This document shows positions 1 to 64,000 of a stretch of 64,000 bases of DNA, one piece after another (the first letter of the stretch is position 1; each line of letters opens with the position of its first letter). The notes under the pieces are model-generated. The model was not told the DNA's origin. It searched no databases and saw nothing but the letters and a program-made list of their open reading frames with translations. The translations under genes were made by a program, and so were the position numbers. Origin of the DNA: Treponemataceae bacterium (lineage in GTDB: Bacteria > Spirochaetota > Spirochaetia > Treponematales > Rectinemataceae); contig CAXXHO010000005.1 of assembly GCA_963667725.2 (NCBI GenBank), positions 96,001-160,000 of the forward strand, in the 5' to 3' direction.

Positions 1-2
1 CG

Positions 3-764
3 CGCTTCATTAGGCTTGAGGGAGAGTTTGTGCGCGCCGGGGTATACGCGGTGCGTCCCGGAGAGACTCTCGGACAACTTGTGGAGCGGGCCGGCGGGTT
101 AACGCCGCAGGCGTATTTGTTTGGATCGGAATTCACCCGGGAATCGACGCGGGTGGATCAGCAACGGCGCCTGGACCAGTTCGTTAAAGAACTGGAGCAG
201 GACGTGGAACACACGGGATCGAACCGCCTAACGGCGGCTGCGACCGCCGAGGAGTCATCACTTGTAGCCGCCAAGCTGCAGAGCGAACGGACGGTGGTGG
301 AAAGGCTGCGTGCGGTGAAGGCAACAGGCCGGATTGTGTTGAGCCTGAATGGAGACGGCAATGACGTTTCGAAGCTGATGGCTTTCAACCTGGAGGACGG
401 CGACCGGTTTCTGGTTCCGTCGCGGCCCGCAACGGTGAACGTGCTTGGCGCCGTCTACAATCAGAATTCCTTTGTCCATACGCCCAGCCAGCGCGTGGCG
501 AACTACCTTCGCCAGGCCGGCGGACCGACCCGCAACGCCGATGCAGGCCGGATCTTCATCATCCGTGCGGACGGATCGGTATTGCCCAGACGGAGCTTCA
601 GTGCGTTCTCGCGGAGCTTTGACGCGACGCTTCTGAACCCAGGAGACTCCGTAATCGTACCCGAGGCGATCTTCAAAGGCACTGTATTCAGAGCCTTCCG
701 CGATTGGACGCAAGTGTTCTCTCAGTTTGCGTTGGGAGCGGCGGCAATCAACGTACTGAGATGA
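3..764 (+). CDS. Polysaccharide export protein with SLBB domains (Wza/KpsD-like), 5'-partial
   Basis: Frame is open from the window start; SLBB-like repeats (LVERAGGLTPQA, YLRQAGGPTRNAD, LNPGDSVIVP); heads the polysaccharide cluster. Confidence 0.85.
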   Translation, partial: RFIRLEGEFVRAGVYAVRPGETLGQLVERAGGLTPQAYLFGSEFTRESTRVDQQRRLDQFVKELEQDVEHTGSNRLTAAATAEESSLVAAKLQSERTVVERLRAVKATGRIVLSLNGDGNDVSKLMAFNLEDGDRFLVPSRPATVNVLGAVYNQNSFVHTPSQRVANYLRQAGGPTRNADAGRIFIIRADGSVLPRRSFSAFSRSFDATLLNPGDSVIVPEAIFKGTVFRAFRDWTQVFSQFALGAAAINVLR

Positions 765-1936
765 GAACCCCTATGGCACAGACAACCTCTTTCGAAGCGT
801 CACAATCAGCTGCTGATTCCGACCCGGCCGCAGTCTCTGTACATGAGGAAGATATCGGCATCGCACTCTGGGAAGTATTCGGTATTCTAGCCCGCCGGAA
901 GAAGTGGATTGCCGGTGCCGCCCTCGCGGGCGGTTTGCTGGCAGGCTCGATAGCCCTTCTCATGCCTGACACCTACAAGGCGACTGCTGTGATTATGCCG
1001 CCGCAAAAAGAGCAATCTGCAGCCACGGCGATGTTGGGCCAACTGGGGCCTCTGGCCGCAGCCGCCGGGGCCGACATGGGGATCAAGAGCCCAGGGGATC
1101 TCTACGTCGGGCTGCTCGAGAGCCGCACGATCGCCGATCATCTGATTGAGGAATTCGGCCTGCGGGCGGTGTACCACACCAGGACTTCGATCGAAACGCG
1201 GTCGAAACTCAAGAGCCGATGCCAGTTCCGGACTGGTGCCAGAGACCCTCTGATCCGGGTTGAAGTCGAAGATACGAATCCGGCTCGTGCGGCAGGGCTG
1301 GCCAACGCATTCACTTCCGAGTTGAACGCGCTGAACAAAGGCTTGTCCGTTACGGATGCGGGCAAACGTAGAGCATTTCTGGAAAAACAGCTCGAACAGG
1401 AGAAGACCGCGTTGTCCGAGGCTGAGGAAGCTATGAAGAAACAACAGGCGCAATCGGGCCTCATACAACCGGACGCTCAGACGGCTGTTGCCATCGGGTC
1501 GGTGGCCCAGCTCAGGGCTCAGATCACCGCGGGAGAGGTGGCGATGGAGCGCTTGAAAATGGGGGTCACGTCTGAGAATCCGGAGCTGGTTCGAAGCGAA
1601 GCTGAGGTTCAAGCACTACGTGCGCAACTCCGGAGACTGGAAAGCGGGTCCAGCAGCAGCGGGACGCTGCCCGCAGCTTCGGCATTGCCCAACTCGAATC
1701 TTGAGTATGTGCGCCGTTTGCGCGACCTGAAATATCATGAGCTGCTGTTTGAGTTGCTCTCGAAGCAGTATGAGGCCGCGCGTCTCGATGAGAGCAAAGC
1801 AGCCCCCGATCTCCAGGTCATCGATTTGGCTGTACCGCCCGACCAGAGGAGCGGACCTCGCCGCTCAATGATTACCCTGCTTGGCTGCCTGGCGGGAATG
1901 TTCCTGGCCTCTACCGTCGCATACGCCACGCGTTAA
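761..1936 (+). CDS. Wzz/GumC-type polysaccharide chain-length determinant (co-polymerase), no kinase domain
   Basis: N-terminal TM plus PDTYKATAVIMPP, coiled-coil middle, C-terminal VIDLAVPPDQRSGPRR plus TM; ATG at 761 overlaps the upstream TGA (ATGA). Confidence 0.85.
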   Translation: MRTPMAQTTSFEASQSAADSDPAAVSVHEEDIGIALWEVFGILARRKKWIAGAALAGGLLAGSIALLMPDTYKATAVIMPPQKEQSAATAMLGQLGPLAAAAGADMGIKSPGDLYVGLLESRTIADHLIEEFGLRAVYHTRTSIETRSKLKSRCQFRTGARDPLIRVEVEDTNPARAAGLANAFTSELNALNKGLSVTDAGKRRAFLEKQLEQEKTALSEAEEAMKKQQAQSGLIQPDAQTAVAIGSVAQLRAQITAGEVAMERLKMGVTSENPELVRSEAEVQALRAQLRRLESGSSSSGTLPAASALPNSNLEYVRRLRDLKYHELLFELLSKQYEAARLDESKAAPDLQVIDLAVPPDQRSGPRRSMITLLGCLAGMFLASTVAYATR

Positions 1937-1980
1937 ACCTCCCACGCAAGGGCGCCTCTTTTATCGACTCGCAGGAACCA

Positions 1981-3981
1981 TTGATGCGGATCGGAGCCAC
2001 AGTCCGAAAGGTCAAAGGCCGGCCTCTGGGCGTTCTTGCGTTCCGGGGCCTGCAAGAGGCGCAACTGGCCCTATTGAGGCAAACAAAAGGTTGGACGCGA
2101 ATCGAAGACCGGGCGCGCCGATGGTGGAACAACGAGCGAGTGGCCGCTTTCGCGGCTGAACGAGGTGCGACCACAGTGCTGGCCCCCGATGCCGGGGTTG
2201 CGATCGTGCAAGCTGTAGACGAGGGTGCCCTGAGCCGGGCGGGGCTGATCGATTTCGGCACAGCCGCCGCGTCGCGAAACTTTTCCGTCTTCGGGGTGCC
2301 TGTCCCGGCTGAAGGACCGTGGCCCTGGCATGAGGATTGGAGATTCGGGCACCAGTGGCAACGGCCGTTTTGGCGCGATCACGACTTCTACGAAGCCAGA
2401 CAGGTCCCTTACGATGTCAAGTTTCCCTGGGAGTTGTCGCGTCTCTTCTTTCTTCCGCGCGTGCTACAGGCTGCGAGTCTCGCACCCGCTGAAGCTCCCA
2501 ACCTTTTGCGTTTCGTCGAGAGCGTTCTCATCGATTGGGAGCAGGAGAACCCGATGGCGGGGTCGATAGCCTGGTATCCGATGGAAGTGTCGATGCGCAT
2601 TTTGGCCCTGGTGGTCACGCTGGACATGCTCAGGCTGTTGGGTCCCGTACCGGAGAGCCTTCTGGAGATTCTGTTGCGTGCGCTTTCGACTCACGGTGAG
2701 TTCGTGTGGCGTAACCGGGAATATAGTGAGCTGAGAGGCAACCACTACGCGGCGAACGTAGCCGCCCTGGCCGCGGCCGGCGCAGCGTTGGAGCACTCGT
2801 ATCCGAATGCACTGCAGTGGTCGACGTTCGCTCGGGAAACGGCGGGCGCCGAGATTCTGCGGCAATTTCTGGCGGACGGCGTTCACTTTGAGAAGGCGCT
2901 CGGCTATCAGAGGCTGGTGGTCGAGCTGTTCCTGTTTACCGCGCTCACCAGCGAACGCCGCGGAACCCCACTTCCCTCCGCGGCGTTGGAGCGGCTTCAT
3001 GTTGCATGCCGGTACCTTGCCGAATGTGTCCGCCCGGACGGTTTGACTCCCAAGGTTGGCGACGACGATGACGGTCGCGTGTTTCATTTCGACCTAGTGC
3101 CCGCCGCCGATGTCGGTCCGACACTGGCCACAGCTCGACTGCTGTGGAGCGACCCGGCACTGGTCCACGCCAGAGCGGGGCGCTTCGCGTCTCCAGTCTG
3201 GTTCATGGGATTGCGTGCAATCCGGGAGTGGGCTGATCCCGGAGCGGCGACCCCGGCTACGCCGAGTTGCCGGCACTTTAGCTCGGGTGGCGTAGTTGTT
3301 GCGCGCAACCGAAACAACTTCTTCTGGATGGATGTTGGGGAAGTGGGATTGCACGGGCACGGCGGACACGGGCACAATGACCTGCTGAGCTTCGAACTCG
3401 TATGGAATGGTCATGCGGTGTTCGTGGACCCCGGCAGCTATGTTTACACTGCCGATCCGGTTTTGCGCGATCTTTTCCGGGGATCCGCCTACCACAACGG
3501 CCTGACCGTGGATCACGAGGAAATCGCGCCGATGCAGGGAATGTGGCGGATCGGTAGCCAGGCTCAACCGGGTTGCGTCCAGGTTCATGCGGATGGTCCC
3601 AAGGTTCGTATTTGTGCCGGCCACTCCGGCTACGCCCGTCTGGTGGACCCTGTGGTGCATGGTCGTAACGTCCGGATCGATTGGCAAACAGGGAACTTCG
3701 AAGTGGTGGACGATCTCAGGTGCTCGGGCATCCATTCCACGGTCCGGGCACTCCATCTGGCACGTGGTATGGCTGCAACCATGGATGAATGCGGCGCCGT
3801 GATTTCGGACCAGGGATCGGCGTGGCGTCTCACCTGGAACCTGGGCGCCCGCGCCGTTGTCGAGGACGGCTGGGTAAGCCCGAGCTATGCAGTGCGGCAG
3901 CCCGCCGTAGTCTTGCGGCTGGTGGACCAGATTCAATCAAACGCGCAGCTTTGGCTCGCTTTGCGCCCCTTCCAGGGCTAG
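1981..3981 (+). CDS. Heparinase II/III family protein (copy 1)
   Basis: DVKFPWELSR, GNHYAAN, DGVHFE, GHGHNDLLSFEL, VDPGSYVY and HNGLTVD motifs. Confidence 0.85.
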   Translation: MMRIGATVRKVKGRPLGVLAFRGLQEAQLALLRQTKGWTRIEDRARRWWNNERVAAFAAERGATTVLAPDAGVAIVQAVDEGALSRAGLIDFGTAAASRNFSVFGVPVPAEGPWPWHEDWRFGHQWQRPFWRDHDFYEARQVPYDVKFPWELSRLFFLPRVLQAASLAPAEAPNLLRFVESVLIDWEQENPMAGSIAWYPMEVSMRILALVVTLDMLRLLGPVPESLLEILLRALSTHGEFVWRNREYSELRGNHYAANVAALAAAGAALEHSYPNALQWSTFARETAGAEILRQFLADGVHFEKALGYQRLVVELFLFTALTSERRGTPLPSAALERLHVACRYLAECVRPDGLTPKVGDDDDGRVFHFDLVPAADVGPTLATARLLWSDPALVHARAGRFASPVWFMGLRAIREWADPGAATPATPSCRHFSSGGVVVARNRNNFFWMDVGEVGLHGHGGHGHNDLLSFELVWNGHAVFVDPGSYVYTADPVLRDLFRGSAYHNGLTVDHEEIAPMQGMWRIGSQAQPGCVQVHADGPKVRICAGHSGYARLVDPVVHGRNVRIDWQTGNFEVVDDLRCSGIHSTVRALHLARGMAATMDECGAVISDQGSAWRLTWNLGARAVVEDGWVSPSYAVRQPAVVLRLVDQIQSNAQLWLALRPFQG

Positions 3982-4051
3982 ACCACTAGTCCCCTCATAA
4001 GCTCACAAGCCCGGTGCGGTCATCGGCTCAAACGCACACCTGGAATCGATC

Positions 4052-5269
4052 GTGACAGCTCGAAGAGAATCGCTCGACCAGAGGCCCGAACTGGCGGGGA
4101 GATACCGCTATTTCACCAGCTTCGGAAGGACTGCGCTTCTCGGGTCCCTTCAGGCGGCGAAGGTGGCTGGAGGCGATGTTTTCCTTCCGGCGTTCACCTG
4201 TAACACCACGGTCACCTCGGCGGTTCTGCAGGCCGGGGCAACGCCCGTTTTTATCGATGTCGATCCCCGGACGTTGAACATGGATACCGACCAGTTCGCG
4301 CCAAACGCATCCTCGCGCCTGCGGGCGGTCATCTCGCATCACTACTACGGTTTTGCGTGTACGAATTTGGGGGACGTCAGCGACTTCTGCGCACAACGAA
4401 GGATTGCTCATATTGAGGACTGCAGCCATTCTTTGGGGGCACGTTTTGGAGGGAAGTTCACAGGTTCCTGGGGTCACCTCGCGGTCTTCTCGTTCTCCAA
4501 GGCGCAGCCAAACCCAGGCGGCGGGTGTCTCAGCACGGATGATCCGGAACTCCATGCGGCGATCCAGTCCGCAAGGTCCACAGAGACCTGTCTGGACCAA
4601 TGCGTGAAGAACTACCACAGCTTCGGCCATCTCTACCGTCTATCGGCTGACGCTGAGGAAACCGATCTGCTTCCAGACCTGCTGTTTCGCATTTCGCGCT
4701 ACCCGCTGTTTCTGTTGCAAAGAGCGCTCTCCTACGATTTGAGACGGGCACGGGGAACGTTCTATCAGCCCGAGGCCGATCATTTGCTTGCCCGGCCTCC
4801 GATGTCCATCTCCATGACGCGGCTACAGAAGTGGTACATCGAGACCTCCTGGAAAGCCAGTCTGGAACGCACAAGGGCAAAGCGGAACCTCTTCTTCCGG
4901 CTCTTGTCCTCTATGCCGGTTCCTTTGCGAATCGAGCACGTCGAGCCTGCGTACACGACTTTTGTCCTTGAGGTGGCGGACGTCGGGGAGGCAATCGCTT
5001 CCGGCCGGCGGCAGGGGATCCGGCTGCGTCCGACGTGGCCCCTATTCCAGAACTATTCCGAGGAACAACGGACTCCCGGAGTACGGTGGCTCGCAAACCA
5101 TTTCGCGCTGCTCAGCCTCGGGCAATATGTGGATGCGCACCGCCAGGACCGACTCTTCCGATTCCTCGGCGACCGCGTCTTCCGCACGAAGACGGCGCGC
5201 TGCGCCCCCTTGGGCGACCAGTCGATTGGCGCTGAGGTCAACCGTACCAGAAAGCTGGCGAACAATTGA
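4052..5269 (+). CDS. DegT/DnrJ/EryC1/StrS-like PLP-dependent aminotransferase (divergent)
   Basis: PAFTC, GATPVFIDVD, HHYYG, IEDCSHSLG and VFSFSK motifs; atypical C-terminal half. Confidence 0.7.
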   Translation: MTARRESLDQRPELAGRYRYFTSFGRTALLGSLQAAKVAGGDVFLPAFTCNTTVTSAVLQAGATPVFIDVDPRTLNMDTDQFAPNASSRLRAVISHHYYGFACTNLGDVSDFCAQRRIAHIEDCSHSLGARFGGKFTGSWGHLAVFSFSKAQPNPGGGCLSTDDPELHAAIQSARSTETCLDQCVKNYHSFGHLYRLSADAEETDLLPDLLFRISRYPLFLLQRALSYDLRRARGTFYQPEADHLLARPPMSISMTRLQKWYIETSWKASLERTRAKRNLFFRLLSSMPVPLRIEHVEPAYTTFVLEVADVGEAIASGRRQGIRLRPTWPLFQNYSEEQRTPGVRWLANHFALLSLGQYVDAHRQDRLFRFLGDRVFRTKTARCAPLGDQSIGAEVNRTRKLANN

Positions 5270-7455
5270 AGCAACTCTTCTTAAGGGGATCCGGACAAGT
5301 CGAGGTGATCGACGCCCCCGTCCCTGCTCTGCTGACGAACGCCGCGCTGGTTCGCAACCGGATTTCGGTGATCAGCAGTGGCACCGAGCGGGCAGCAGTC
5401 ACCCGGCACGGCGGTGTCCTCGGCTTATATGAGAAGGCCACCAAATCAATGGATCGCGTTCGCGATATTGCGAACCTGGTTCAGAGTGCAGGGGCCGCCC
5501 AAGCCCTCGAGATCGTTCGGAACAAGCTGCACGACTACACTCCTCTGGGATATAGCTGCGCAGGGGAAGTGGCGGAAGTGAATGGGGACTGTCATGGAAT
5601 CCGGCCGGGCGACCGCGTGGCCTGCATGGGGACGGGATATGCGAGCCATGCCGAGTACGTAGTGGTTCCACGGAATCTGCTGGCGCCATTGCCGGCCGGC
5701 GTTTCAATTGAGGAAGCGGCCTTCGGTGCGCTGGCCTGCATCGCACTACAGGGCATCAGGCGGCTTGAATTAACACCGGGCGAGCGTGTGGGCGTAATCG
5801 GGCTGGGTCTCATCGGCCAGATCACATTGCGTCTGCTGGACGCGATGGGCTACGAGCCGTACGGGACCGACATCAACTCCGAACGCATTGCTCTGGCGGC
5901 GGTGCCAGGAGCGTCTCTATGGGTCTCCGGGAGCGGCCAAAATCCGCCGGCGGCGGTTCAGTCGGCCCTCGACGGAGTCATCGTCTGCGCGAACTCTCCG
6001 GAAAATGACGTCGTGAACGCAGCCATGGATATGTGCAGGCAGCGTGGCCGGGTGGTCATTGTGGGTGACGTCGGACTGGGAGTGCGGCGGAGCAAAATGT
6101 ACCGCAATGAGCTGGAACTCCGGCTTTCGTGTTCCTATGGACCCGGGCGATACGACACCTCCTACGAAGAAGGCGGCCGAGACTATCCGATCGGTTTTGT
6201 CCGCTGGACCGAAAAACGAAGCCTCGCGTACATCCTGCGTCTTTTATCGAGCGGACGCCTCGAGTTGGGGTCTCTCGTCTCGGCCCGTTTCCCCGTGGCG
6301 AAGGCTTGTGACGCATACCGGTTGGTGCTCGACGGTGGGCCGAGCACTTTCGGAGTGCTGCTGACCTACGAAGAGACGGGTCTGGCCAAACCGACACCGA
6401 TCGCAGAGATGCAAACGCTGCGCAGGCCCGTTCCCGCCAGGGTCCCTGGCGATCGCCGGATCCGCCTGGGCGTGATCGGTCCGGGCGGATATTTCAAGGG
6501 CGGCCATCTCCCACACCTGCGCTCGCTCGCTGACCGGTTCGAAATCCGGGGTGTTGCGAGCCGGTCCGGAGCCTCGGCCGGAGCGGTGGCGCGTAGCGTC
6601 GGCGCCGGTATCGTGACCAGCGATTATCGTGCGCTTCTCGCCGAACCGGGCCTGGATGCGGTGATGATCACGACTCGCCACCACAGCCATGCACAGATCA
6701 TCCTGGATGCACTTTCCGCGGGGAAACACGTCTTTGTTGAGAAGCCCATGACGACCACCGTCGAAGACGCGCAACGCGTATGCCGTCTGGCTCGCGAGAC
6801 TGGGCTGGTAGTGAGAGTTGGGTTCAACCGGCGCTTCGCTCCATACTCACAGGCCCTGCGCGCCGCGATCGGCATGACCGGCCCGCGCATGGCCAGTATC
6901 CGCGTGAATATCGGCAAGATGCCGCGGGACTGGAGCAACACCGCCGGGGAAGGGGGACGCTTTCTCGGGGAGGCGGTTCACTTCCTGGACTTCCTGAACT
7001 GGCTTTTCAGTGAGGAACCGGAATCTGTTTCCTCCTATGTAGCCGGGGCGGCGGAAGTCACCAATTCGAACACGGTGGTGCAGGTTCATTATGCGGGGCA
7101 GTCTGTAGCGCAACTGCTGTATACGAGTTTGGGTCACCCGAAGATGGGCAAAGAAGCCTACGAAGTATTCGGGAACCAGCATTCGGCGCGAATGGCTGAT
7201 TTCCGAAGGTACGAGAGTTTCGGCGGCCGGAAATCGGGACTTCTTGCGAACTGGAAACTCGGGGGCAAGGGCCAACGAGAAGTGCTCGAGGAGTTTGCCG
7301 CCGCCATTCAGGGGCAATCGTATCCGGTCGCCGGTGCGGATGCCCGCGCCGGCCTGGTCGCCACATGGATGGCCTTGGCTGCCCGTGATAGCGCCGCAAC
7401 GGGAATCCCCCAGAGACTCTCTCAGCCGGAGGCAGCGGTATGTGCGGAATCGTAG
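5266..7455 (+). CDS. Bi-domain oxidoreductase (MDR-type dehydrogenase plus Gfo/Idh/MocA), copy 1
   Basis: ISSGTE, PLGYSCAG, GLGLIG, SCSYGPGRYD, HVFVEKP, GFNRRF and GEAVHFLD motifs. Confidence 0.9.
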   Translation: MKQLFLRGSGQVEVIDAPVPALLTNAALVRNRISVISSGTERAAVTRHGGVLGLYEKATKSMDRVRDIANLVQSAGAAQALEIVRNKLHDYTPLGYSCAGEVAEVNGDCHGIRPGDRVACMGTGYASHAEYVVVPRNLLAPLPAGVSIEEAAFGALACIALQGIRRLELTPGERVGVIGLGLIGQITLRLLDAMGYEPYGTDINSERIALAAVPGASLWVSGSGQNPPAAVQSALDGVIVCANSPENDVVNAAMDMCRQRGRVVIVGDVGLGVRRSKMYRNELELRLSCSYGPGRYDTSYEEGGRDYPIGFVRWTEKRSLAYILRLLSSGRLELGSLVSARFPVAKACDAYRLVLDGGPSTFGVLLTYEETGLAKPTPIAEMQTLRRPVPARVPGDRRIRLGVIGPGGYFKGGHLPHLRSLADRFEIRGVASRSGASAGAVARSVGAGIVTSDYRALLAEPGLDAVMITTRHHSHAQIILDALSAGKHVFVEKPMTTTVEDAQRVCRLARETGLVVRVGFNRRFAPYSQALRAAIGMTGPRMASIRVNIGKMPRDWSNTAGEGGRFLGEAVHFLDFLNWLFSEEPESVSSYVAGAAEVTNSNTVVQVHYAGQSVAQLLYTSLGHPKMGKEAYEVFGNQHSARMADFRRYESFGGRKSGLLANWKLGGKGQREVLEEFAAAIQGQSYPVAGADARAGLVATWMALAARDSAATGIPQRLSQPEAAVCAES

Positions 7456-9398
7456 GTGTCGTACACGCTCCGCGGGCGGGAGGCGTAGATGCCAGCGTCG
7501 TCAAGAGGATGACGGACCGGATGCAGCACCGCGGCCCGGACGGCTCAGGGCTATGGGTCTCAAGCGATGGCCTGATTGCGCTTGGACACCGCAGGCTGGC
7601 GATTCTCGACCTGACCGAAGCTGGTCATCAGCCCATGGAAAGCGCCTACGGCTCGACAGTTGTAACCTTCAACGGCGAGATCTACAACTTCACCGAGATC
7701 CGCAGGCAGCTCGAACAGCGCGGTTATAGGTTCCGATCCCGATGCGATACCGAGGTTCTGCTGTACCTGTATGAAGAGTATGGGACGGGCATGGTGGAGA
7801 TGCTCGACGGCGATTTCGCCTTCGCGATCTATGACCGCCGATCACGAAGAGCGCTGCTGGCTCGCGATCGCGCCGGCGTTCATCCGATCTATTACACTTT
7901 CACCGGCTCGCGCTTCCTTTTTGCCTCCGAGATCAAGGCGCTGCTGGCCGATCCCGGCGTGAGTGCGGAGTTGAATCCGGAAGGGCTGTATCACTACCTC
8001 ACATTCCTGGTGGCCCCACCGGGATCCACTCTTCTTCGCGGCGTTTGCAAGCTGCCGGCGGGGACGATGTTGGAGCTGCGGTGCGAACTCGAAACCCTCG
8101 AATTCCGCGTGAGCAAGTACTGGGAACCGCTGCCCGCGCAGTTGCCCTGTCCCGAGAAAGACCTGGATGAATATCTGGAACATCTGATCGATGCATCCGT
8201 TCGCAAGCGGCTGCAAAGCGATGTGCCCGTGGGGGTGTTGTTCTCCGGCGGCGTGGATTCATCGCTGAATGCGTTGTACTTCCGCAAGCACGCCGAACCG
8301 AGGCAAGTTCGGACATATTGCGTCGGTATGCACGGCTCGACACTCTGCCGGAGCGAGCATGAGGAGGCTGCGCGCGCCGCCAGAGCCATGGGTACCGAGC
8401 ACTACGAGATTATGCTGTCGGAGGACCAGTTGCTTGATGCGGCGCCCGGCCTCGCCAGCCAACTCGATGAGCCAGTGGCCGATCCGGTAAGTGTTCCTCT
8501 GTATTTTGTGACGCGGCTGGCCCGCCAGACCGGCACCACGGTCCTGCACGCCGGCGAAGGGGCCGACGAGCTGTTCTGTGGCTACGACAACTATCGCCGG
8601 TTCCTGCATCAGGAGCAGAGCATGTGGCGATACGCCTGTCATGCCCCACGGCCGCTCCAGGCGCTGGCCTATCACCTGTTCCGTAAGGGCCGGTCGCCAC
8701 GTGCAGCCAAGGTGGCCGACGTTCTGCGCCGGCTCTGTCTCGGGCAGGAGTTTTTCCTGTCTTCATCGGTGGCCTACTATGAGGCGGAAAAGAGCGAGAT
8801 CTTGTCGCATGAATTCAAGAGGCTTACCGCGGGTCTGGACTCGTTCGACGCCGTCGCTCCGCTCTACGCGCGCATTCGGGAAGCACGGCCCGATGCCACG
8901 TTTCTTCAGCAGTTGACCTTTATCGAGCTGCAGTTGCGGTTACCTGAACTGCTGCTGATGAGGATCGACAAAATGGCCATGGCGAACAGCGTGGAGGTGC
9001 GCGTGCCGTTTCTGGACCGGGACCTCATGGATTTTGCGCTGGCTGTGCCATCCGGCTTCAAGCTCCGCGACGGTGTTTCCAAAGAGCCGCTCAAACGCCT
9101 GCTGGGGAACCGCGTGGGCCGGGAGACGGCCTACCGCCCCAAGACTGGTTTCGGTGTCCCGATACAGGAGTGGTTCCGCGGCCGGCTAGGTAGAGAGTTG
9201 GAACGGTTATTGACCGAAGGGCGGCAGGTATACGGGGAGTTCTTTTCGCTGAGCCGGCTGGCGGAAAAACTTCACGGCGGGGTTCCAACCGTGAACAGCG
9301 CGTTCCAGCTCTGGGTAGTGTACAGCTTCGTGCTCTGGTGGAATTCCGTGCGATCAGAAGCGCGCTCCCACGCCGATGTCTCCACGGTAGTTGCATAA
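7440..9398 (+). CDS. asnB: Asparagine synthase (glutamine-hydrolysing)-like amidotransferase
   Basis: N-terminal MCGIVG, HRGPDG, GHRRLAILD, FNGEIYNF, SGGVDSS, GEGADELF and EVRVPFLD motifs. Confidence 0.93.
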   Translation: MCGIVGVVHAPRAGGVDASVVKRMTDRMQHRGPDGSGLWVSSDGLIALGHRRLAILDLTEAGHQPMESAYGSTVVTFNGEIYNFTEIRRQLEQRGYRFRSRCDTEVLLYLYEEYGTGMVEMLDGDFAFAIYDRRSRRALLARDRAGVHPIYYTFTGSRFLFASEIKALLADPGVSAELNPEGLYHYLTFLVAPPGSTLLRGVCKLPAGTMLELRCELETLEFRVSKYWEPLPAQLPCPEKDLDEYLEHLIDASVRKRLQSDVPVGVLFSGGVDSSLNALYFRKHAEPRQVRTYCVGMHGSTLCRSEHEEAARAARAMGTEHYEIMLSEDQLLDAAPGLASQLDEPVADPVSVPLYFVTRLARQTGTTVLHAGEGADELFCGYDNYRRFLHQEQSMWRYACHAPRPLQALAYHLFRKGRSPRAAKVADVLRRLCLGQEFFLSSSVAYYEAEKSEILSHEFKRLTAGLDSFDAVAPLYARIREARPDATFLQQLTFIELQLRLPELLLMRIDKMAMANSVEVRVPFLDRDLMDFALAVPSGFKLRDGVSKEPLKRLLGNRVGRETAYRPKTGFGVPIQEWFRGRLGRELERLLTEGRQVYGEFFSLSRLAEKLHGGVPTVNSAFQLWVVYSFVLWWNSVRSEARSHADVSTVVA

Positions 9399-12300
9399 TG
9401 ACCCAGCGTCCCGACTTTTGCCTCACCGTCGATTACGAGGTCTTGGAATACCCTGCCGAGTCCGGGAGAAATCGGAAGCCGAGTTTTGCCCGCGAGATGA
9501 TCGAACCTACCGCGTTACTCCTGGAGCTGGCAGAACAACGTGGCTGTCCGGTGACGATTTTTGTTGAAGTAGCGGAACTGGCGTTTTGGGAAGCGCATGG
9601 ACATCGGGAGATTGCCGCTGTGCGGGAGCAGGTCAGAGGAGCGTATGCCCGCGGGCACGATGTGCAGCTCCATTTGCATCCCAGGTGGCTGATGTCCCGA
9701 GGTGCACACTACGACGGGCATGCGGACTGTGTCCGGTTTGCTGACAGAAAGCTTGTCGCCGAACTGCAAGCAGCCGATGTGGAACGTGAACTGGCGTGGG
9801 CTACCGATTTCCTGCGGGGGATGACCCCCGAGGCAGGCGGGACCTACGCGCCGACCGTATTTCGGGCCGGGAAACTGCAGATACAACCGCATCGAGCTGT
9901 GTTTGACGCTTTGCACAGGCTTGGCTACGAAGGTGACAGCAGCGCTTGCAAATGCATGTACGCGTCCGGCTATGAAGGTGGAGCGGGGTACGACTTCCGT
10001 CACATGTGGACGGAGCACCAGCCGTACTATCCATGCCGGGAAGACATCAACATCCCCGCCGACCCGGGCGAGCCGCTAGGGCTGATCGAAGTGCCGATCT
10101 TCTCCGCCCGCGGGCAACAGTTGAGCCTGGACATTCTGTGCGCGGCGGATTTGCGGGATATGCTCCAGGGCTTCGACGGATCGGTTGCGCTGGCGATCAG
10201 TCACTCGAAAATCATTCGGCCCAATCTGGCCAACGTCGCGGCATTTCTCGATTGGGCATCCTCAAGGTTCCGGTTTACCCGGCTTCGGGATTCGGTCGCC
10301 AGGGCGCGCCGGGAACTCACTGCGGACGCAATCGCCGAACAACGGACCAAGGCGATTGTGGGCTACCGCTCCTCGCTGCCGGATATTCCCAGCATTGTCT
10401 CGACGCTCAACCGGCGCCGCTCGCTGCGCTTGGCCCGCATCACGTCGGTGGTGCGCGATTTGCTCGCCGTTCGGGGGCGGGTGCGCATCCTGGACTGGAA
10501 TTGCGGCACGGGAGAGGCGTTCGCACTTCCACTGGCGGCTGAGTTTGATGGAGAAGAACGGGTGGCCATCACGGGGTACGACCCCGATGAGGCCAGCATC
10601 CTGCGGGCCAGGTTGCGCGGGTTGCCTGGCGCCTGTTTCACCTCATCGAAGAATGATTTCGGCGATCGGCTGTTTGACCTGGTCGTCTGTACCGATCTGA
10701 GGCTTACGGGAGGCGACGACGGGGCAAGCATACTGACGCAGGTAGCTGCTTTCGTGGCCGCCGGCGGTTTGCTTTGCATCTCGGTTGACGACCGCCCTCG
10801 CATTTCGGTCGTGGCGGAGCTGCTCGTTCGATACACCAGGGCTAAAGTCCTTGCGTTTCCACGTGCTGTACACACTCTGATTGCTGTCAAGGTGCGCCTG
10901 CGTCGGGCCCTGGGCCGGCGGAGCAGCCGGCTCGCTCCAGCGCAATCGCCAGTTCACCGGCCCTTGGCACGAGTGCTGAACGCCGGCGCCAGGGTGACGC
11001 CCGGATGCGGAGAAGTGATTCACGCGGCGCTGGCCGCGGGGTTCAGAGAGGTGAGGGGCGATGAGCCGAATTGGGCAGGTCACCTGAAGCGGATGGTGAA
11101 GCAGGGTCGAAAACCCGGTGACGTTATGTTCTTCTCAACCCAAGATGCACCCGTCCCGCCTGCTCCGCACTCGCCGCCGGATACGGGCATGTGGGACGCG
11201 GTGCGGTCGCACGCAAAGCAGGCGGCTCTTCTGATTGGGGGCCAAGGCATCAACCTCGCCTCACTGGTTGCTCTCCAGCGGCTGCTGCATAACACGATGG
11301 GGGTAGAAGTCCTCGGACAGTTCACTTTTCTCGTCGGTATTCACACCGTGATCTCGCTTGGTGCGGAGTCCGGGTGGGGACCCTCGGTCTCACGCGAGGT
11401 AGCGCTTGCAAAAGATTCTGCCGGAGAATCGCGCCTGGCCCGCGCTCTTCTCCACTTCCTCTGGAAGCCGGTGGCAGTTCAGGGTCTATTGGGTTGTCTG
11501 GCAGCTGTGTTCCTCTGGTATTTCCGGGCACCCAGCCTCCTTGGTCCGGGCCTCGTATTGGCAGCGCTCTCTGCAGGATTTCCTGCCTGCATCAGCATCC
11601 GCGACCTGCTCCAGGGAAAAGGAGACAATCTCGGGCTCGCCGTCGTGTATGGCGGACCCACCGCGCTAGCGTTCCTGTTCCTGCTCGCGTTAACGATCAC
11701 GGGGCAAGGCAATCTCACGATGACTGTCGCGGCGTATGCGCTGGCGCAGGCTCTGGCCGCGGTGCTCGGGCTGTTTCGTGTAGGGGCTTTCTCGGCTCTG
11801 AATCGAACGGCAGTTGAGAACCTGGCGCAGGCGCGTTCGGAATATGGCCGGAACATCTGGCTGGGACGCCAGGTGGCCGTTGGCGGATACATCATTGACA
11901 CGCCTCTGCTGGGGATCTGGGGAGCGCCGTCCGCCGTGGCCCATTATGCAATCGCAAAATCCATTTGCAATCCAATGGGAGTGGGATTTGGCCTTGTCGC
12001 ACAACCTCTATTTCGCAGCATGGCCAAAAGGTCCGCCTTGCCAAGATCCTGGCAATACCTTACATGGGCCGGTGCGGCCGGTGCGACTGTCAGTCTGATC
12101 GCGGTGGGGCCGCTGATCGTCAATCTCGTATATCGCGTTTCCTCGCCCAGGATGGATGCGATGCTGGTCGTCCAATCGGGTACGGCCGGGTGTATTGCGG
12201 TTTACTCACTCTATAACCAGTTTTTGAGCGCCCAGGGATGCGGCCAGATTCTCCGGAAGGGCGGGTTCACCATGGGTATCGTCTCGGCCGCGGCCAATAT

Positions 12301-12475
12301 TCTGCTGATCCCGTGCTTCGGCGCACTGGGTGCCTGCCTAGCGTCCCTGGCTTCGTGCCTGTTCTGGCTGGTCTACTGCTGCGGTTCGTACTTGCGGCGC
12401 GCAGAAGGGGGAACGGCAACAACTCAAGCCCAGGTCCCGGATCACGAGGCCGCCCCCGAAACAGCTGTTCTTTAG
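9398..12475 (+). CDS. Fusion of polysaccharide deacetylase-like domain, class I SAM methyltransferase domain and Wzx-like flippase
   Basis: LTVDYE, DVQLHLHP, FRAG (deacetylase); RILDWNCGTG, FDLVVC (MTase); C-terminal multi-TM region ending ANILLIPCFGALGACLAS (Wzx). ATG at 9398 overlaps the asnB TAA. Confidence 0.75.
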   Translation: MTQRPDFCLTVDYEVLEYPAESGRNRKPSFAREMIEPTALLLELAEQRGCPVTIFVEVAELAFWEAHGHREIAAVREQVRGAYARGHDVQLHLHPRWLMSRGAHYDGHADCVRFADRKLVAELQAADVERELAWATDFLRGMTPEAGGTYAPTVFRAGKLQIQPHRAVFDALHRLGYEGDSSACKCMYASGYEGGAGYDFRHMWTEHQPYYPCREDINIPADPGEPLGLIEVPIFSARGQQLSLDILCAADLRDMLQGFDGSVALAISHSKIIRPNLANVAAFLDWASSRFRFTRLRDSVARARRELTADAIAEQRTKAIVGYRSSLPDIPSIVSTLNRRRSLRLARITSVVRDLLAVRGRVRILDWNCGTGEAFALPLAAEFDGEERVAITGYDPDEASILRARLRGLPGACFTSSKNDFGDRLFDLVVCTDLRLTGGDDGASILTQVAAFVAAGGLLCISVDDRPRISVVAELLVRYTRAKVLAFPRAVHTLIAVKVRLRRALGRRSSRLAPAQSPVHRPLARVLNAGARVTPGCGEVIHAALAAGFREVRGDEPNWAGHLKRMVKQGRKPGDVMFFSTQDAPVPPAPHSPPDTGMWDAVRSHAKQAALLIGGQGINLASLVALQRLLHNTMGVEVLGQFTFLVGIHTVISLGAESGWGPSVSREVALAKDSAGESRLARALLHFLWKPVAVQGLLGCLAAVFLWYFRAPSLLGPGLVLAALSAGFPACISIRDLLQGKGDNLGLAVVYGGPTALAFLFLLALTITGQGNLTMTVAAYALAQALAAVLGLFRVGAFSALNRTAVENLAQARSEYGRNIWLGRQVAVGGYIIDTPLLGIWGAPSAVAHYAIAKSICNPMGVGFGLVAQPLFRSMAKRSALPRSWQYLTWAGAAGATVSLIAVGPLIVNLVYRVSSPRMDAMLVVQSGTAGCIAVYSLYNQFLSAQGCGQILRKGGFTMGIVSAAANILLIPCFGALGACLASLASCLFWLVYCCGSYLRRAEGGTATTQAQVPDHEAAPETAVL

Positions 12476-12513
12476 AAGCCGTCGCGGCAACGCTAACTCT
12501 CCCGTTCGAAAGT

Positions 12514-13257
12514 ATGCTGAATTCCAGAAACAGCGGCGACGTCCAGCGCCATCTCGCCCAAGTCACCAAGGAGTGGGACCGATCCGCAGCATCCCCCAGC
12601 CGGGTGGCGGCAGTGCATCTGACCGATGATGGCAAGCCTCTCGACGAATCCGTCTATGACCGCATTCTTGAGTGCATTGACCGGGTAGTACGGCTGAAAG
12701 CGTCCGATCGGGTTCTTGAGGTTGGTGCGGGCTCCGGTCTGCTCCTCGAACGCATTGCCGATCGAGTAGAGGAAGCGGTGGGAACGGACATTTCGAAGCG
12801 CATCCTCGATTTGGTACCGCCCCGAGAGAATCTGCGTGTGACCCAGATGGCGTCCGACCGTCTGGACTTTCCTGACGCCACGTTCGATGCCGTGGTGAGC
12901 TATAGCGTCAGCTTATACTTCCCTAATCTCGAGTACGCTCGCAGGTGCTGCGCTGAGATGCTCCGGGTCTGCAAGCCAGGCGGCTGCGTTTATATCGGGG
13001 ATATCCTGAACGGCTATCTGGAATCGGCGTTCAGGGCCCAGGAAGCGCGGACCTTGAGCACCGGAATCAAGCTAAAGCGGATTGGCAACAGGCTGCTTCA
13101 TCGCGGCACGCCCAGGTATCTGTTTATCGAACCCTCTCAACTAGAATCCTGGGCCGGGGAGTTGGGTGCCGCTGCTTTCTCTGCGTACGTCCAAACCACG
13201 GAGGCCAAACCTCTTTTTCACAGACAGTTCAGATATGATGCAGCCTTCTGGAAATAG
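12514..13257 (+). CDS. Class I SAM-dependent methyltransferase
   Basis: VLEVGAGSG, GTDIS, FDAVVSYSV and RVCKPGG motifs; start chosen at ATG 12514 after the flippase stop. Confidence 0.85.
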   Translation: MLNSRNSGDVQRHLAQVTKEWDRSAASPSRVAAVHLTDDGKPLDESVYDRILECIDRVVRLKASDRVLEVGAGSGLLLERIADRVEEAVGTDISKRILDLVPPRENLRVTQMASDRLDFPDATFDAVVSYSVSLYFPNLEYARRCCAEMLRVCKPGGCVYIGDILNGYLESAFRAQEARTLSTGIKLKRIGNRLLHRGTPRYLFIEPSQLESWAGELGAAAFSAYVQTTEAKPLFHRQFRYDAAFWK

Positions 13258-14509
13258 CGACCGGCGGCGAACGACGTATATCGCGATTCTTGTCGCATCG
13301 CTATTGACTGCGCTCCCGCTGGAGTTGGGATCGTTTGCAGGGGCCGCGGTCGCCTGTCCGGATTTGGTTGCGCCATTGGCTCTTCCTGCCCTGCTGCGTG
13401 CGCCTAGGAAATACACGGCCGGATTCGTTCTTCTGGTGGTTTTGGCTCTGTTTTCGGCAGGGACGGTGGCGACGATTTCCGAAACGGACACGATTCGCCC
13501 GTGGTTGTCCATTGGCTACTTTTTCAAGCCCATGCTGCTCTTCTTCGCGGGTTACCGGCTCCTGGCGACCAGAGCCAGACTGGTCTTCTCGCTCAAGGTG
13601 GCAGCGGCAGTGTCGTCAGCCGTGGCTACGTGCCTTGTGATTGAACAGGTGGTTACGGGAGTTCCATTTCTTCTGCCCGGAGAAGCTGCGGTCCTCGGTC
13701 TTACGTTCCTCGGGATACCGCTGTTCGGCGCTACAGGGGTGAATGCTTTGGCGGTTACGTTCGTAGTGTTGGGCCTGCTCGCCGGCACGCTGGTCTCCGA
13801 GACACGTTCGCCCCTGTTGCGGGTCCTGTACATCAGTGGAGGCTGCGCGGTGGCGGTTCTGGTCGCGGCAACGGCTTCCCGACAGGCAATGATTGGGCTC
13901 GCGATCGGCGTGGGCCTGATCCTGATGCTCAGTGGGGCGCGGCGTGGTCTGGTGTTGGCGGTTTGTCTCGTGGCGGTCGGGTGTTTTGTCGTTCAGGACA
14001 CCTCTCTCGCATTCTCTGAGCTGTTGCGCGTCAAACTCCAGGACAACATGGACCGGATCCATGAACGCGAATTCGGCGCGCTGACCACCGGACGGCTGGA
14101 ATTAGCGGGGCTGATGGTCGAGGATCTCGTTCGCAATCCGATCACCGGAAACGGCTTTCACGGATTTCAGCTCTTTCGTAGCGTATGGGGTTCGGAAGAC
14201 GTTACCGGTGTAAGCCCGCATCAGCAATATCTCGGCGCCTTTTGGAAGATGGGGATCGTGGGCGGAGCTGTGTATCTGGCATTTCTGTCTCGGATGGTGC
14301 TCCCTCTCTGGCGGTTGCGATTGCGCGAGCGGCGCGACCCGATCTGGGCAGCGCTCGTGTCCGTGACCGCATTGACGCTCGTGTGGTTCTGCATGGTCCA
14401 GGACGCATTGACCTTCCCGCTCACAGGATCGTTTCTGATGTGGTGTTGGGGAGGAGCCGCGCATATCTACGCGAGCCAGCCGCAACCAGTGGTCACGACG
14501 CAGAAGTGA
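13235..14509 (+). CDS. O-antigen ligase / Wzy polymerase family membrane protein
   Basis: Many TM segments with TASRQA, TGRLEL, NPITGNGF and SPHQQYL..GIVG (Wzy_C-like). Confidence 0.8.
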   Translation: MMQPSGNSDRRRTTYIAILVASLLTALPLELGSFAGAAVACPDLVAPLALPALLRAPRKYTAGFVLLVVLALFSAGTVATISETDTIRPWLSIGYFFKPMLLFFAGYRLLATRARLVFSLKVAAAVSSAVATCLVIEQVVTGVPFLLPGEAAVLGLTFLGIPLFGATGVNALAVTFVVLGLLAGTLVSETRSPLLRVLYISGGCAVAVLVAATASRQAMIGLAIGVGLILMLSGARRGLVLAVCLVAVGCFVVQDTSLAFSELLRVKLQDNMDRIHEREFGALTTGRLELAGLMVEDLVRNPITGNGFHGFQLFRSVWGSEDVTGVSPHQQYLGAFWKMGIVGGAVYLAFLSRMVLPLWRLRLRERRDPIWAALVSVTALTLVWFCMVQDALTFPLTGSFLMWCWGGAAHIYASQPQPVVTTQK

Positions 14510-14515
14510 GGAATC

Positions 14516-15673
14516 GTGCAGAACCGTCCTTTTCGAATCTGCTTTCTTTCGGCGAAGCATCCGCCTTTCGATAAGCGCGTGTTCGACAAAGAGGCCGTCA
14601 CCTTGGCGGGAGCGAAGTTCGATGTGGTTCATCTGGCGCCGGCGGAGTTTGGCTGTGAGCGCCGGAGTGGAGTCGAGATCCGCACCTATGCGCCGCCGGC
14701 CGGCTTGTTCGGGCGGATGCTCCAGTTGCGTGCGCTATATCGGAAGGCGTCCGCGATCGATGCCGATTGTTACCACTGCAACGAGATGGACTCCTGGTTG
14801 GTTGGGGTGCTGTTGAAGCTTCTGCGCGGCAAGCGGCTTGTGTTCGATGTTCATGAGCACTATCCAAGCACCTTTGCGGAGTCTCGCTTTCCCGTCTGGC
14901 TGCGGCCGATCATGATGCTGCTCGTCAAAGTATGGATTCGCGTGCAGGTGTGCTTTACGGACTCCGTTGTGCTCGCAAAGGGCAGCGTCGGTGAAGATTA
15001 CCAGTCGGCCCGCAGCAAAGTGCTCGTCCAGAATTTCACTCCGGTGCAGCAGATGCGAACGAATGGTGCCGCCGCAACCCGGAGCGGGCGAATGTGGGCC
15101 GTTCACTTGGGGTTGATTAGCAAGGTTCGCGGATGGCCGCAGATGCTCGATGCCCTGGAGCGTTCCGAGACCGATATCGGGCTCTGGATTATCGGAACCT
15201 TCAACGATGGTTCAGGCCGGGAATTTGAGGAACGTGTGCGGGAGATGGGTATAGGACACCGGATCCGGGTGGAAGGGTGGCTCCCCTTCGACCGGGTCAT
15301 GGAGCGACTGCTCGTCGCCGACATGGGGCTTGTGCTCTTTCAACCCGGTATCCGCAACCATGTCATGGCCTCACCGCACAAGATCTTCGACTATATGCAG
15401 GCGGGCCTGCCGGTGATCGCGCCTGATTTCGCGACCGAAGTCGCGGCCGTCGTGCAGGACTCAGGTTGCGGTGTTCTGGTCAATCCCGCGGATCCGGGGG
15501 AAATCGCCCGTGCCCTCGACCGGATCGCGGGGAACCCGGCCGAACGTGAGCGCATGGGCCGGGCGGGCCGTCTGGCAGTCGAGGAGAAGTATAACTGGGA
15601 GGCCGAGGGCATCAAGCTTGTTCGGCTGTACCAGGAGATGAGCGGAAGACTTTCGCATGCTAACAGTCGATGA
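14516..15673 (+). CDS. Glycosyltransferase family 4
   Basis: HPPFDKRVF, DVHEHYP and SPHKIFDYMQAGLPVI motifs. Confidence 0.9.
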   Translation: MQNRPFRICFLSAKHPPFDKRVFDKEAVTLAGAKFDVVHLAPAEFGCERRSGVEIRTYAPPAGLFGRMLQLRALYRKASAIDADCYHCNEMDSWLVGVLLKLLRGKRLVFDVHEHYPSTFAESRFPVWLRPIMMLLVKVWIRVQVCFTDSVVLAKGSVGEDYQSARSKVLVQNFTPVQQMRTNGAAATRSGRMWAVHLGLISKVRGWPQMLDALERSETDIGLWIIGTFNDGSGREFEERVREMGIGHRIRVEGWLPFDRVMERLLVADMGLVLFQPGIRNHVMASPHKIFDYMQAGLPVIAPDFATEVAAVVQDSGCGVLVNPADPGEIARALDRIAGNPAERERMGRAGRLAVEEKYNWEAEGIKLVRLYQEMSGRLSHANSR

Positions 15674-16601
15674 GGTCAGCCCGCGAACGGCATTGGCGGG
15701 GATGCGCAACGAGTGGGACAGTTTTGATTCCATAAACCCACAGCCGGCAAATAGCTCAGCTTACGGCGCCTACTATGCAAGCGAGCTGCTCTCGCGGCCC
15801 CTGTTTCTCAGGGCGTTTACCGATGGGGTGTTGGTGGCCCAATGGCTTCTATACCTGCGCCGTACGCCGGGGTCGCACTTCCGATTGACGTGTGGAGCGT
15901 TCGCAGGTCCGGAGCTGAGCCGGGAGTCCGAACTCCCGTATGAAACCGTGCTTACCGGTTTTGTGAAACACATCTTCCGGAAGCATGGCCCCTGCAACCT
16001 GCACCTGCTCAGCTACGCACTCGTCAGAGGGATTCCCGAGTCTGCCCTGGCGAGCAGTGGATTCCAGAGAATCGAACAGTATGGCTCATACGTCAACACC
16101 CTCGCCGGCGATGATGGGCTGCGTGAGCAATTCACTTCGAACCGGCGGTATGAGCTTCGCCGGGCGCTCAAGGCGGGCTACGAGTATCGCGTCGGGATCG
16201 CGGCTGGTGACTATCACAAACTGTCGTCGATCAGCTATCGGAGGTCCGGAATGCGGGGCCCGATGCGGCGCACGCTGACGCACATCGAAAAGCACTTGTC
16301 AGGCGGAGGCGTCGCATTCCTGTCCGGCGTCTACGCCGAAGGCGAGTTGAATGTCGCATCGATCATCATTCACCGGGGCAGGACGGCCTATTATCTCTAC
16401 GGCGCTTCGGCGGACCGGAAGGCGCCCGGAGCGACGGCCTATATCCATTACGAAAACATGCGGCATGCGCGTGAGTTGGGAATTCTCGAATATGACTTCG
16501 GCGGCGCACGGGATGTGAATGAGAAGGACCGGTCCCTGGCCGAATTCAAGCGCCAGTTCGGGGGACGCTACATTACCTGCTGCGGTGGAGTCTACCGTTG
16601 A
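15657..16601 (+). CDS. FemAB/GNAT-type N-acyltransferase
   Basis: RRYELRRA, TAYYLYGAS and YDFGG...LAEFKRQFGG, typical of FemAB-related proteins. Confidence 0.75.
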   Translation: MLTVDEVSPRTALAGMRNEWDSFDSINPQPANSSAYGAYYASELLSRPLFLRAFTDGVLVAQWLLYLRRTPGSHFRLTCGAFAGPELSRESELPYETVLTGFVKHIFRKHGPCNLHLLSYALVRGIPESALASSGFQRIEQYGSYVNTLAGDDGLREQFTSNRRYELRRALKAGYEYRVGIAAGDYHKLSSISYRRSGMRGPMRRTLTHIEKHLSGGGVAFLSGVYAEGELNVASIIIHRGRTAYYLYGASADRKAPGATAYIHYENMRHARELGILEYDFGGARDVNEKDRSLAEFKRQFGGRYITCCGGVYR

Positions 16602-16689
16602 CGACAAAGACCGCGATAGGGAAGCCGGGCATAGCGCGGGTCATGACCCCTGGCTACTGGCGGACAGAAGTGCTCTGGAGGCTGGGCTG

Positions 16690-18786
16690 ATGCTGCAAGT
16701 CGTGCAGAACCTGAAATCGGGGATCACAGGCGCGGTCGAATGCCCTGCTCCGTCTGCGAGTCGCGGACGGGTTCTGATCCGGTCCAGTCGCTCGCTGATA
16801 TCGGCCGGAACCGAGCGGATGTTGGTCGAATTCGGTAGAGCCGGCTGGATCGACAAAGCGCGTGCCCAGCCGGACAAAGTCCGCCAGGTCATCGAAAAGA
16901 TTCGCACCGACGGTCTCAGCGCCACGATTGCGTCCGTACAGAGCCGGCTCGATCAGCCGCTGCCGCTGGGGTACTCCAATGCCGGGACGGTGGTCGAGAT
17001 AGGTCCGGGTGTGTCGAACCTCGCTGTCGGGGACCGCGTCATCTCCAATGGCTCGCATGGCGAGTTCGTATCCGTTCCCCAGAACCTGTGTGCGCGAATT
17101 CCGGAAGGTGTCGGTGCCGACCATGCGTGTTTCGGTGTTGCCGGAGCCATCGCGTTGCAGGGGGTCCGGCTGGCTGATCCTTCGCTTGGGGAAACGGTCG
17201 TCGTGATCGGGCTGGGGCTCATGGGACTTCTGACGGTCCAACTGTTGCGCGCGAACGGATGCCGGGTTCTTGGCGTCGATTATGACTCCGCCCGTGTTGA
17301 ACTCGCGTCCAGCTTCGGCGCGGAGGTCGTGAATCTGTCCCGAGGGGAGGACCCGGTGTCCGTCGCGGCGGCATTCTCCCGCGGGCGTGGTGTCGATAGC
17401 GTGCTGATCACGGCGGCCACGAAGTCCTCCGATCCTGTTCATCAGGCGGCGCTCATGTGCCGGAAGCGGGGGCGGATCGTGCTGGTGGGGGTCTCCGGTC
17501 TGGAACTTTCGCGGGACGATTTCTACGAGAAGGAGATTTCTTTCCAGGTCTCCTGCTCTTACGGTGCAGGCCGCTATGACGCGGCTTACGAGTCCGGACA
17601 GGATTACCCGTTTGGCTTTGTCCGATGGACCGCTCAGCGCAATTTTGAGGCGTTTCTGGACGTGCTGGCGACGGGTCAACTCAACCTGGAACCTTTGATC
17701 ACCCACCGGGTGCCGATTGACAGGGCCGCTGAGGCATACGAGTTGCTCTTTTCGAACGAGCCGCACCTCGGCGTTGTCCTGATCTACGATGCCGAACCGT
17801 CATCAATACCTCCAGTTCACTGCATCAACATCGCGCCCTCCGGCTCTCCAACCCGATCTTCCAGTCCGAACGTCGGTGTCATCGGCGCAGGCAATTACGC
17901 TGCAGCCACGCTTCTGCCGGCACTTTCCAGATCCGGCGCGAAACTGAAGGCTATTGCCGATTCCGGAGGGATCAAAGCCGCCCACCAGGCACGTAAATAC
18001 GGCTTCGAGACCGCGATGTCGGACAGTTCGAGCCTGATACACGATCCGGACATTCATGCTGTGTTCATCGCTACACGGCATGATTCCCATGCGGGACTGG
18101 TTTCCGAGGCGCTCGCCGCGGGCAAGCATGTCTTTGTCGAGAAGCCGCTCTGCCTGACCCTCGAACAACTTTGCGAGATCGAGCGGCAGCATGGTTCTCC
18201 GGACGACTCGGGTTCGTTGATCATGGTGGGATTCAACCGGCGCTTTGCCCCCCATATCGAGCGCATGAAGGAGTTGCTTTCCGCGGTTCGTGAACCCAAG
18301 GCGATGGTGATGACGGTGAACGCGGGCGCGATTCCCCCGCAGCACTGGACGCAGCGTGACGAGGGTGGCGGTCGCATCCTGGGAGAAGGCTGTCATTTCA
18401 TCGACTTGCTGCGGTTTCTGGCTGGATCGCCGATCGCCTCGGTCGCGGCAGCCAAAGCTCTGCCGGATGGCGCGACAATTACGCTTACGTTCGCGGACGG
18501 CTCAACCGGGACTTTTCACTACTTTTCCGCTGGCCACAAGTCATACCCGAAAGAGCGTCTCACTGTTTTCTGTCAGGGACGGGTACTGGAACTCGATAAC
18601 TTCATCCGGCTTCGCGGCTGGGGCTGGAAGGGGTTCAGAAAGATGACTCTCTGGCGGCAGGACAAAGGGCATCAGGCTTGTGTGGCGCGCTTCCTTTCTG
18701 CCGTCGGGTCTGGTGGGCCGTCGCCAATTCCGTTCAATGAACTCGTCGAAGTGTCGCGATTTGCGATCGAAGCCGCGTCCCTGTAA
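16690..18786 (+). CDS. Bi-domain oxidoreductase, copy 2 (WeeE-like)
   Basis: SLISAGTERMLVEFG, PLGYSNAG, SCSYGAGRYD, HVFVEKP and GFNRRFAP motifs; GGAGG upstream of ATG 16690. Confidence 0.9.
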   Translation: MLQVVQNLKSGITGAVECPAPSASRGRVLIRSSRSLISAGTERMLVEFGRAGWIDKARAQPDKVRQVIEKIRTDGLSATIASVQSRLDQPLPLGYSNAGTVVEIGPGVSNLAVGDRVISNGSHGEFVSVPQNLCARIPEGVGADHACFGVAGAIALQGVRLADPSLGETVVVIGLGLMGLLTVQLLRANGCRVLGVDYDSARVELASSFGAEVVNLSRGEDPVSVAAAFSRGRGVDSVLITAATKSSDPVHQAALMCRKRGRIVLVGVSGLELSRDDFYEKEISFQVSCSYGAGRYDAAYESGQDYPFGFVRWTAQRNFEAFLDVLATGQLNLEPLITHRVPIDRAAEAYELLFSNEPHLGVVLIYDAEPSSIPPVHCINIAPSGSPTRSSSPNVGVIGAGNYAAATLLPALSRSGAKLKAIADSGGIKAAHQARKYGFETAMSDSSSLIHDPDIHAVFIATRHDSHAGLVSEALAAGKHVFVEKPLCLTLEQLCEIERQHGSPDDSGSLIMVGFNRRFAPHIERMKELLSAVREPKAMVMTVNAGAIPPQHWTQRDEGGGRILGEGCHFIDLLRFLAGSPIASVAAAKALPDGATITLTFADGSTGTFHYFSAGHKSYPKERLTVFCQGRVLELDNFIRLRGWGWKGFRKMTLWRQDKGHQACVARFLSAVGSGGPSPIPFNELVEVSRFAIEAASL

Positions 18787-18790
18787 TTCC

Positions 18791-20872
18791 ATGCCGTTGG
18801 CCTACAGCATTCGCAACATCTTTCAGGAAACCAGGGAACTCGGCGTGTCCAGGTCCATTGCGCGGGTGGCGTGGGAGTTCAAAGTCCGATCCGGAGCGCT
18901 CGCTCTCCGTGGCGCTCCTCAGGCCGTGGGGAATTGGAACATCACGCCCGGAGACCTTCCCTTTGGAGATCCGGAAGCTGTAAGGGCATCGATGGTCGGC
19001 CGGGTAGCTCCGGATCGGATCCCCGATCTTCGTGCCAAGGCGATGGCCGCGGTACGAGGCCGCATTCACTGCTTCGGCCGCCGGGAGGCAGATTTCGGAG
19101 ATCCTCCGGATTGGCACGTGCAGCCATTCTCAGGAAAGCACTGGCCGCTCGTGCATTGGTCTCGGGTCTTGCGCCAGGCGGAGATGGCCGATGACGTCAA
19201 ACTCACATGGGAGATCGGCCGGTTCCCGCACGCTTATTACCTTGCCCGGGCCGCGGCCTTCGAACCGGAGTTGGCGCCGCAGTTAGCCGCGAGTCTTTTG
19301 GGTCAGGTCCGGGACTTTCGCGCCGGAAATCCATTCGGTAAGGGTGTGCACTGGACCTCCAGCCAGGAAGTCTCCATCCGGCTGTGGGCCTGGCTCTTCG
19401 CCGCCTCGGCTTTTGCCGCACTGGGCTGCCCCGTCCCCGATCTGGCCCGCGATGTGTTCGAGGGCGCCGTTCACGTTGCACGCCATATGGAATATGCGCA
19501 GCACGCGGTCTACAACAATCACTTGCTTTCGGAAGCTCTGTGTCTCTACATCGCCGGAACGCTTCTTCCCGACGCGCCGGAAGCTTCCCGGTGGCGGGCG
19601 CTCGGATCTTCGATTCTGACCGAGCAGGCGAGGTCCCAAGTCTATCCTGATGGCGGGTATATCCAGAATTCGCACAACTACCATCGTTTCGCGATGCAGG
19701 TCTACCTGCTCGCGAGAATGTTCGCAGTGCAGAGGGGCTCAGTACCCGGCGAATGGCTTGCCGCGATGGAGCGCTCGCTCGATTTTCTCTGGGGGCATCA
19801 GAATCCCGGAGACGGCCGGTTGCCAAACTACGGAGCCAACGATGGCGCGCTCCCGCTCGTTCTGACGACCTGCGATCATGGCGATTTTCGCTCGACCTTG
19901 CAGGCCCTGAGTCTCGCGACTCGTAACGAACGGCTCTACCCACCAGGGCCCTGGGATGAGGAAGCGGCGTGGCTGTTGGGGTCGGAGTGCCTCGAGGCAC
20001 CGCTGAAGCCTGCCGAACGCGTTTCAATATCGTTTTCGCACAGCGGATATCACGTGCTTCGTGGACTTCATGCCGGGACCCTGGCGGCATTCCGTTGCGG
20101 AAACGTCCTCGATCGCTTTTCACAGATTGACATGCTGCACCTGGACGTTTGGTGGCGTGGCCACAACGTCCTGGTTGATCCTGGAACATATTTATACAAC
20201 GGACCGGAGATCTGGCATCGCCACTTCTCCAGGACCGAAAGTCACAACACAGTTCAGGTGGACGGCTGGGACCAGATGCTTCCCTACCGGAAGTTCAAAT
20301 GTCTTCATTGGACGAAAGCCCGGCTTCTACGTTTCCAGGACAGCTCCGATTGGGCAATCTGCGAGGGTGAGCACTATGGCTATCAACGCCATCCCGGGCG
20401 GTGCATTCATCGCCGCACCGTGCTTTTCGTGAAGGACGAGTTTTGGGTCGTGGTGGACCGCGTGACTGGTTTCGGCAACCATCGTATCCGCCTGCACTGG
20501 CTGGGCGGCGACTTCCCCTATCGCCAAGGCCTGGATGGTCAGGCTTCACTTGAGCTGCAAACGCCCGATGGCCCGTTTCATGTCGGCATCTTCGATGCTG
20601 CCGGCCGGCGATTGCAGGGCGATGTTATTGCCGGCCGGAGCGAACCTCCACGCGGGTGGCTTTCCCGATACTATGCCGAGAAGGTGCCAGTTCCTTCGCT
20701 TGCTGTTGAGGTTTCGGAGCGACTGCCGCTGATCTTCGTTTCCATCCTGGGCCCACACATTCCATCCTTCTCTGTCTCGGGATCCCTGTGGTCCGTGGCA
20801 CTGGACGATCGGACCGTCGCCTTCGATCTCTCGCTGGACGGAACCTTTCAGTTCCGGCATCTCACGGCCTAA
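18791..20872 (+). CDS. Heparinase II/III family protein (copy 2, WeeF-like)
   Basis: DVKLTWEIGRF, NNHLLSEA, DGGYIQNS, YGANDGA, VDPGTYLY and HNTVQVDG motifs. Confidence 0.85.
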   Translation: MPLAYSIRNIFQETRELGVSRSIARVAWEFKVRSGALALRGAPQAVGNWNITPGDLPFGDPEAVRASMVGRVAPDRIPDLRAKAMAAVRGRIHCFGRREADFGDPPDWHVQPFSGKHWPLVHWSRVLRQAEMADDVKLTWEIGRFPHAYYLARAAAFEPELAPQLAASLLGQVRDFRAGNPFGKGVHWTSSQEVSIRLWAWLFAASAFAALGCPVPDLARDVFEGAVHVARHMEYAQHAVYNNHLLSEALCLYIAGTLLPDAPEASRWRALGSSILTEQARSQVYPDGGYIQNSHNYHRFAMQVYLLARMFAVQRGSVPGEWLAAMERSLDFLWGHQNPGDGRLPNYGANDGALPLVLTTCDHGDFRSTLQALSLATRNERLYPPGPWDEEAAWLLGSECLEAPLKPAERVSISFSHSGYHVLRGLHAGTLAAFRCGNVLDRFSQIDMLHLDVWWRGHNVLVDPGTYLYNGPEIWHRHFSRTESHNTVQVDGWDQMLPYRKFKCLHWTKARLLRFQDSSDWAICEGEHYGYQRHPGRCIHRRTVLFVKDEFWVVVDRVTGFGNHRIRLHWLGGDFPYRQGLDGQASLELQTPDGPFHVGIFDAAGRRLQGDVIAGRSEPPRGWLSRYYAEKVPVPSLAVEVSERLPLIFVSILGPHIPSFSVSGSLWSVALDDRTVAFDLSLDGTFQFRHLTA

Positions 20873-20878
20873 GCCTCC

Positions 20879-22168
20879 ATGAAAATCTTGATCGTCCATC
20901 AGTACTATCTGATGCCGGGACAGCCAGGCGGATCGCGGTTCAATGAAATGGCGCGGTTTTGGGTTGAACAAGGACACGAGGTTGCAGTCATCGCCGGCAC
21001 GGTCGACTATACCTCCGGTAAGGCGCCAGACACCTATCGGCGGCGCTGGATTGTTCGGGAGAAGGACGGTGCGATTCCCGTTTATCGCTGCCACGTTCCA
21101 TTGACGTATGCCCGTGGCTACGCGGGCCGTATGTGGGCGTTCCTTGGGTTCCTCATGTCGGCGTCCATGGCGGCCCTTCGCGTTCCTCACGCCGATGTCG
21201 TGATCGCAACGTCGCCGCCGCTTGTCGCGGCGATTCCGGGGTGGGTGGCTGCCCGAGTGTCCACGCGTCCGGTTCCCTGGGTTTTCGAGGTTCGCGATCT
21301 TTGGCCTGAGAGCGCAATTACGACCGGAGTCCTATCGGCGGAATCGCCCTTGACGAGGCTCCTCTATGCTCTCGAAAGATGGGCTTGCCGGAGCGCCGCG
21401 AAGATCAACGTGCTTACACCAGCGTTCCGTGCCGATATGGAGAGCCGCGGTCTGGCAGGTTCCGGCAAATTCTGTTTTGTGCCGAACGGAGCAGACCTGG
21501 AGGTGTTTCAGCCTGGGCCGCGAGACAATGAAATGCGTCGGCAACTCGGGTGGGGAGACCGGTTTGTCGTCATGTACGCCGGCGCTCACGGCCGCGCAAA
21601 TGCGCTGATGCAGCTTGTGGACGCGGCGACTATGCTGCGGGACCGGCCCGATATTCTCATTGCCTGCATCGGGGATGGGGCCGAGCGCCAGCGTCTTCAC
21701 CAGGAGGCCGAGCGTCGTGGTCTGGAAAACATTCGTTTTCATGGTCCCAAGCCAAAGGCAGTCATGCCGGACGTCGTCAACGCCTGCGATGTAGGAGCGG
21801 CGGTTCTGCAGAACAATCCTACGTTTCGAACGGTCTACCCGAACAAGGTGTTCGACTACATGTCGTGTGCGCGGCCGGTCCTTCTCGCGATCGACGGTGC
21901 TGCCCGCTCGCTGGTGTGCGACCAGGCGGAAGCCGGCGCCTTCGCTGAGCCCGAAAACCCAAAGGCCATCGCCTCCACCATTCGGATGTTGGCTGACGAT
22001 CCGTCGCGGCGAGCGGAGTTGGCGGCCAATGGACGCCGTTGGGTCCTCGCGAACGCCAGCCGCAAAGCGCTGGCGGCTCGCTACCTGGACATTCTGACCG
22101 AATTGGCCGGTACAGGAAGTCCCTCTGGTCCGCCAGCCTCACTCATCTGTGCTGAAGAACGCAATTGA
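20879..22168 (+). CDS. Glycosyltransferase family 4 (WbuB-like)
   Basis: MKILIVHQYY, ATSPP, FEVRDLWPES, YAGAHGRAN and PNKVFDYM motifs. Confidence 0.9.
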   Translation: MKILIVHQYYLMPGQPGGSRFNEMARFWVEQGHEVAVIAGTVDYTSGKAPDTYRRRWIVREKDGAIPVYRCHVPLTYARGYAGRMWAFLGFLMSASMAALRVPHADVVIATSPPLVAAIPGWVAARVSTRPVPWVFEVRDLWPESAITTGVLSAESPLTRLLYALERWACRSAAKINVLTPAFRADMESRGLAGSGKFCFVPNGADLEVFQPGPRDNEMRRQLGWGDRFVVMYAGAHGRANALMQLVDAATMLRDRPDILIACIGDGAERQRLHQEAERRGLENIRFHGPKPKAVMPDVVNACDVGAAVLQNNPTFRTVYPNKVFDYMSCARPVLLAIDGAARSLVCDQAEAGAFAEPENPKAIASTIRMLADDPSRRAELAANGRRWVLANASRKALAARYLDILTELAGTGSPSGPPASLICAEERN

Positions 22169-22772
22169 CCGGAGCCTTGCCGCGGCCGCGCTCCTGATCT
22201 TGTCGCCAGGCCTGTGTCTCCTCTTCTGGCTCATCCGGCGCCGGATGGGGCGCCCTGCGTTGTTCAGGCAAGTGCGGATCGGCTGCCGGGAGAGACCGTT
22301 TACGCTCTTCAAGCTAAGGACCATGACCGACGCCCGCGATGCCCAAGGAAGGTTGTTGCCCGACGCCCGAAGATTGACACCGCTCGGTCACTTCTTGCGG
22401 AGGACGAGTCTCGATGAGTTGCCTCAGCTCTGGAACGTGCTGCGGGGTGACATGGCTTTGGTTGGGCCGAGACCACTACTTCCCGAATACCTCTCTCGAT
22501 ATGACGCGCGCCAACGCCGGCGTCATGACGTCAAACCAGGGCTTACCGGATGGGCTCAGATCAACGGCCGCAACGCGCTCAGTTGGGAGGAAAAGTTCGA
22601 TCTCGACATCTGGTATGTGGAGCATCGCGGCCTGTGGCTGGATATCAGAATTCTGGGGAAGACGTTTCTCCGAGTGATTCAAAGAGAGGGCATCAGCGAA
22701 TCCGGAACCGCGACCATGTCGGAATTCATGGGCAATGCCGCGAGTTCGGCTACGGCGGGGAATCATGAGTAG
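22149..22772 (+). CDS. Initiating polyprenyl-phosphate sugar phosphotransferase (PglC-like)
   Basis: KLRTMTD, LRRTSLDELPQLWNVLRGDMALVGPRP and KPGLTGWAQINGRN motifs. Confidence 0.92.
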   Translation: MLKNAIDRSLAAAALLILSPGLCLLFWLIRRRMGRPALFRQVRIGCRERPFTLFKLRTMTDARDAQGRLLPDARRLTPLGHFLRRTSLDELPQLWNVLRGDMALVGPRPLLPEYLSRYDARQRRRHDVKPGLTGWAQINGRNALSWEEKFDLDIWYVEHRGLWLDIRILGKTFLRVIQREGISESGTATMSEFMGNAASSATAGNHE

Positions 22773-23391
22773 ACTGCTCATCTGGGGCGCCGGAGGTCAC
22801 GGGAAGGTCGTATTGGATGTCGCCCGCAGCACCGGCCGCTTCGAGCAGATCGTGTTCCTGGACGATGACCCGCCAAAGTCCGGAGGCCTGTTCTGTGGAT
22901 GTGCGGTGATCAGCCGGGCGGAGCCACTGCAGCGGGCAGCCGCAGGGGAGTTTATCGTGGCCGTGGGGGACAATCGCACGCGCGAGCGGTGCTTCAGGCG
23001 TGCGCTGGAACACGGCCTCTCACCCGTCTCCATTGTTCATGCGAGTGCGGTGATTGCGGGTTCCGCCAGGATCGGACTCGGAACTGTCGTCATGCCGGGT
23101 GCGGTTGTCAATGCGGGTGCTGTGATTGGCGATGACTGCATCGTGAACAGCGCAGCCGTGGTCGAACACGACTGCACGATCGGCTCACATGTGCACCTCT
23201 CGCCCCGCGTAGCGCTTGGCGGCGGAGCGTGCGTCGGATCGTTTGCGCATGTCGGTATTGGGGCCGTGGTGCTGCCCCGTGCCGTGATCGGCGAAGAGGC
23301 GATCGTAGGGGCGGCCGCTCTCGTGTTGAAAGAAGTGCCGCCACGGGTGACGGTTGTCGGCGTACCCGCCAAGGCTCTTGTCTGCGCTTAA
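22765..23391 (+). CDS. Sugar N/O-acetyltransferase (PglD/NeuD family)
   Basis: GAGGHGKVV, AVGDN, EHDC, hexapeptide repeats and VGVPAK. Confidence 0.92.
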   Translation: MSRLLIWGAGGHGKVVLDVARSTGRFEQIVFLDDDPPKSGGLFCGCAVISRAEPLQRAAAGEFIVAVGDNRTRERCFRRALEHGLSPVSIVHASAVIAGSARIGLGTVVMPGAVVNAGAVIGDDCIVNSAAVVEHDCTIGSHVHLSPRVALGGGACVGSFAHVGIGAVVLPRAVIGEEAIVGAAALVLKEVPPRVTVVGVPAKALVCA

Positions 23392-23404
23392 CAACTGACC
23401 AACG

Positions 23405-24580
23405 ATGAAACGAATTCTGCTTTCGATCCCCCATATGGGCGGATGCGAACAGGCTTATGTCCGCGAAGCCTTCACGTCGAACTGGTTGTCCACGGTTGGC
23501 CCGAATCTCACGGCCCTCGAACAGGAATTCGAGAATCGCCTCGGTGTGCCTGCGGTTGCGCTCGGGAGCGGCACCGCGGCGATCCATCTAGGCCTGCGCC
23601 TGCTGGGCGTCGGTCCCGGAGACGAGGTCTTCTGCCCTACGCTCACCTTTGCTGCAAGCTGCAATCCCGTACGCTACTTGGGTGCGGAGCCGGTTTTCCT
23701 CGATAGCGATTGTGCCACCTGGAACCTGGACCCTGACGTTCTGGATCAAGCTCTTCGGGACCGCGCCAGCCGCGCCAGGCTGCCGCGCGCTGTCATCGTG
23801 GTCCACCTCTACGGCCAGTGCGCGAATTTAGCCCCGATACTGGCCCTCTGCCGGGAGTATGAGGTGCCGGTTCTAGAGGACGCAGCCGAAGCTCTCGGCG
23901 CGACCTATGGCGGTGAGCCGGCGGGAACGCTCGGCGATGTGGGAGCGTTCTCTCTGAACGGAAACAAGATCATCACAGCCACCGGCGGCGGTATGCTTGT
24001 CGCCCGGAGCCGCGCTTGGATTGACAAGGCGCGCTTCTGGTCCCAGCAGGCCCGCAACGCCGGCCTCGCCTACGAACATTCCGAACTCGGCTACAACTAC
24101 CGGATGAGCAATGTGCTTGCCGGAATTGGCCGCGGGCAAATGGAAGTTCTTGACCGCCGTGTTCGCCAGCGGCGGGCAATCGCATTCCAGTATCGCGACG
24201 CGTTCGCCGATTTGTCCGGAATCGAGCTGATGCCGCAGGCCTTGTACGGTCTGCACACGAATTGGCTGAGTTGCTTCCTGATCGATGAAGAGGGCTTTGG
24301 CGCGACCCGCGACGCTGTGATCCAGGCACTGGACGAGGCGAACGTAGAGTCTCGTCCGGTATGGAAGCCGATGCATCTTCAACCTCTCTATGCAGGAAGC
24401 GAATGCTACGGCGGGGGGGTCGCCGAAGACCTGTTCCGCAGGGGCATCTGCCTTCCCAGTTCGAGCTCCCTCACTGAAGAAGAGCAGCTATACGTCATCA
24501 ATGCAGTGCGCCGGCTGGTTGGCGCAGACGTTCTGGACGAGATCCCGCAGCCGGAGTGCCTGGCCAACGCCGGAGATTGA
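23405..24580 (+). CDS. UDP-4-keto-6-deoxy sugar aminotransferase (PglE-like, DegT family)
   Basis: LSIPHMGG, SGTAAIHL, EDAAEALG, FSLNGNKIIT, GYNYRMSN and SRPVWKPMHLQP motifs. Confidence 0.92.
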   Translation: MKRILLSIPHMGGCEQAYVREAFTSNWLSTVGPNLTALEQEFENRLGVPAVALGSGTAAIHLGLRLLGVGPGDEVFCPTLTFAASCNPVRYLGAEPVFLDSDCATWNLDPDVLDQALRDRASRARLPRAVIVVHLYGQCANLAPILALCREYEVPVLEDAAEALGATYGGEPAGTLGDVGAFSLNGNKIITATGGGMLVARSRAWIDKARFWSQQARNAGLAYEHSELGYNYRMSNVLAGIGRGQMEVLDRRVRQRRAIAFQYRDAFADLSGIELMPQALYGLHTNWLSCFLIDEEGFGATRDAVIQALDEANVESRPVWKPMHLQPLYAGSECYGGGVAEDLFRRGICLPSSSSLTEEEQLYVINAVRRLVGADVLDEIPQPECLANAGD

Positions 24581-24587
24581 AGGGGAC

Positions 24588-26501
24588 ATGCGCACGATTA
24601 GGAATTTCTTCGAGAACCTCAATTCGCTGCACCGCATGATGGTATGGTTGGCGCAGATTGGGGTATTCACACTCTCGGCTGTTCTGGCATTTCTGCTGCG
24701 ATTTGACCTCAATCTGCCGGCGGCGCAACTTTTCCACCTGGCCCATGCAGTTCCGATCTGGGTGGTGGCCAAGAGTGCCGTATTTCGCATTGGCGGCTTG
24801 GATAGAGGTTGGTGGCGTTACGTCTCCGTCAGGGACCTTGCGCGAATCGTAATCGCAAATGCCGCCGGCTCGTTCCTGGGCTGTGTGGCCATCGTAGCGA
24901 TCCTGCCCGCGGGCTTCCCACGATCTGTCTTCCTGCTCGACCTCATCCTCTGCTTTTTAGGCACATCTGGACTTCGCGTGGCGGTTCGCATGATAGCCGA
25001 AGCTACGTCAAGCGGGCGTAGCGGGTGTGCCGGAAAGAATGCGCTGATTTATGGTGCGGGCGATGCCGGCGTGACGCTGCTTCGGGAGATTCAGATGAAT
25101 CCCAAACTGGCGTTCAAAGTTCGTGGATTTCTGGACGACAGGCCGGAAAAGCGGGGAGCGCGTATTCTCGGAGTCCCGGTGCTCGGCGGCGGAACGGCCG
25201 CACGGTCACTGGTGAAGACTTATGCCGTCGACACGATTCTGATTGCCACCCCTTCAGCGACGGGTGCCGAGATGACCCGGATCCTCGAGAGGTGTCACGC
25301 GGCCGGGGCGAAGTGTAAGACTGTCCCGGGTTTGGGCGAAGTGATTGAAGAAGGCGGCCTCGCCGGCCAGATCCGCGAGGTGGCGGTTGAGGACCTTCTC
25401 GGGCGGGAACCGGTGCGCCTCGAGGAACGGCAAATCCGCGAAGCTCTCGAAGGTAAAGTCATCCTGGTGACGGGTGCCGGAGGTTCCATCGGTTCCGAAC
25501 TCTGTCGCCAGATCGCCCGCTTTGAGCCGGCCGGGATCGTGGGTCTCGACGCCGCCGAATCGCCGCTATTCGAAATCGACCGAGAAATGTGCCAGTCGTT
25601 CCCTCAAGTGCCCTTCTATCCGGAAATCGGCAGTGTCCAGAACCGCGCCCGACTGGATGAGGTGCTTAGCCAGCACCAACCGGCCGTTGTCTATCATGCT
25701 GCCGCCTACAAGCATGTGCCTCTGATGGAAACCCATGTGTTTGAGGCGATCGAGAACAACGTCTTCGGGACCTACAATCTGGCGGTTGCCGCCGCCGAGC
25801 ATGGCGTCGAAGACTTCGTCATGATCTCCTCAGACAAAGCCGTCCGCCCCACCAACATCATGGGAGCGACGAAGCGCGTCGCTGAACTGCTGCTACTAGC
25901 TCTTCAGAATGGCCGGACGAAGTACGTTGCCGTGCGCTTTGGCAATGTTCTCGGGTCGAACGGCAGCGTCATTCCCATTTTCAAGAAGCAGATCGCCGCC
26001 GGAGGTCCCGTTACCGTCACCCATCCTGAGATGCGCCGCTTTTTCATGACGATCCCGGAGGCATGCCAACTTGTGTTGCAGGCCGCAGTGATCGGCGAAG
26101 GCGGCCAGATCTGCGTCCTCGATATGGGCAAGCCGGTCAAGATTGTGGACCTGGCTCGAAACCTGATTCTTTTGTCCGGATTGCGCCCGGACGAAGATAT
26201 TGGGATTGAGTTTACCGGCATGCGCCCCGGCGAGAAACTCTACGAAGAACTCAGCACAATGCTCGAAGACACGGTTCCCACCTGCCACGAGAAGGTGCGG
26301 ATCTTTGTGGGCAATGGCATGCCGGAAAGCGATCTGTTGGCCTGGCTCGATTGCCTGCGCGACATCTGCGCCACGCGCGATGTGGGCCGCCTGGTGGTTG
26401 CTCTGAAGGAAGTCGTACTCGATTACAGTCCTAGTACGCATTTGTTGAAGCGAGTCATCGGGCACGGGACTCCGGCTACTCACGTGCTTACCATGCAATG
26501 A
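24588..26501 (+). CDS. Membrane-bound UDP-GlcNAc 4,6-dehydratase (PglF/CapD family)
   Basis: N-terminal TMs, GAGDAG, TGAGGSIGSELCRQI, HAAAYKHVP, SSDKAV, RFGNVLGS and GMRPGEKLYEEL; AGGGG RBS before ATG 24588. Confidence 0.93.
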   Translation: MRTIRNFFENLNSLHRMMVWLAQIGVFTLSAVLAFLLRFDLNLPAAQLFHLAHAVPIWVVAKSAVFRIGGLDRGWWRYVSVRDLARIVIANAAGSFLGCVAIVAILPAGFPRSVFLLDLILCFLGTSGLRVAVRMIAEATSSGRSGCAGKNALIYGAGDAGVTLLREIQMNPKLAFKVRGFLDDRPEKRGARILGVPVLGGGTAARSLVKTYAVDTILIATPSATGAEMTRILERCHAAGAKCKTVPGLGEVIEEGGLAGQIREVAVEDLLGREPVRLEERQIREALEGKVILVTGAGGSIGSELCRQIARFEPAGIVGLDAAESPLFEIDREMCQSFPQVPFYPEIGSVQNRARLDEVLSQHQPAVVYHAAAYKHVPLMETHVFEAIENNVFGTYNLAVAAAEHGVEDFVMISSDKAVRPTNIMGATKRVAELLLLALQNGRTKYVAVRFGNVLGSNGSVIPIFKKQIAAGGPVTVTHPEMRRFFMTIPEACQLVLQAAVIGEGGQICVLDMGKPVKIVDLARNLILLSGLRPDEDIGIEFTGMRPGEKLYEELSTMLEDTVPTCHEKVRIFVGNGMPESDLLAWLDCLRDICATRDVGRLVVALKEVVLDYSPSTHLLKRVIGHGTPATHVLTMQ

Positions 26502-26574
26502 AATGCCGGCTCGTCGACGTTGGTCCTCGCCCATCGAGGTCATGACCCAACGGCGGCGCGATTCGCAAGACCGC

Positions 26575-26865
26575 ATGAAATCGTCTCTGCAAGTTCCACC
26601 CCGACCCGATCCGTCCTGGGGATGCGCCGCACTTCTGGCGGAATACATTGCCGCCGGCAACGACGCTGTCGACCTCAGGCTGCGGAAGGTCGATTCGCCC
26701 GAGAGGACATGCGCCGTGAAGAAACAGTCGGAGGCGCGGGCGCGTCTGCTGCGGTACTGCTCTGATCACGGGTGCAATGCGGCCTGCCCGAACCGGATTT
26801 CCGGCTGTACTTGCCAGGAGCAGGCAGTGACTGTACCCAACCGTTCCCGGCGGCGTCTCCCGTAA
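26575..26865 (+). CDS. Small Cys-rich hypothetical protein
   Basis: Helical pattern ending ARARLLRYCSDHGC; start uncertain (26503, 26542 or 26575). Confidence 0.35.
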   Translation: MKSSLQVPPRPDPSWGCAALLAEYIAAGNDAVDLRLRKVDSPERTCAVKKQSEARARLLRYCSDHGCNAACPNRISGCTCQEQAVTVPNRSRRRLP

Positions 26866-26913
26866 TGGCGGCGACGCCCGACAGGGAGCGACACACCACT
26901 GTGGGAGCGATTG

Positions 26914-27333
26914 TCAGGTGTGAAACGGGTCCTCGATCCGCACGCCGGCAATGGTTTGGCCGGGATTCAGGTCCTCGGAGAGAATCCGCGCTGCGCCGGC
27001 TCTGCGCGCCGCGGCAACGATCATCGCGTCCCAGAAGCTGATACTCGCTTCGTCCTCGATGCGGAAAGCGGCTGAGATATCGGCCGGTGACGTGTCGATG
27101 CACCACACGGCGTAGCTGTCGACGATCGCCCTGGCCGCTGGTTTCGAAAGGGGCGTAGCGATTTTGCGGGTCACGTTCCCATAGAATTCCTGCAGAACCT
27201 GGATGCTGAGGACCCCGCAGCGCTGAGCCCAAAGGTCGCGGAGGATGTCCCGGGCAGCCTCTCGCTTCCCGCCCGCATCGGAATCATGGGCGTAGATCAG
27301 GACGTTCGTGTCGACGAATGCCTTATCGCTCAT
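26914..27333 (-). CDS. PIN-domain (VapC-like) toxin
   Basis: FVDTNVLIYAHD, QVLQEFY, SFWDAMIVAAA and ILSEDL motifs. Confidence 0.9.
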   Translation of the reverse strand: MSDKAFVDTNVLIYAHDSDAGGKREAARDILRDLWAQRCGVLSIQVLQEFYGNVTRKIATPLSKPAARAIVDSYAVWCIDTSPADISAAFRIEDEASISFWDAMIVAAARRAGAARILSEDLNPGQTIAGVRIEDPFHT

Positions 27334-27540
27334 GCCACTCGTCCCGGCTGGCGGTGATGCGCCCTCCCAGAGGGTATCCCCGATCGAGCAGGGCCAGGGC
27401 GGAGCGCTCCGCGCACTCCCAGCGCTCTTCGGCGCCAACCAATCGCTCGATCTGTTCGGCCAGCAGACCGCTGATCGAAGTGGATCGACGGGCGGCGAGC
27501 ATCCGGAAATATCGGCGCGTTTTGGCTGAATGTGATTCCG
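27323..27540 (-). pseudogene. CopG/RHH-like antitoxin of the PIN module, 5' end apparently disrupted
   Basis: MLAARRSTSISGLLAEQIERLV...SRDEWHER overlaps the PIN start; a plausible beta-strand segment (ITFS) lies in a different frame upstream. Confidence 0.55.
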
Positions 27541-27710
27541 CCGCGGCGTACCACGGCGGCACAGAGCAAGCGGTGGGTACATCGGACGGGCGTAACGCAG
27601 GTTGGATATGACAAGTTTGCGGATAAAGTCCGGCTTGCGCTGGAGGGCCAGCCGGAGTCCAGGCCACGAGTAGCCGGTGTACCTGAACCGGCTGGCCTAT
27701 GGGGATGTAT

Positions 27711-28076
27711 CTAGGAAGTTGGCGACCCGAGATCGAGGACGATTCTCAGCGCTTCATTCGTCTTGAGTAAGGTTTCCGCTTTCACTTCGCCGTAGACCTT
27801 GCCCAGGCGAGATTCGTCGACGGTTCGGAGTTGGTGACAGGCGGCGTAACTGTCTTTTGGGAGGCCGGCCTCCCCTTTTTTGATCAATACGTAGGTGGGA
27901 CCTGGTTTTTTGACGTTCTCGCTGCCCGTGATCGGCGCGACAATCGTGACCTGCGAATGCCGGTTCAGCAAATCACTTTGCACAACGAGGCAGGGCCGGG
28001 TCTTCATGTATTCCCGGCCTTTACTGGGGTCCAGATTTACGTCGATGACAAAACCCCGCTTACAGTCGCTTTGCAT
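27711..28076 (-). CDS. MazF/PemK family endoribonuclease toxin
   Basis: KRG..IDVNLDPSKGRE..KTRPCLVVQSD, VAPIT, GLPKDS and QLRTVDESRL motifs. Confidence 0.92.
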   Translation of the reverse strand: MQSDCKRGFVIDVNLDPSKGREYMKTRPCLVVQSDLLNRHSQVTIVAPITGSENVKKPGPTYVLIKKGEAGLPKDSYAACHQLRTVDESRLGKVYGEVKAETLLKTNEALRIVLDLGSPTS

Positions 28077-28378
28077 CAGAACTCAGGCGCCTCTGCGTCC
28101 ACGTGGCGGAAATCTTCCACGAGTCGCCGGTCCAACTCCGCGTTAGCGGCGAAGCTGTCCGCAATCTCGCGTTCGAGTTTGGCGCGGTTTCGCCTTTGCA
28201 GGAACTCCTCCACAGCCGATCGGATCAGGTGACTCCGATTGATCGACAACTCGCGTGCGGCCCGATCTGTCGCATCGAACAAAGGCGCGGGAAAATCAGC
28301 AACCACTTTCCGAGTGGAGGGCCGGCGGATTGCGGTGGCAGGCACGCTGTGTCTCCTCTTCCTGGCAGCACCCATCAT
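28076..28378 (-). CDS. Ribbon-helix-helix (CopG/NdoAI-like) antitoxin
   Basis: DRAARELSINRSHLIRSAVEEFL; stop overlaps the toxin start; GAGGGG upstream on the minus strand. Confidence 0.85.
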   Translation of the reverse strand: MMGAARKRRHSVPATAIRRPSTRKVVADFPAPLFDATDRAARELSINRSHLIRSAVEEFLQRRNRAKLEREIADSFAANAELDRRLVEDFRHVDAEAPEF

Positions 28379-28722
28379 ATATCCCCTCATATTCTAGTGT
28401 AAACCATTCTCCCTTATCTTCTATATGCCACCAAAGCATAGAAAACTCATTAGCAGTATGGCTTTACGCTATGTAACCTATTGAAAGGACAGTTCCATGA
28501 TCTGCTCTGGAGCGTCCTGCGTGGCTCGATCGAATATCTGGTTCTGCCGTGGTTCATGCCGGCTCCGGACTACGGGCAAGTTCGTCCGCGCGAGTTTGGC
28601 GTATCTCAGCCGTCGGGAGAAACGGCCACTTGGGCTCCGGCTGGCCGCGGCTCAGTTCAAGGATGAGCAGACGCCCCTTGTGTTTGGGCAGTGCAGAGGA
28701 ACCCGACGTGCTTATCTGAAAC

Positions 28723-30000
28723 ATGCTTATGATGTCCTCAGCTTCTACCCTTTCTTGTTCCCAACAACTTGCCTCTCGAATTCAGGCGAAGACCGCCCGC
28801 GTGGGCATCGTGGGCTTAGGCTATGTCGGCTTGCCTCTCGCCGTTGAGTTCGCCAAGGCGGGCTTCACCGTCACCGGGATTGACGTTCAGGAGAACAAGG
28901 TCGCCGGAATCAACGCCGGCCGTTCTCACGTGCAGGATATCGCCGGCGATGAATTGGCGGGTCTGGTCGGTGCCGGGAAGATCTCGGCAACGACTGATTT
29001 TTCCGTAGTTTCCGAGTTGGACACAATCAACATCTGCGTCCCAACCCCGCTGCGCAAGACCAAAGATCCTGACATGAGCTTCATCGTGTCTGCATGCGAA
29101 GCCATCCAGAAGCACCTGCACCCTGGCATGCTGATCACCTTGGAATCCACCACATACCCGGGCACGACTGAAGAGCTATTGCTGCCCATGCTCGAAGCCG
29201 GATCGGGGCTGAAAGTCGGGCAGGATTTCTTCCTGTGCTTTTCGCCCGAGCGTGTCGATCCGGGCAATCCGCGATACCAAACTGCGAACATCCCGAAGGT
29301 CGTCGGCGGAACTACGGCCGAGTGCACCCGCCTGGGCGTTCTGTTCTATTCGCAGGCGCTACAGACCGTCGTGCCGGTGACTTCCACGCAGGTCGCCGAG
29401 ATGGTGAAGCTGCTCGAAAACACCTTCCGAATGATCAACATCGGGCTGGTCAACGAAATGGCCTTGATGTGCGATCGCATGGGCATCAACGTGTGGGAAG
29501 TGATCGACGCCGCGGCCACGAAGCCATTCGGATACATGCCCTTCTACCCAGGCCCCGGCCTCGGTGGCCACTGCATCCCCATCGACCCGTTCTATCTTTC
29601 CTGGAAGACCAAGCAAGCCGGCATCGAAGCCCGATTCATCGAACTGGCTGGCTACATCAACGGACAGATGCCCCATTTCGTCGTCGACAAGGTCCAGAAC
29701 GCGCTCAACGACTGCGGCAAGGCCCTCAAGGGATCCCATGTCCACGTGCTCGGAGTGGCCTATAAGCGCGATATCGACGATCTTCGCGAGTCGCCTGCCT
29801 TGGACGTCATGCACCTGCTCCAAATGAAGGGCGCACGGGTCACCTATAGCGATCCATACGTGCCCTCGCTCAAGCTGGATGGGTTTGGGGAATGGCGTTC
29901 GGTCGATGCGGAGCAAGCTGCGGCGGAAGCCGATTGCGTTGTGATCGTGACCGACCATGCGCAGGTGAATTACCAGCGCATCGCGGCCGTCTCCCACCTG
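28723..30000 (+). CDS. UDP-N-acetylhexosamine 6-dehydrogenase (WecC/WbpA/TviB family), C-terminus cut at the junction
   Basis: GLGYVGLPLA, CVPTP, ESTTYPGTT, SPERVDPG, KLLENTFR, GGHCIPIDP, YKRDIDDLRESP and VTDH motifs; the expected final VDTRN segment is missing. Confidence 0.9.
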
Positions 30001-30981
30001 GGCGGTGCCCATCAGTGTCTCGCGTCGGGGATCCTTAGGCCCAAGCATCGCTGAGACGATGAAAAGGCAGCGGGCCCGGCTGAGGTTCAGGCCGTCCAGG
30101 TGAACAATCTTGGGGTCCATGCGATCCGAAACCTTGGCGGGGGAGAGCAAACCATCCTTCAGGAGCTCCGGGAGAAAGCCCGTTATCCAGGTGCGGAACT
30201 CCGCTTTCGGGAGCAGTTTGCCCATGAGGGCGGCTTCCTCCAGGCAGGCGGACAGGAAATCCTCGCCACCGGGCTCCCAGGTGATGGGACAGGCGCGGTC
30301 TGCGCCGAAGTACGTGCGCGCCCGCTCGGCGATGAGCGTTTCCAGTCGGTTATCCCGGGTCACCCGGGCGTAGTCCAGGGCCAGCGAGAGGCTGAAGGCC
30401 GTGTTGGGATGAACACCCGTGCGGATCGGGTAGGTCTGCTTGGGCAGGAAATCCAGAAAGGCCGCAGTCACCCGGTTTGCCAAGGGCTGAAGGTTGGCGG
30501 ACCAGCGACGGGCCTCGGGCGCATCCCAGGCCCTCAATTCTGCTGCGAGTTTGAGCAGCCAGGCCCAGCCGTAGGTGCGCTCGAAGCTCTTGCGGTCCGG
30601 CTGCCCGAAATAGGCCACCTCCGCCGCGATGCGCTCCGGGGCCAGATTCTCGTCCAGCACGGCCCGAATCTCCTTGGCCTCCGGCAGCTCGGGGAACTCC
30701 CGGAGCAGCTTCACCAGCATCCAGTGTCCATGCACCGAGGAATGCCAGTCAAAGCAACCGTAGAAGGCCGGATGCAGAGCCTTGGGCCCCTGCACATCGC
30801 CTGGGCCACTCATGACATGGTCCATCTTGTTGGGATATTCCTTGCGCACGCACTTCAAGGCCATCTTGGCGAAGTGGGAGGCGCCAGTCGTGTCCAGGGT
30901 CAGCCCGGCCTCTGGAGTCGCCGCCTGCAGCGTCAGCACCAGTGCCGCACATGCCATGACTCTCCACGTCGATCGAACCAT
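30001..30981 (-). CDS. DUF2891 family secreted protein, C-terminus cut at the junction
   Basis: Signal peptide; EYPNK, HPAFYGCFDWHSSVHGHW, FERTYGWAW, RTGVHPNTAF and HLDGLNLSRA motifs. Confidence 0.85.
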
Positions 30982-31059
30982 CGAACCCCCCTGTATTCCA
31001 GGATTGTAGGTGCAGCGCCCTCCCAGCGAGAGGACGAATCCTGATACACTGTCCCCCCT

Positions 31060-31149
31060 GGAGAGATGGCCGAGTGGTTGAAGGCGCCTGACTCGAAATC
31101 AGGTTTACGGGTGACCGTAACTGGGGTTCGAATCCCTATCTCTCCGCCA
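31060..31149 (+). tRNA. tRNA-Ser (anticodon CGA)
   Basis: GGAGAGA/TCTCTCC acceptor stem, anticodon arm CCTGA-CTCGAAA-TCAGG, long variable arm, GTTCGAATCC T-loop, encoded G-CCA end. Confidence 0.96.
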
Positions 31150-31158
31150 GTTTGACTC

Positions 31159-31181
31159 AAGCCGCCTCTGGGCGGCTTTTT
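31159..31181 (+). terminator. Intrinsic terminator after tRNA-Ser
   Basis: AAGCCGCC-TCTG-GGCGGCTT followed by a T run. Confidence 0.8.
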
Positions 31182-31200
31182 GGCGGGGCTGGGTTGGACT

Positions 31201-31584
31201 CTATTCTTTTTTCCGAATGCCCAGGTGGGTATGGATTTCGTCTTCCACTTGATCCAGGTTGGTGGCGTTGTAGCGCACGAGATTCTTGAGGTGCTCGTAG
31301 CTTTCCAGGCCGTCGATCTTGTCGAACTCGATGGCGATGCCTTCTGAGTAGAGTCGCGCGACGCGCCCCCTTGCCCGGATTTCCACGGCGCCATGATCGA
31401 GGTGGAGTGTGACTTCGCATGGGGTGTCCAGGGGCAGTCGCTGGGCCGTCAGCACCAGGGTACCCTTCATGCTGACATTCTGGGTTTCTGCGCGGACGAC
31501 GCTTCCCTCGGGAGTCTCCACGCTCACCTGAACCCCCGCGAGGACGCGGGTGAATTCTCGATGGGTCGGGTGCTCATCACTCAT
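31201..31584 (-). CDS. PilZ domain protein
   Basis: HREFTRV (RxxxR) and NVSMKG (D/NxSxxG) motifs; GGAGG RBS on the minus strand. Confidence 0.85.
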   Translation of the reverse strand: MSDEHPTHREFTRVLAGVQVSVETPEGSVVRAETQNVSMKGTLVLTAQRLPLDTPCEVTLHLDHGAVEIRARGRVARLYSEGIAIEFDKIDGLESYEHLKNLVRYNATNLDQVEDEIHTHLGIRKKE

Positions 31585-31805
31585 CGTGCGCCTCCACGAT
31601 AAAGGATCATCCTGGACCCGAATGCGGCAGCTTTCATCCGGAAGATGGAAAAAAGAGTTTTGCAACGGAAAGAGACGGGTGGGTTCAGGCCACGCCGGGT
31701 GCCCCCTGATGGAACTTCCTGGTACCCTCGTGCCATGAGGTCTCCGGGGCGTGGCCCCGGGGTCCACAGAATTGCCTGACCCAAGTTCCCCTTCGGAGGC
31801 CTGCC

Positions 31806-33254
31806 GTGGAAAACCTTCTCGACAATCTGGAGCCCAAACTGCTCTGGAACTACTTCTTTGAACTCTCCAAGATCCCTCGCGGATCCAAGGTGGAGGCCGA
31901 GGCCGCCAAGTGGGTGGCCGATCAGGGTCGCGCGTTGGGCCTTGAGGTGTCCCAGGATGCCGTGGGCAACGTGCTCATCCGCAAGCCCGGCACCAAGGGC
32001 AAGGAGAACCTCCCTGGCGTGTGCCTGCAGGCCCACGTGGACATGGTGTGTGAGAAGAACGAGGGCACCCAGCACGATTTCCTCAAGGATCCCATCAAGC
32101 TGCGCCGGGACGGCAACAACCTGTACGCCACGGGCACAACCCTGGGTGCGGATAACGGCATCGGCGTGGCGGCTGGGCTGGCGGTGATGGCCAGCAAGGA
32201 CATCGCCCATGGGCCCGTGGAGCTGCTGGTCACCATCGACGAAGAGACGGGCCTGACGGGCGCCAACAACATTCAGCCAAACTGGCTGAAGGCCAAGTAC
32301 CTGCTCAACCTCGATAGCGAGGAGGAGGGCTACCTCACCATCGGCTGCGCCGGTGGCGTGGACACCATCACCACCCGCAAGCTCACCCTGGCTGCCCCCA
32401 GTGCGGGCAAGAAGGCCTATCGTCTGAAGGTCTTTGGCCTCAGGGGCGGCCATTCCGGCATCGACATCAACTCGGGCCGGGGCAATGCCATTCGTCTCCT
32501 GGCCCAGGTGCTCAATGCCACGCTGCCGGAGTTCGCCTTCGAGCTGTCTGCGGTCAAAGGCGGCAACAAGCGCAACGCCATACCTCGCGAGGCTTCGGCT
32601 TATCTCTACATGGATTCGGCCAAGGAAGGTGCCTTCAAGGCCGAGCTGGCCAAGCACGAGGCCCACTGGAAGGCGGCTCTCGGCGCCTTCGACCCTGGAT
32701 TCTCACTGAGCCTGGAAGCGGGGACGGAAGACAAGGTCATGTCCAAGGAGGATGCCCTCTGCCTCATCGGCCTGCTGCTGGCCCTGCCTCATGGCGTCGA
32801 GGCCATGAGCCCCGACATCCCTGGACTGGTGCAGACTTCCACCAACATCGGTGTCATTGATACCAAGGATGGTCTGGTGGAAGTGAACCTGCTCACCCGC
32901 AGCTCCATCGACCCTTCCAAGAACGCATTGGCTGAGCGCATTGCCGCCATCTGCGCCCTGGCGAAGTTCGAATCCCACCTGGTGGGCGGCTATCCCGGCT
33001 GGAAGCCCGAGCCCAAGGCCTCCATCGTGAAGCTTGTGGATGGCGTGCAGGAACAGCTCTTCGGCCAGCCCATGAAGATCATGGCGATCCACGCAGGCCT
33101 GGAATGCGGCCTCATCGGCGAGAAATATCCCGGCATGGAGATGGCCTCCATCGGCCCCGATATGTGGGATGTGCACACACCCGATGAGCACGTGAGCATT
33201 CCCTCTGTGGGCAATTTCTGGAAGCTCCTGACAGCCGTGCTCGAGAAGATCTGA
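31806..33254 (+). CDS. pepD: Aminoacyl-histidine dipeptidase (peptidase D, M20C)
   Basis: LQAHVDMVCEKN, TLGADNGIG, DEETGL, LNLDSEE, GGHSG, IHAGLECG and VHTPDE motifs. Confidence 0.93.
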   Translation: MENLLDNLEPKLLWNYFFELSKIPRGSKVEAEAAKWVADQGRALGLEVSQDAVGNVLIRKPGTKGKENLPGVCLQAHVDMVCEKNEGTQHDFLKDPIKLRRDGNNLYATGTTLGADNGIGVAAGLAVMASKDIAHGPVELLVTIDEETGLTGANNIQPNWLKAKYLLNLDSEEEGYLTIGCAGGVDTITTRKLTLAAPSAGKKAYRLKVFGLRGGHSGIDINSGRGNAIRLLAQVLNATLPEFAFELSAVKGGNKRNAIPREASAYLYMDSAKEGAFKAELAKHEAHWKAALGAFDPGFSLSLEAGTEDKVMSKEDALCLIGLLLALPHGVEAMSPDIPGLVQTSTNIGVIDTKDGLVEVNLLTRSSIDPSKNALAERIAAICALAKFESHLVGGYPGWKPEPKASIVKLVDGVQEQLFGQPMKIMAIHAGLECGLIGEKYPGMEMASIGPDMWDVHTPDEHVSIPSVGNFWKLLTAVLEKI

Positions 33255-33266
33255 TCTTCAACTTGT

Positions 33267-33365
33267 AAAGATCCACCACCAAGACGCCAAGAACACCGAG
33301 ACGCACCAAGAGAATGATCCAGCTTGGTGACGTTCGAGTTCTTCGTGCCTTGGTGGTGGATCTTT
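33267..33365. repeat. Palindromic intergenic element with perfect 17-bp terminal inverted repeat (REP-like or terminator)
   Basis: AAAGATCCACCACCAAG (33267-33283) pairs with CTTGGTGGTGGATCTTT (33349-33365); internal CCAAG/CTTGG repeats. Confidence 0.75.
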
Positions 33366-33492
33366 TTTGTTCGGTTTTCGTGATCGCTGTGATGCCCATC
33401 ATCCCTTGATTTTTAGCCGTTCTTGCGGCTTGACGGGCAGGGCCTCGAGGCGGGATCCTGCGGCGGATGTTCCTCTGCACAGAAGGGTCCCG

Positions 33493-35409
33493 ATGCTTGA
33501 GCGCCTGGATTACGAAGCCGTAGGTCTCATCTCCGGTCTGGAGGTGCATCAGCAGCTGCTCACCAAACACAAGCTGTTCTGCCGCTGCCCTGCGGGCCTC
33601 TACACCGAGACGCACGATGGCGAGGTACTGCGGCACATGCGGCCCACGCTCTCGGAACTGGGCGAGTACGACGGCACGGCCCTCATGGAGTTCAAGACGA
33701 AGAAGGAGATCATCTACCTCCTGAACCACCTGAACGTCTGTACTTACGAGATGGACGACACGCCGCCCTTTCTCGTGAATCAGGAGGCCATCGACGCCTC
33801 CATCGAGCTCTGCCTGATGATGGGCATGGACATCATCGACGAGATCCACATCGCCCGAAAACAGTACTTGGACGGCTCCATTCCTACGGGCTTCCAGCGC
33901 ACGGCCATCATCGGCGTGAATGGCACCATCCCCTTTCATGGTCGTCCCCTCACCATCACCCATGTGAGCGTGGAGGAGGACTCCTGCCGCGAGGTGCGGG
34001 ACAAAGGCCACCAGATCGTGTGGCGCACGGATCGGCTGGGCATGCCGCTCACGGAGACCGTGACCGGACCCGAGCTGCGCACGCCCCAGGAGGTGCGCGA
34101 TGCGATTCTGCTTTGCGGCATGACCGCCCGCTCCACCGGGCGCGTGCGCACGGGCATCGGCGCCAGTCGTCAGGACGTGAACGTCAGTGTGCGCGGCGGG
34201 GATCGCGTGGAGATCAAGGGCGTGCCTCGCGCAGGCTACGCCGTGAAGCTGGTACACAACGAGGGCGTGCGGCAACACAACCTGCTCAAGCTGCGTGATG
34301 AACTGCATCGCCGCGGGCTCTCGACACGTGAATCCATCCGGGTGCAAGCCTTCGATGTCTCCGATATCTGCGCGGACGTGGATCTAGGCTTTCTGCGGCG
34401 CTCCATGGGGGCGGGCGGCAAGGTCTTCGCGGTGAAGGTGGAAGGCGTGGCGGGGCTCGCCCAGCATCCCACTCAGCCCGATACGACTTTCCTGGATGAA
34501 CTGAGCGGTCGCATCCGGGTCATCGCCTGCCTGGACGAGGCGCCCATCGTGCTGAGCGGGGCCATGCTGCCGGAGTTCCCCAACAAGCACCGCCTGTTGG
34601 AGCGGCTTCGCAAGCGGGTTCACCTCACCGAGAACGATGATTTCTTTTTGGTGTTTGGCCCCGAGGAGGATTGCCGTACGGCGGCCAACGAGATCCGCCT
34701 GCGCTTCGCCGATGCTACCCAGGGCGTGCCCAAGGAAACCCGCCAGGCGCTTACGGGGGGCTTCACGACCTTCGAGCGCATCCTGCCAGGGCCGGACCGC
34801 ATGTATCCGGATACGGATTCCCCGCCCACCCGCGTGACCGAAGATCGCGTGGCCTCCATCAAGGCTCGACTGCGGCCCGCGCCCTGGGAACGCATCGAAC
34901 GCTACATGTCCTGGCGGGTGCCCGAAGAGACCTGCCATTACCTCATCCGCCGAGGCGGTGCAGAGATCCTGGATGCCGTCATCGAAAAGACCGGCGTGGA
35001 TGGCCTGGTGGCGGCCATGGTGATCGGTCAGCACAGCAAGGCGCTGAAGCGCGCAGGCATTCCGGTGGAGCGCCTGGGCACTGCCGAATGGGTGCAGATC
35101 TTCGATCTCTTCACCGATGGGCGCATTCCCCGGGAAACCATCCCGTTGGTGGCGACGGGTGTGGCCCGGGATGGGCTCAGTGCCCAGGCGGCGGCAGCAG
35201 CAGCGGGTGTAGCCGTGCAGCCCCGGGAGCGGTGGCTGTCCACGGTGGATCAGTTGACCATGGAGGGCTATCAGGGCGAGAAGGTGGATACCCAAGACAA
35301 GCGTCTGCGCTTCCTGGCGGGCCGGGCCATGGAACAACTGCTGGGCAAGGCTCCCGCCAAAGAAGTTGCGGAGTACCTGCGAAGCAAGCTCGTGGAGGTG
35401 TCCCGATGA
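33493..35409 (+). CDS. gatE: Glu-tRNA(Gln) amidotransferase subunit E (archaeal-type)
   Basis: GLEVHQQL..KLFCRC, DGSIPTGFQRTA, VEEDS, DRLGMPLTE, RQDVNVS, RVEIKGV, a large central insertion, GVPKETR and RMYPDTDSPP. Confidence 0.9.
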   Translation: MLERLDYEAVGLISGLEVHQQLLTKHKLFCRCPAGLYTETHDGEVLRHMRPTLSELGEYDGTALMEFKTKKEIIYLLNHLNVCTYEMDDTPPFLVNQEAIDASIELCLMMGMDIIDEIHIARKQYLDGSIPTGFQRTAIIGVNGTIPFHGRPLTITHVSVEEDSCREVRDKGHQIVWRTDRLGMPLTETVTGPELRTPQEVRDAILLCGMTARSTGRVRTGIGASRQDVNVSVRGGDRVEIKGVPRAGYAVKLVHNEGVRQHNLLKLRDELHRRGLSTRESIRVQAFDVSDICADVDLGFLRRSMGAGGKVFAVKVEGVAGLAQHPTQPDTTFLDELSGRIRVIACLDEAPIVLSGAMLPEFPNKHRLLERLRKRVHLTENDDFFLVFGPEEDCRTAANEIRLRFADATQGVPKETRQALTGGFTTFERILPGPDRMYPDTDSPPTRVTEDRVASIKARLRPAPWERIERYMSWRVPEETCHYLIRRGGAEILDAVIEKTGVDGLVAAMVIGQHSKALKRAGIPVERLGTAEWVQIFDLFTDGRIPRETIPLVATGVARDGLSAQAAAAAAGVAVQPRERWLSTVDQLTMEGYQGEKVDTQDKRLRFLAGRAMEQLLGKAPAKEVAEYLRSKLVEVSR

Positions 35410-36842
35410 GCGCCCCTGTGATCCCCATCAGCGAGCGCACGGATCGCTTCCAGGGCTATCGTGGCCTGGCCAAGGCCGCGCTGGAGAAATTCGAGATCGG
35501 CGTGTGGAGCGAAGTCGAGATCGTGAATGACGAGGGCTCCGCCTTCGTGGGCGTCATCCTGCCCCGCAGCGAGACCGCCGACGATCTGCACGTGGTGATC
35601 AAGCTCTTCAACGGCTACAACGTGGGCATCCACGCCAATCGCATCGCCTCCGCCAAGGAGCACGGCTACAAGAAGGCGGTCTACAAGATTCCCGAACAGG
35701 CCTTCCCCTTCGATCCCAAGAAGAAGAACGTCACGCTGCTGGGCACGGGCGGCACTATCGCCAGCCGCCTGGACTACCGCACCGGCGCGGTGATTCCGGC
35801 CTTTACGCCCGGCGAGTTGTACGGCGCTGTGCCGGAGCTGGCCGACATCGCCAATCTCACCACCAAGAAGCTCTTCGGCGTCTTCTCCGAAAACATGGGC
35901 CCCGAGCAGTACAAGGCCCTGGCCATCGCCATTGGCGAGGAGATCGAGAAGGGCGTGGATGGCATCGTCATCGGCCACGGCACCGACACCATGAGCCACA
36001 CGGGCGCCATCCTCAGCTTCATGGTGCAGGACAGTCCCGTGCCCATCGTGATCGTGGGCAGTCAGCGCAGCTCAGACCGGCCTTCCTCTGATGCGGCTCT
36101 GAACTTGATGAATGCGGTTCGCACCGCCGCCGAATGCGACATCGCCGAGGTGATGCTCTGCATGTTTGGTCCCACCTCGGATAACTACGATCTGCTGCAC
36201 CGGGGCACCCGCTGCCGCAAGATGCACAGCAGCTATCGCAGCACCTTCCGCACCATTGGCGCCACGCCCCTTGCCACCGTGAGTCGCTACCCCAAGGAAG
36301 TAGGCGGCAGCCACTTCACCTACATCTCCGAGGACATCCGCAAGCGGGACCGGACGCGAAAGCCCATCATCAACCCCTCCTTCGAGGAGAAGGTGACGAT
36401 CCAGTACTACTATCCCAACTTCAACCCCGACATCATTGATGGTCTCTCGGCCATGGGCTATCGCGGCCTGGTGATGGCGGGCACAGGGTTGGGCCATGTG
36501 AACAAGCCGCTCTATCCGGCCATCAAACGGGCCATCCAGAAGGGCATGACCGTGGTGATGTGCGTCCAGACGCTCTGGGGCTTCGCCCAGATGTACGTCT
36601 ACGACACGGGCCGCGATCTGTTGGACCTGGGTATCATTCCCCTCGACAACATGCTGCCCGAGACCGCCTACATGAAGCTGGCCTGGGTGCTGGGACAGAC
36701 TGATGATCCCAAGAAAATTCGGGAAATGATGACCACGGCCATCAATCATGAGATCGAGCAGCGGGAGCCTCACAACGGCTATCTCATCCTTCAGGGTGGT
36801 CTGCCCGAAGTGGACGCCTTCGTGGAGAAGCACTGGAAGTAA
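35406..36842 (+). CDS. gatD: Glu-tRNA(Gln) amidotransferase subunit D (archaeal-type)
   Basis: N-terminal GVILP..IKLFNGYNVGI domain, GTGGTIASRLDYRTGAV, HGTDTM, GSQRSSDRPSSDA, KMHSSYRSTF, GTGLGH and MLPETAYMKL; ATGA overlap with gatE. Confidence 0.92.
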   Translation: MSAPVIPISERTDRFQGYRGLAKAALEKFEIGVWSEVEIVNDEGSAFVGVILPRSETADDLHVVIKLFNGYNVGIHANRIASAKEHGYKKAVYKIPEQAFPFDPKKKNVTLLGTGGTIASRLDYRTGAVIPAFTPGELYGAVPELADIANLTTKKLFGVFSENMGPEQYKALAIAIGEEIEKGVDGIVIGHGTDTMSHTGAILSFMVQDSPVPIVIVGSQRSSDRPSSDAALNLMNAVRTAAECDIAEVMLCMFGPTSDNYDLLHRGTRCRKMHSSYRSTFRTIGATPLATVSRYPKEVGGSHFTYISEDIRKRDRTRKPIINPSFEEKVTIQYYYPNFNPDIIDGLSAMGYRGLVMAGTGLGHVNKPLYPAIKRAIQKGMTVVMCVQTLWGFAQMYVYDTGRDLLDLGIIPLDNMLPETAYMKLAWVLGQTDDPKKIREMMTTAINHEIEQREPHNGYLILQGGLPEVDAFVEKHWK

Positions 36843-36861
36843 TCGTTGTGCTGCAGACTGA

Positions 36862-37233
36862 TCAGGGGCCTTCCAGCACTTCCTGAACGGCCTGCAGGAG
36901 ATCGGCCCGGGATACGGGCTTGCGCAGAACCTTGGCGGCTCCCAGGCGCTGGGCGGGCCTCAGGAGGTCCATCCCGATCCCGGGGCCGCCTCCAGAAATG
37001 GCGATCACGCGCATTTCCGGGTATTGGGTTCGCACCTCCATGATGAGCTCGATCCCATCTTTTTCAGGCATGAAGATGTCGGTGATCAGCACATCGAAGG
37101 TGCCAGCCTGCAGACATTTCATGGCGGCCAGACCGTTGGGGGCCGTCACAACCTGGTGCCCGTTGCCCTCCAGGATTTCGGTCAAAAGCGTGCGGATCGC
37201 GAGGTTGTCATCGGCGACCAGGAAGCGAGGCAT
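36862..37233 (-). CDS. Single-domain (CheY-like) response regulator
   Basis: LVADD, LITDIFMPEKDG, ISGG and LRKP motifs. Confidence 0.92.
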   Translation of the reverse strand: MPRFLVADDNLAIRTLLTEILEGNGHQVVTAPNGLAAMKCLQAGTFDVLITDIFMPEKDGIELIMEVRTQYPEMRVIAISGGGPGIGMDLLRPAQRLGAAKVLRKPVSRADLLQAVQEVLEGP

Positions 37234-39932
37234 CAGGTTCTCCCGGTTTGTGCTTCATCGAGGGTTTGGCGCAGGGCGTGGGCGAGGCTGGGGAGGGGCA
37301 GAGGTTTCTTCAGCAGGTTGGCGAAGCCCTGTTCTCGGGCCTTGGCTTCGTCGAGTTCTTCGCTGAAGCCTGTCATGAGCAGGACCGGGAATCCGGGGCG
37401 GAGTTTCCAGATACCAGTGCCCAGGTCTTGACCCGTGAGGCCGGGCATCGAGAAGTCGGTCATCACCAGATCGTAGCTCTCTGGGTTCGCCTGAAAGGCG
37501 CTCAGGGCCTCTTGGCTGTCCTGGAAGACCGAGACGCGGTACCCCAGCAGGCCGAGGGCCTCGCCGAGCATCTGGCCGATGGGCCTTTCGTCATCCACGA
37601 CGAGGATGCGCTCGTGGCCCCTGGCTGCTTTCTCTTGGCGAAAAGGGCTGGTGGGCTCCGGCCTCAGCGCGATGGGCAAGTACACGGTGAAGGTGCTTCC
37701 GCGTCCCACTTCGCTCTCCAGCTGGATGCCGCCGTCGCAGCCCGTGACGATTCCGTGCACGATGGAAAGGCCGAGGCCGGTGCCCTCTCCAATTCGTTTG
37801 GTCGTGAAGAAGGGTAGAAAGACTTGCTTCTGGGTCTCTGGGCTCATGCCGCAGCCCGTATCCGAGACGCTCAGACGGATGTAGTCTCCGGGAGGAAGAT
37901 CACCTCCGATGGCCTGCACAGGCACCGTAGGGCACACCCGATCAAGGCGCACACCGAGCCTTCCACCGGATTCGCGCATGGCGTGGTACCCGTTGGTGCA
38001 CAGGTTCATTACCACCTGATGGATCTGACTGGGATCCACCAGCACTGGACCACACTGCTCATCCACATGGGCCTCGATGGAGATGTTCGCAGGGATGGCG
38101 GCCCGCATGAGTTTGAGGCACTCCTTCACCAGGGGGTGCAGTTCCACGGCCTGCTTGTCCTGCTCCATCTGGCGGCCGAACAACAGGATCTGGCTCACCA
38201 GATCCGCCGCGCGACGACCGGCGCCATGAATTTCTTCCAGGTAGCTGGTGAGTTTCGGCTGATCCGTTGTGACGAGATCCTGGGCCAATTCTGCGAACCC
38301 CAGGATCGGCATGAGGAGATTGTTGAAGTCGTGGGCGATGCCGCCGGCAAGCACGCCGATGGCTTCCATCCTCTGGGAGTGACGCAGCTGGTTCTCCAGT
38401 TCCGCTTCCCGGGTCACATCCCGGGAGGTCAGCACCACGTATTGGACGGCGCCCTCATCGTCCCGCACGGGGGAGAGCGTGGTGTCGGTATGCCCCGTGG
38501 TGCCATCCCCACGACGGTGGCTCATGCGCCCAGTGGAGGATTGCCCTGCGACGACCTCTTGCCAGCGCTCACGATAGAGCTTCTCGTCGCTCTCGCCAAA
38601 ATTGAGGGTGGCGATCCTCTGGCCGTGGATCATGGGCTGGGGCAGGCCCAGTAGTTTTTCGGTGGCGGGGTTGGCGTAGAGCACCGTTCCTTCGATGTCT
38701 GTGACCAGGATGGAATCGGAGGCCTGTTCGATGGCGGTGGAGAGGCGCTTCAGCTCGGCCTCGGCCTGCTTGATGGAGGTGATATCGCGGAAGATGCCCA
38801 GGGCCCCCAGAAACTGCCCCTGATCATCCGTGTGGGGGGTCACTGTGACCAGCACCTGCCGACGCTCGCCGTTGGGCCGAATGAAGCCCATTTCGTAGGT
38901 GCTGTTGCTCCCGATTTTTCGTTTCAGGGTCTCGTCCTGGAGCTTCTGGAAGTCCCGGGCATCGGTGAATTCGGAAAGACAGCGGCCCAGGAGTTCGGCG
39001 CGGGGTCGCCCGAGAATTCCTTCTGCGGCGCGGTTCATGAAGAGAATCCGCTCATCGTCGTCCACATAACCCACGCCTTCCCCCTGGTTTTCCACCAGAA
39101 GTCGGTAGCGCTCCTCGCTGTTCTTCAGGGCGGCTTCGGATTCAAGGCGTTGAGTGATGTCCCGCAGGGTGCCGAGAACCGCCCACTGCCCGGCGAAGGG
39201 GATCTTGCTGATGCTGAGCTCCACAAAAAGCACTGCCCCGCACTTGTGGATGATGCGGGCGTTGTAGCGGGGAGGCACATCCTCGCCCCGCACCCGCCGG
39301 TAGGCGTTGTCCTTTACCTTGGCCCGCTCTTCGGGGTGGACCAGGGACCAGGGGTCCATGGCGTAGAGTTCGTCCAGGGAATAGCCCACGATGCCTGTGG
39401 CCCTGGGGTTGATGAAGTGGAACCGGTCGGTTCCGATGATGAAGATGCCGTCGTGGCTGTGGTCCACCAAGGCCCGGTACATGGCTTCCCGCTCTCGAAG
39501 CGCCTCCTCGGCGGTCTTGCGCTCCTGGATATTCCGGAGTACGCCGTTCACCTGGGCCAACGCGCCGTCGATGTGGAGGGGTTCGCTGTACTCTTCGTAC
39601 CACTCGTAGTGCCCATCCTGGTGGCGCAGGCGACACTCCACTCGGTCATGGGGAATGCCCTGGAGATTCAAGCGGAAGGCAGCCTCTACGGCATCGTGGT
39701 CCTCGGGATGAACGAATTCGAGGATATGGCGACCAACGGCGAAATCCGGTTCGTATCCCAGGCTCCGCGCGCTTTCACTGACAAAGAGCAGGATGCCATC
39801 GGGCCCATAGGAAACGATGATGTCCCGAATATGTTCGACGAGGGTTTGGAACCTGGCCTCGTCTCCGGGCGAGCCTTGCGTTGACCGCTTCCGAGCGGGG
39901 CCTGCGGGCGGAGTCGGGTGGTCCGTGGTCAT
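37233..39932 (-). CDS. Multi-PAS hybrid sensor histidine kinase with C-terminal receiver
   Basis: Four PAS repeats, [11 protein letters not shown]-box, NLCTNG, DTGCGM, PFFTTK, GTGLGL and receiver VMTDFSMP; start uncertain (39932 or 39980). Confidence 0.92.
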
Positions 39933-39982
39933 GGTTTCGAGTGTAAGCCTTTGCTTGGTTCCGGTCGCAGGGGGCTTCAAAG

Positions 39983-40009
39983 CGATCGGCCCCGTGAAGG
40001 GGCCGATCG
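39983..40009. terminator. GC-rich hairpin downstream of the lipoprotein gene
   Basis: CGATCGGCCCC-GTGAA-GGGGCCGATCG perfect 11-bp stem; short T tract on the minus strand. Confidence 0.55.
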
Positions 40010-40030
40010 GAGGGCTGGAACCTATTGATG

Positions 40031-40627
40031 CTAGGGCTGCGCGGGCTTGTAGTCGTCGGCGTAGGTGATGGGGGACTTCTGGGTGGCTTCCTTCATCAGC
40101 TGCTCGAAGATCTTGGCCTCCTGGCGCTGCTTCCAGAGCATGGGCATCTGGGCCTTGACCTGCTCGAAGGGGGGCACTCCCTTGTCCTGGCCCTGGGCCT
40201 TGCGCTCCGCCAGGAGTTCATCGTAGGTGGCCTTGAGGTCGGCCTCGGTGGGCTGGGCCTTGAGGCGGCGCTCCATCAGCGTCTGGACGTAGGCCTGTGC
40301 CGTTGCCTGCTCAAGGCGCAGGAGTACGCCGGGGTCCTTGTCCAGACCCTGGGCTTTACCCAGGATGACGATGGCCTTGGCCTTGGCCAATTGGCCCAGG
40401 AACTCGTTACGCTTGTCCCGGAGCGCTTCGCTGGTGAGGACTTCCTTGGCCTTGGCTTCATCGGGAACCATGGCTTTGATCGTTTCGCCAAAGGCCTTCT
40501 CCGTGATCTTTTCACCGGCAACGCTGGCGATGACTTTGCTGGTGTCCTTGGAGCCTTTATTGCAGCCCAGGGCGACCACCAGGGCCAGACCCGCCATTCC
40601 CAGCCAATGTGCACGACGAAGCTTCAT
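40031..40627 (-). CDS. PrsA/EpsD-like lipoprotein (chaperone domain, no parvulin core visible)
   Basis: Lipobox VALGC, VIASVAGEKIT, GLDKDP, PTEADLKATY and PPFEQVK; GAGGAG RBS. Confidence 0.65.
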   Translation of the reverse strand: MKLRRAHWLGMAGLALVVALGCNKGSKDTSKVIASVAGEKITEKAFGETIKAMVPDEAKAKEVLTSEALRDKRNEFLGQLAKAKAIVILGKAQGLDKDPGVLLRLEQATAQAYVQTLMERRLKAQPTEADLKATYDELLAERKAQGQDKGVPPFEQVKAQMPMLWKQRQEAKIFEQLMKEATQKSPITYADDYKPAQP

Positions 40628-40694
40628 TTCGTTCTCCTCGATTCCCATGTCCCAGACTGACTGGGCGTGACATCCAATCCTAACCGGAGGAAAC

Positions 40695-40991
40695 ATGCCC
40701 GACCTCAGCCTTCTGAATGGACTCCAGCTCCAGGTCTATTCGGCCACCTGGTGCGGCGACTGTCGCCGCCTGGAGCGATGGCTGGGGGAGAACGCCGTAC
40801 CCTTCACCAAAGTGGATATTGAACGGGTGGCGGGCGCCGCCGAGCAACTGGAGGCCGAGACGGGCAAACGGGCGATTCCGTTCATTCGGGTCAACGGGAG
40901 GCGCTGGGTGCGGGGCTACCACCGAGACCTGCCCGGCCGCTTCAACCCCGAGCTGCTGGTCCAGGAGTTGGCGGAGGCTGGGAAGGGCTAA
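40695..40991 (+). CDS. Glutaredoxin/mycoredoxin-like protein
   Basis: VYSATWCGDC and TGKRAIPFI motifs; GGAGG RBS. Confidence 0.85.
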   Translation: MPDLSLLNGLQLQVYSATWCGDCRRLERWLGENAVPFTKVDIERVAGAAEQLEAETGKRAIPFIRVNGRRWVRGYHRDLPGRFNPELLVQELAEAGKG

Positions 40992-41085
40992 GCCCCGCAG
41001 GAGATCTTTTCGCGGCACGAAGGGCCGCGAACCTGTCCAAGGAGGCGGATCCGTGGAAAACTAGGGGGTTCCCTCGGAGCCTGCC

Positions 41086-42129
41086 TTGTCCCATCCCTTT
41101 TCATCCCAATTCTGGTCTGGCCTTTTTACCAGCGATCTTGCGATCGATCTGGGCACGGCCTCTGTGCTGGTCTACACCCGCCAGGCGGGGCGTATCGTGA
41201 TCTACGAACCATCCATCGTTGCCCTGAACACCCAGACGCACGAGGTGGAGGCCGTGGGCGATGAGGCCAAGCAACTGCTGGGCCGCGCTCCCCAGGGGGT
41301 TCAGACCATCCGCCCCATGAAGGACGGCATGATCTACGAGGTGGATGCCGCCGAGAAAATGCTGGCTGCCTTCATCAAGAAGGCCCGGCCCAACCGCGGC
41401 ATCGCCCGCACCCGCATCGTGGTGTCCGTGCCTCCCCGGGCCCACCAGGTGGCGCGCCGGGCGGTGAAGCAGGTCTGCTACGACGCCAAGGCCGGCGAGG
41501 TGTTCCTGGTGGATCAGGCCATGGTGGCCGCCATCGGCGCGGGGCTCGCCATCAACGAGAAGCGCGGCTGCATGATCGTGGACGTGGGCGGCGGCACCAC
41601 GGATGTGGCGGTGATCTCGTACAACGGCAAGGTCTTCTCCGACTCCATCCTGATTGCGGGCGATGAGATGGACGAGGCGATCATCAAGTACATCCGCGAG
41701 AAGTACAACGTGCTCATCTCGGAATCCGCAGCCGAGGAAGTGAAGTGGAACCTGGGTTCGGCCTATCCCTCCGATAAGCCTCGCACCATGAACATCTCGG
41801 GCCGGGACCAGTTCGAGGGTCTGCCCAAGACGCTGGTGCTGAACGACACCGAGATCCGCGAGGCGCTCTCGGAGCCCATCAGCGCCATCATCGATCTGGT
41901 TCGCAAGGCCTTGAACGAAACCCCGCCTCAGTTGGCGGCGGATCTCATCGACCGCGGCATCTGCCTGACCGGCGGCGGCTCCAAGATCCAGGGGCTGGAT
42001 GTGCGGCTCTCCAAGGAAACGCACCTGCCCTGCTACCGGGCCGAAAACCCCGAGACGGCCGTGGTGCGCGGCACGGCCGTGCTGCTGGATGATATCCCCT
42101 TCCTGCGGCGCATTCAGATTCTCGACTAA
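41086..42129 (+). CDS. mreB: Rod shape-determining protein MreB (divergent)
   Basis: IDLGTA, EPSIVA, IRPMKDG, AAIGAGL, VDVGGGTTDVAVIS, AGDEMD and LTGGG motifs; first gene of the mre operon. Confidence 0.92.
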   Translation: MSHPFSSQFWSGLFTSDLAIDLGTASVLVYTRQAGRIVIYEPSIVALNTQTHEVEAVGDEAKQLLGRAPQGVQTIRPMKDGMIYEVDAAEKMLAAFIKKARPNRGIARTRIVVSVPPRAHQVARRAVKQVCYDAKAGEVFLVDQAMVAAIGAGLAINEKRGCMIVDVGGGTTDVAVISYNGKVFSDSILIAGDEMDEAIIKYIREKYNVLISESAAEEVKWNLGSAYPSDKPRTMNISGRDQFEGLPKTLVLNDTEIREALSEPISAIIDLVRKALNETPPQLAADLIDRGICLTGGGSKIQGLDVRLSKETHLPCYRAENPETAVVRGTAVLLDDIPFLRRIQILD

Positions 42130-42143
42130 GAAGAGGAGCACCG

Positions 42144-43019
42144 ATGCGGGAGCGCCCCTGGGGCTGGAACCCTTCCGGTCGCAGACGCTGGGGCATTGTC
42201 GCCCTCTGTCTCGGGCACCTGCTGTGGGTCTTCCTGGGCCGAGGGGCGGCAACGCGCTGGCAGAACCTGCTGGGGCTGCTCTCCCGCCCCTCTCAGACGG
42301 TAAGCGCCCGGTTCGAGGCCTGGCGGCAGGCGCGAACCCAGCGAATCGCGGATCATCAGCGGGCCCTGGCCGAGGTGCAGATGCTGCGGCAGCGGGTGGA
42401 ATACCTGCAGATGGCCGCCATCCAGAACGCCCAGAAGAACAGTGAGGCCGACGAGGCCGTGCGGTTGCTGGGACTCAAGCAGGCTTTCCCCCTGGAAACC
42501 CGGGGGGCCAGGATCATCGCCAACCTCCGGCGCGCGCCTTTCGGGGGGTTGGTGTTGGACTGCGGCGCAGATGCGGGGATCAATCCCGATCAGGGCGTCA
42601 TCTGTCCCGAGGGCGTGGTGGGACGAGTCTGGTCCGTGACCCAGGGGCAGGCCAGTGTGCTTCCCTTGGACTCCTTCAACGCATCTGCGGCCGTGATGCT
42701 GGCGCGCAGTCGGGCCACTGGGGTGCTGCAGGGCGTGGGGCCGGGCAAGGCGGAGATCCGCTATATCAGCAGCCAGGAGGTGGTGCAGGTGGGTGAGCCC
42801 GTCTATACCTCGGGCCTGGACCGGGTCTTCCCCCGGGGACTCCTGGTGGGGTACGTCACCGCCGCCAGACCCAGGGATGCCGAACTGGCCCTGGAAGTGA
42901 CCCTGGCCGCACCCCTCGACCGGACCCACCTGGTTCTCCTCATGCCTCCCAAGCCCCCGATCCAGGTGCAGCCCCCCTCTGAGCCCGTGGCGGGCCTTGG
43001 GCAGCGAGGCGTGAAATGA
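42144..43019 (+). CDS. mreC: Rod shape-determining protein MreC
   Basis: TM plus coiled coil, GVVGRV and VYTSGLDRVFPRGLLVG; synteny. Confidence 0.9.
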   Translation: MRERPWGWNPSGRRRWGIVALCLGHLLWVFLGRGAATRWQNLLGLLSRPSQTVSARFEAWRQARTQRIADHQRALAEVQMLRQRVEYLQMAAIQNAQKNSEADEAVRLLGLKQAFPLETRGARIIANLRRAPFGGLVLDCGADAGINPDQGVICPEGVVGRVWSVTQGQASVLPLDSFNASAAVMLARSRATGVLQGVGPGKAEIRYISSQEVVQVGEPVYTSGLDRVFPRGLLVGYVTAARPRDAELALEVTLAAPLDRTHLVLLMPPKPPIQVQPPSEPVAGLGQRGVK

Positions 43020-43498
43020 GCGGCAACGCCAACTCGCCCATGTTCCGGCATCTGCTGTTCGCTTGCCTGACCCTGGGAGGCGTCTATTTCGCGGCCCCCT
43101 GGCCCGCCGTCCAGGCGGTGCTCAATGCGTTCCTGGTTCTAGGGTTGGCACCGGAGTTCCGCTCGCCCCTGGTTGGGGCCTGCTGGGCCGCCGCCGCCGG
43201 TTGGGTGCTGGAAGGCGCCATGCGGGCCTACCCCCAACTGGGAGGCACAGCCCTGGGGAATCTCCTGGCCATGCTCCTGGCGGCCTGGGTGCTGACGCAA
43301 TGGCCGCCGAGCCAGCGCCGGGCCTTCTGGATTCGGCTCGCGGCCCTGGCTGTCATCCATGCCCTGCTGGTCCATGCCGCCGTGCGCATCGCCTGCGGGC
43401 CGCACCCCTGGGGCTGGGGGCCCCTCTGGACGCTCCTCACGGTGCCCCTGTGGGGGTCGGTGGCTTTCAGGCTTCACCGTCCCCTCCATCGGAGGTAG
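43016..43498 (+). CDS. Membrane protein, probable MreD
   Basis: About 160 aa, fully hydrophobic, between mreC and mrdA; weak sequence resemblance. Confidence 0.65.
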   Translation: MSGNANSPMFRHLLFACLTLGGVYFAAPWPAVQAVLNAFLVLGLAPEFRSPLVGACWAAAAGWVLEGAMRAYPQLGGTALGNLLAMLLAAWVLTQWPPSQRRAFWIRLAALAVIHALLVHAAVRIACGPHPWGWGPLWTLLTVPLWGSVAFRLHRPLHRR

Positions 43499-43501
43499 GC
43501 C

Positions 43502-45387
43502 TTGATCGACGGCCGGGTTCGCAATCTCATCCAGAGGCGCGTTGATGTGCTCAAGCTTCTTGTGTGGGTGGTGGTCGTCGGGCTGCTCGTGCCCTACTTC
43601 TGGGTCCAGGTGATCAAGCGGCGCGAGATGCAGGAACTGGCCCTACGTCAGGCGGTCAAGACCCGCACCACCCCTGCGCCCCGGGGCATCATCTTCGACC
43701 GGAATGGGCACAAGCTCGTGGACAACCGGAGGGCCCTGAACCTGGTCATCCAGGCGGAGGAACTGCCGGCGGATCCTCACCAGGTCGAAGAACTGGCCCG
43801 CCAACTCCAGCGCGAACCGGAGGATCTCAAGCGACGGATCGCCTTCAGTCGTCAGGCAGGGGGCAACCGCATGGTGGTGCTCCAGGACAATCTGGATGAT
43901 GCGGGGCTCGCCCAGGCGGAGCTTCTGCGGGCGCGCTTCCCCTTTCTCAGTGTCCAGGCGGCGCCTCGGCGCGTCTATCTCGGCGAGGGCCTCGCGGGCC
44001 ACGCCCTGGGGTACGTGGGCGAGGTGGATGAAAAACTCCTGGAGAAGAATCCCGAACGCTACCACCTGGGGGAGATCATTGGCCGGGCCGGGGTCGAGGC
44101 CACGCACAACCAGGAGATCCGGGGCGAGGACGGCGAGCGCCGGATTCTCGTGGATCACCTGGGCCGCGAGATGGCGCTCTACGGCATCAAGGAGCCGGTG
44201 CCGGGCAAGAGCGTGTATCTCACGCTGGACGCGGGTTTGCAGCAGGTGCTGAAGGATGCCTTCGGCGAAGAAAACGGGGCCGGCGTGGTCATCGATCTGC
44301 GGGATGGGGGGATCCTGGCCCTCTATTCGGCGCCCACCATGGATCCCAATGTGTTCCTGAACCGCCTGAGCCAGGAACAGGTGGACTACTTCATGCGCAA
44401 TCCGGTCAAGCCAATGCTGAACCGTGTCACCCAGGGCCTCTATCCGCCGGGCTCCACCTTCAAACTGCTGGTGGCCCTCGCCGCGATGGAAAAGGGCATT
44501 CTGAAACAGGAAACGGTCTTCCACTGCGCGGGACAGAAGACCTTCTACAACCGGGTTTTCCGGTGCGATGCGGTGCATGGCTCCGTGAATCTGACCCAGG
44601 CCATCGCCCATAGCTGCAATAACTATTTTTACGAATTGGGGATGCACCTGGACGTAGACGAGATCAACGCTGCCGCCGAAAAATATGGCCTTTTGGAGAA
44701 GACGGGCATCGACCTGCCCCACGAGGCCACATCCAGAGTACCCAGTCGCGCCTGGGCCAAAGCGTTCCGTCCCAAGGAACCCAAATGGTACGCCGGGGAA
44801 ACCATCAGTGTGGCCATTGGTCAGGGCCAGAATGCCCTTACGCCCCTGGCCTTGGCCCGGTTCTACGGCATGCTCGCCACCAGGGGCAAGCTCCTCACCC
44901 CGCACCTGCTCTACGGTTTCCGCAACGAAAAGAACGGTGAGATGGAGCCGTACCAGCCCCCCGCCCCCAGGGACACGCACCTAGATCCCAAGATCTGGTC
45001 GATCCTGGATGAAGGCCTCTACCAGGTGGTCAAGGTTGGGACAGCCAAGGCCTCGAATATTCCTGGGTTCGACATGGTCGGCAAGACAGGCACTTCCCAG
45101 GTCCGCAGCCTGGGCGCCAGCCGCGAGGAATCCCGCAGGCAGGAAAAGAAGTTTCGGGATAACGCGCTCTTCGCGGGCTACGCCCCCCGGGAGAATCCCC
45201 AGATCGCCTTTGTGGTGGTGGCGGAGAACGCCGGATTCGGGGCCTCCAATGCCGCGCCCATCGCCAAGAAACTCTGTGAGTACTGGTTCATCAACCGCCC
45301 CAAGAATCCCCTGCCGCCGCCCGGGGGCAAGCTGCCGGATGCCTTCAAGCTCGAGAATAAACCCGTCGAAGACGGAGAGGTGACCCC

Positions 45388-45391
<4 letters not shown>
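43502..45391 (+). CDS. mrdA: Penicillin-binding protein 2
   Basis: APRGIIFDRNG, PPGSTFK (SxxK), SCN (SxN) and KTGTSQ motifs. Confidence 0.93.
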
Positions 45392-49063
<3,672 letters not shown>

Positions 49064-49507
49064 TTAGCGGAGCCCTTCGTCTCCGCGGCTCTCGGTGTCC
49101 ACCAGTGCTCGCAGACGCCAGGTGCCGTCCTTCTCGATCCAGCGCAGCAGAAAGGTGCGGCGGGAGGCATCCTGGGGCAGCAGACCCGAGCCGCCCTGGC
49201 TGGTGAGCAGCAGCTCCGTGGTCTGGAGCGCCTCATGGCCCTTCACCTCGACGCGATTGGAGAAGACGGTGACGCCGATCTTGTCCCGCCGCAGAACGCC
49301 CAATAGGTAGAGCTTCGCCCCGTTCCGGTCCATTCCTCCCGGCCCCTCGAAGCGGGTATCTAACTGGTCGATGACCGCGCCGGGATCGCTGGATTCGATG
49401 CCCTTCACGCAGACCTCGAAGGCCTGTTTCACCCGCGCTTCGGGGCTTTCCCGAGCGCAGGCCATCAGGGTCAGCAGGATGAGGAGCACGGGATAAAGGG
49501 CACGCAT
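49064..49507 (-). CDS. Hypothetical lipoprotein (possibly NTF2-like)
   Basis: Lipobox LMAC; C-terminal WIEKDGTWRL. Confidence 0.6.
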   Translation of the reverse strand: MRALYPVLLILLTLMACARESPEARVKQAFEVCVKGIESSDPGAVIDQLDTRFEGPGGMDRNGAKLYLLGVLRRDKIGVTVFSNRVEVKGHEALQTTELLLTSQGGSGLLPQDASRRTFLLRWIEKDGTWRLRALVDTESRGDEGLR

Positions 49508-49569
49508 GGACGCTCCTCGGGATTCCCAAGCAGAGTATCCGCTCCCGAGCCTCGACCCGAGCGCGGGTA

Positions 49570-50079
49570 TCAGCCCACCGCAGACAGATCCTGATCGTGG
49601 CGCTGGATGAAGGCTTGGATGGCGGAACGTTCGGCGGCGGCGGGAGTCTTGGCCCAGCGGTCAGCCCGGCGCCAGAGGCCCAGCATGTCTTCGGGGCAGC
49701 CCACGCACTCGTAGATGGTTTCCACGGCGATGCCCAGGGCTTCGGCCCCGAGGGGAGCCTCCAGCACATCCTTGAGCAGGGCGAGGCGCCAGCGATCCTG
49801 AGCCTGGGCCCAGCGGCGACCGCCGGGGCGAGGGGCCTTTCCGGTGACTTCGGCAGCGGCCAGCCAGAGGGCCATCTCGAAGGATTCTAGGGCAGCTCCC
49901 GAGAGCGAGGCCAAATGCTCGCAGGCCCCTCCGGGGAAGCCCTGATCGCGCACCCAGCTTTGGATCTCCTCGGGCTTCAGGAAACCGAAATCATGGCCGA
50001 CCACGATCTCATCCCACCCGATGGAGGCGCCGTGGGAGGACTGCCGCGCCAAGAGGGACAACCAGTTTCCGATCACCAT
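49570..50079 (-). CDS. Hypothetical protein, DUF2247-like
   Basis: IGWDEIVVG, DRWRLALL and IYECVGCPEDM pattern; GAGGTG RBS. Confidence 0.55.
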   Translation of the reverse strand: MVIGNWLSLLARQSSHGASIGWDEIVVGHDFGFLKPEEIQSWVRDQGFPGGACEHLASLSGAALESFEMALWLAAAEVTGKAPRPGGRRWAQAQDRWRLALLKDVLEAPLGAEALGIAVETIYECVGCPEDMLGLWRRADRWAKTPAAAERSAIQAFIQRHDQDLSAVG

Positions 50080-50170
50080 GACATCACCTCGGAACGAGTA
50101 TGGGGGGCCGATGTGAAGGGTATGTGGCAGGGCTTCGACGTTCCTGTGAGTTTAAAGGTTCGCGAATCTG

Positions 50171-51112
50171 CTACGCGAGGAGCTGCAGGGCCAGGTGGGC
50201 CGCCACCCGGGCCGACTCTTCGGCGCCCGCCAACGTGGGAGCCAACTCCATCACGTCAGCCCCGACAAAGGGCGTTGACCATCGGTGGGTGTGGCGGAGC
50301 AGGGAGATAAGCTCCATCACCGTGAGCCCCCCAGGCACGGGTTCGGCCACGGCGGGACAGAAGGCCGGATCCAGCACATCCAGATCGAGGCTCACATAGG
50401 CCGGACCCTGGCCCACCCGGGCCAGGTCGCCGTGGAGCTGGCTGCTGAGGCGCACATCCTTGAGATCCCAGGGCGTCCAAAGATGCACCCCTGCGCTGCG
50501 GAGGAAGGCCAGTTCGCCGCCATCGAAGCGCGGGGCCCGCAGGCCCACCTGCACGGTGCGATGGGGATCCAGGAGGCCCTCCTCAAGGGCCTGGCGCACC
50601 CAGGTGCCATGGTGGCAGGCCGTGCCCCAGAGCTCACCGTGCCCGGCGTCGGGGTGGGCATCGAAATGAAGCAGGCCCAGGGGGCCGTGGTGCCGGGCAT
50701 GGGCTCGTAAGGCTCCGAGGGTCATCAGGTGATCGCCGCCCAACAGGAGGGTGCGAGCACCCTGGGCAATCCAGGCCGCCGTGGTCATTTCCACCGCAGC
50801 CAGGGCTTCGGTCATATCGAAGGGGCGCGTGGGCACGTTGCCGCCATCCACCCAGCCCAGACCTGCGAAACTGCGGGCTTCCTCCTCGGGGCCCTGCAAG
50901 CGAAGGGGCATGGGCAGACGGCCAAGGCCCAGGGTTGCAGCGCGCAGGGCCCAGGGACCGAGGCGCGCACCGGGGCGGTTCAATACGCCGCCATCGTAGG
51001 GTGCGCCGAGCACCACGCCGGTGGCGGCGCAGGGTTCGGGTGCCGCAGTGAGCCCCAGGAAGGGCACCAGTCCAGAGCGAAGGTTGTTGAGCAGGGATTC
51101 GGCAGCGTTCAC
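50171..51112 (-). CDS. Ureohydrolase (agmatinase/arginase family)
   Basis: GAPYD, RPGARLGP, GGDH, DAHPD, SLDLDVLDP, PVPGG and DVMELAP motifs; GTG overlaps the upstream TGA. Confidence 0.9.
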   Translation of the reverse strand: MNAAESLLNNLRSGLVPFLGLTAAPEPCAATGVVLGAPYDGGVLNRPGARLGPWALRAATLGLGRLPMPLRLQGPEEEARSFAGLGWVDGGNVPTRPFDMTEALAAVEMTTAAWIAQGARTLLLGGDHLMTLGALRAHARHHGPLGLLHFDAHPDAGHGELWGTACHHGTWVRQALEEGLLDPHRTVQVGLRAPRFDGGELAFLRSAGVHLWTPWDLKDVRLSSQLHGDLARVGQGPAYVSLDLDVLDPAFCPAVAEPVPGGLTVMELISLLRHTHRWSTPFVGADVMELAPTLAGAEESARVAAHLALQLLA

Positions 51113-51828
51113 GCGCTTTCCTCGATGGCGTTCCAGGGATGGAGGTGGCTGCGGATCTGGCGGATCCAGGCCCCTTCGGTGAGGTAATCGGTGGGACGAA
51201 GCACCGGGCCGGGCCGCACGCGAACCCGGGTGCGGGGGGTATCGCACAGCTTCTGCAGGTGCGGCAGTAGCTCTGCTTGGCCCGTCCAGGGGTAGTGAGC
51301 ATCATCGCTGGCCAGGTGGAGCGGGAGCACCGTCACCTGAAGCCGATAGGCGAGCCTCAGCGAGCCTTCGTAGAGCGGCGCAAGGGTTTCCCCGCAGGTG
51401 GTGGTGCCTTCGGGAAAGATCAGGAAATCCCTTCCGGCGCGAAGCTCCGCAGTCAGCCGAGCCAGGGCGGCGGCGCGGCTCAAGGGGTCCTCGCGGCGCA
51501 CGAAACGCAGGCCCGCGCGGCGTGCGCCCGGGCCTACCACGGGGTAGTCCGCCACCTCGGCCTTGGCCAGGATGCCGCTGGGGCGCAGGGCCATGAGCAC
51601 CATAGGATCCAGCCAACTGAGGTGATTCGCCACCCAGAGCTGACCTCCCACCGGAATCGGGGCCTCCAGGCGGGTCTCGATGCCCATGCGGGGGAGCAGC
51701 CTGCGGCACCAAGGGGAAAGCAGGGCGTCGGGCCGACGGGAGACTGACATGCGTCCGATGGACCAGAGGGAATCCATGAGCACGGCACTGAGTCGAAGGG
51801 CAGGGCGAAGGCGCGTGAGGCGTCTCAT
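51109..51828 (-). CDS. Lysophospholipid acyltransferase family protein (PlsC/OlsA-like)
   Basis: NHLSWLD (HX4D), LAKAEV and FPEGTT motifs. Confidence 0.88.
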   Translation of the reverse strand: MRRLTRLRPALRLSAVLMDSLWSIGRMSVSRRPDALLSPWCRRLLPRMGIETRLEAPIPVGGQLWVANHLSWLDPMVLMALRPSGILAKAEVADYPVVGPGARRAGLRFVRREDPLSRAAALARLTAELRAGRDFLIFPEGTTTCGETLAPLYEGSLRLAYRLQVTVLPLHLASDDAHYPWTGQAELLPHLQKLCDTPRTRVRVRPGPVLRPTDYLTEGAWIRQIRSHLHPWNAIEESA

Positions 51829-52373
51829 CAGGAAACCAGGCGCAGCCGGGTATAGCGGGCTCGGAGCTGCTCTAGATCCTGTTGATTGATCACGGACCAG
51901 AGGCGGCGATCACCTTTTCGATAGTAGTCGTCCACTTCGGCCACCACCCGGGCGCCCAGGGCCTGATGAACGCTGCGGGCATCATGGTTGTCGGGCTCGA
52001 CGAGGAATCGGCATTCCTCCACGCCCTCCTCGAGCAGCTTCTTGACCATGGCCCGGATCAGCAGGTAGTTCACCCGGGTCTTCTGGTACTGGGGCAACAC
52101 CGCCAGGGTGGCGCAGTAGTTCACCCTGCCCTTGGGAAAGTTGAGCACATAGCCCACGGCCTTCTCACCTTCCAGGGCGAGGAAGCACCAGTCCGCGTAC
52201 ATCTCGGTGCAGAGCCGCAGGTAGTGGGGACAGAGCGTGCCCGTGGCATCACCCGACCAGAGTTCCCGCTCGAGTTCTTGAAGGTGCGCGAAGTCGGAGG
52301 ACTCTAGGGGCCGCACCACGAAGCGGCTGGTGTCCGTTGTGTTTGGAGATTCCTGGAGCTGGATCGGAGCCAT
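51828..52373 (-). CDS. GNAT family N-acyltransferase (RimI-like)
   Basis: VRPLESSD, AVGY, TLAVLPQYQ, VEPDN..A..V...G and DYY..GDRR pattern; GAGGAGG RBS. Confidence 0.85.
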   Translation of the reverse strand: MAPIQLQESPNTTDTSRFVVRPLESSDFAHLQELERELWSGDATGTLCPHYLRLCTEMYADWCFLALEGEKAVGYVLNFPKGRVNYCATLAVLPQYQKTRVNYLLIRAMVKKLLEEGVEECRFLVEPDNHDARSVHQALGARVVAEVDDYYRKGDRRLWSVINQQDLEQLRARYTRLRLVS

Positions 52374-52511
52374 GGGGGCACCTCCTCGGGTTCAAGGATC
52401 CCCTCGGGTGGTGACGCTCCCATGAAGGCCTCGCAAAGGCTCCGTGGCGGTCCTGTGACGATTTGCTACGCCAGGAGCCCGTCCAAGTATTATGCGGGGC
52501 CGCGCTGGTGT

Positions 52512-52710
52512 GCCAGCCGAGCGAGGCAAGGAAGGCGACGAAGGCCTTGGTGGCCCCAAGGACGAGGAGCCTGACGCAGGATCGCGACGGCTGGCGCCCC
52601 AGCCCGAAGGGTTGAGCGCAAAGGGCTCGCTGGCTGTGTCGGCGCATTCGGACGATGAACCCGCATCGCCTCTCACGCGCCTTCGTGCCATCAAACCCTT
52701 TGCGCTCAAC
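52512..52710. repeat. Structured extragenic palindromic element (REP/MITE-like)
   Basis: GCCAGCCG (52512) with CGGCTGGC (52588), inner CCTTGG/CCAAGG hairpin, and perfect 15-bp IR GTTGAGCGCAAAGGG (52611-52625) with CCCTTTGCGCTCAAC (52696-52710). Confidence 0.6.
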
Positions 52711-53260
52711 GCGGTTCCCGCAGAATACTCGGACGGGCTCCCAGGCCGTGTTCCCGGAAGAGCGCGGGATAGCTGCGCAACTCGGCGGCCTCGGGGCCGA
52801 GGTTCAGGGCTGCCATGGTCGCGTGGATGGCGGGGGCCTCGCCCTCCAGTTCCAGAAAACAGCCGAAGGGAGTTTCATCCAGGCAGGCCACGAGATCCGT
52901 GCGCCTCATCAGGGCTCGGGTCTTCACCATGCGCAGGACGGGGCGAAAGCCCAGGGCCTGCAGGATGCCTTCCAGGACCTGGGGATCGGCGATCTCCGTT
53001 TCCAGCTCGGGGCGGATCTTCAGCAGGGCATCTGGGATTTTGGGGCCCTTCCAGGTGAGCCAAGCCTTGCCCGCGAAAAGTCTGAGCCGAAGGGCGCTGC
53101 CTTGGGTCCAGAGCTCAGCATCGCGGTCCCACAATTCGCTCGTTTCCGCCTGGGCGGGAACCGTCAGAAGGAAGCCCAGAACCTCCAGGCGGGCCTGCAA
53201 ACCTGCCAGGCTGGGCACCCGGAGCTTGACCTCCGTTTCGATCGGGTTGCGATGTTCCAT
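52706..53260 (-). CDS. CYTH domain / class IV adenylate cyclase family protein
   Basis: ETEVKLR (ExExK), LRLR, TWKGP, ELETEI, KTR, FLELEG and SY motifs. Confidence 0.88.
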   Translation of the reverse strand: MEHRNPIETEVKLRVPSLAGLQARLEVLGFLLTVPAQAETSELWDRDAELWTQGSALRLRLFAGKAWLTWKGPKIPDALLKIRPELETEIADPQVLEGILQALGFRPVLRMVKTRALMRRTDLVACLDETPFGCFLELEGEAPAIHATMAALNLGPEAAELRSYPALFREHGLGARPSILREPR

Positions 53261-53315
53261 GGCGGAGTTCCCCTGAATCACTCCATCATGAGCGGAACGG
53301 AGCGACTGAAACGAA

Positions 53316-54627
53316 GTGATCCCAAAACGCTACCTCATCGCCACCCTGTTCATCGCGGCCATGCTCGTGCTGCTGGCGGTGGTGCAGGCGCCCCGCGCCA
53401 AGAGCCAGGGCGGAGTGGCCACGGGGGAGGTGCCGGTGGCCCTGAGCATGGAGAGCTTCGAGACTCTCGCCGAGTATCGCCTCGCCGATGGCTGGGCTCC
53501 GAGGTTCCAGGGCACCCGCGATCCCGACCAGCTCGACCCCTGGCCTTACGCGGGGGGCTTTGAGGCGCCCTGGGAACCGGCTTCGCCCTTTCTGGGGGAC
53601 CAGGGCTTCGCCATGAATGGCCCCACGGGGCACGGCGAGATCCTGCTCTGGCGGGGTCTGGAGTGGCGTCGCCTGCGGTTCGAGGCGCCCATCTGTTCGG
53701 CGCGGCTGGACCCCAATCGGGGTTCCCATCTGCTCGTAACCCTGGCCCTGGGCGGGGATCGGTTCGAGACACGTCTGCTGGAAATGCCCGAGGGTCGAGT
53801 GCTCTGGGCCCTTGGACAGTGGCCCCTGGAGCCGCTTCAGCTGGGACGGCAAGGCGGTGCTCTTCGGCCTGCGGGCCCCCACGCCCGAGGGTGCGTGGCT
53901 GATCACCACGCTGTCGGTGGATGGTGAACGCCCCCCGCAGACCCTGGCCGCCTGGGACGAACCGGGCCTGCCCGCGCCGCCGAAGGGCTGGATCACCCGC
54001 CCCGAGCAGCTTTGGGATGACGGGAAGGATTTTCCGGGGCCCGGAATCGTGGTTTCCCTGCGACCCGGGGTGCGGATCTGGTTTCCCCGACAGGACCGCC
54101 TATGGATCAGTGATGCCAGTGGCTGGAGCCTTTGGGGCCTGGAGGAGGGCCTCTGGCGGCGCCTGGATGCGGGCAGCGGGGAACTGGTGGCCCATCCCCC
54201 CCTCTTCATGGGGCGGATCACCCTGGATAAGCAAAAGGTTGCCGTGCGATCCCTTTCCTCTGCCACGGATTCCACCTGGAAGGACCTTCCCACCGAAGCC
54301 GAGCCCTGGCCGCCCTACGACGCCGCCTGGGCCTGGAAAGCCGAGGATGCGGCATTCACCTCCTGGGATCTCCGGTGGGGCAAGGGCGCGGAGGGTTTCC
54401 CCCGGGAGCGCCAGCGAGAGGCCCTCAAGAAATCCTTCCGCGCGGACTGGCATGCCGCCTCCAGTCTGCGTGCCTCCGTGCGGGGTTGGCTGCCGGAGGG
54501 CCCGGACATCGCCCTGCGCGAAGCCTCGGAGGTCGGCTGGGTCTGGGTGGGCGACCGGGTGCTTCTAGTGCGGCTCCAGGGCAATGAACGCCTGCGAAAA
54601 ATCCGCAATCTGCTGAAGGCAAGATGA
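53316..54627 (+). CDS. Exported Trp/Pro-rich hypothetical protein, split by an apparent +1 frameshift near 53809-53811
   Basis: N-terminal TM or signal; ORFs 53316-53927 and 53812-54627 join as VLWALDSGPWSRF if one C is removed. Confidence 0.6.
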
Positions 54628-54713
54628 CGCTCCAGCCGCATTTCCGTACTAGCATCCCCTTTTTTCTGCTAGTTTAGGCCCAGTCCTCTCACCCCCGGCC
54701 TCCCGAGGTTCCT

Positions 54714-56216
54714 ATGCCCCGCCTCCTCCTCGTGGACGACAACCCGAGCATCCACAAGATTGCGGAAACGCTGCTGGCGCCCACCGACATCCAGCTTGTC
54801 TGCGTCGAAAGCGCCAAGGACGCGCTGAATCTCATCGCCGAAGGCGAGCGATTCGATGTGGCTTTGCTCGACATCATGATGGCCGGTATGGACGGCTGGG
54901 AGCTGCTGGACCAGCTCCGGATGCACCCTGCCACCGCCGGCATCCCCATCGCCATGATGGCGGGCGTTCTCGATACCGTGGATCCAACCCGGCTCGAAAC
55001 GGCCTCCATCCAGGGTTTTCTCAAAAAACCCGTGGAACTGAGGGATCTGGGTGCCCGCGTTCACACCTTTCTGGAAGCCCGCGTCGAGGTTGCTCATCCG
55101 CCTGCGCCACTCCAGGACTTCTCCCCCTTCTCGACCCTGCCTGCGGTCAAGCTCTCGGAGCTGCCCGAATTCCGTCAGGCTTCGGCCCCAGAAGCCAGCC
55201 TGGACGTGGAGCCCGACGTGGCCGATGACGATCTGCTGGTGCTGGTCGAGGCCGATCTGTGGCCCGAAGTCCCGCCGCCGCCCGGCACGGTGACCGAGGA
55301 CCTCTCCCCCTTCGCGGAAATCCCACCGGAGGAATCCCTGGATCTCGAAGAGCTCGATCTCGACAGCCTGAAGGGCCTGACCATCGCGCCCAAGGCCGCT
55401 GCCGTCGAGGCCGAGCCCGCCCTCCCCGAACCCGTCCAGATGCTGCCCGAGGCGCCCGAATTCGAGCCTTCCGCCTTTGAATCCGTCCCGCCGGTTGAGC
55501 TTGCGCAGGAACTCGAGTCGGCACCTATCCCCCCGGTTGAGGCCTTCCCTGAGGAGATGGCCTCGATTCCCACCCAGGTTCTCCCTGACGAGTCTGGCTC
55601 TCAGGAACTACCGGACCTGGGGCCCGAATCCGAGCCGACCTTCGATCCCGAAGCCCTTGCGGGCCTCGACAGCCTTTCGGATGAGGCCTTCGAGCCCAGG
55701 CCTACGAGAGAGTTGGTCGCCCCAACGCCAGAGCCCGACCCCGATTTCCTGTCGGGCCTGGGGGAAGCCACCATCACCCCGGGGGTGGCCGTGGTGGGCT
55801 GGTCGGACGAGAGCGAGAAAATGCTTGGGTACCTCACGCCCTCCCAGCCCCTGACGGCCAACCCTGTGCTCGGGTCGGACGATGACGAGGAGGAACTGGA
55901 TCTGGGCGAGCCGGACTCCCTGCAGGTCCCACCACTGGCGATGGGTTTCCCCCTGGCGGAACCCTTGGCCGAGCCCTGGGCCACAGGTGACCTGCCCGTG
56001 GTCCCGGAGCCTGAGCCTGTGGTGATGGCGGCACCGATTGCGGCCCCGGTGGCTGCCCCGTCCTCCACGGACGACCTGTTGCGGGCCATTACCTCGGACC
56101 CGGTCCTCATGGATCACCTCGCCAAGGCTCTGGTGGCCAAACTCAGCGACCAAGTGCTCCGCGAGATCGCCTGGGACGTGATGCCCGAAATGGCCGAGCG
56201 CCTCAACCGCCACTGA
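54714..56216 (+). CDS. RomR-like response regulator (receiver, Pro/acidic linker, conserved C-terminal helix)
   Basis: LLVDD, LLDIMM and KKP receiver; about 330-aa P/E/D-rich linker; LSDQVLREIAWDVMPEMAERL tail. Confidence 0.8.
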   Translation: MPRLLLVDDNPSIHKIAETLLAPTDIQLVCVESAKDALNLIAEGERFDVALLDIMMAGMDGWELLDQLRMHPATAGIPIAMMAGVLDTVDPTRLETASIQGFLKKPVELRDLGARVHTFLEARVEVAHPPAPLQDFSPFSTLPAVKLSELPEFRQASAPEASLDVEPDVADDDLLVLVEADLWPEVPPPPGTVTEDLSPFAEIPPEESLDLEELDLDSLKGLTIAPKAAAVEAEPALPEPVQMLPEAPEFEPSAFESVPPVELAQELESAPIPPVEAFPEEMASIPTQVLPDESGSQELPDLGPESEPTFDPEALAGLDSLSDEAFEPRPTRELVAPTPEPDPDFLSGLGEATITPGVAVVGWSDESEKMLGYLTPSQPLTANPVLGSDDDEEELDLGEPDSLQVPPLAMGFPLAEPLAEPWATGDLPVVPEPEPVVMAAPIAAPVAAPSSTDDLLRAITSDPVLMDHLAKALVAKLSDQVLREIAWDVMPEMAERLNRH

Positions 56217-56244
56217 CACCACTGAGTAAGGACGGGAACCCGGC

Positions 56245-56889
56245 ATGATCACTGGCTACAACACGGATGTCCGCCACGGCAGCCGGATCTTCCACGTTCA
56301 GACCGAGGACAAGGGCGTAAGCAACCCCAAGATCGAGACCCTGATCTATGTGGGCGGGGAAATCCTGGACAACTACCGGTCCTCCTACGAGGAGCTGCTG
56401 GGCGGCCCCATCTCAGACAGCGTTATCCAGGCGCGCATGGACGAGCAGCACAAGGCCGTCATCCGCGACATCAAGAACGGCAAGTACGACACGACTCCAG
56501 GCGAGGGTGAGGTCGCCGAACAGCAGGTCTTCAACGACCGTCCCCTTGATCAGGCCATCCTCGAGTACCTCCAGCAGGAGGGCGATGTCGACACCCTCGA
56601 GATGGTGGTTGACGAGCCCATGAAACCCACCTTCGGCACGACCTTCCCCCTAAAGATCCGGGCGCGGCTCTGCATCAGCCAGAACCCCGTCAGCGGCGCC
56701 GAAGTCACCATCCGCATGATCTCCAGCCTCAAGAAAGCCATCACCCTCCTCGCCGGCAAGACCGGCCCCGACGGCACCTTCCTGGGCCAGATCGAAGTCC
56801 CCCCCAGCCAACCCGGCCACTGCGCCCTCCTGATCGGCTGCAGCTCGGATGCGGGGAGCGATGAGATGCGGGTGGTGATTGGGGCGTGA
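56245..56889 (+). CDS. Conserved hypothetical protein
   Basis: MITGYNTDVRH..FHVQTEDKG..PKIETLIYVGGEIL N-terminus; host-like codon use; beta-rich C-terminus. Confidence 0.75.
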   Translation: MITGYNTDVRHGSRIFHVQTEDKGVSNPKIETLIYVGGEILDNYRSSYEELLGGPISDSVIQARMDEQHKAVIRDIKNGKYDTTPGEGEVAEQQVFNDRPLDQAILEYLQQEGDVDTLEMVVDEPMKPTFGTTFPLKIRARLCISQNPVSGAEVTIRMISSLKKAITLLAGKTGPDGTFLGQIEVPPSQPGHCALLIGCSSDAGSDEMRVVIGA

Positions 56890-56970
56890 AGTGGGAAGAA
56901 GAGGTTGCCCATCAGGTGTTGTTCTGGAAATGGTTGGATTGCTCTGCATTCTATAAGTCTATGGCAAACC

Positions 56971-56986
56971 TGTGACACAAATCACG
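56971..56986. promoter_or_regulatory. CRP/FNR-family-like binding site upstream of the OMP/TonB locus
   Basis: TGTGA-CACAAA-TCACG, one mismatch to TGTGA-N6-TCACA, in an AT-richer intergenic region. Confidence 0.4.
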
Positions 56987-57211
56987 TGGAGCTAGCTTGA
57001 GGGAGTGAATACACCTCGCATGGAAGAATTCTTGTGCTACATTCCTCCTGAAGGTTCCCGAAGTTGACAATTTGGACAGGTGCGTGCTTGACTTTCATGA
57101 CTCCATCAAAATCTGTCGTTTGCCGTGTGCAATTGATCATCCGCTGTCTCAACTGGGTTGCAGGTCATCAAGCTGCCTCAACCCCTGCTCACACCCCTAG
57201 GAGGAGTTGAA

Positions 57212-57868
57212 ATGAAGAAAAAACTACTTTTGATCCCGGCTTTTATGCTGGTTGGGACTTTAGGTACCGCTGAAGAAGCGTCACCATTGGCCCTCAAGCT
57301 ACGTCTGCAGACTGGCGTCAAGGCTGTAGACGGGATGCGGAACGGCTTTGGTGTTGGCGTAAACTACGCCTATAAAGTCGGACCTGGTGCCTTGAACGCA
57401 GAACTGGGTTACCAGTATTTTTCCGGGAACCAGTATCGGCAGCCGATCGGCGCGAATCCCTTTGGCCTCACCGATGAAACGGCCGTGGATTCTCGGAAGA
57501 ATTCTAGTGAAGGTCTGGCTCTTCGTTTGAGCTGGAGCCAGGAGTTGATCAAGGATTTTGGATTCCAGGCTGGTGTTTCCCTTGCGAAGCTGAAGAATCA
57601 CAATGAGTCCATTGCGACCTTTGGTGTCGGTGGTGCTCGTGGTGCGTGGACCTTGGCCACCGATAAGTCCTGGTTCACCGCCTCGCCGTTCGTGGGGGTC
57701 AAGTGGGACATGAACGAGATTGGCGCTCTTGAGCTCAACGTGCTTTTTTCAAGCTACAAGGTGACAACGGTGGATCCGGTGTACGGCACAACCACCACCA
57801 CTCCGTTGATCGGAGAAAAGAACGTCAACAAGCCGAAAATTGAGTTCGGCTATACCTTCAAATTCTGA
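57212..57868 (+). CDS. Outer-membrane beta-barrel protein
   Basis: Signal peptide MKKKLLL, amphipathic strands, C-terminal GYTFKF; AGGAGG RBS. Confidence 0.8.
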   Translation: MKKKLLLIPAFMLVGTLGTAEEASPLALKLRLQTGVKAVDGMRNGFGVGVNYAYKVGPGALNAELGYQYFSGNQYRQPIGANPFGLTDETAVDSRKNSSEGLALRLSWSQELIKDFGFQAGVSLAKLKNHNESIATFGVGGARGAWTLATDKSWFTASPFVGVKWDMNEIGALELNVLFSSYKVTTVDPVYGTTTTTPLIGEKNVNKPKIEFGYTFKF

Positions 57869-57903
57869 TTGAAGTCGGATCTATCTAATCGATTGGAGGC
57901 TAC

Positions 57904-60900
57904 ATGTCTTTTTTGAAAAATTCATTAATTCTTGGCAATGTGGCACTGGCCATTGCGGCTGGGGCTACGTTGCAGGCTCAGGAAGTCACGGGCTCCCTCG
58001 CTGGTAGCGTCAAGGATTCCAATGGTGCCGCTGTGGCGGGGGCCCAGGTAATCATCCGCGCAGCGCAGCTGATCGCCCCCCGCCGGGTTGTCACAGATGG
58101 TAAGGGTAGTTTCCGTGCGCCTCTGCTCCCTCCTGGCGACTATCAGGTTGATGTGGTCAAGGATGGGTACGCCGGTCAGGGGGCTCGTCAACTTCGCATC
58201 GGTGTGGGTGCAAGCATTCGTCAGGATTTCATCCTGAAGCCAATCTCTCAAGCTGCTGCCACAGTAGAAGTCGTGAGTTCCGCTGCAACCCTTGATAAGT
58301 CGGATTCCAAGGCGGCGACTTCCTTCTCTGCCGAGGAATTGCTCACCCTTCCCACAGCTGGCGGAGATCGTGCGTTTACCGGGGCTATGGACTTCGCGCC
58401 TGGTGTTACCACCAATGCCGGTGGCGGAACCTCGATCCGTGGTGGCAAAACCCAGGAAACTGGCTACACCCTGAACGGCACGAGCATCAAGGATGACTAC
58501 GAAGGTCGTATGAACAGCACCCGTCTGATCGATGACGCGGTGGAGGATACCCAGGTCATTCAGTCTCCGCTCCATGCCCGATTTGGTCGCACGGGTGGCG
58601 GCATGGTCAATGTTGTGACTAAGAGTGGTGGAAACGATTTCTCGGGGTCAATCCGATCCTACATCAGCAAAAACGACTGGGAGGCATACCGCCACCTAGA
58701 AAGCCGTGACGAAGCGCGCGCGAATACTCAGAATCGTCGACAGACCGATATTTTCTTCAGCGGCCCGATCTGGAAAGACCGGGTTTGGTTTGCCATTTCG
58801 ACCATTCAGAAGCCGGCCGAGACCAGCCGGACAGAAATCCTCATCGGTGAGAACCCGGCGGATTGGGAAGCTGCCACTCAGACGGGTCGACAGTGGGATC
58901 AGTTCGAGCCTGGGTTCACGGCGGGTTCTCTGTATCCCTTCGACATCGGCACCAACATGAATCGGTCCGATACTCAGGATTATATTGACGCGAAATTTAC
59001 CGGTTCCATCACCCCTGACCACACTGTTGATTTCACTTTCCAGCAGAACAAGCAGGAAATTAAGAATCGTAACCCCTACGGTGATAATGGCGCGCCCATT
59101 GTGGCCACCATTCAGTCGCATTCCCTCAGTCAGATAGGGTTAGATAAGTACTGGAGCTATGGCTACCGAGGTGTGCTCGGCGGAAGTACCTTCATTGAGG
59201 CTCGGTACTCCAAGTCGATTTCCAATACGACTTTCCCCAGTCCTCTGCTCGATCATCTGCGCCTGAGTTACTACGGCACGCAATTGGGTGTTCTTTTCCC
59301 CTACGGATTCAATATTGCGCCTGCCATTGATGCACGCGACAACCAGAGTGGGAACCTGAACGTCAAGCAGTTCCTGGATTTCCATGGAAGCCACGAAATC
59401 GACGCTGGCTTTGAGTTCTACGAGTTCCTGCGCGGGACCCAGACTCAGAATGGTCCCCGCAATTTGCGCTTCTACATCCCTGCCGTCACGGCTGATGCTG
59501 CTCTCGTGGCGGGCCTTAACCCCGACCCCTACGGGAATCTGGTTGGCTTCCAGGCGGTCAATTACTACTATGCACGATCCTTCGGGAACGCTGCACAGAC
59601 GGCCACGGGTACCTTGGGGCAATCCGCTGTCCTCCGGCGGTATTACGGCGCCGATGGTATATCAAAGACGCGGACAACATCCCTGTATGTGAACGACTCT
59701 TGGTCTATTAATAAGTATCTCAACGTTATGCTTGGTCTTCGCATTGACAAGTTCCGTGTCGAAGATACGGACAAGTCGGTGCTGATCGACAAGATGGGTC
59801 CGTTGGCACCTCGTTTCCAAATCCGTTATGATCCGGATGGGACGACTCGTCATCTGTTCACCTTTACGGCCGCCAAATACGTGAATGAATATAGTGCTGG
59901 GTTCACGGATGGCTTCATCAAGAAGGCCAACACGACTTATGCACAGTTCGGCTATACCGGCGTTGCGAATGCCGCCGGTGCTGCAACATGGGTTGATTAT
60001 GCCAATATCACCAACCTGAACAACTACGGCAACAGTGCTGATGGCTTGGCTGGTCCCCTCAGCACACCGACGAACTACTTTGATGCTTCCAAGAACAACA
60101 TCATTGAGCAGTTCAGCAACCCCTATGTGATCGAGTACACCCTAGGGTACCGTCGGGCATACCAGAACGGATCCTTCTTCCAGATCACCTTCGTTAACAA
60201 GGAATGGAAGAATGATTTCTCGATCTCCACAGATATCGATCCGGCCTATTTCGTGATGGTCACAGACCCCACTGGGTCTGGACTACCCTCTCGGCCCGCT
60301 CTGGCCACAAAGTGGGGCAACAGCAACGAACTGACCCGCAACTATAAGGCGGCCGAATTGGAGTTCAGGCACAACATCAACAGCACTTGGCTGTTTGGTG
60401 GTAACTATACCTATAGCCGTCTCACGGGCAACACCAATGGTGGTGACTCCGGTGCACAGGCCTTCCGTGATACCACGGCATCTGCCCCGCTCAACCTTAA
60501 GGGCTGGCATGTGCGGAACGGCACCCCACTCGCAGAATACACGCCAGAAGGTTTGCTGCTCAGCAACCAGACCCACAAGGCTCGCCTGTACGTCACCGCC
60601 AGTCTGCCCTTGGGCAAGGGGCGTATTTCCTATACGGCCCTTCTGCGCTATGACTCTGGCACTGTCTTCGGTGCTGCGGGGACCAAGAATTGGGGGCCGG
60701 GCGCGATCCCCACGGATCTCTACCCTACGACTGTCCCGACGAACCCCGCTCTGCCCTCCAACTACACGGCTTGGTTCTCCCAGCGCGGTGCCTTTACTGG
60801 CAATGATTCTTATCAGGTGGATGCCAAGATTGATTGGTCCTTGCCTCTGGGATTCCGAAAGCTCCAGTTGATGGGGAACCTGCAAATCGACAACGTGTTC

Positions 60901-61071
60901 AACACGCAGATTCGCACGGGTTACGTTAATAATTTCATTACAGCCTCTCAGCCATACAATGTCACGGGTCTTGCTGTTGCCAACCCTGCTACTTTTGGCA
61001 CGGATGCAGGGAATTATGCCTACTGGATCCAGGCGCGTAACGTGAGTGCAAGCATCGGCTTGAAGTTCTAA
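57904..61071 (+). CDS. TonB-dependent receptor with N-terminal carboxypeptidase-regulatory-like domain (Oar-like)
   Basis: Signal peptide, TGSLAGSVKD, LPPGDY, ARFGRTGGGMVNVVTKSGGNDFSGS, YVNDSW, APR and terminal IGLKF. Confidence 0.9.
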   Translation: MSFLKNSLILGNVALAIAAGATLQAQEVTGSLAGSVKDSNGAAVAGAQVIIRAAQLIAPRRVVTDGKGSFRAPLLPPGDYQVDVVKDGYAGQGARQLRIGVGASIRQDFILKPISQAAATVEVVSSAATLDKSDSKAATSFSAEELLTLPTAGGDRAFTGAMDFAPGVTTNAGGGTSIRGGKTQETGYTLNGTSIKDDYEGRMNSTRLIDDAVEDTQVIQSPLHARFGRTGGGMVNVVTKSGGNDFSGSIRSYISKNDWEAYRHLESRDEARANTQNRRQTDIFFSGPIWKDRVWFAISTIQKPAETSRTEILIGENPADWEAATQTGRQWDQFEPGFTAGSLYPFDIGTNMNRSDTQDYIDAKFTGSITPDHTVDFTFQQNKQEIKNRNPYGDNGAPIVATIQSHSLSQIGLDKYWSYGYRGVLGGSTFIEARYSKSISNTTFPSPLLDHLRLSYYGTQLGVLFPYGFNIAPAIDARDNQSGNLNVKQFLDFHGSHEIDAGFEFYEFLRGTQTQNGPRNLRFYIPAVTADAALVAGLNPDPYGNLVGFQAVNYYYARSFGNAAQTATGTLGQSAVLRRYYGADGISKTRTTSLYVNDSWSINKYLNVMLGLRIDKFRVEDTDKSVLIDKMGPLAPRFQIRYDPDGTTRHLFTFTAAKYVNEYSAGFTDGFIKKANTTYAQFGYTGVANAAGAATWVDYANITNLNNYGNSADGLAGPLSTPTNYFDASKNNIIEQFSNPYVIEYTLGYRRAYQNGSFFQITFVNKEWKNDFSISTDIDPAYFVMVTDPTGSGLPSRPALATKWGNSNELTRNYKAAELEFRHNINSTWLFGGNYTYSRLTGNTNGGDSGAQAFRDTTASAPLNLKGWHVRNGTPLAEYTPEGLLLSNQTHKARLYVTASLPLGKGRISYTALLRYDSGTVFGAAGTKNWGPGAIPTDLYPTTVPTNPALPSNYTAWFSQRGAFTGNDSYQVDAKIDWSLPLGFRKLQLMGNLQIDNVFNTQIRTGYVNNFITASQPYNVTGLAVANPATFGTDAGNYAYWIQARNVSASIGLKF

Positions 61072-61105
61072 AACGCCTAAACAGATTTCATTAGGAGTTA
61101 ACAGT

Positions 61106-61699
61106 ATGAACACAAATCTCAAAACGCTCTGGATCGCTGCCGCAGCGACTCTGGCCTTTTCTTCCTCTGTTCGAGCCGAGGATGACATCAAGGGCCTTTT
61201 CGTGGGTGGTGCTGTCACCGTAGCCAATGATTCTCTCAAGAAAGTCACCCTGAAGACCTACGGTGTCGGGTTGACTGTTGGTTTGGATCGCACCCTCGGC
61301 GATACAAACCTGGGGATTCGGCCTGCTTTTTCCATTACCTGGTTGCCCGGAAAGGTCGGCCCAGACGAGTCGAAGACTAGTCTGACCAACCTGCAGGTGT
61401 CGACCGATCTGATCATTCCCACGGGCCTTGATCGCGTTAAGGTCGTGACGGGCTTCTCTCTTAACCAGTGGCGCTACCTTGCGAGCTCTCCCGGCAACCA
61501 CCCTTGGGGTCTGGATGGGAATAGAGCTCCTAAGGATCTCAAGTTTGGATTCCGCGCTGGCCTGGACGTCAAAATAACCCCGAAATGGTCGGCGGATGCC
61601 TTACTCCAGATGGTTGAATTTGGCAGCACAGATAGTCAATTCAATTCCTATAATTTTAATCCCACCTGGGTTCAGGTTGGAGTGAAATACCATTTTTAG
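61106..61699 (+). CDS. Outer-membrane beta-barrel protein
   Basis: Signal peptide, amphipathic strands, C-terminal VGVKYHF; AGGAG RBS. Confidence 0.8.
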   Translation: MNTNLKTLWIAAAATLAFSSSVRAEDDIKGLFVGGAVTVANDSLKKVTLKTYGVGLTVGLDRTLGDTNLGIRPAFSITWLPGKVGPDESKTSLTNLQVSTDLIIPTGLDRVKVVTGFSLNQWRYLASSPGNHPWGLDGNRAPKDLKFGFRAGLDVKITPKWSADALLQMVEFGSTDSQFNSYNFNPTWVQVGVKYHF

Positions 61700-61717
61700 G
61701 CTTTTATTTTGTTGATG

Positions 61718-61752
61718 ACAAAGGGGCTCTCATTGGAGAGTCCCTTTGTTTT
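61718..61752 (+). terminator. Intrinsic terminator of the OMP/TonB operon
   Basis: ACAAAGGGGCTCTC-ATTG-GAGAGTCCCTTTGT followed by TTT. Confidence 0.8.
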
Positions 61753-61856
61753 CTGCTGCCAATTCCGATACGGAACAACACCCTGTAGGTGGGCCCTCCG
61801 GAGTGCCTTTGGCACCCAGGGGTCACTGAAGAGGCGGGTTTCACCAGGGAAGGCAT

Positions 61857-63044
61857 TGATACCAGCTAGCTTTCAAAAGGGTTCTAATATCCAATCGCGT
61901 CCGGCGAGGCGTTTAATACAGACTTGCATTCTTTAAGGTTTAAATGATCCTTGTCTCAAGGGAGGCCAGGATGCGACCACCGATTCCCATCAGCCAGGCG
62001 CGAATAGAAGAACTTGTGGGATTCCGGAAGGCCAAATGGTCCGGCTTCGAGTTTCAGTGATTTCTTTGTGTATGGCTGCGAGTAGAGCGGGCGCAGACCC
62101 CCGAGCAAATCGCCACGACGCTGGGCTGGCACGTGAACACTGTCCGCGCCACACAGCAGGACTTTGCTCGATCCGGCATCGAGGCGCTGAAAGAGAAACC
62201 TCGTGGGGGGCGCTTCCATGCGGCGATGACCTTGCAGGAAGAGGCCGAGTTCCTCAGCGGATTTGCGAGCAGGGCTGGCGAAGGTTCGATCCTCGTCGTC
62301 CGAGAGGTATGGCAGGCGCTTGAGGGTCGGCTGGGGCGCAAGGTCGCCGAATCCACGGTCTATCGACTCCTCGCGCGTCACGGGTGGCGCAAGATCGTGC
62401 CGCGCCCATTCCACCCCAAGCGCGATCCCGAGAAAGCCGAGGCGTTCAAAAAGGGGGCTACGCACAGCGGGTCAAGGCCACAGCGGAAAGGGCCGCCGCC
62501 AAAGGCCTCGCGCTGAGAGTCTGCTTCCAGGACGAGGCGCGGATCGGACGGATGAATGATCCGAAGGCCTGCTGGGTACCTCGCGGGGTCCGTCCTGCCG
62601 TAGGTGCGCAACTGGTTCGGGAGTTCCTGTATGTGTTCGGAGCCATCAGCCCAGTCGACGGTTGCCACGACAGCCTAATCCTCCCCGCTGCCAACACCCT
62701 GTGCATGAACCACTTCCTGGCTGAGTTGCGATCACGCCACCCGAGCGACTACATCCTGGCGGTTCTCGATGGCGCTGGGTGGCACAAGTCGAAGGAACTG
62801 GTGATCCCCGAATCAATGGAGCTGGGCCCACTGCCGCCATATTGTCCTGATCTCAATCCAGAGGAGCAGGTATGGGACGAACTTCGAGAGAAGGCGTTCG
62901 GAAACTGTGTGTTCGACTCTCTGGAAGCCGTGACTGACGTCGGGGCCGACGGCCTCAGAAGGATCGAGTCGAACCCGGAAGCCCCTAAACGCCTCACCGG
63001 ACGCGATTGTATATTAGAACCCTTTTGAAAGCTGGTTGGTATCA
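61857..63044 (+). mobile_element. IS630-family insertion sequence with 59-bp terminal inverted repeats
   Basis: 61857-61915 matches the reverse complement of 62986-63044 at 55/59 by manual alignment; TA at 61860 and 63040; encloses HTH and DDE ORFs. Confidence 0.88.
61971..63028 (+). pseudogene. IS630 transposase (orfA/orfB, -1 frameshift type) with premature TGA
   Basis: orfA from ATG 61971 is interrupted by TGA 62058-62060; AAAAAGGGGG slippery site near 62448-62457; orfB has FQDEARIG, LDGAGWH and LPPYCPDLNPEEQVW. Confidence 0.85.
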
Positions 63045-64000
63045 GATGCCGCTTCAGACTGTAGCCGAGCTTGCGAGTCCCGCTGATGAGCACGCGACTG
63101 CGTGCCTCCGGGATCCCGTGCCCCTTGTGGCGCTTGTCCACAAAGGTGTAGGCCGGGACCTTGCCCGTCAGCCACTCCACCTGGTCCAGTTGGCCATCCA
63201 GCGTGTGCCCATCGTAGGGATTGCCGGGGCAAGCCTGGATGCCCACCACGAAGCCTTCCCTGAGGGTCACGGCCAGGCTCACCTTGACGCCAAATGCGTA
63301 GGGCTTGTGGGCCTTCCCCTTCGCGATGCATTCCACCTCCGGCGCCGAGAGGCTGTAGACCTTGCCTTTGGTGGTGCGCTTCTGGGTGAGGATCAGCTCC
63401 GAGAGCAGCATCGTCACCTTGTGGACCCGGAAGGCCGCATCGGACAGCTTGCGCTCTCCAGGTATCGGACACGATGTGTCCTCCTGCTCGTTGCACTCGC
63501 AGACGCGGAGCCTCCATCCCGCACCACGCGCCCCGTCATGGTCTTCAGGCTCTTCAGGATCTTCCTAGCGCTTGAACTGCTTGGCCTTCGCGCAGCCACC
63601 GTGCTTCTGGAAGGCCCGTGCCATCAGCTTCCGGTAGCACTGCCGAAGCTCCAGTCCCTTCGCCTCCGCGATCCGCAGCATCGCCGCGTGGACCTTGCGA
63701 TACAGCCGCGCATCCGTTGGATGCTGGACGGCCTTGGGCTGCACGGTCGTGTCCACGATGACCTTCTCGAGGCTGCGCTCCGTGATGGTCTTCGTGGCCT
63801 TGCCTGCCTCGATGGTGATCTGGAGCAGCTTCTCCACGCCCTTCTCACCGATCCGCTGCCGCCAGCGCGTCATCTGGCACGGATGGATCGGCAGGGAATG
63901 GCGGAAGAACTCCTCACCGCAGAAGAACTGTCAGTAGGGGTTCTCGACCCACCGCCCCACCACCTGCTCGTCCGAGAGATTGAAGGTGTGCTTGAGGAGC
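63045..64000 (-). pseudogene. IS5-family transposase remnant, 5'-partial and 3'-truncated by IS630
   Basis: ENPY*QFFCGEEFF, TRWRQRIG, VDTTVQPK..PTDARL, KVYSL.APEVECIAKGKAHKPY.FGVK and GNPYDGHTL; contains stops and frameshifts. Confidence 0.88.

Follow-up and report, generated by a model that had tools for sequence, protein, structure and literature searches.

An intact gatE-gatD operon of the bacterial GatDE clade in a block of Holophaga-like DNA most likely mis-joined into a spirochaete-like metagenome assembly

Why would a bacterium carry GatDE? Reviews up to 2022, in their passages on this amidotransferase, describe it as found only in archaea (PMC9499178, PMC8007984), in agreement with what the sequence-only reading of the present locus had said of the literature, and the same passages build arguments about LUCA and about co-evolution with tRNA(Gln) on that archaea-only distribution. 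The locus lies in a window of 64,000 nucleotides (the whole stretch of DNA that was analysed) and consists of two genes:

33493..35409, forward strand: gatE, 638 amino acids; GatB/GatE cradle domain with a GatE-type insertion and a C-terminal YqeY-like tail
35406..36842, forward strand: gatD, 478 amino acids; GatD N-terminal domain and two asparaginase-type domains

The stop codon TGA of gatE shares the letters ATGA with the start codon ATG of gatD, and both frames are intact; the translationally coupled pair that had been proposed from the letters alone was recovered with exactly the same coordinates. All the motifs quoted at that time are present in the translations: GTGGTIASRLDY, GHGTDT and GSQRSSDRPSSD in GatD, and EVHQQL, LDGSIPTGFQRT, ARKQYLDGSIP and DRMYPDTD in GatE. 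Scoring against profile models, which had been suggested as a way of separating GatD/GatE from GatB, gave a clear outcome. GatE reaches 494.1 bits with the NCBI equivalog model NF003107 (cut-off 456) and 432.2 bits with TIGR00134 (cut-off 319.55), whereas it falls below the cut-off in all six GatB models (51-135 bits versus cut-offs of 315-680; the best of them yields 134.7 bits, cut-off 338). GatD reaches 480.3 bits with NF003217 (cut-off 310) and 475.5 bits with TIGR02153 (cut-off 324). Its core is also above the cut-off of the type I L-asparaginase model TIGR00519 (357 bits, cut-off 260.5), and solved asparaginases match this core at about E = 1e-35; the GatD equivalog models nevertheless score some 120 bits higher, and the protein differs from such asparaginases in having the GatD N-terminal domain and in being encoded by a gene translationally coupled to gatE. 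The Pfam matches are GatD_N (PF18195, residues 34-80), Asparaginase and Asparaginase_C for GatD, and GatB_N (residues 14-453) and GatB_Yqey (residues 493-633) for GatE. Since the GatB_N model has only 277 positions, the length of its match implies that the insertion is present. GatE thus shares the catalytic cradle, the YqeY-like tail and the chemistry of GatB in bacterial GatCAB, and differs from it in the large insertion and in having as partner an asparaginase-type GatD instead of GatA and GatC.

The closest solved systems are the archaeal GatDEs of Methanothermobacter thermautotrophicus (2D6F) and Pyrococcus abyssi (1ZQ1), which agree with the window's pair in both subunits and, along their whole length, in the order of the domains. 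GatE aligns end to end with 1zq1_C (E = 4.7e-100, residues 1-637 with 4-631) and with 2d6f_C (E = 1.2e-92, residues 5-635 with 1-617), and GatD aligns with 2d6f_A (E = 1.7e-109) and 1zq1_A (E = 1.2e-105). The HQQL, GFQRT and EED stretches of GatE are conserved with respect to the archaeal chains, and the GTGGTIAS, HGTDT and RKMH stretches of GatD, which we take to hold the asparaginase-type catalytic Thr, Thr-Asp and Lys, are identical in 2d6f_A and 1zq1_A. Judged by these scores and alignments the two genes are a true GatE and a true GatD, neither a GatB nor a plain asparaginase.

The presence of GatDE in a bacterium had been regarded as unusual, a view that did not survive a wider search. 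In a collection with one genome per species at least 551 stretches encode relatives, with 76-99% protein identity over 120 clusters among the matches listed; the relatives are 70-92% conserved across phyla, and bacterial copies are already named GatE by NCBI and JGI. In the closest family, that of the closed 'Holophaga sp.' genome G050 described below, 81 genomes were sampled and 23 of them have GatE; one GatDE carrier in this family is a metagenome-assembled genome labelled Mesoterricola (L050). In a set of 68 full-length GatE proteins encoded at related loci, 97% identity or more is reached at 180 positions. Within the near clade (52 proteins) the catalytic domain shows 90% identity; conservation is lowest in the tail domain, at 58% for the near and 18% for the far clade. 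GatE clusters with archaeal names share only about 30-38% identity with the present protein. In a tree rooted with GatB, which lies outside all GatE, the 16 named bacterial GatE sequences (16/16) group together, and the sister of this clade is a Heimdallarchaeota sequence. Such a placement of all of them next to an Asgard lineage fits a single interdomain transfer long ago, as the sequence-only reading had supposed; the direction of this transfer we infer. The GatDE of the window is an ordinary member of this very large bacterial group.

To which organism does the operon belong? From position 30001 of the window onward about 63 kb (C5:126001-189283 in contig coordinates) are colinear, at 86-95% DNA identity, with G050, a closed 3.50-Mb 'Holophaga sp.' chromosome that has the same gatED synteny; a bacterial chromosomal setting of these genes is supported. 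Within the shared block the surroundings of the operon are as follows:

31060..31149, forward strand: tRNA-Ser(CGA), called by ARAGORN (context)
31806..33254, forward strand: pepD-like dipeptidase gene, putatively named by sequence reading of the ORF list (context)
33267..33366, forward strand: long hairpin with a trailing U-run, in the gap that separates the pepD-like gene from gatE; it likely terminates the former
33430..33459, forward strand: TTGACG, about 16-18 nucleotides, then GGGATCCT; putative promoter, coordinates counted by hand
36862..37233, reverse strand: response-regulator gene convergent on gatD, marking the end of the two-gene operon (context)

The segment 33262-33375 folds with an energy of -55.4 kcal/mol (z = -8.1; 0 of 200 shuffles were equally good), and the hairpin is missing from the list of a simple terminator scan because of its long loop region. 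If it terminates the upstream gene, gatE and gatD would form a transcription unit of their own. The TTGACG/GGGATCCT motif is conserved 5' of gatE in loci L027-L030, L032, L034, L036, L037 and L038, with variants in L042 and L043, while a scan of 33100-37300 for sigma-70 consensus promoters gave 0 sites. A riboswitch or other known RNA in the gatE leader was considered and rejected: Rfam on 33150-33600 (E≤10) returned one chance miRNA match at E = 0.95. The tRNA-Ser(CGA) has a counterpart at the same relative place in L032. The pepD-like gene belongs to a neighbour family (c3) found in 9 of 80 gatE loci, always directly upstream of gatE and in Holophaga-like loci only, and the response-regulator family (c2) varies across loci. 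Of the 80 gatE-bearing loci, 71 also have a called GatD-family gene.

Our preferred interpretation, to which we assign a probability of about 0.6, is that this is an intact bacterial-clade GatDE operon of a Holophagaceae-type acidobacterium, mis-joined as part of the block, and encoding an accessory tRNA-dependent amidotransferase. The substrate and the physiological role we infer; the likely mechanism is taken from homology with the archaeal structures. As an amidase of asparaginase type, GatD would free ammonia from glutamine or asparagine; GatE would activate the side-chain carboxyl of the glutamate on tRNA(Gln) at the expense of ATP, and then amidate it to give Gln-tRNA(Gln). In the host lineage, which already has GlnRS and GatCAB, GatDE would for that reason be an accessory second route or a clean-up device for Glu-tRNA(Gln), not the sole source of Gln-tRNA.

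The gene content of GatDE-bearing bacteria bears directly on this. In the family sample of G050, GlnRS was found in 72 and GatB in 77 of the 81 genomes, and GlnRS in 21 of the 23 that are GatE-positive. Over a set of 50 GatDE-bearing genomes the counts were 46 for GlnRS, 46 for AsnRS and 37 for GatB. Archaea are described as lacking GlnRS (PMC9499178, in its passage on this pathway), and the archaeal setting of a non-discriminating GluRS in a cell devoid of GlnRS is therefore not what we found in the 46 of 50 genomes that have GlnRS. The proposal of an archaeal route to Gln-tRNA is not supported if a needed route is meant. GluRS itself is single in the Holophaga-like genomes. The position equivalent to Arg358, considered as a marker of discriminating versus non-discriminating GluRS, holds Arg, as it also does in the GluRS of Borrelia, and the marker does not tell the two types apart. 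A second GluRS as dedicated partner of GatDE was rejected: two or more matches were seen in 17 of the 50 genomes, many of the second ones being short, and the Holophaga-like genomes have one.

Archaeal GatDE reads the A1-U72 pair of tRNA-Gln, according to the relevant part of PMC9499178. The archaeal pair, whose presence had been proposed as a check, was absent from tRNA-Gln(CUG) in four GatDE-bearing genomes of the host lineage, where both the housekeeping and the gatE-adjacent copies have U1-A72 and A73. A link of the operon to tRNA(Gln), which speaks for the preferred interpretation, comes from 4 of 79 related loci, at which gatE is preceded on the same strand by a tRNA at a distance of 60-70 nucleotides. 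Three of the four are tRNA-Gln(CUG) and paralogous to the housekeeping copy, from which a compensatory change in a stem sets them apart; the fourth, in L061, has a CUA anticodon, and with its C at position 37 it may be in decay.

Simple redundancy leaves the 70-92% conservation across phyla, beside GlnRS and GatCAB, unexplained. A further reading, which we regard as possible while giving it rather low odds, is that bacterial GatDE is no leftover but a second system for Gln-tRNA under selection, retained by hundreds of species in addition to GlnRS and GatCAB. As a bypass it might keep tRNA(Gln) charged if free glutamine or GlnRS activity fails; as a scavenger it might remove toxic Glu-tRNA(Gln). 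Some Holophagaceae would be in the course of acquiring a tRNA-Gln paralog of their own, including the CUA variant, and if true this would be a natural case of a separate tRNA-enzyme pair arising within a bacterium.

The same surplus of a strongly conserved enzyme, and the same tRNA paralogs in one sublineage, with the CUA anticodon in one of them, could instead point to GatDE having been repurposed for a dedicated or non-translational aminoacyl-tRNA, be it a tRNA-Gln paralog, a suppressor-like tRNA, or a tRNA serving secondary metabolism or the envelope. The tail domain of archaeal GatE reads the D-loop of the tRNA, and it is this domain that diverges fastest in the bacterial proteins. We nevertheless consider repurposing unlikely. 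No conserved third gene accompanies gatED in the 80 loci, the commonest neighbour family besides GatD (15/80) being signalling proteins; a tRNA beside gatE is confined to the 4 loci mentioned above; the C at position 37 of the CUA variant is compatible with decay; and no tRNA-Gln is found near the window's own locus.

A third possibility is that bacterial GatDE amidates Asp-tRNA(Asn) and acts as a tRNA-dependent asparagine synthase, like GatCAB in Deinococcus and Thermus. In these bacteria and in Bdellovibrio, where GatCAB stands beside GlnRS and AsnRS, the amidotransferase is likewise surplus to direct charging, and the surplus GatCAB persists for asparagine synthesis, according to the part of PMC4206432 that deals with it; in the present case it is GatDE that is surplus, and most genomes have GatCAB as well. 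Two observations speak for such an activity. The U1-A72 pair is common to bacterial tRNA-Gln and tRNA-Asn (in spirochaete tRNAs), so that an enzyme reading a weak first pair might accept both, and an AsnB-family match at E≤1e-70 is absent from 16 of the 50 GatDE-bearing genomes. However, at least 12 of these 16 have a GatB over its cut-off, which already serves the purpose, and AsnB is present in 10 of the 13 genomes with no GatB match. Only three of the 50 (G047, G077 and G085) have neither, and these are metagenome-assembled genomes that may be incomplete, AsnA being outside the count; an asparagine role is thus not required in the other 47. G050, the nearest of the closed genomes, encodes AsnRS, GatB and a member of the AsnB family, and the tRNAs found beside gatE are of Gln type only. 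We consider this alternative quite doubtful.

These considerations apply to the lineage of G050, while the assembly from which the window was taken (G000) is for the most part something else. The two parts meet at a single point:

30000..30001, no strand: breakpoint; to the right, DNA of a Holophaga-like acidobacterium; no read-derived contig joins the left side to it

Homology to G050 stops exactly at contig position 126001, which is window position 30001, and the two convergent genes that meet there each lack their 3' end; the other end of the 63-kb block cuts into coding sequence as well. The rest of the assembly looks spirochaetal: the relatives of its GlnRS are named Spirochaetales, Rectinema and Treponema (77-97% identity). 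Twelve further 20-kb samples of G050 were compared with the assembly: a 770-bp match at 73% was the only megablast match of at least 500 bp, and the samples flanking the block in G050 gave only short blastn matches of 65-73% identity. Of the same-genus genomes, G001 shares with window positions 30001-50000 just two DNA matches of about 80-90 nucleotides, and G002 shares none. To the left flank (window 10001-30000) neither these two genomes nor G050 gave any DNA match, and a dehydrogenase encoded in it has Bryobacteraceae- and Terriglobales-named relatives at 83% identity or less. Contig C5 looks mosaic over the range 60-200 kb. Base composition was rejected as proof of a foreign block, as GC3 of the long ORFs overlaps (block mean 0.733 versus 0.689, sd 0.085).

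The join was also looked for in Logan contigs (not raw reads) of four public runs, X1, X2, X20 and X22, comprising one source-like sample and two metagenomes, for the left join only; no contig bridging 30000|30001 was found in any of the four. In X20 and X22 both sides are present at 0 differences, yet on separate contigs, which continue for 395 and 337 unlike letters beyond the breakpoint. X1 and X2 contain the right side only, with a loose end in X2 that resembles the continuation of G050; the uncovered parts in these two runs count only jointly with the loose ends and the bridging test. The block therefore most likely entered this contig by a mis-join, the metagenome assembly being otherwise spirochaete-like and unrelated to it. 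As to the bacterial neighbours of gatED that had been listed, mreBCD and PBP2 stand, since they are in the same colinear block, while read-derived contigs do not carry the part of the window left of 30000 on into them. The segment is not archaeal contamination, the finding that was to have refuted the proposal, but it is foreign to the bulk of the assembly, and reads lend no support to its left join.

Could the join nonetheless exist in cells, the block being a real and very recent horizontal acquisition by a spirochaete-like organism? It does sit inside a 1.37-Mb contig, and the sequence that follows the left flank in X20 is found nowhere else in the assembly. We hold this to be very unlikely, as the X20 and X22 contigs cross the breakpoint from both sides into unlike sequence, neither ending there nor bridging it, and the 0 differences of the block in those runs are what is expected if the donor organism was in the sample. 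To these points we add the cut genes at both ends, the assembly's contamination rating of 6.26%, and the second housekeeping set (mreB, PBP2, RodA-like) carried by the block, which is only 29-43% identical to the assembly's own (43% and 29% for the mreB-PBP2 cluster on C3). That gatE-gatD is a decaying, functionless remnant of an old transfer, as its surplus to known needs and its patchy distribution in the family (23/81) might suggest, is hardly credible given two intact full-length frames with all catalytic stretches kept, 76-99% protein identity over the 120 clusters among the matches listed, and the 90% identity of the near-clade catalytic domain.

With the block taken as mis-joined, the gene inventory of the assembly does not describe the host of GatDE. 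The assembly has no GatB or GatA, and has glnS, asnS, aspS, one gltX, asnA and two asnB-family genes, from which GatDE would appear to be the sole amidotransferase of a cell with GlnRS, AsnRS, AsnA and AsnB; this reading was dropped, since the genes in question are part of the spirochaete-like bulk and lie outside the block. Also rejected was the idea that the assembly's tRNA-Gln(CUG), with its tRNA-Glu-like CCCC acceptor stem and A73, needs GatDE: a match is present in 38 of 41 relatives, most at 94-100% identity over nearly the full length, and all of the matching relatives except the assembly itself are without GatE.

As one ordinary member of bacterial GatDE, the locus adds little by itself. 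What is new is that the genomic context of gatED is compromised: the assembly around it is a mosaic, so that statements such as 'a GatDE host without GatCAB' would have been wrong. The wider result is a large, well-conserved bacterial GatDE clade that is nearly always found alongside GlnRS, contrary to the archaea-only view of the reviews. No known need explains the upkeep of bacterial GatDE, which makes it a testable question on redundancy and quality control in tRNA charging.

The two genes of the pair lie as follows, as read from their translations:

33493-35409, + strand: gatE, 638 aa
35406-36842, + strand: gatD, 478 aa, its start overlapping the gatE stop as ATGA

All the GatD and GatE motifs quoted in the sequence-only reading are present in the two translations, and the scoring against competing families that it had proposed favors the same identity. 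Among the NCBIfam models GatE scores 494 bits with NF003107 (cut-off 456) and 432 bits with TIGR00134 (cut-off 319.55), while six GatB models give it 51-135 bits, below their cut-offs of 315-680; GatD scores 480 bits with NF003217 (cut-off 310) and 475.5 bits with TIGR02153 (cut-off 324), and the 357 bits of the type I asparaginase subfamily model fall short of both GatD models. Pfam recognizes the GatD N-terminal domain. Each protein aligns with the solved archaeal chains in a single full-length alignment (GatD: 2d6f_A, E 1.7e-109, and 1zq1_A, E 1.2e-105; GatE: 1zq1_C, E 4.7e-100, and 2d6f_C, E 1.2e-92); both retain the catalytic stretches of these chains. The gatE-gatD operon is genuine and belongs, as an ordinary member, to a bacterial GatDE clade. 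Its limits are marked by two features:

5' of gatE, after the pepD-like gene: long hairpin with U-run, -55.4 kcal/mol, z -8.1
convergent on gatD: response-regulator gene, from the ORF list

Since the hairpin lies 5' of gatE and the convergent gene 3' of gatD, the transcription unit would consist of the two genes. Upstream of gatE there is a TTGACG ... GGGATCCT motif, repeated in about a dozen related loci; the gatE leader fits no Rfam family, a scan for the sigma-70 consensus gave no sites around gatE, and no third gene was found to accompany gatED across the related loci. A second ORF that clusters with GatD occurs downstream near gatD in L029, L037, L044, L046, L053, L056, L058, L065 and L067, loci mostly labelled Vicinamibacterales; it may represent either an additional gene of the asparaginase type or a gene that has been split.

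The DNA that carries the pair is foreign to the assembly. The closest related locus (L032, GatE 99% identical) lies in the closed 3,501,072-bp chromosome of an 'uncultured Holophaga sp.' (G050). When eighteen 20-kb stretches of this chromosome were compared with the assembly, positions 126001-189283 of the contig (C5; window 30001 onward, 63,283 bp) proved colinear with G050 1533640-1603787 at 86-95% identity, and twelve other samples gave no megablast match of 500 bp or more, with one exception of 770 bp at 73%. All 20 kb of window 30001-50000 are matched in G050 at 87-90%; of two genomes of the assembly's own genus, one (G001) has two DNA matches of ~80-90 nt and no more, and the other (G002) none. 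The G+C content is 0.62-0.67 in the block, ~0.65 in G050 and 0.54-0.59 in the assembly contigs; GC3 fails to separate the block from the rest. GatE occurs in only one of 41 relatives of the assembly, which is the assembly itself, and the assembly's own mreB-PBP2 cluster, on contig C3, is 43% and 29% identical to the block copies. The bulk of the assembly is spirochaete-like, judging by its protein sequences, because its GlnRS has Spirochaetales-, Rectinema-, Rectinemataceae- and Treponema-named relatives at 77-97% and its GluRS is closest to that of Borrelia among solved structures.

Genes are interrupted at each end of the block. The left end, 30000|30001, is a round contig coordinate (C5 126000|126001); there the 3' ends are missing from a nucleotide-sugar dehydrogenase (+) and from a gene convergent on it (-), the latter running on normally in G050. 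At the right end (C5 189283, outside the window) an acyltransferase-like gene is cut to 138 aa, from ~375 aa in G050, and the next ORF has no start. The left join was tested by aligning Logan contigs (rather than raw reads) of four public runs to window 27001-33000. In X20 and X22, from one sample that is possibly the source, both sides are present at 0 differences and no contig bridges 30000|30001: a 920-letter contig matches 29476-30000 and continues with 395 unlike letters, and a 923-letter contig matches 30001-30586 after 337 unlike letters. Two independent metagenome runs (X1 and X2) hold the right side only, the loose end before 30001 in X2 resembling the way the cut gene continues in G050. 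None of the four runs thus supports the join, in an assembly rated 6.26% contaminated. Given the foreign origin, the genes cut at both ends and the unbridged join, the likeliest account of the block is acidobacterial DNA joined by mistake into a spirochaete-like contig; there is only a slim chance that the join is real in cells. Archaeal contamination, named at the outset as one refuting outcome, is half borne out: the block is foreign to the bulk of the assembly and its left join lacks support, but the DNA is acidobacterial, not archaeal. In practice, the window is a mosaic at 30000|30001.

Window 1-30000, together with C5 from about 60 to 126 kb, holds a polysaccharide-synthesis-like cluster at G+C 0.60-0.62. 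This left flank has no DNA-level match in the assembly's genus or in G050, and the relatives of its nucleotide-sugar dehydrogenase, at up to 83%, bear Bryobacteraceae and Terriglobales names; foreign DNA may be present as two or more pieces in the first 200 kb of C5. A further 16 kb (C5 236001-252000) at G+C 0.42-0.44, within a background of 0.55-0.60, is probably another foreign island.

The idea that GatDE is unusual in bacteria does not survive a wider search. In a one-genome-per-species collection at least 593 stretches matched and at least 551 were confirmed, and the 79 loci retained come from Acidobacteriota, Planctomycetota, Gemmatimonadota, Myxococcota, Ignavibacteriota, Bacteroidota, Chlorobiota and Aminicenantes. 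A protein search found at least 120 clusters 76-99% identical to the window GatE; in the source databases those listed carry the name GatE, with origins given as Holophaga, Acidobacteria, Thermoanaerobaculia, Planctomycetes and others. Bacterial GatDE is already named as such in databases, and it is the reviews that overlook the clade: PMC9499178 and PMC8007984 assign GatDE to archaea only, and full-text literature searches, including horizontal gene transfer, Acidobacteria and the years from 2014 on, yielded no paper on bacterial GatDE, judging by titles and the openings of abstracts.

An exhaustive search (E<=1e-30) gave 624 clusters at 50% identity, the best 150 of which were thinned to 71 full-length representatives. 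With the window GatE, 16 GatE from named bacterial loci and 4 GatB as outgroup these made 92 rows for a maximum likelihood tree (IQ-TREE, LG+C20, SH-aLRT only), a quick rather than a careful analysis. The 16 named bacterial GatE all group together in a 48-row clade (support 99), whose sister is a Heimdallarchaeota-named cluster (support 97); the remaining archaeal-type rows fall outside this group. Taxon names are attached to few rows, and the six rows that branch deepest in the 'bacterial' clade carry none; the named clusters are P0164 (Heimdallarchaeota), P0185 (Parvarchaeota) and P0129, P0131 and P0151 (bacterial), with P0177 (Ignisphaera) and P0180 (Acidilobaceae) absent from the thinned set. 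The archaeal sister of the bacterial clade fits one old interdomain transfer, as first proposed, running from archaea to bacteria and followed by spread among the latter. Because the window GatE is 76-79% identical to Planctomycetota-labelled proteins, its sequence also suggests later transfer between bacterial phyla.

The synthetase inventory asked for originally can be given for the assembly (GlnRS, AsnRS, AspRS, one GluRS, AsnA and two AsnB-family genes, with no GatB or GatA found), but since the block is most likely mis-joined this inventory is unusable for a GatDE host. G050 has both GatB (533 bits) and GlnRS (719 bits); a single GluRS, AsnRS (624 bits) and a member of the AsnB family (478 bits) are there as well. 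Across 81 genomes sampled evenly from its family, GatE is over cut-off in 23, GlnRS matches in 72 (69 over cut-off) and GatB in 77 (76 over cut-off); GlnRS and GatB are each found in 21 of the 23 GatE-positive genomes. We also took 50 genomes from the 79 loci, chosen before any result; those left out (L026, L035, L040, L041, L047, L049, L059, L063, L064, L067, L072, L075, L077, L079, L080, L083, L085, L087, L089, L090, L091, L094, L096, L097, L099 and L101-L104) were mostly short contigs or lineages with other representatives.

Protein families in the 50 GatDE-bearing genomes, which are MAGs of unknown completeness, so that a missed match does not mean absence
GlnRS: 46/50 match, 42 over cut-off
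AsnRS: 46/50 match, 45 over cut-off
GatB: 37/50 match, 36 over cut-off
AsnB family: 34/50 match, 34 over cut-off
GluRS: 47/50 match, 47 over cut-off

GatDE is an extra on top of the ordinary bacterial routes, and with GlnRS in 46 and GatB in 37 of these genomes the notion of an archaeal route needed for Gln-tRNA finds no support. The genes glnS and gltX are no more than a few kb apart in the assembly (C3 1204496-1209327) and in G050, G055 and G046, a proximity common to the spirochaete-like bulk and the Holophaga-like genomes.

By homology, the chemistry of bacterial GatDE would be the amidation of Glu-tRNA(Gln), and we favor this usual reaction on tRNA(Gln), serving as an accessory route or for clean-up, with a probability of about 0.6. 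The strongest local hint for such a substrate comes from four of the 79 loci, in which a tRNA precedes gatE by 60-70 nt and is read from the same strand:

L047 5856-5930, gatE strand: tRNA, then hairpin and T-run
L050 5857-5931, gatE strand: tRNA, then hairpin and T-run
L054 84-158, gatE strand: tRNA, then hairpin and T-run
L061 4188-4263, gatE strand: tRNA with anticodon CUA and C37, then hairpin and T-run

In three of the four the tRNA is a tRNA-Gln(CUG), a paralog of the same genome's housekeeping copy from which it differs by a compensatory anticodon-stem change and, in two, by A37 to G37. No tRNA-Gln was found upstream of gatE at the window locus or its closest relatives.

The assembly has odd tRNAs of its own. 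On C3 (534377-534448), adjoining a tRNA-Glu(CUC), is a tRNA-Gln(CUG) that carries A73 and whose acceptor stem resembles that of tRNA-Glu (U1-A72 followed by C-G pairs); it is matched in 38 of 41 relatives, in most at 94-100% identity. The tRNA-Gln(UUG) has the canonical form and G73. Pairs of tRNA-Ala(CGC) and tRNA-Thr(CGU) genes with identical 3' halves, separated by 27 kb and 37 kb (C3 337287-364417 and 372899-409648), look like attachment-site duplications of integrated elements. Two ARAGORN calls of tRNA-Ala(CGC) are over-long, at 90 and 82 nt, and form poor cloverleaves (C3 1083186-1083275 and C4 110399-110480); they are possibly false calls or tRNA-like elements.

Action on another or a dedicated tRNA is unlikely, though the best placed of the alternatives. 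It is through its tail that archaeal GatE reads the tRNA D-loop. Among 68 full-length bacterial GatE, conservation of the catalytic domain versus the tail is 90% versus 58% in the near clade (n=52) and 65% versus 18% in the far clade (n=16), and because the tail is so much less conserved tRNA recognition may have shifted in bacterial GatE. Amidation of Asp-tRNA(Asn) is less probable again, an asparagine function not being needed in 47 of the 50 GatDE-bearing genomes, and decay of gatE-gatD is scarcely credible. The question of interest lies with the whole clade rather than with this one locus: why bacterial GatDE is retained beside GlnRS and GatCAB.
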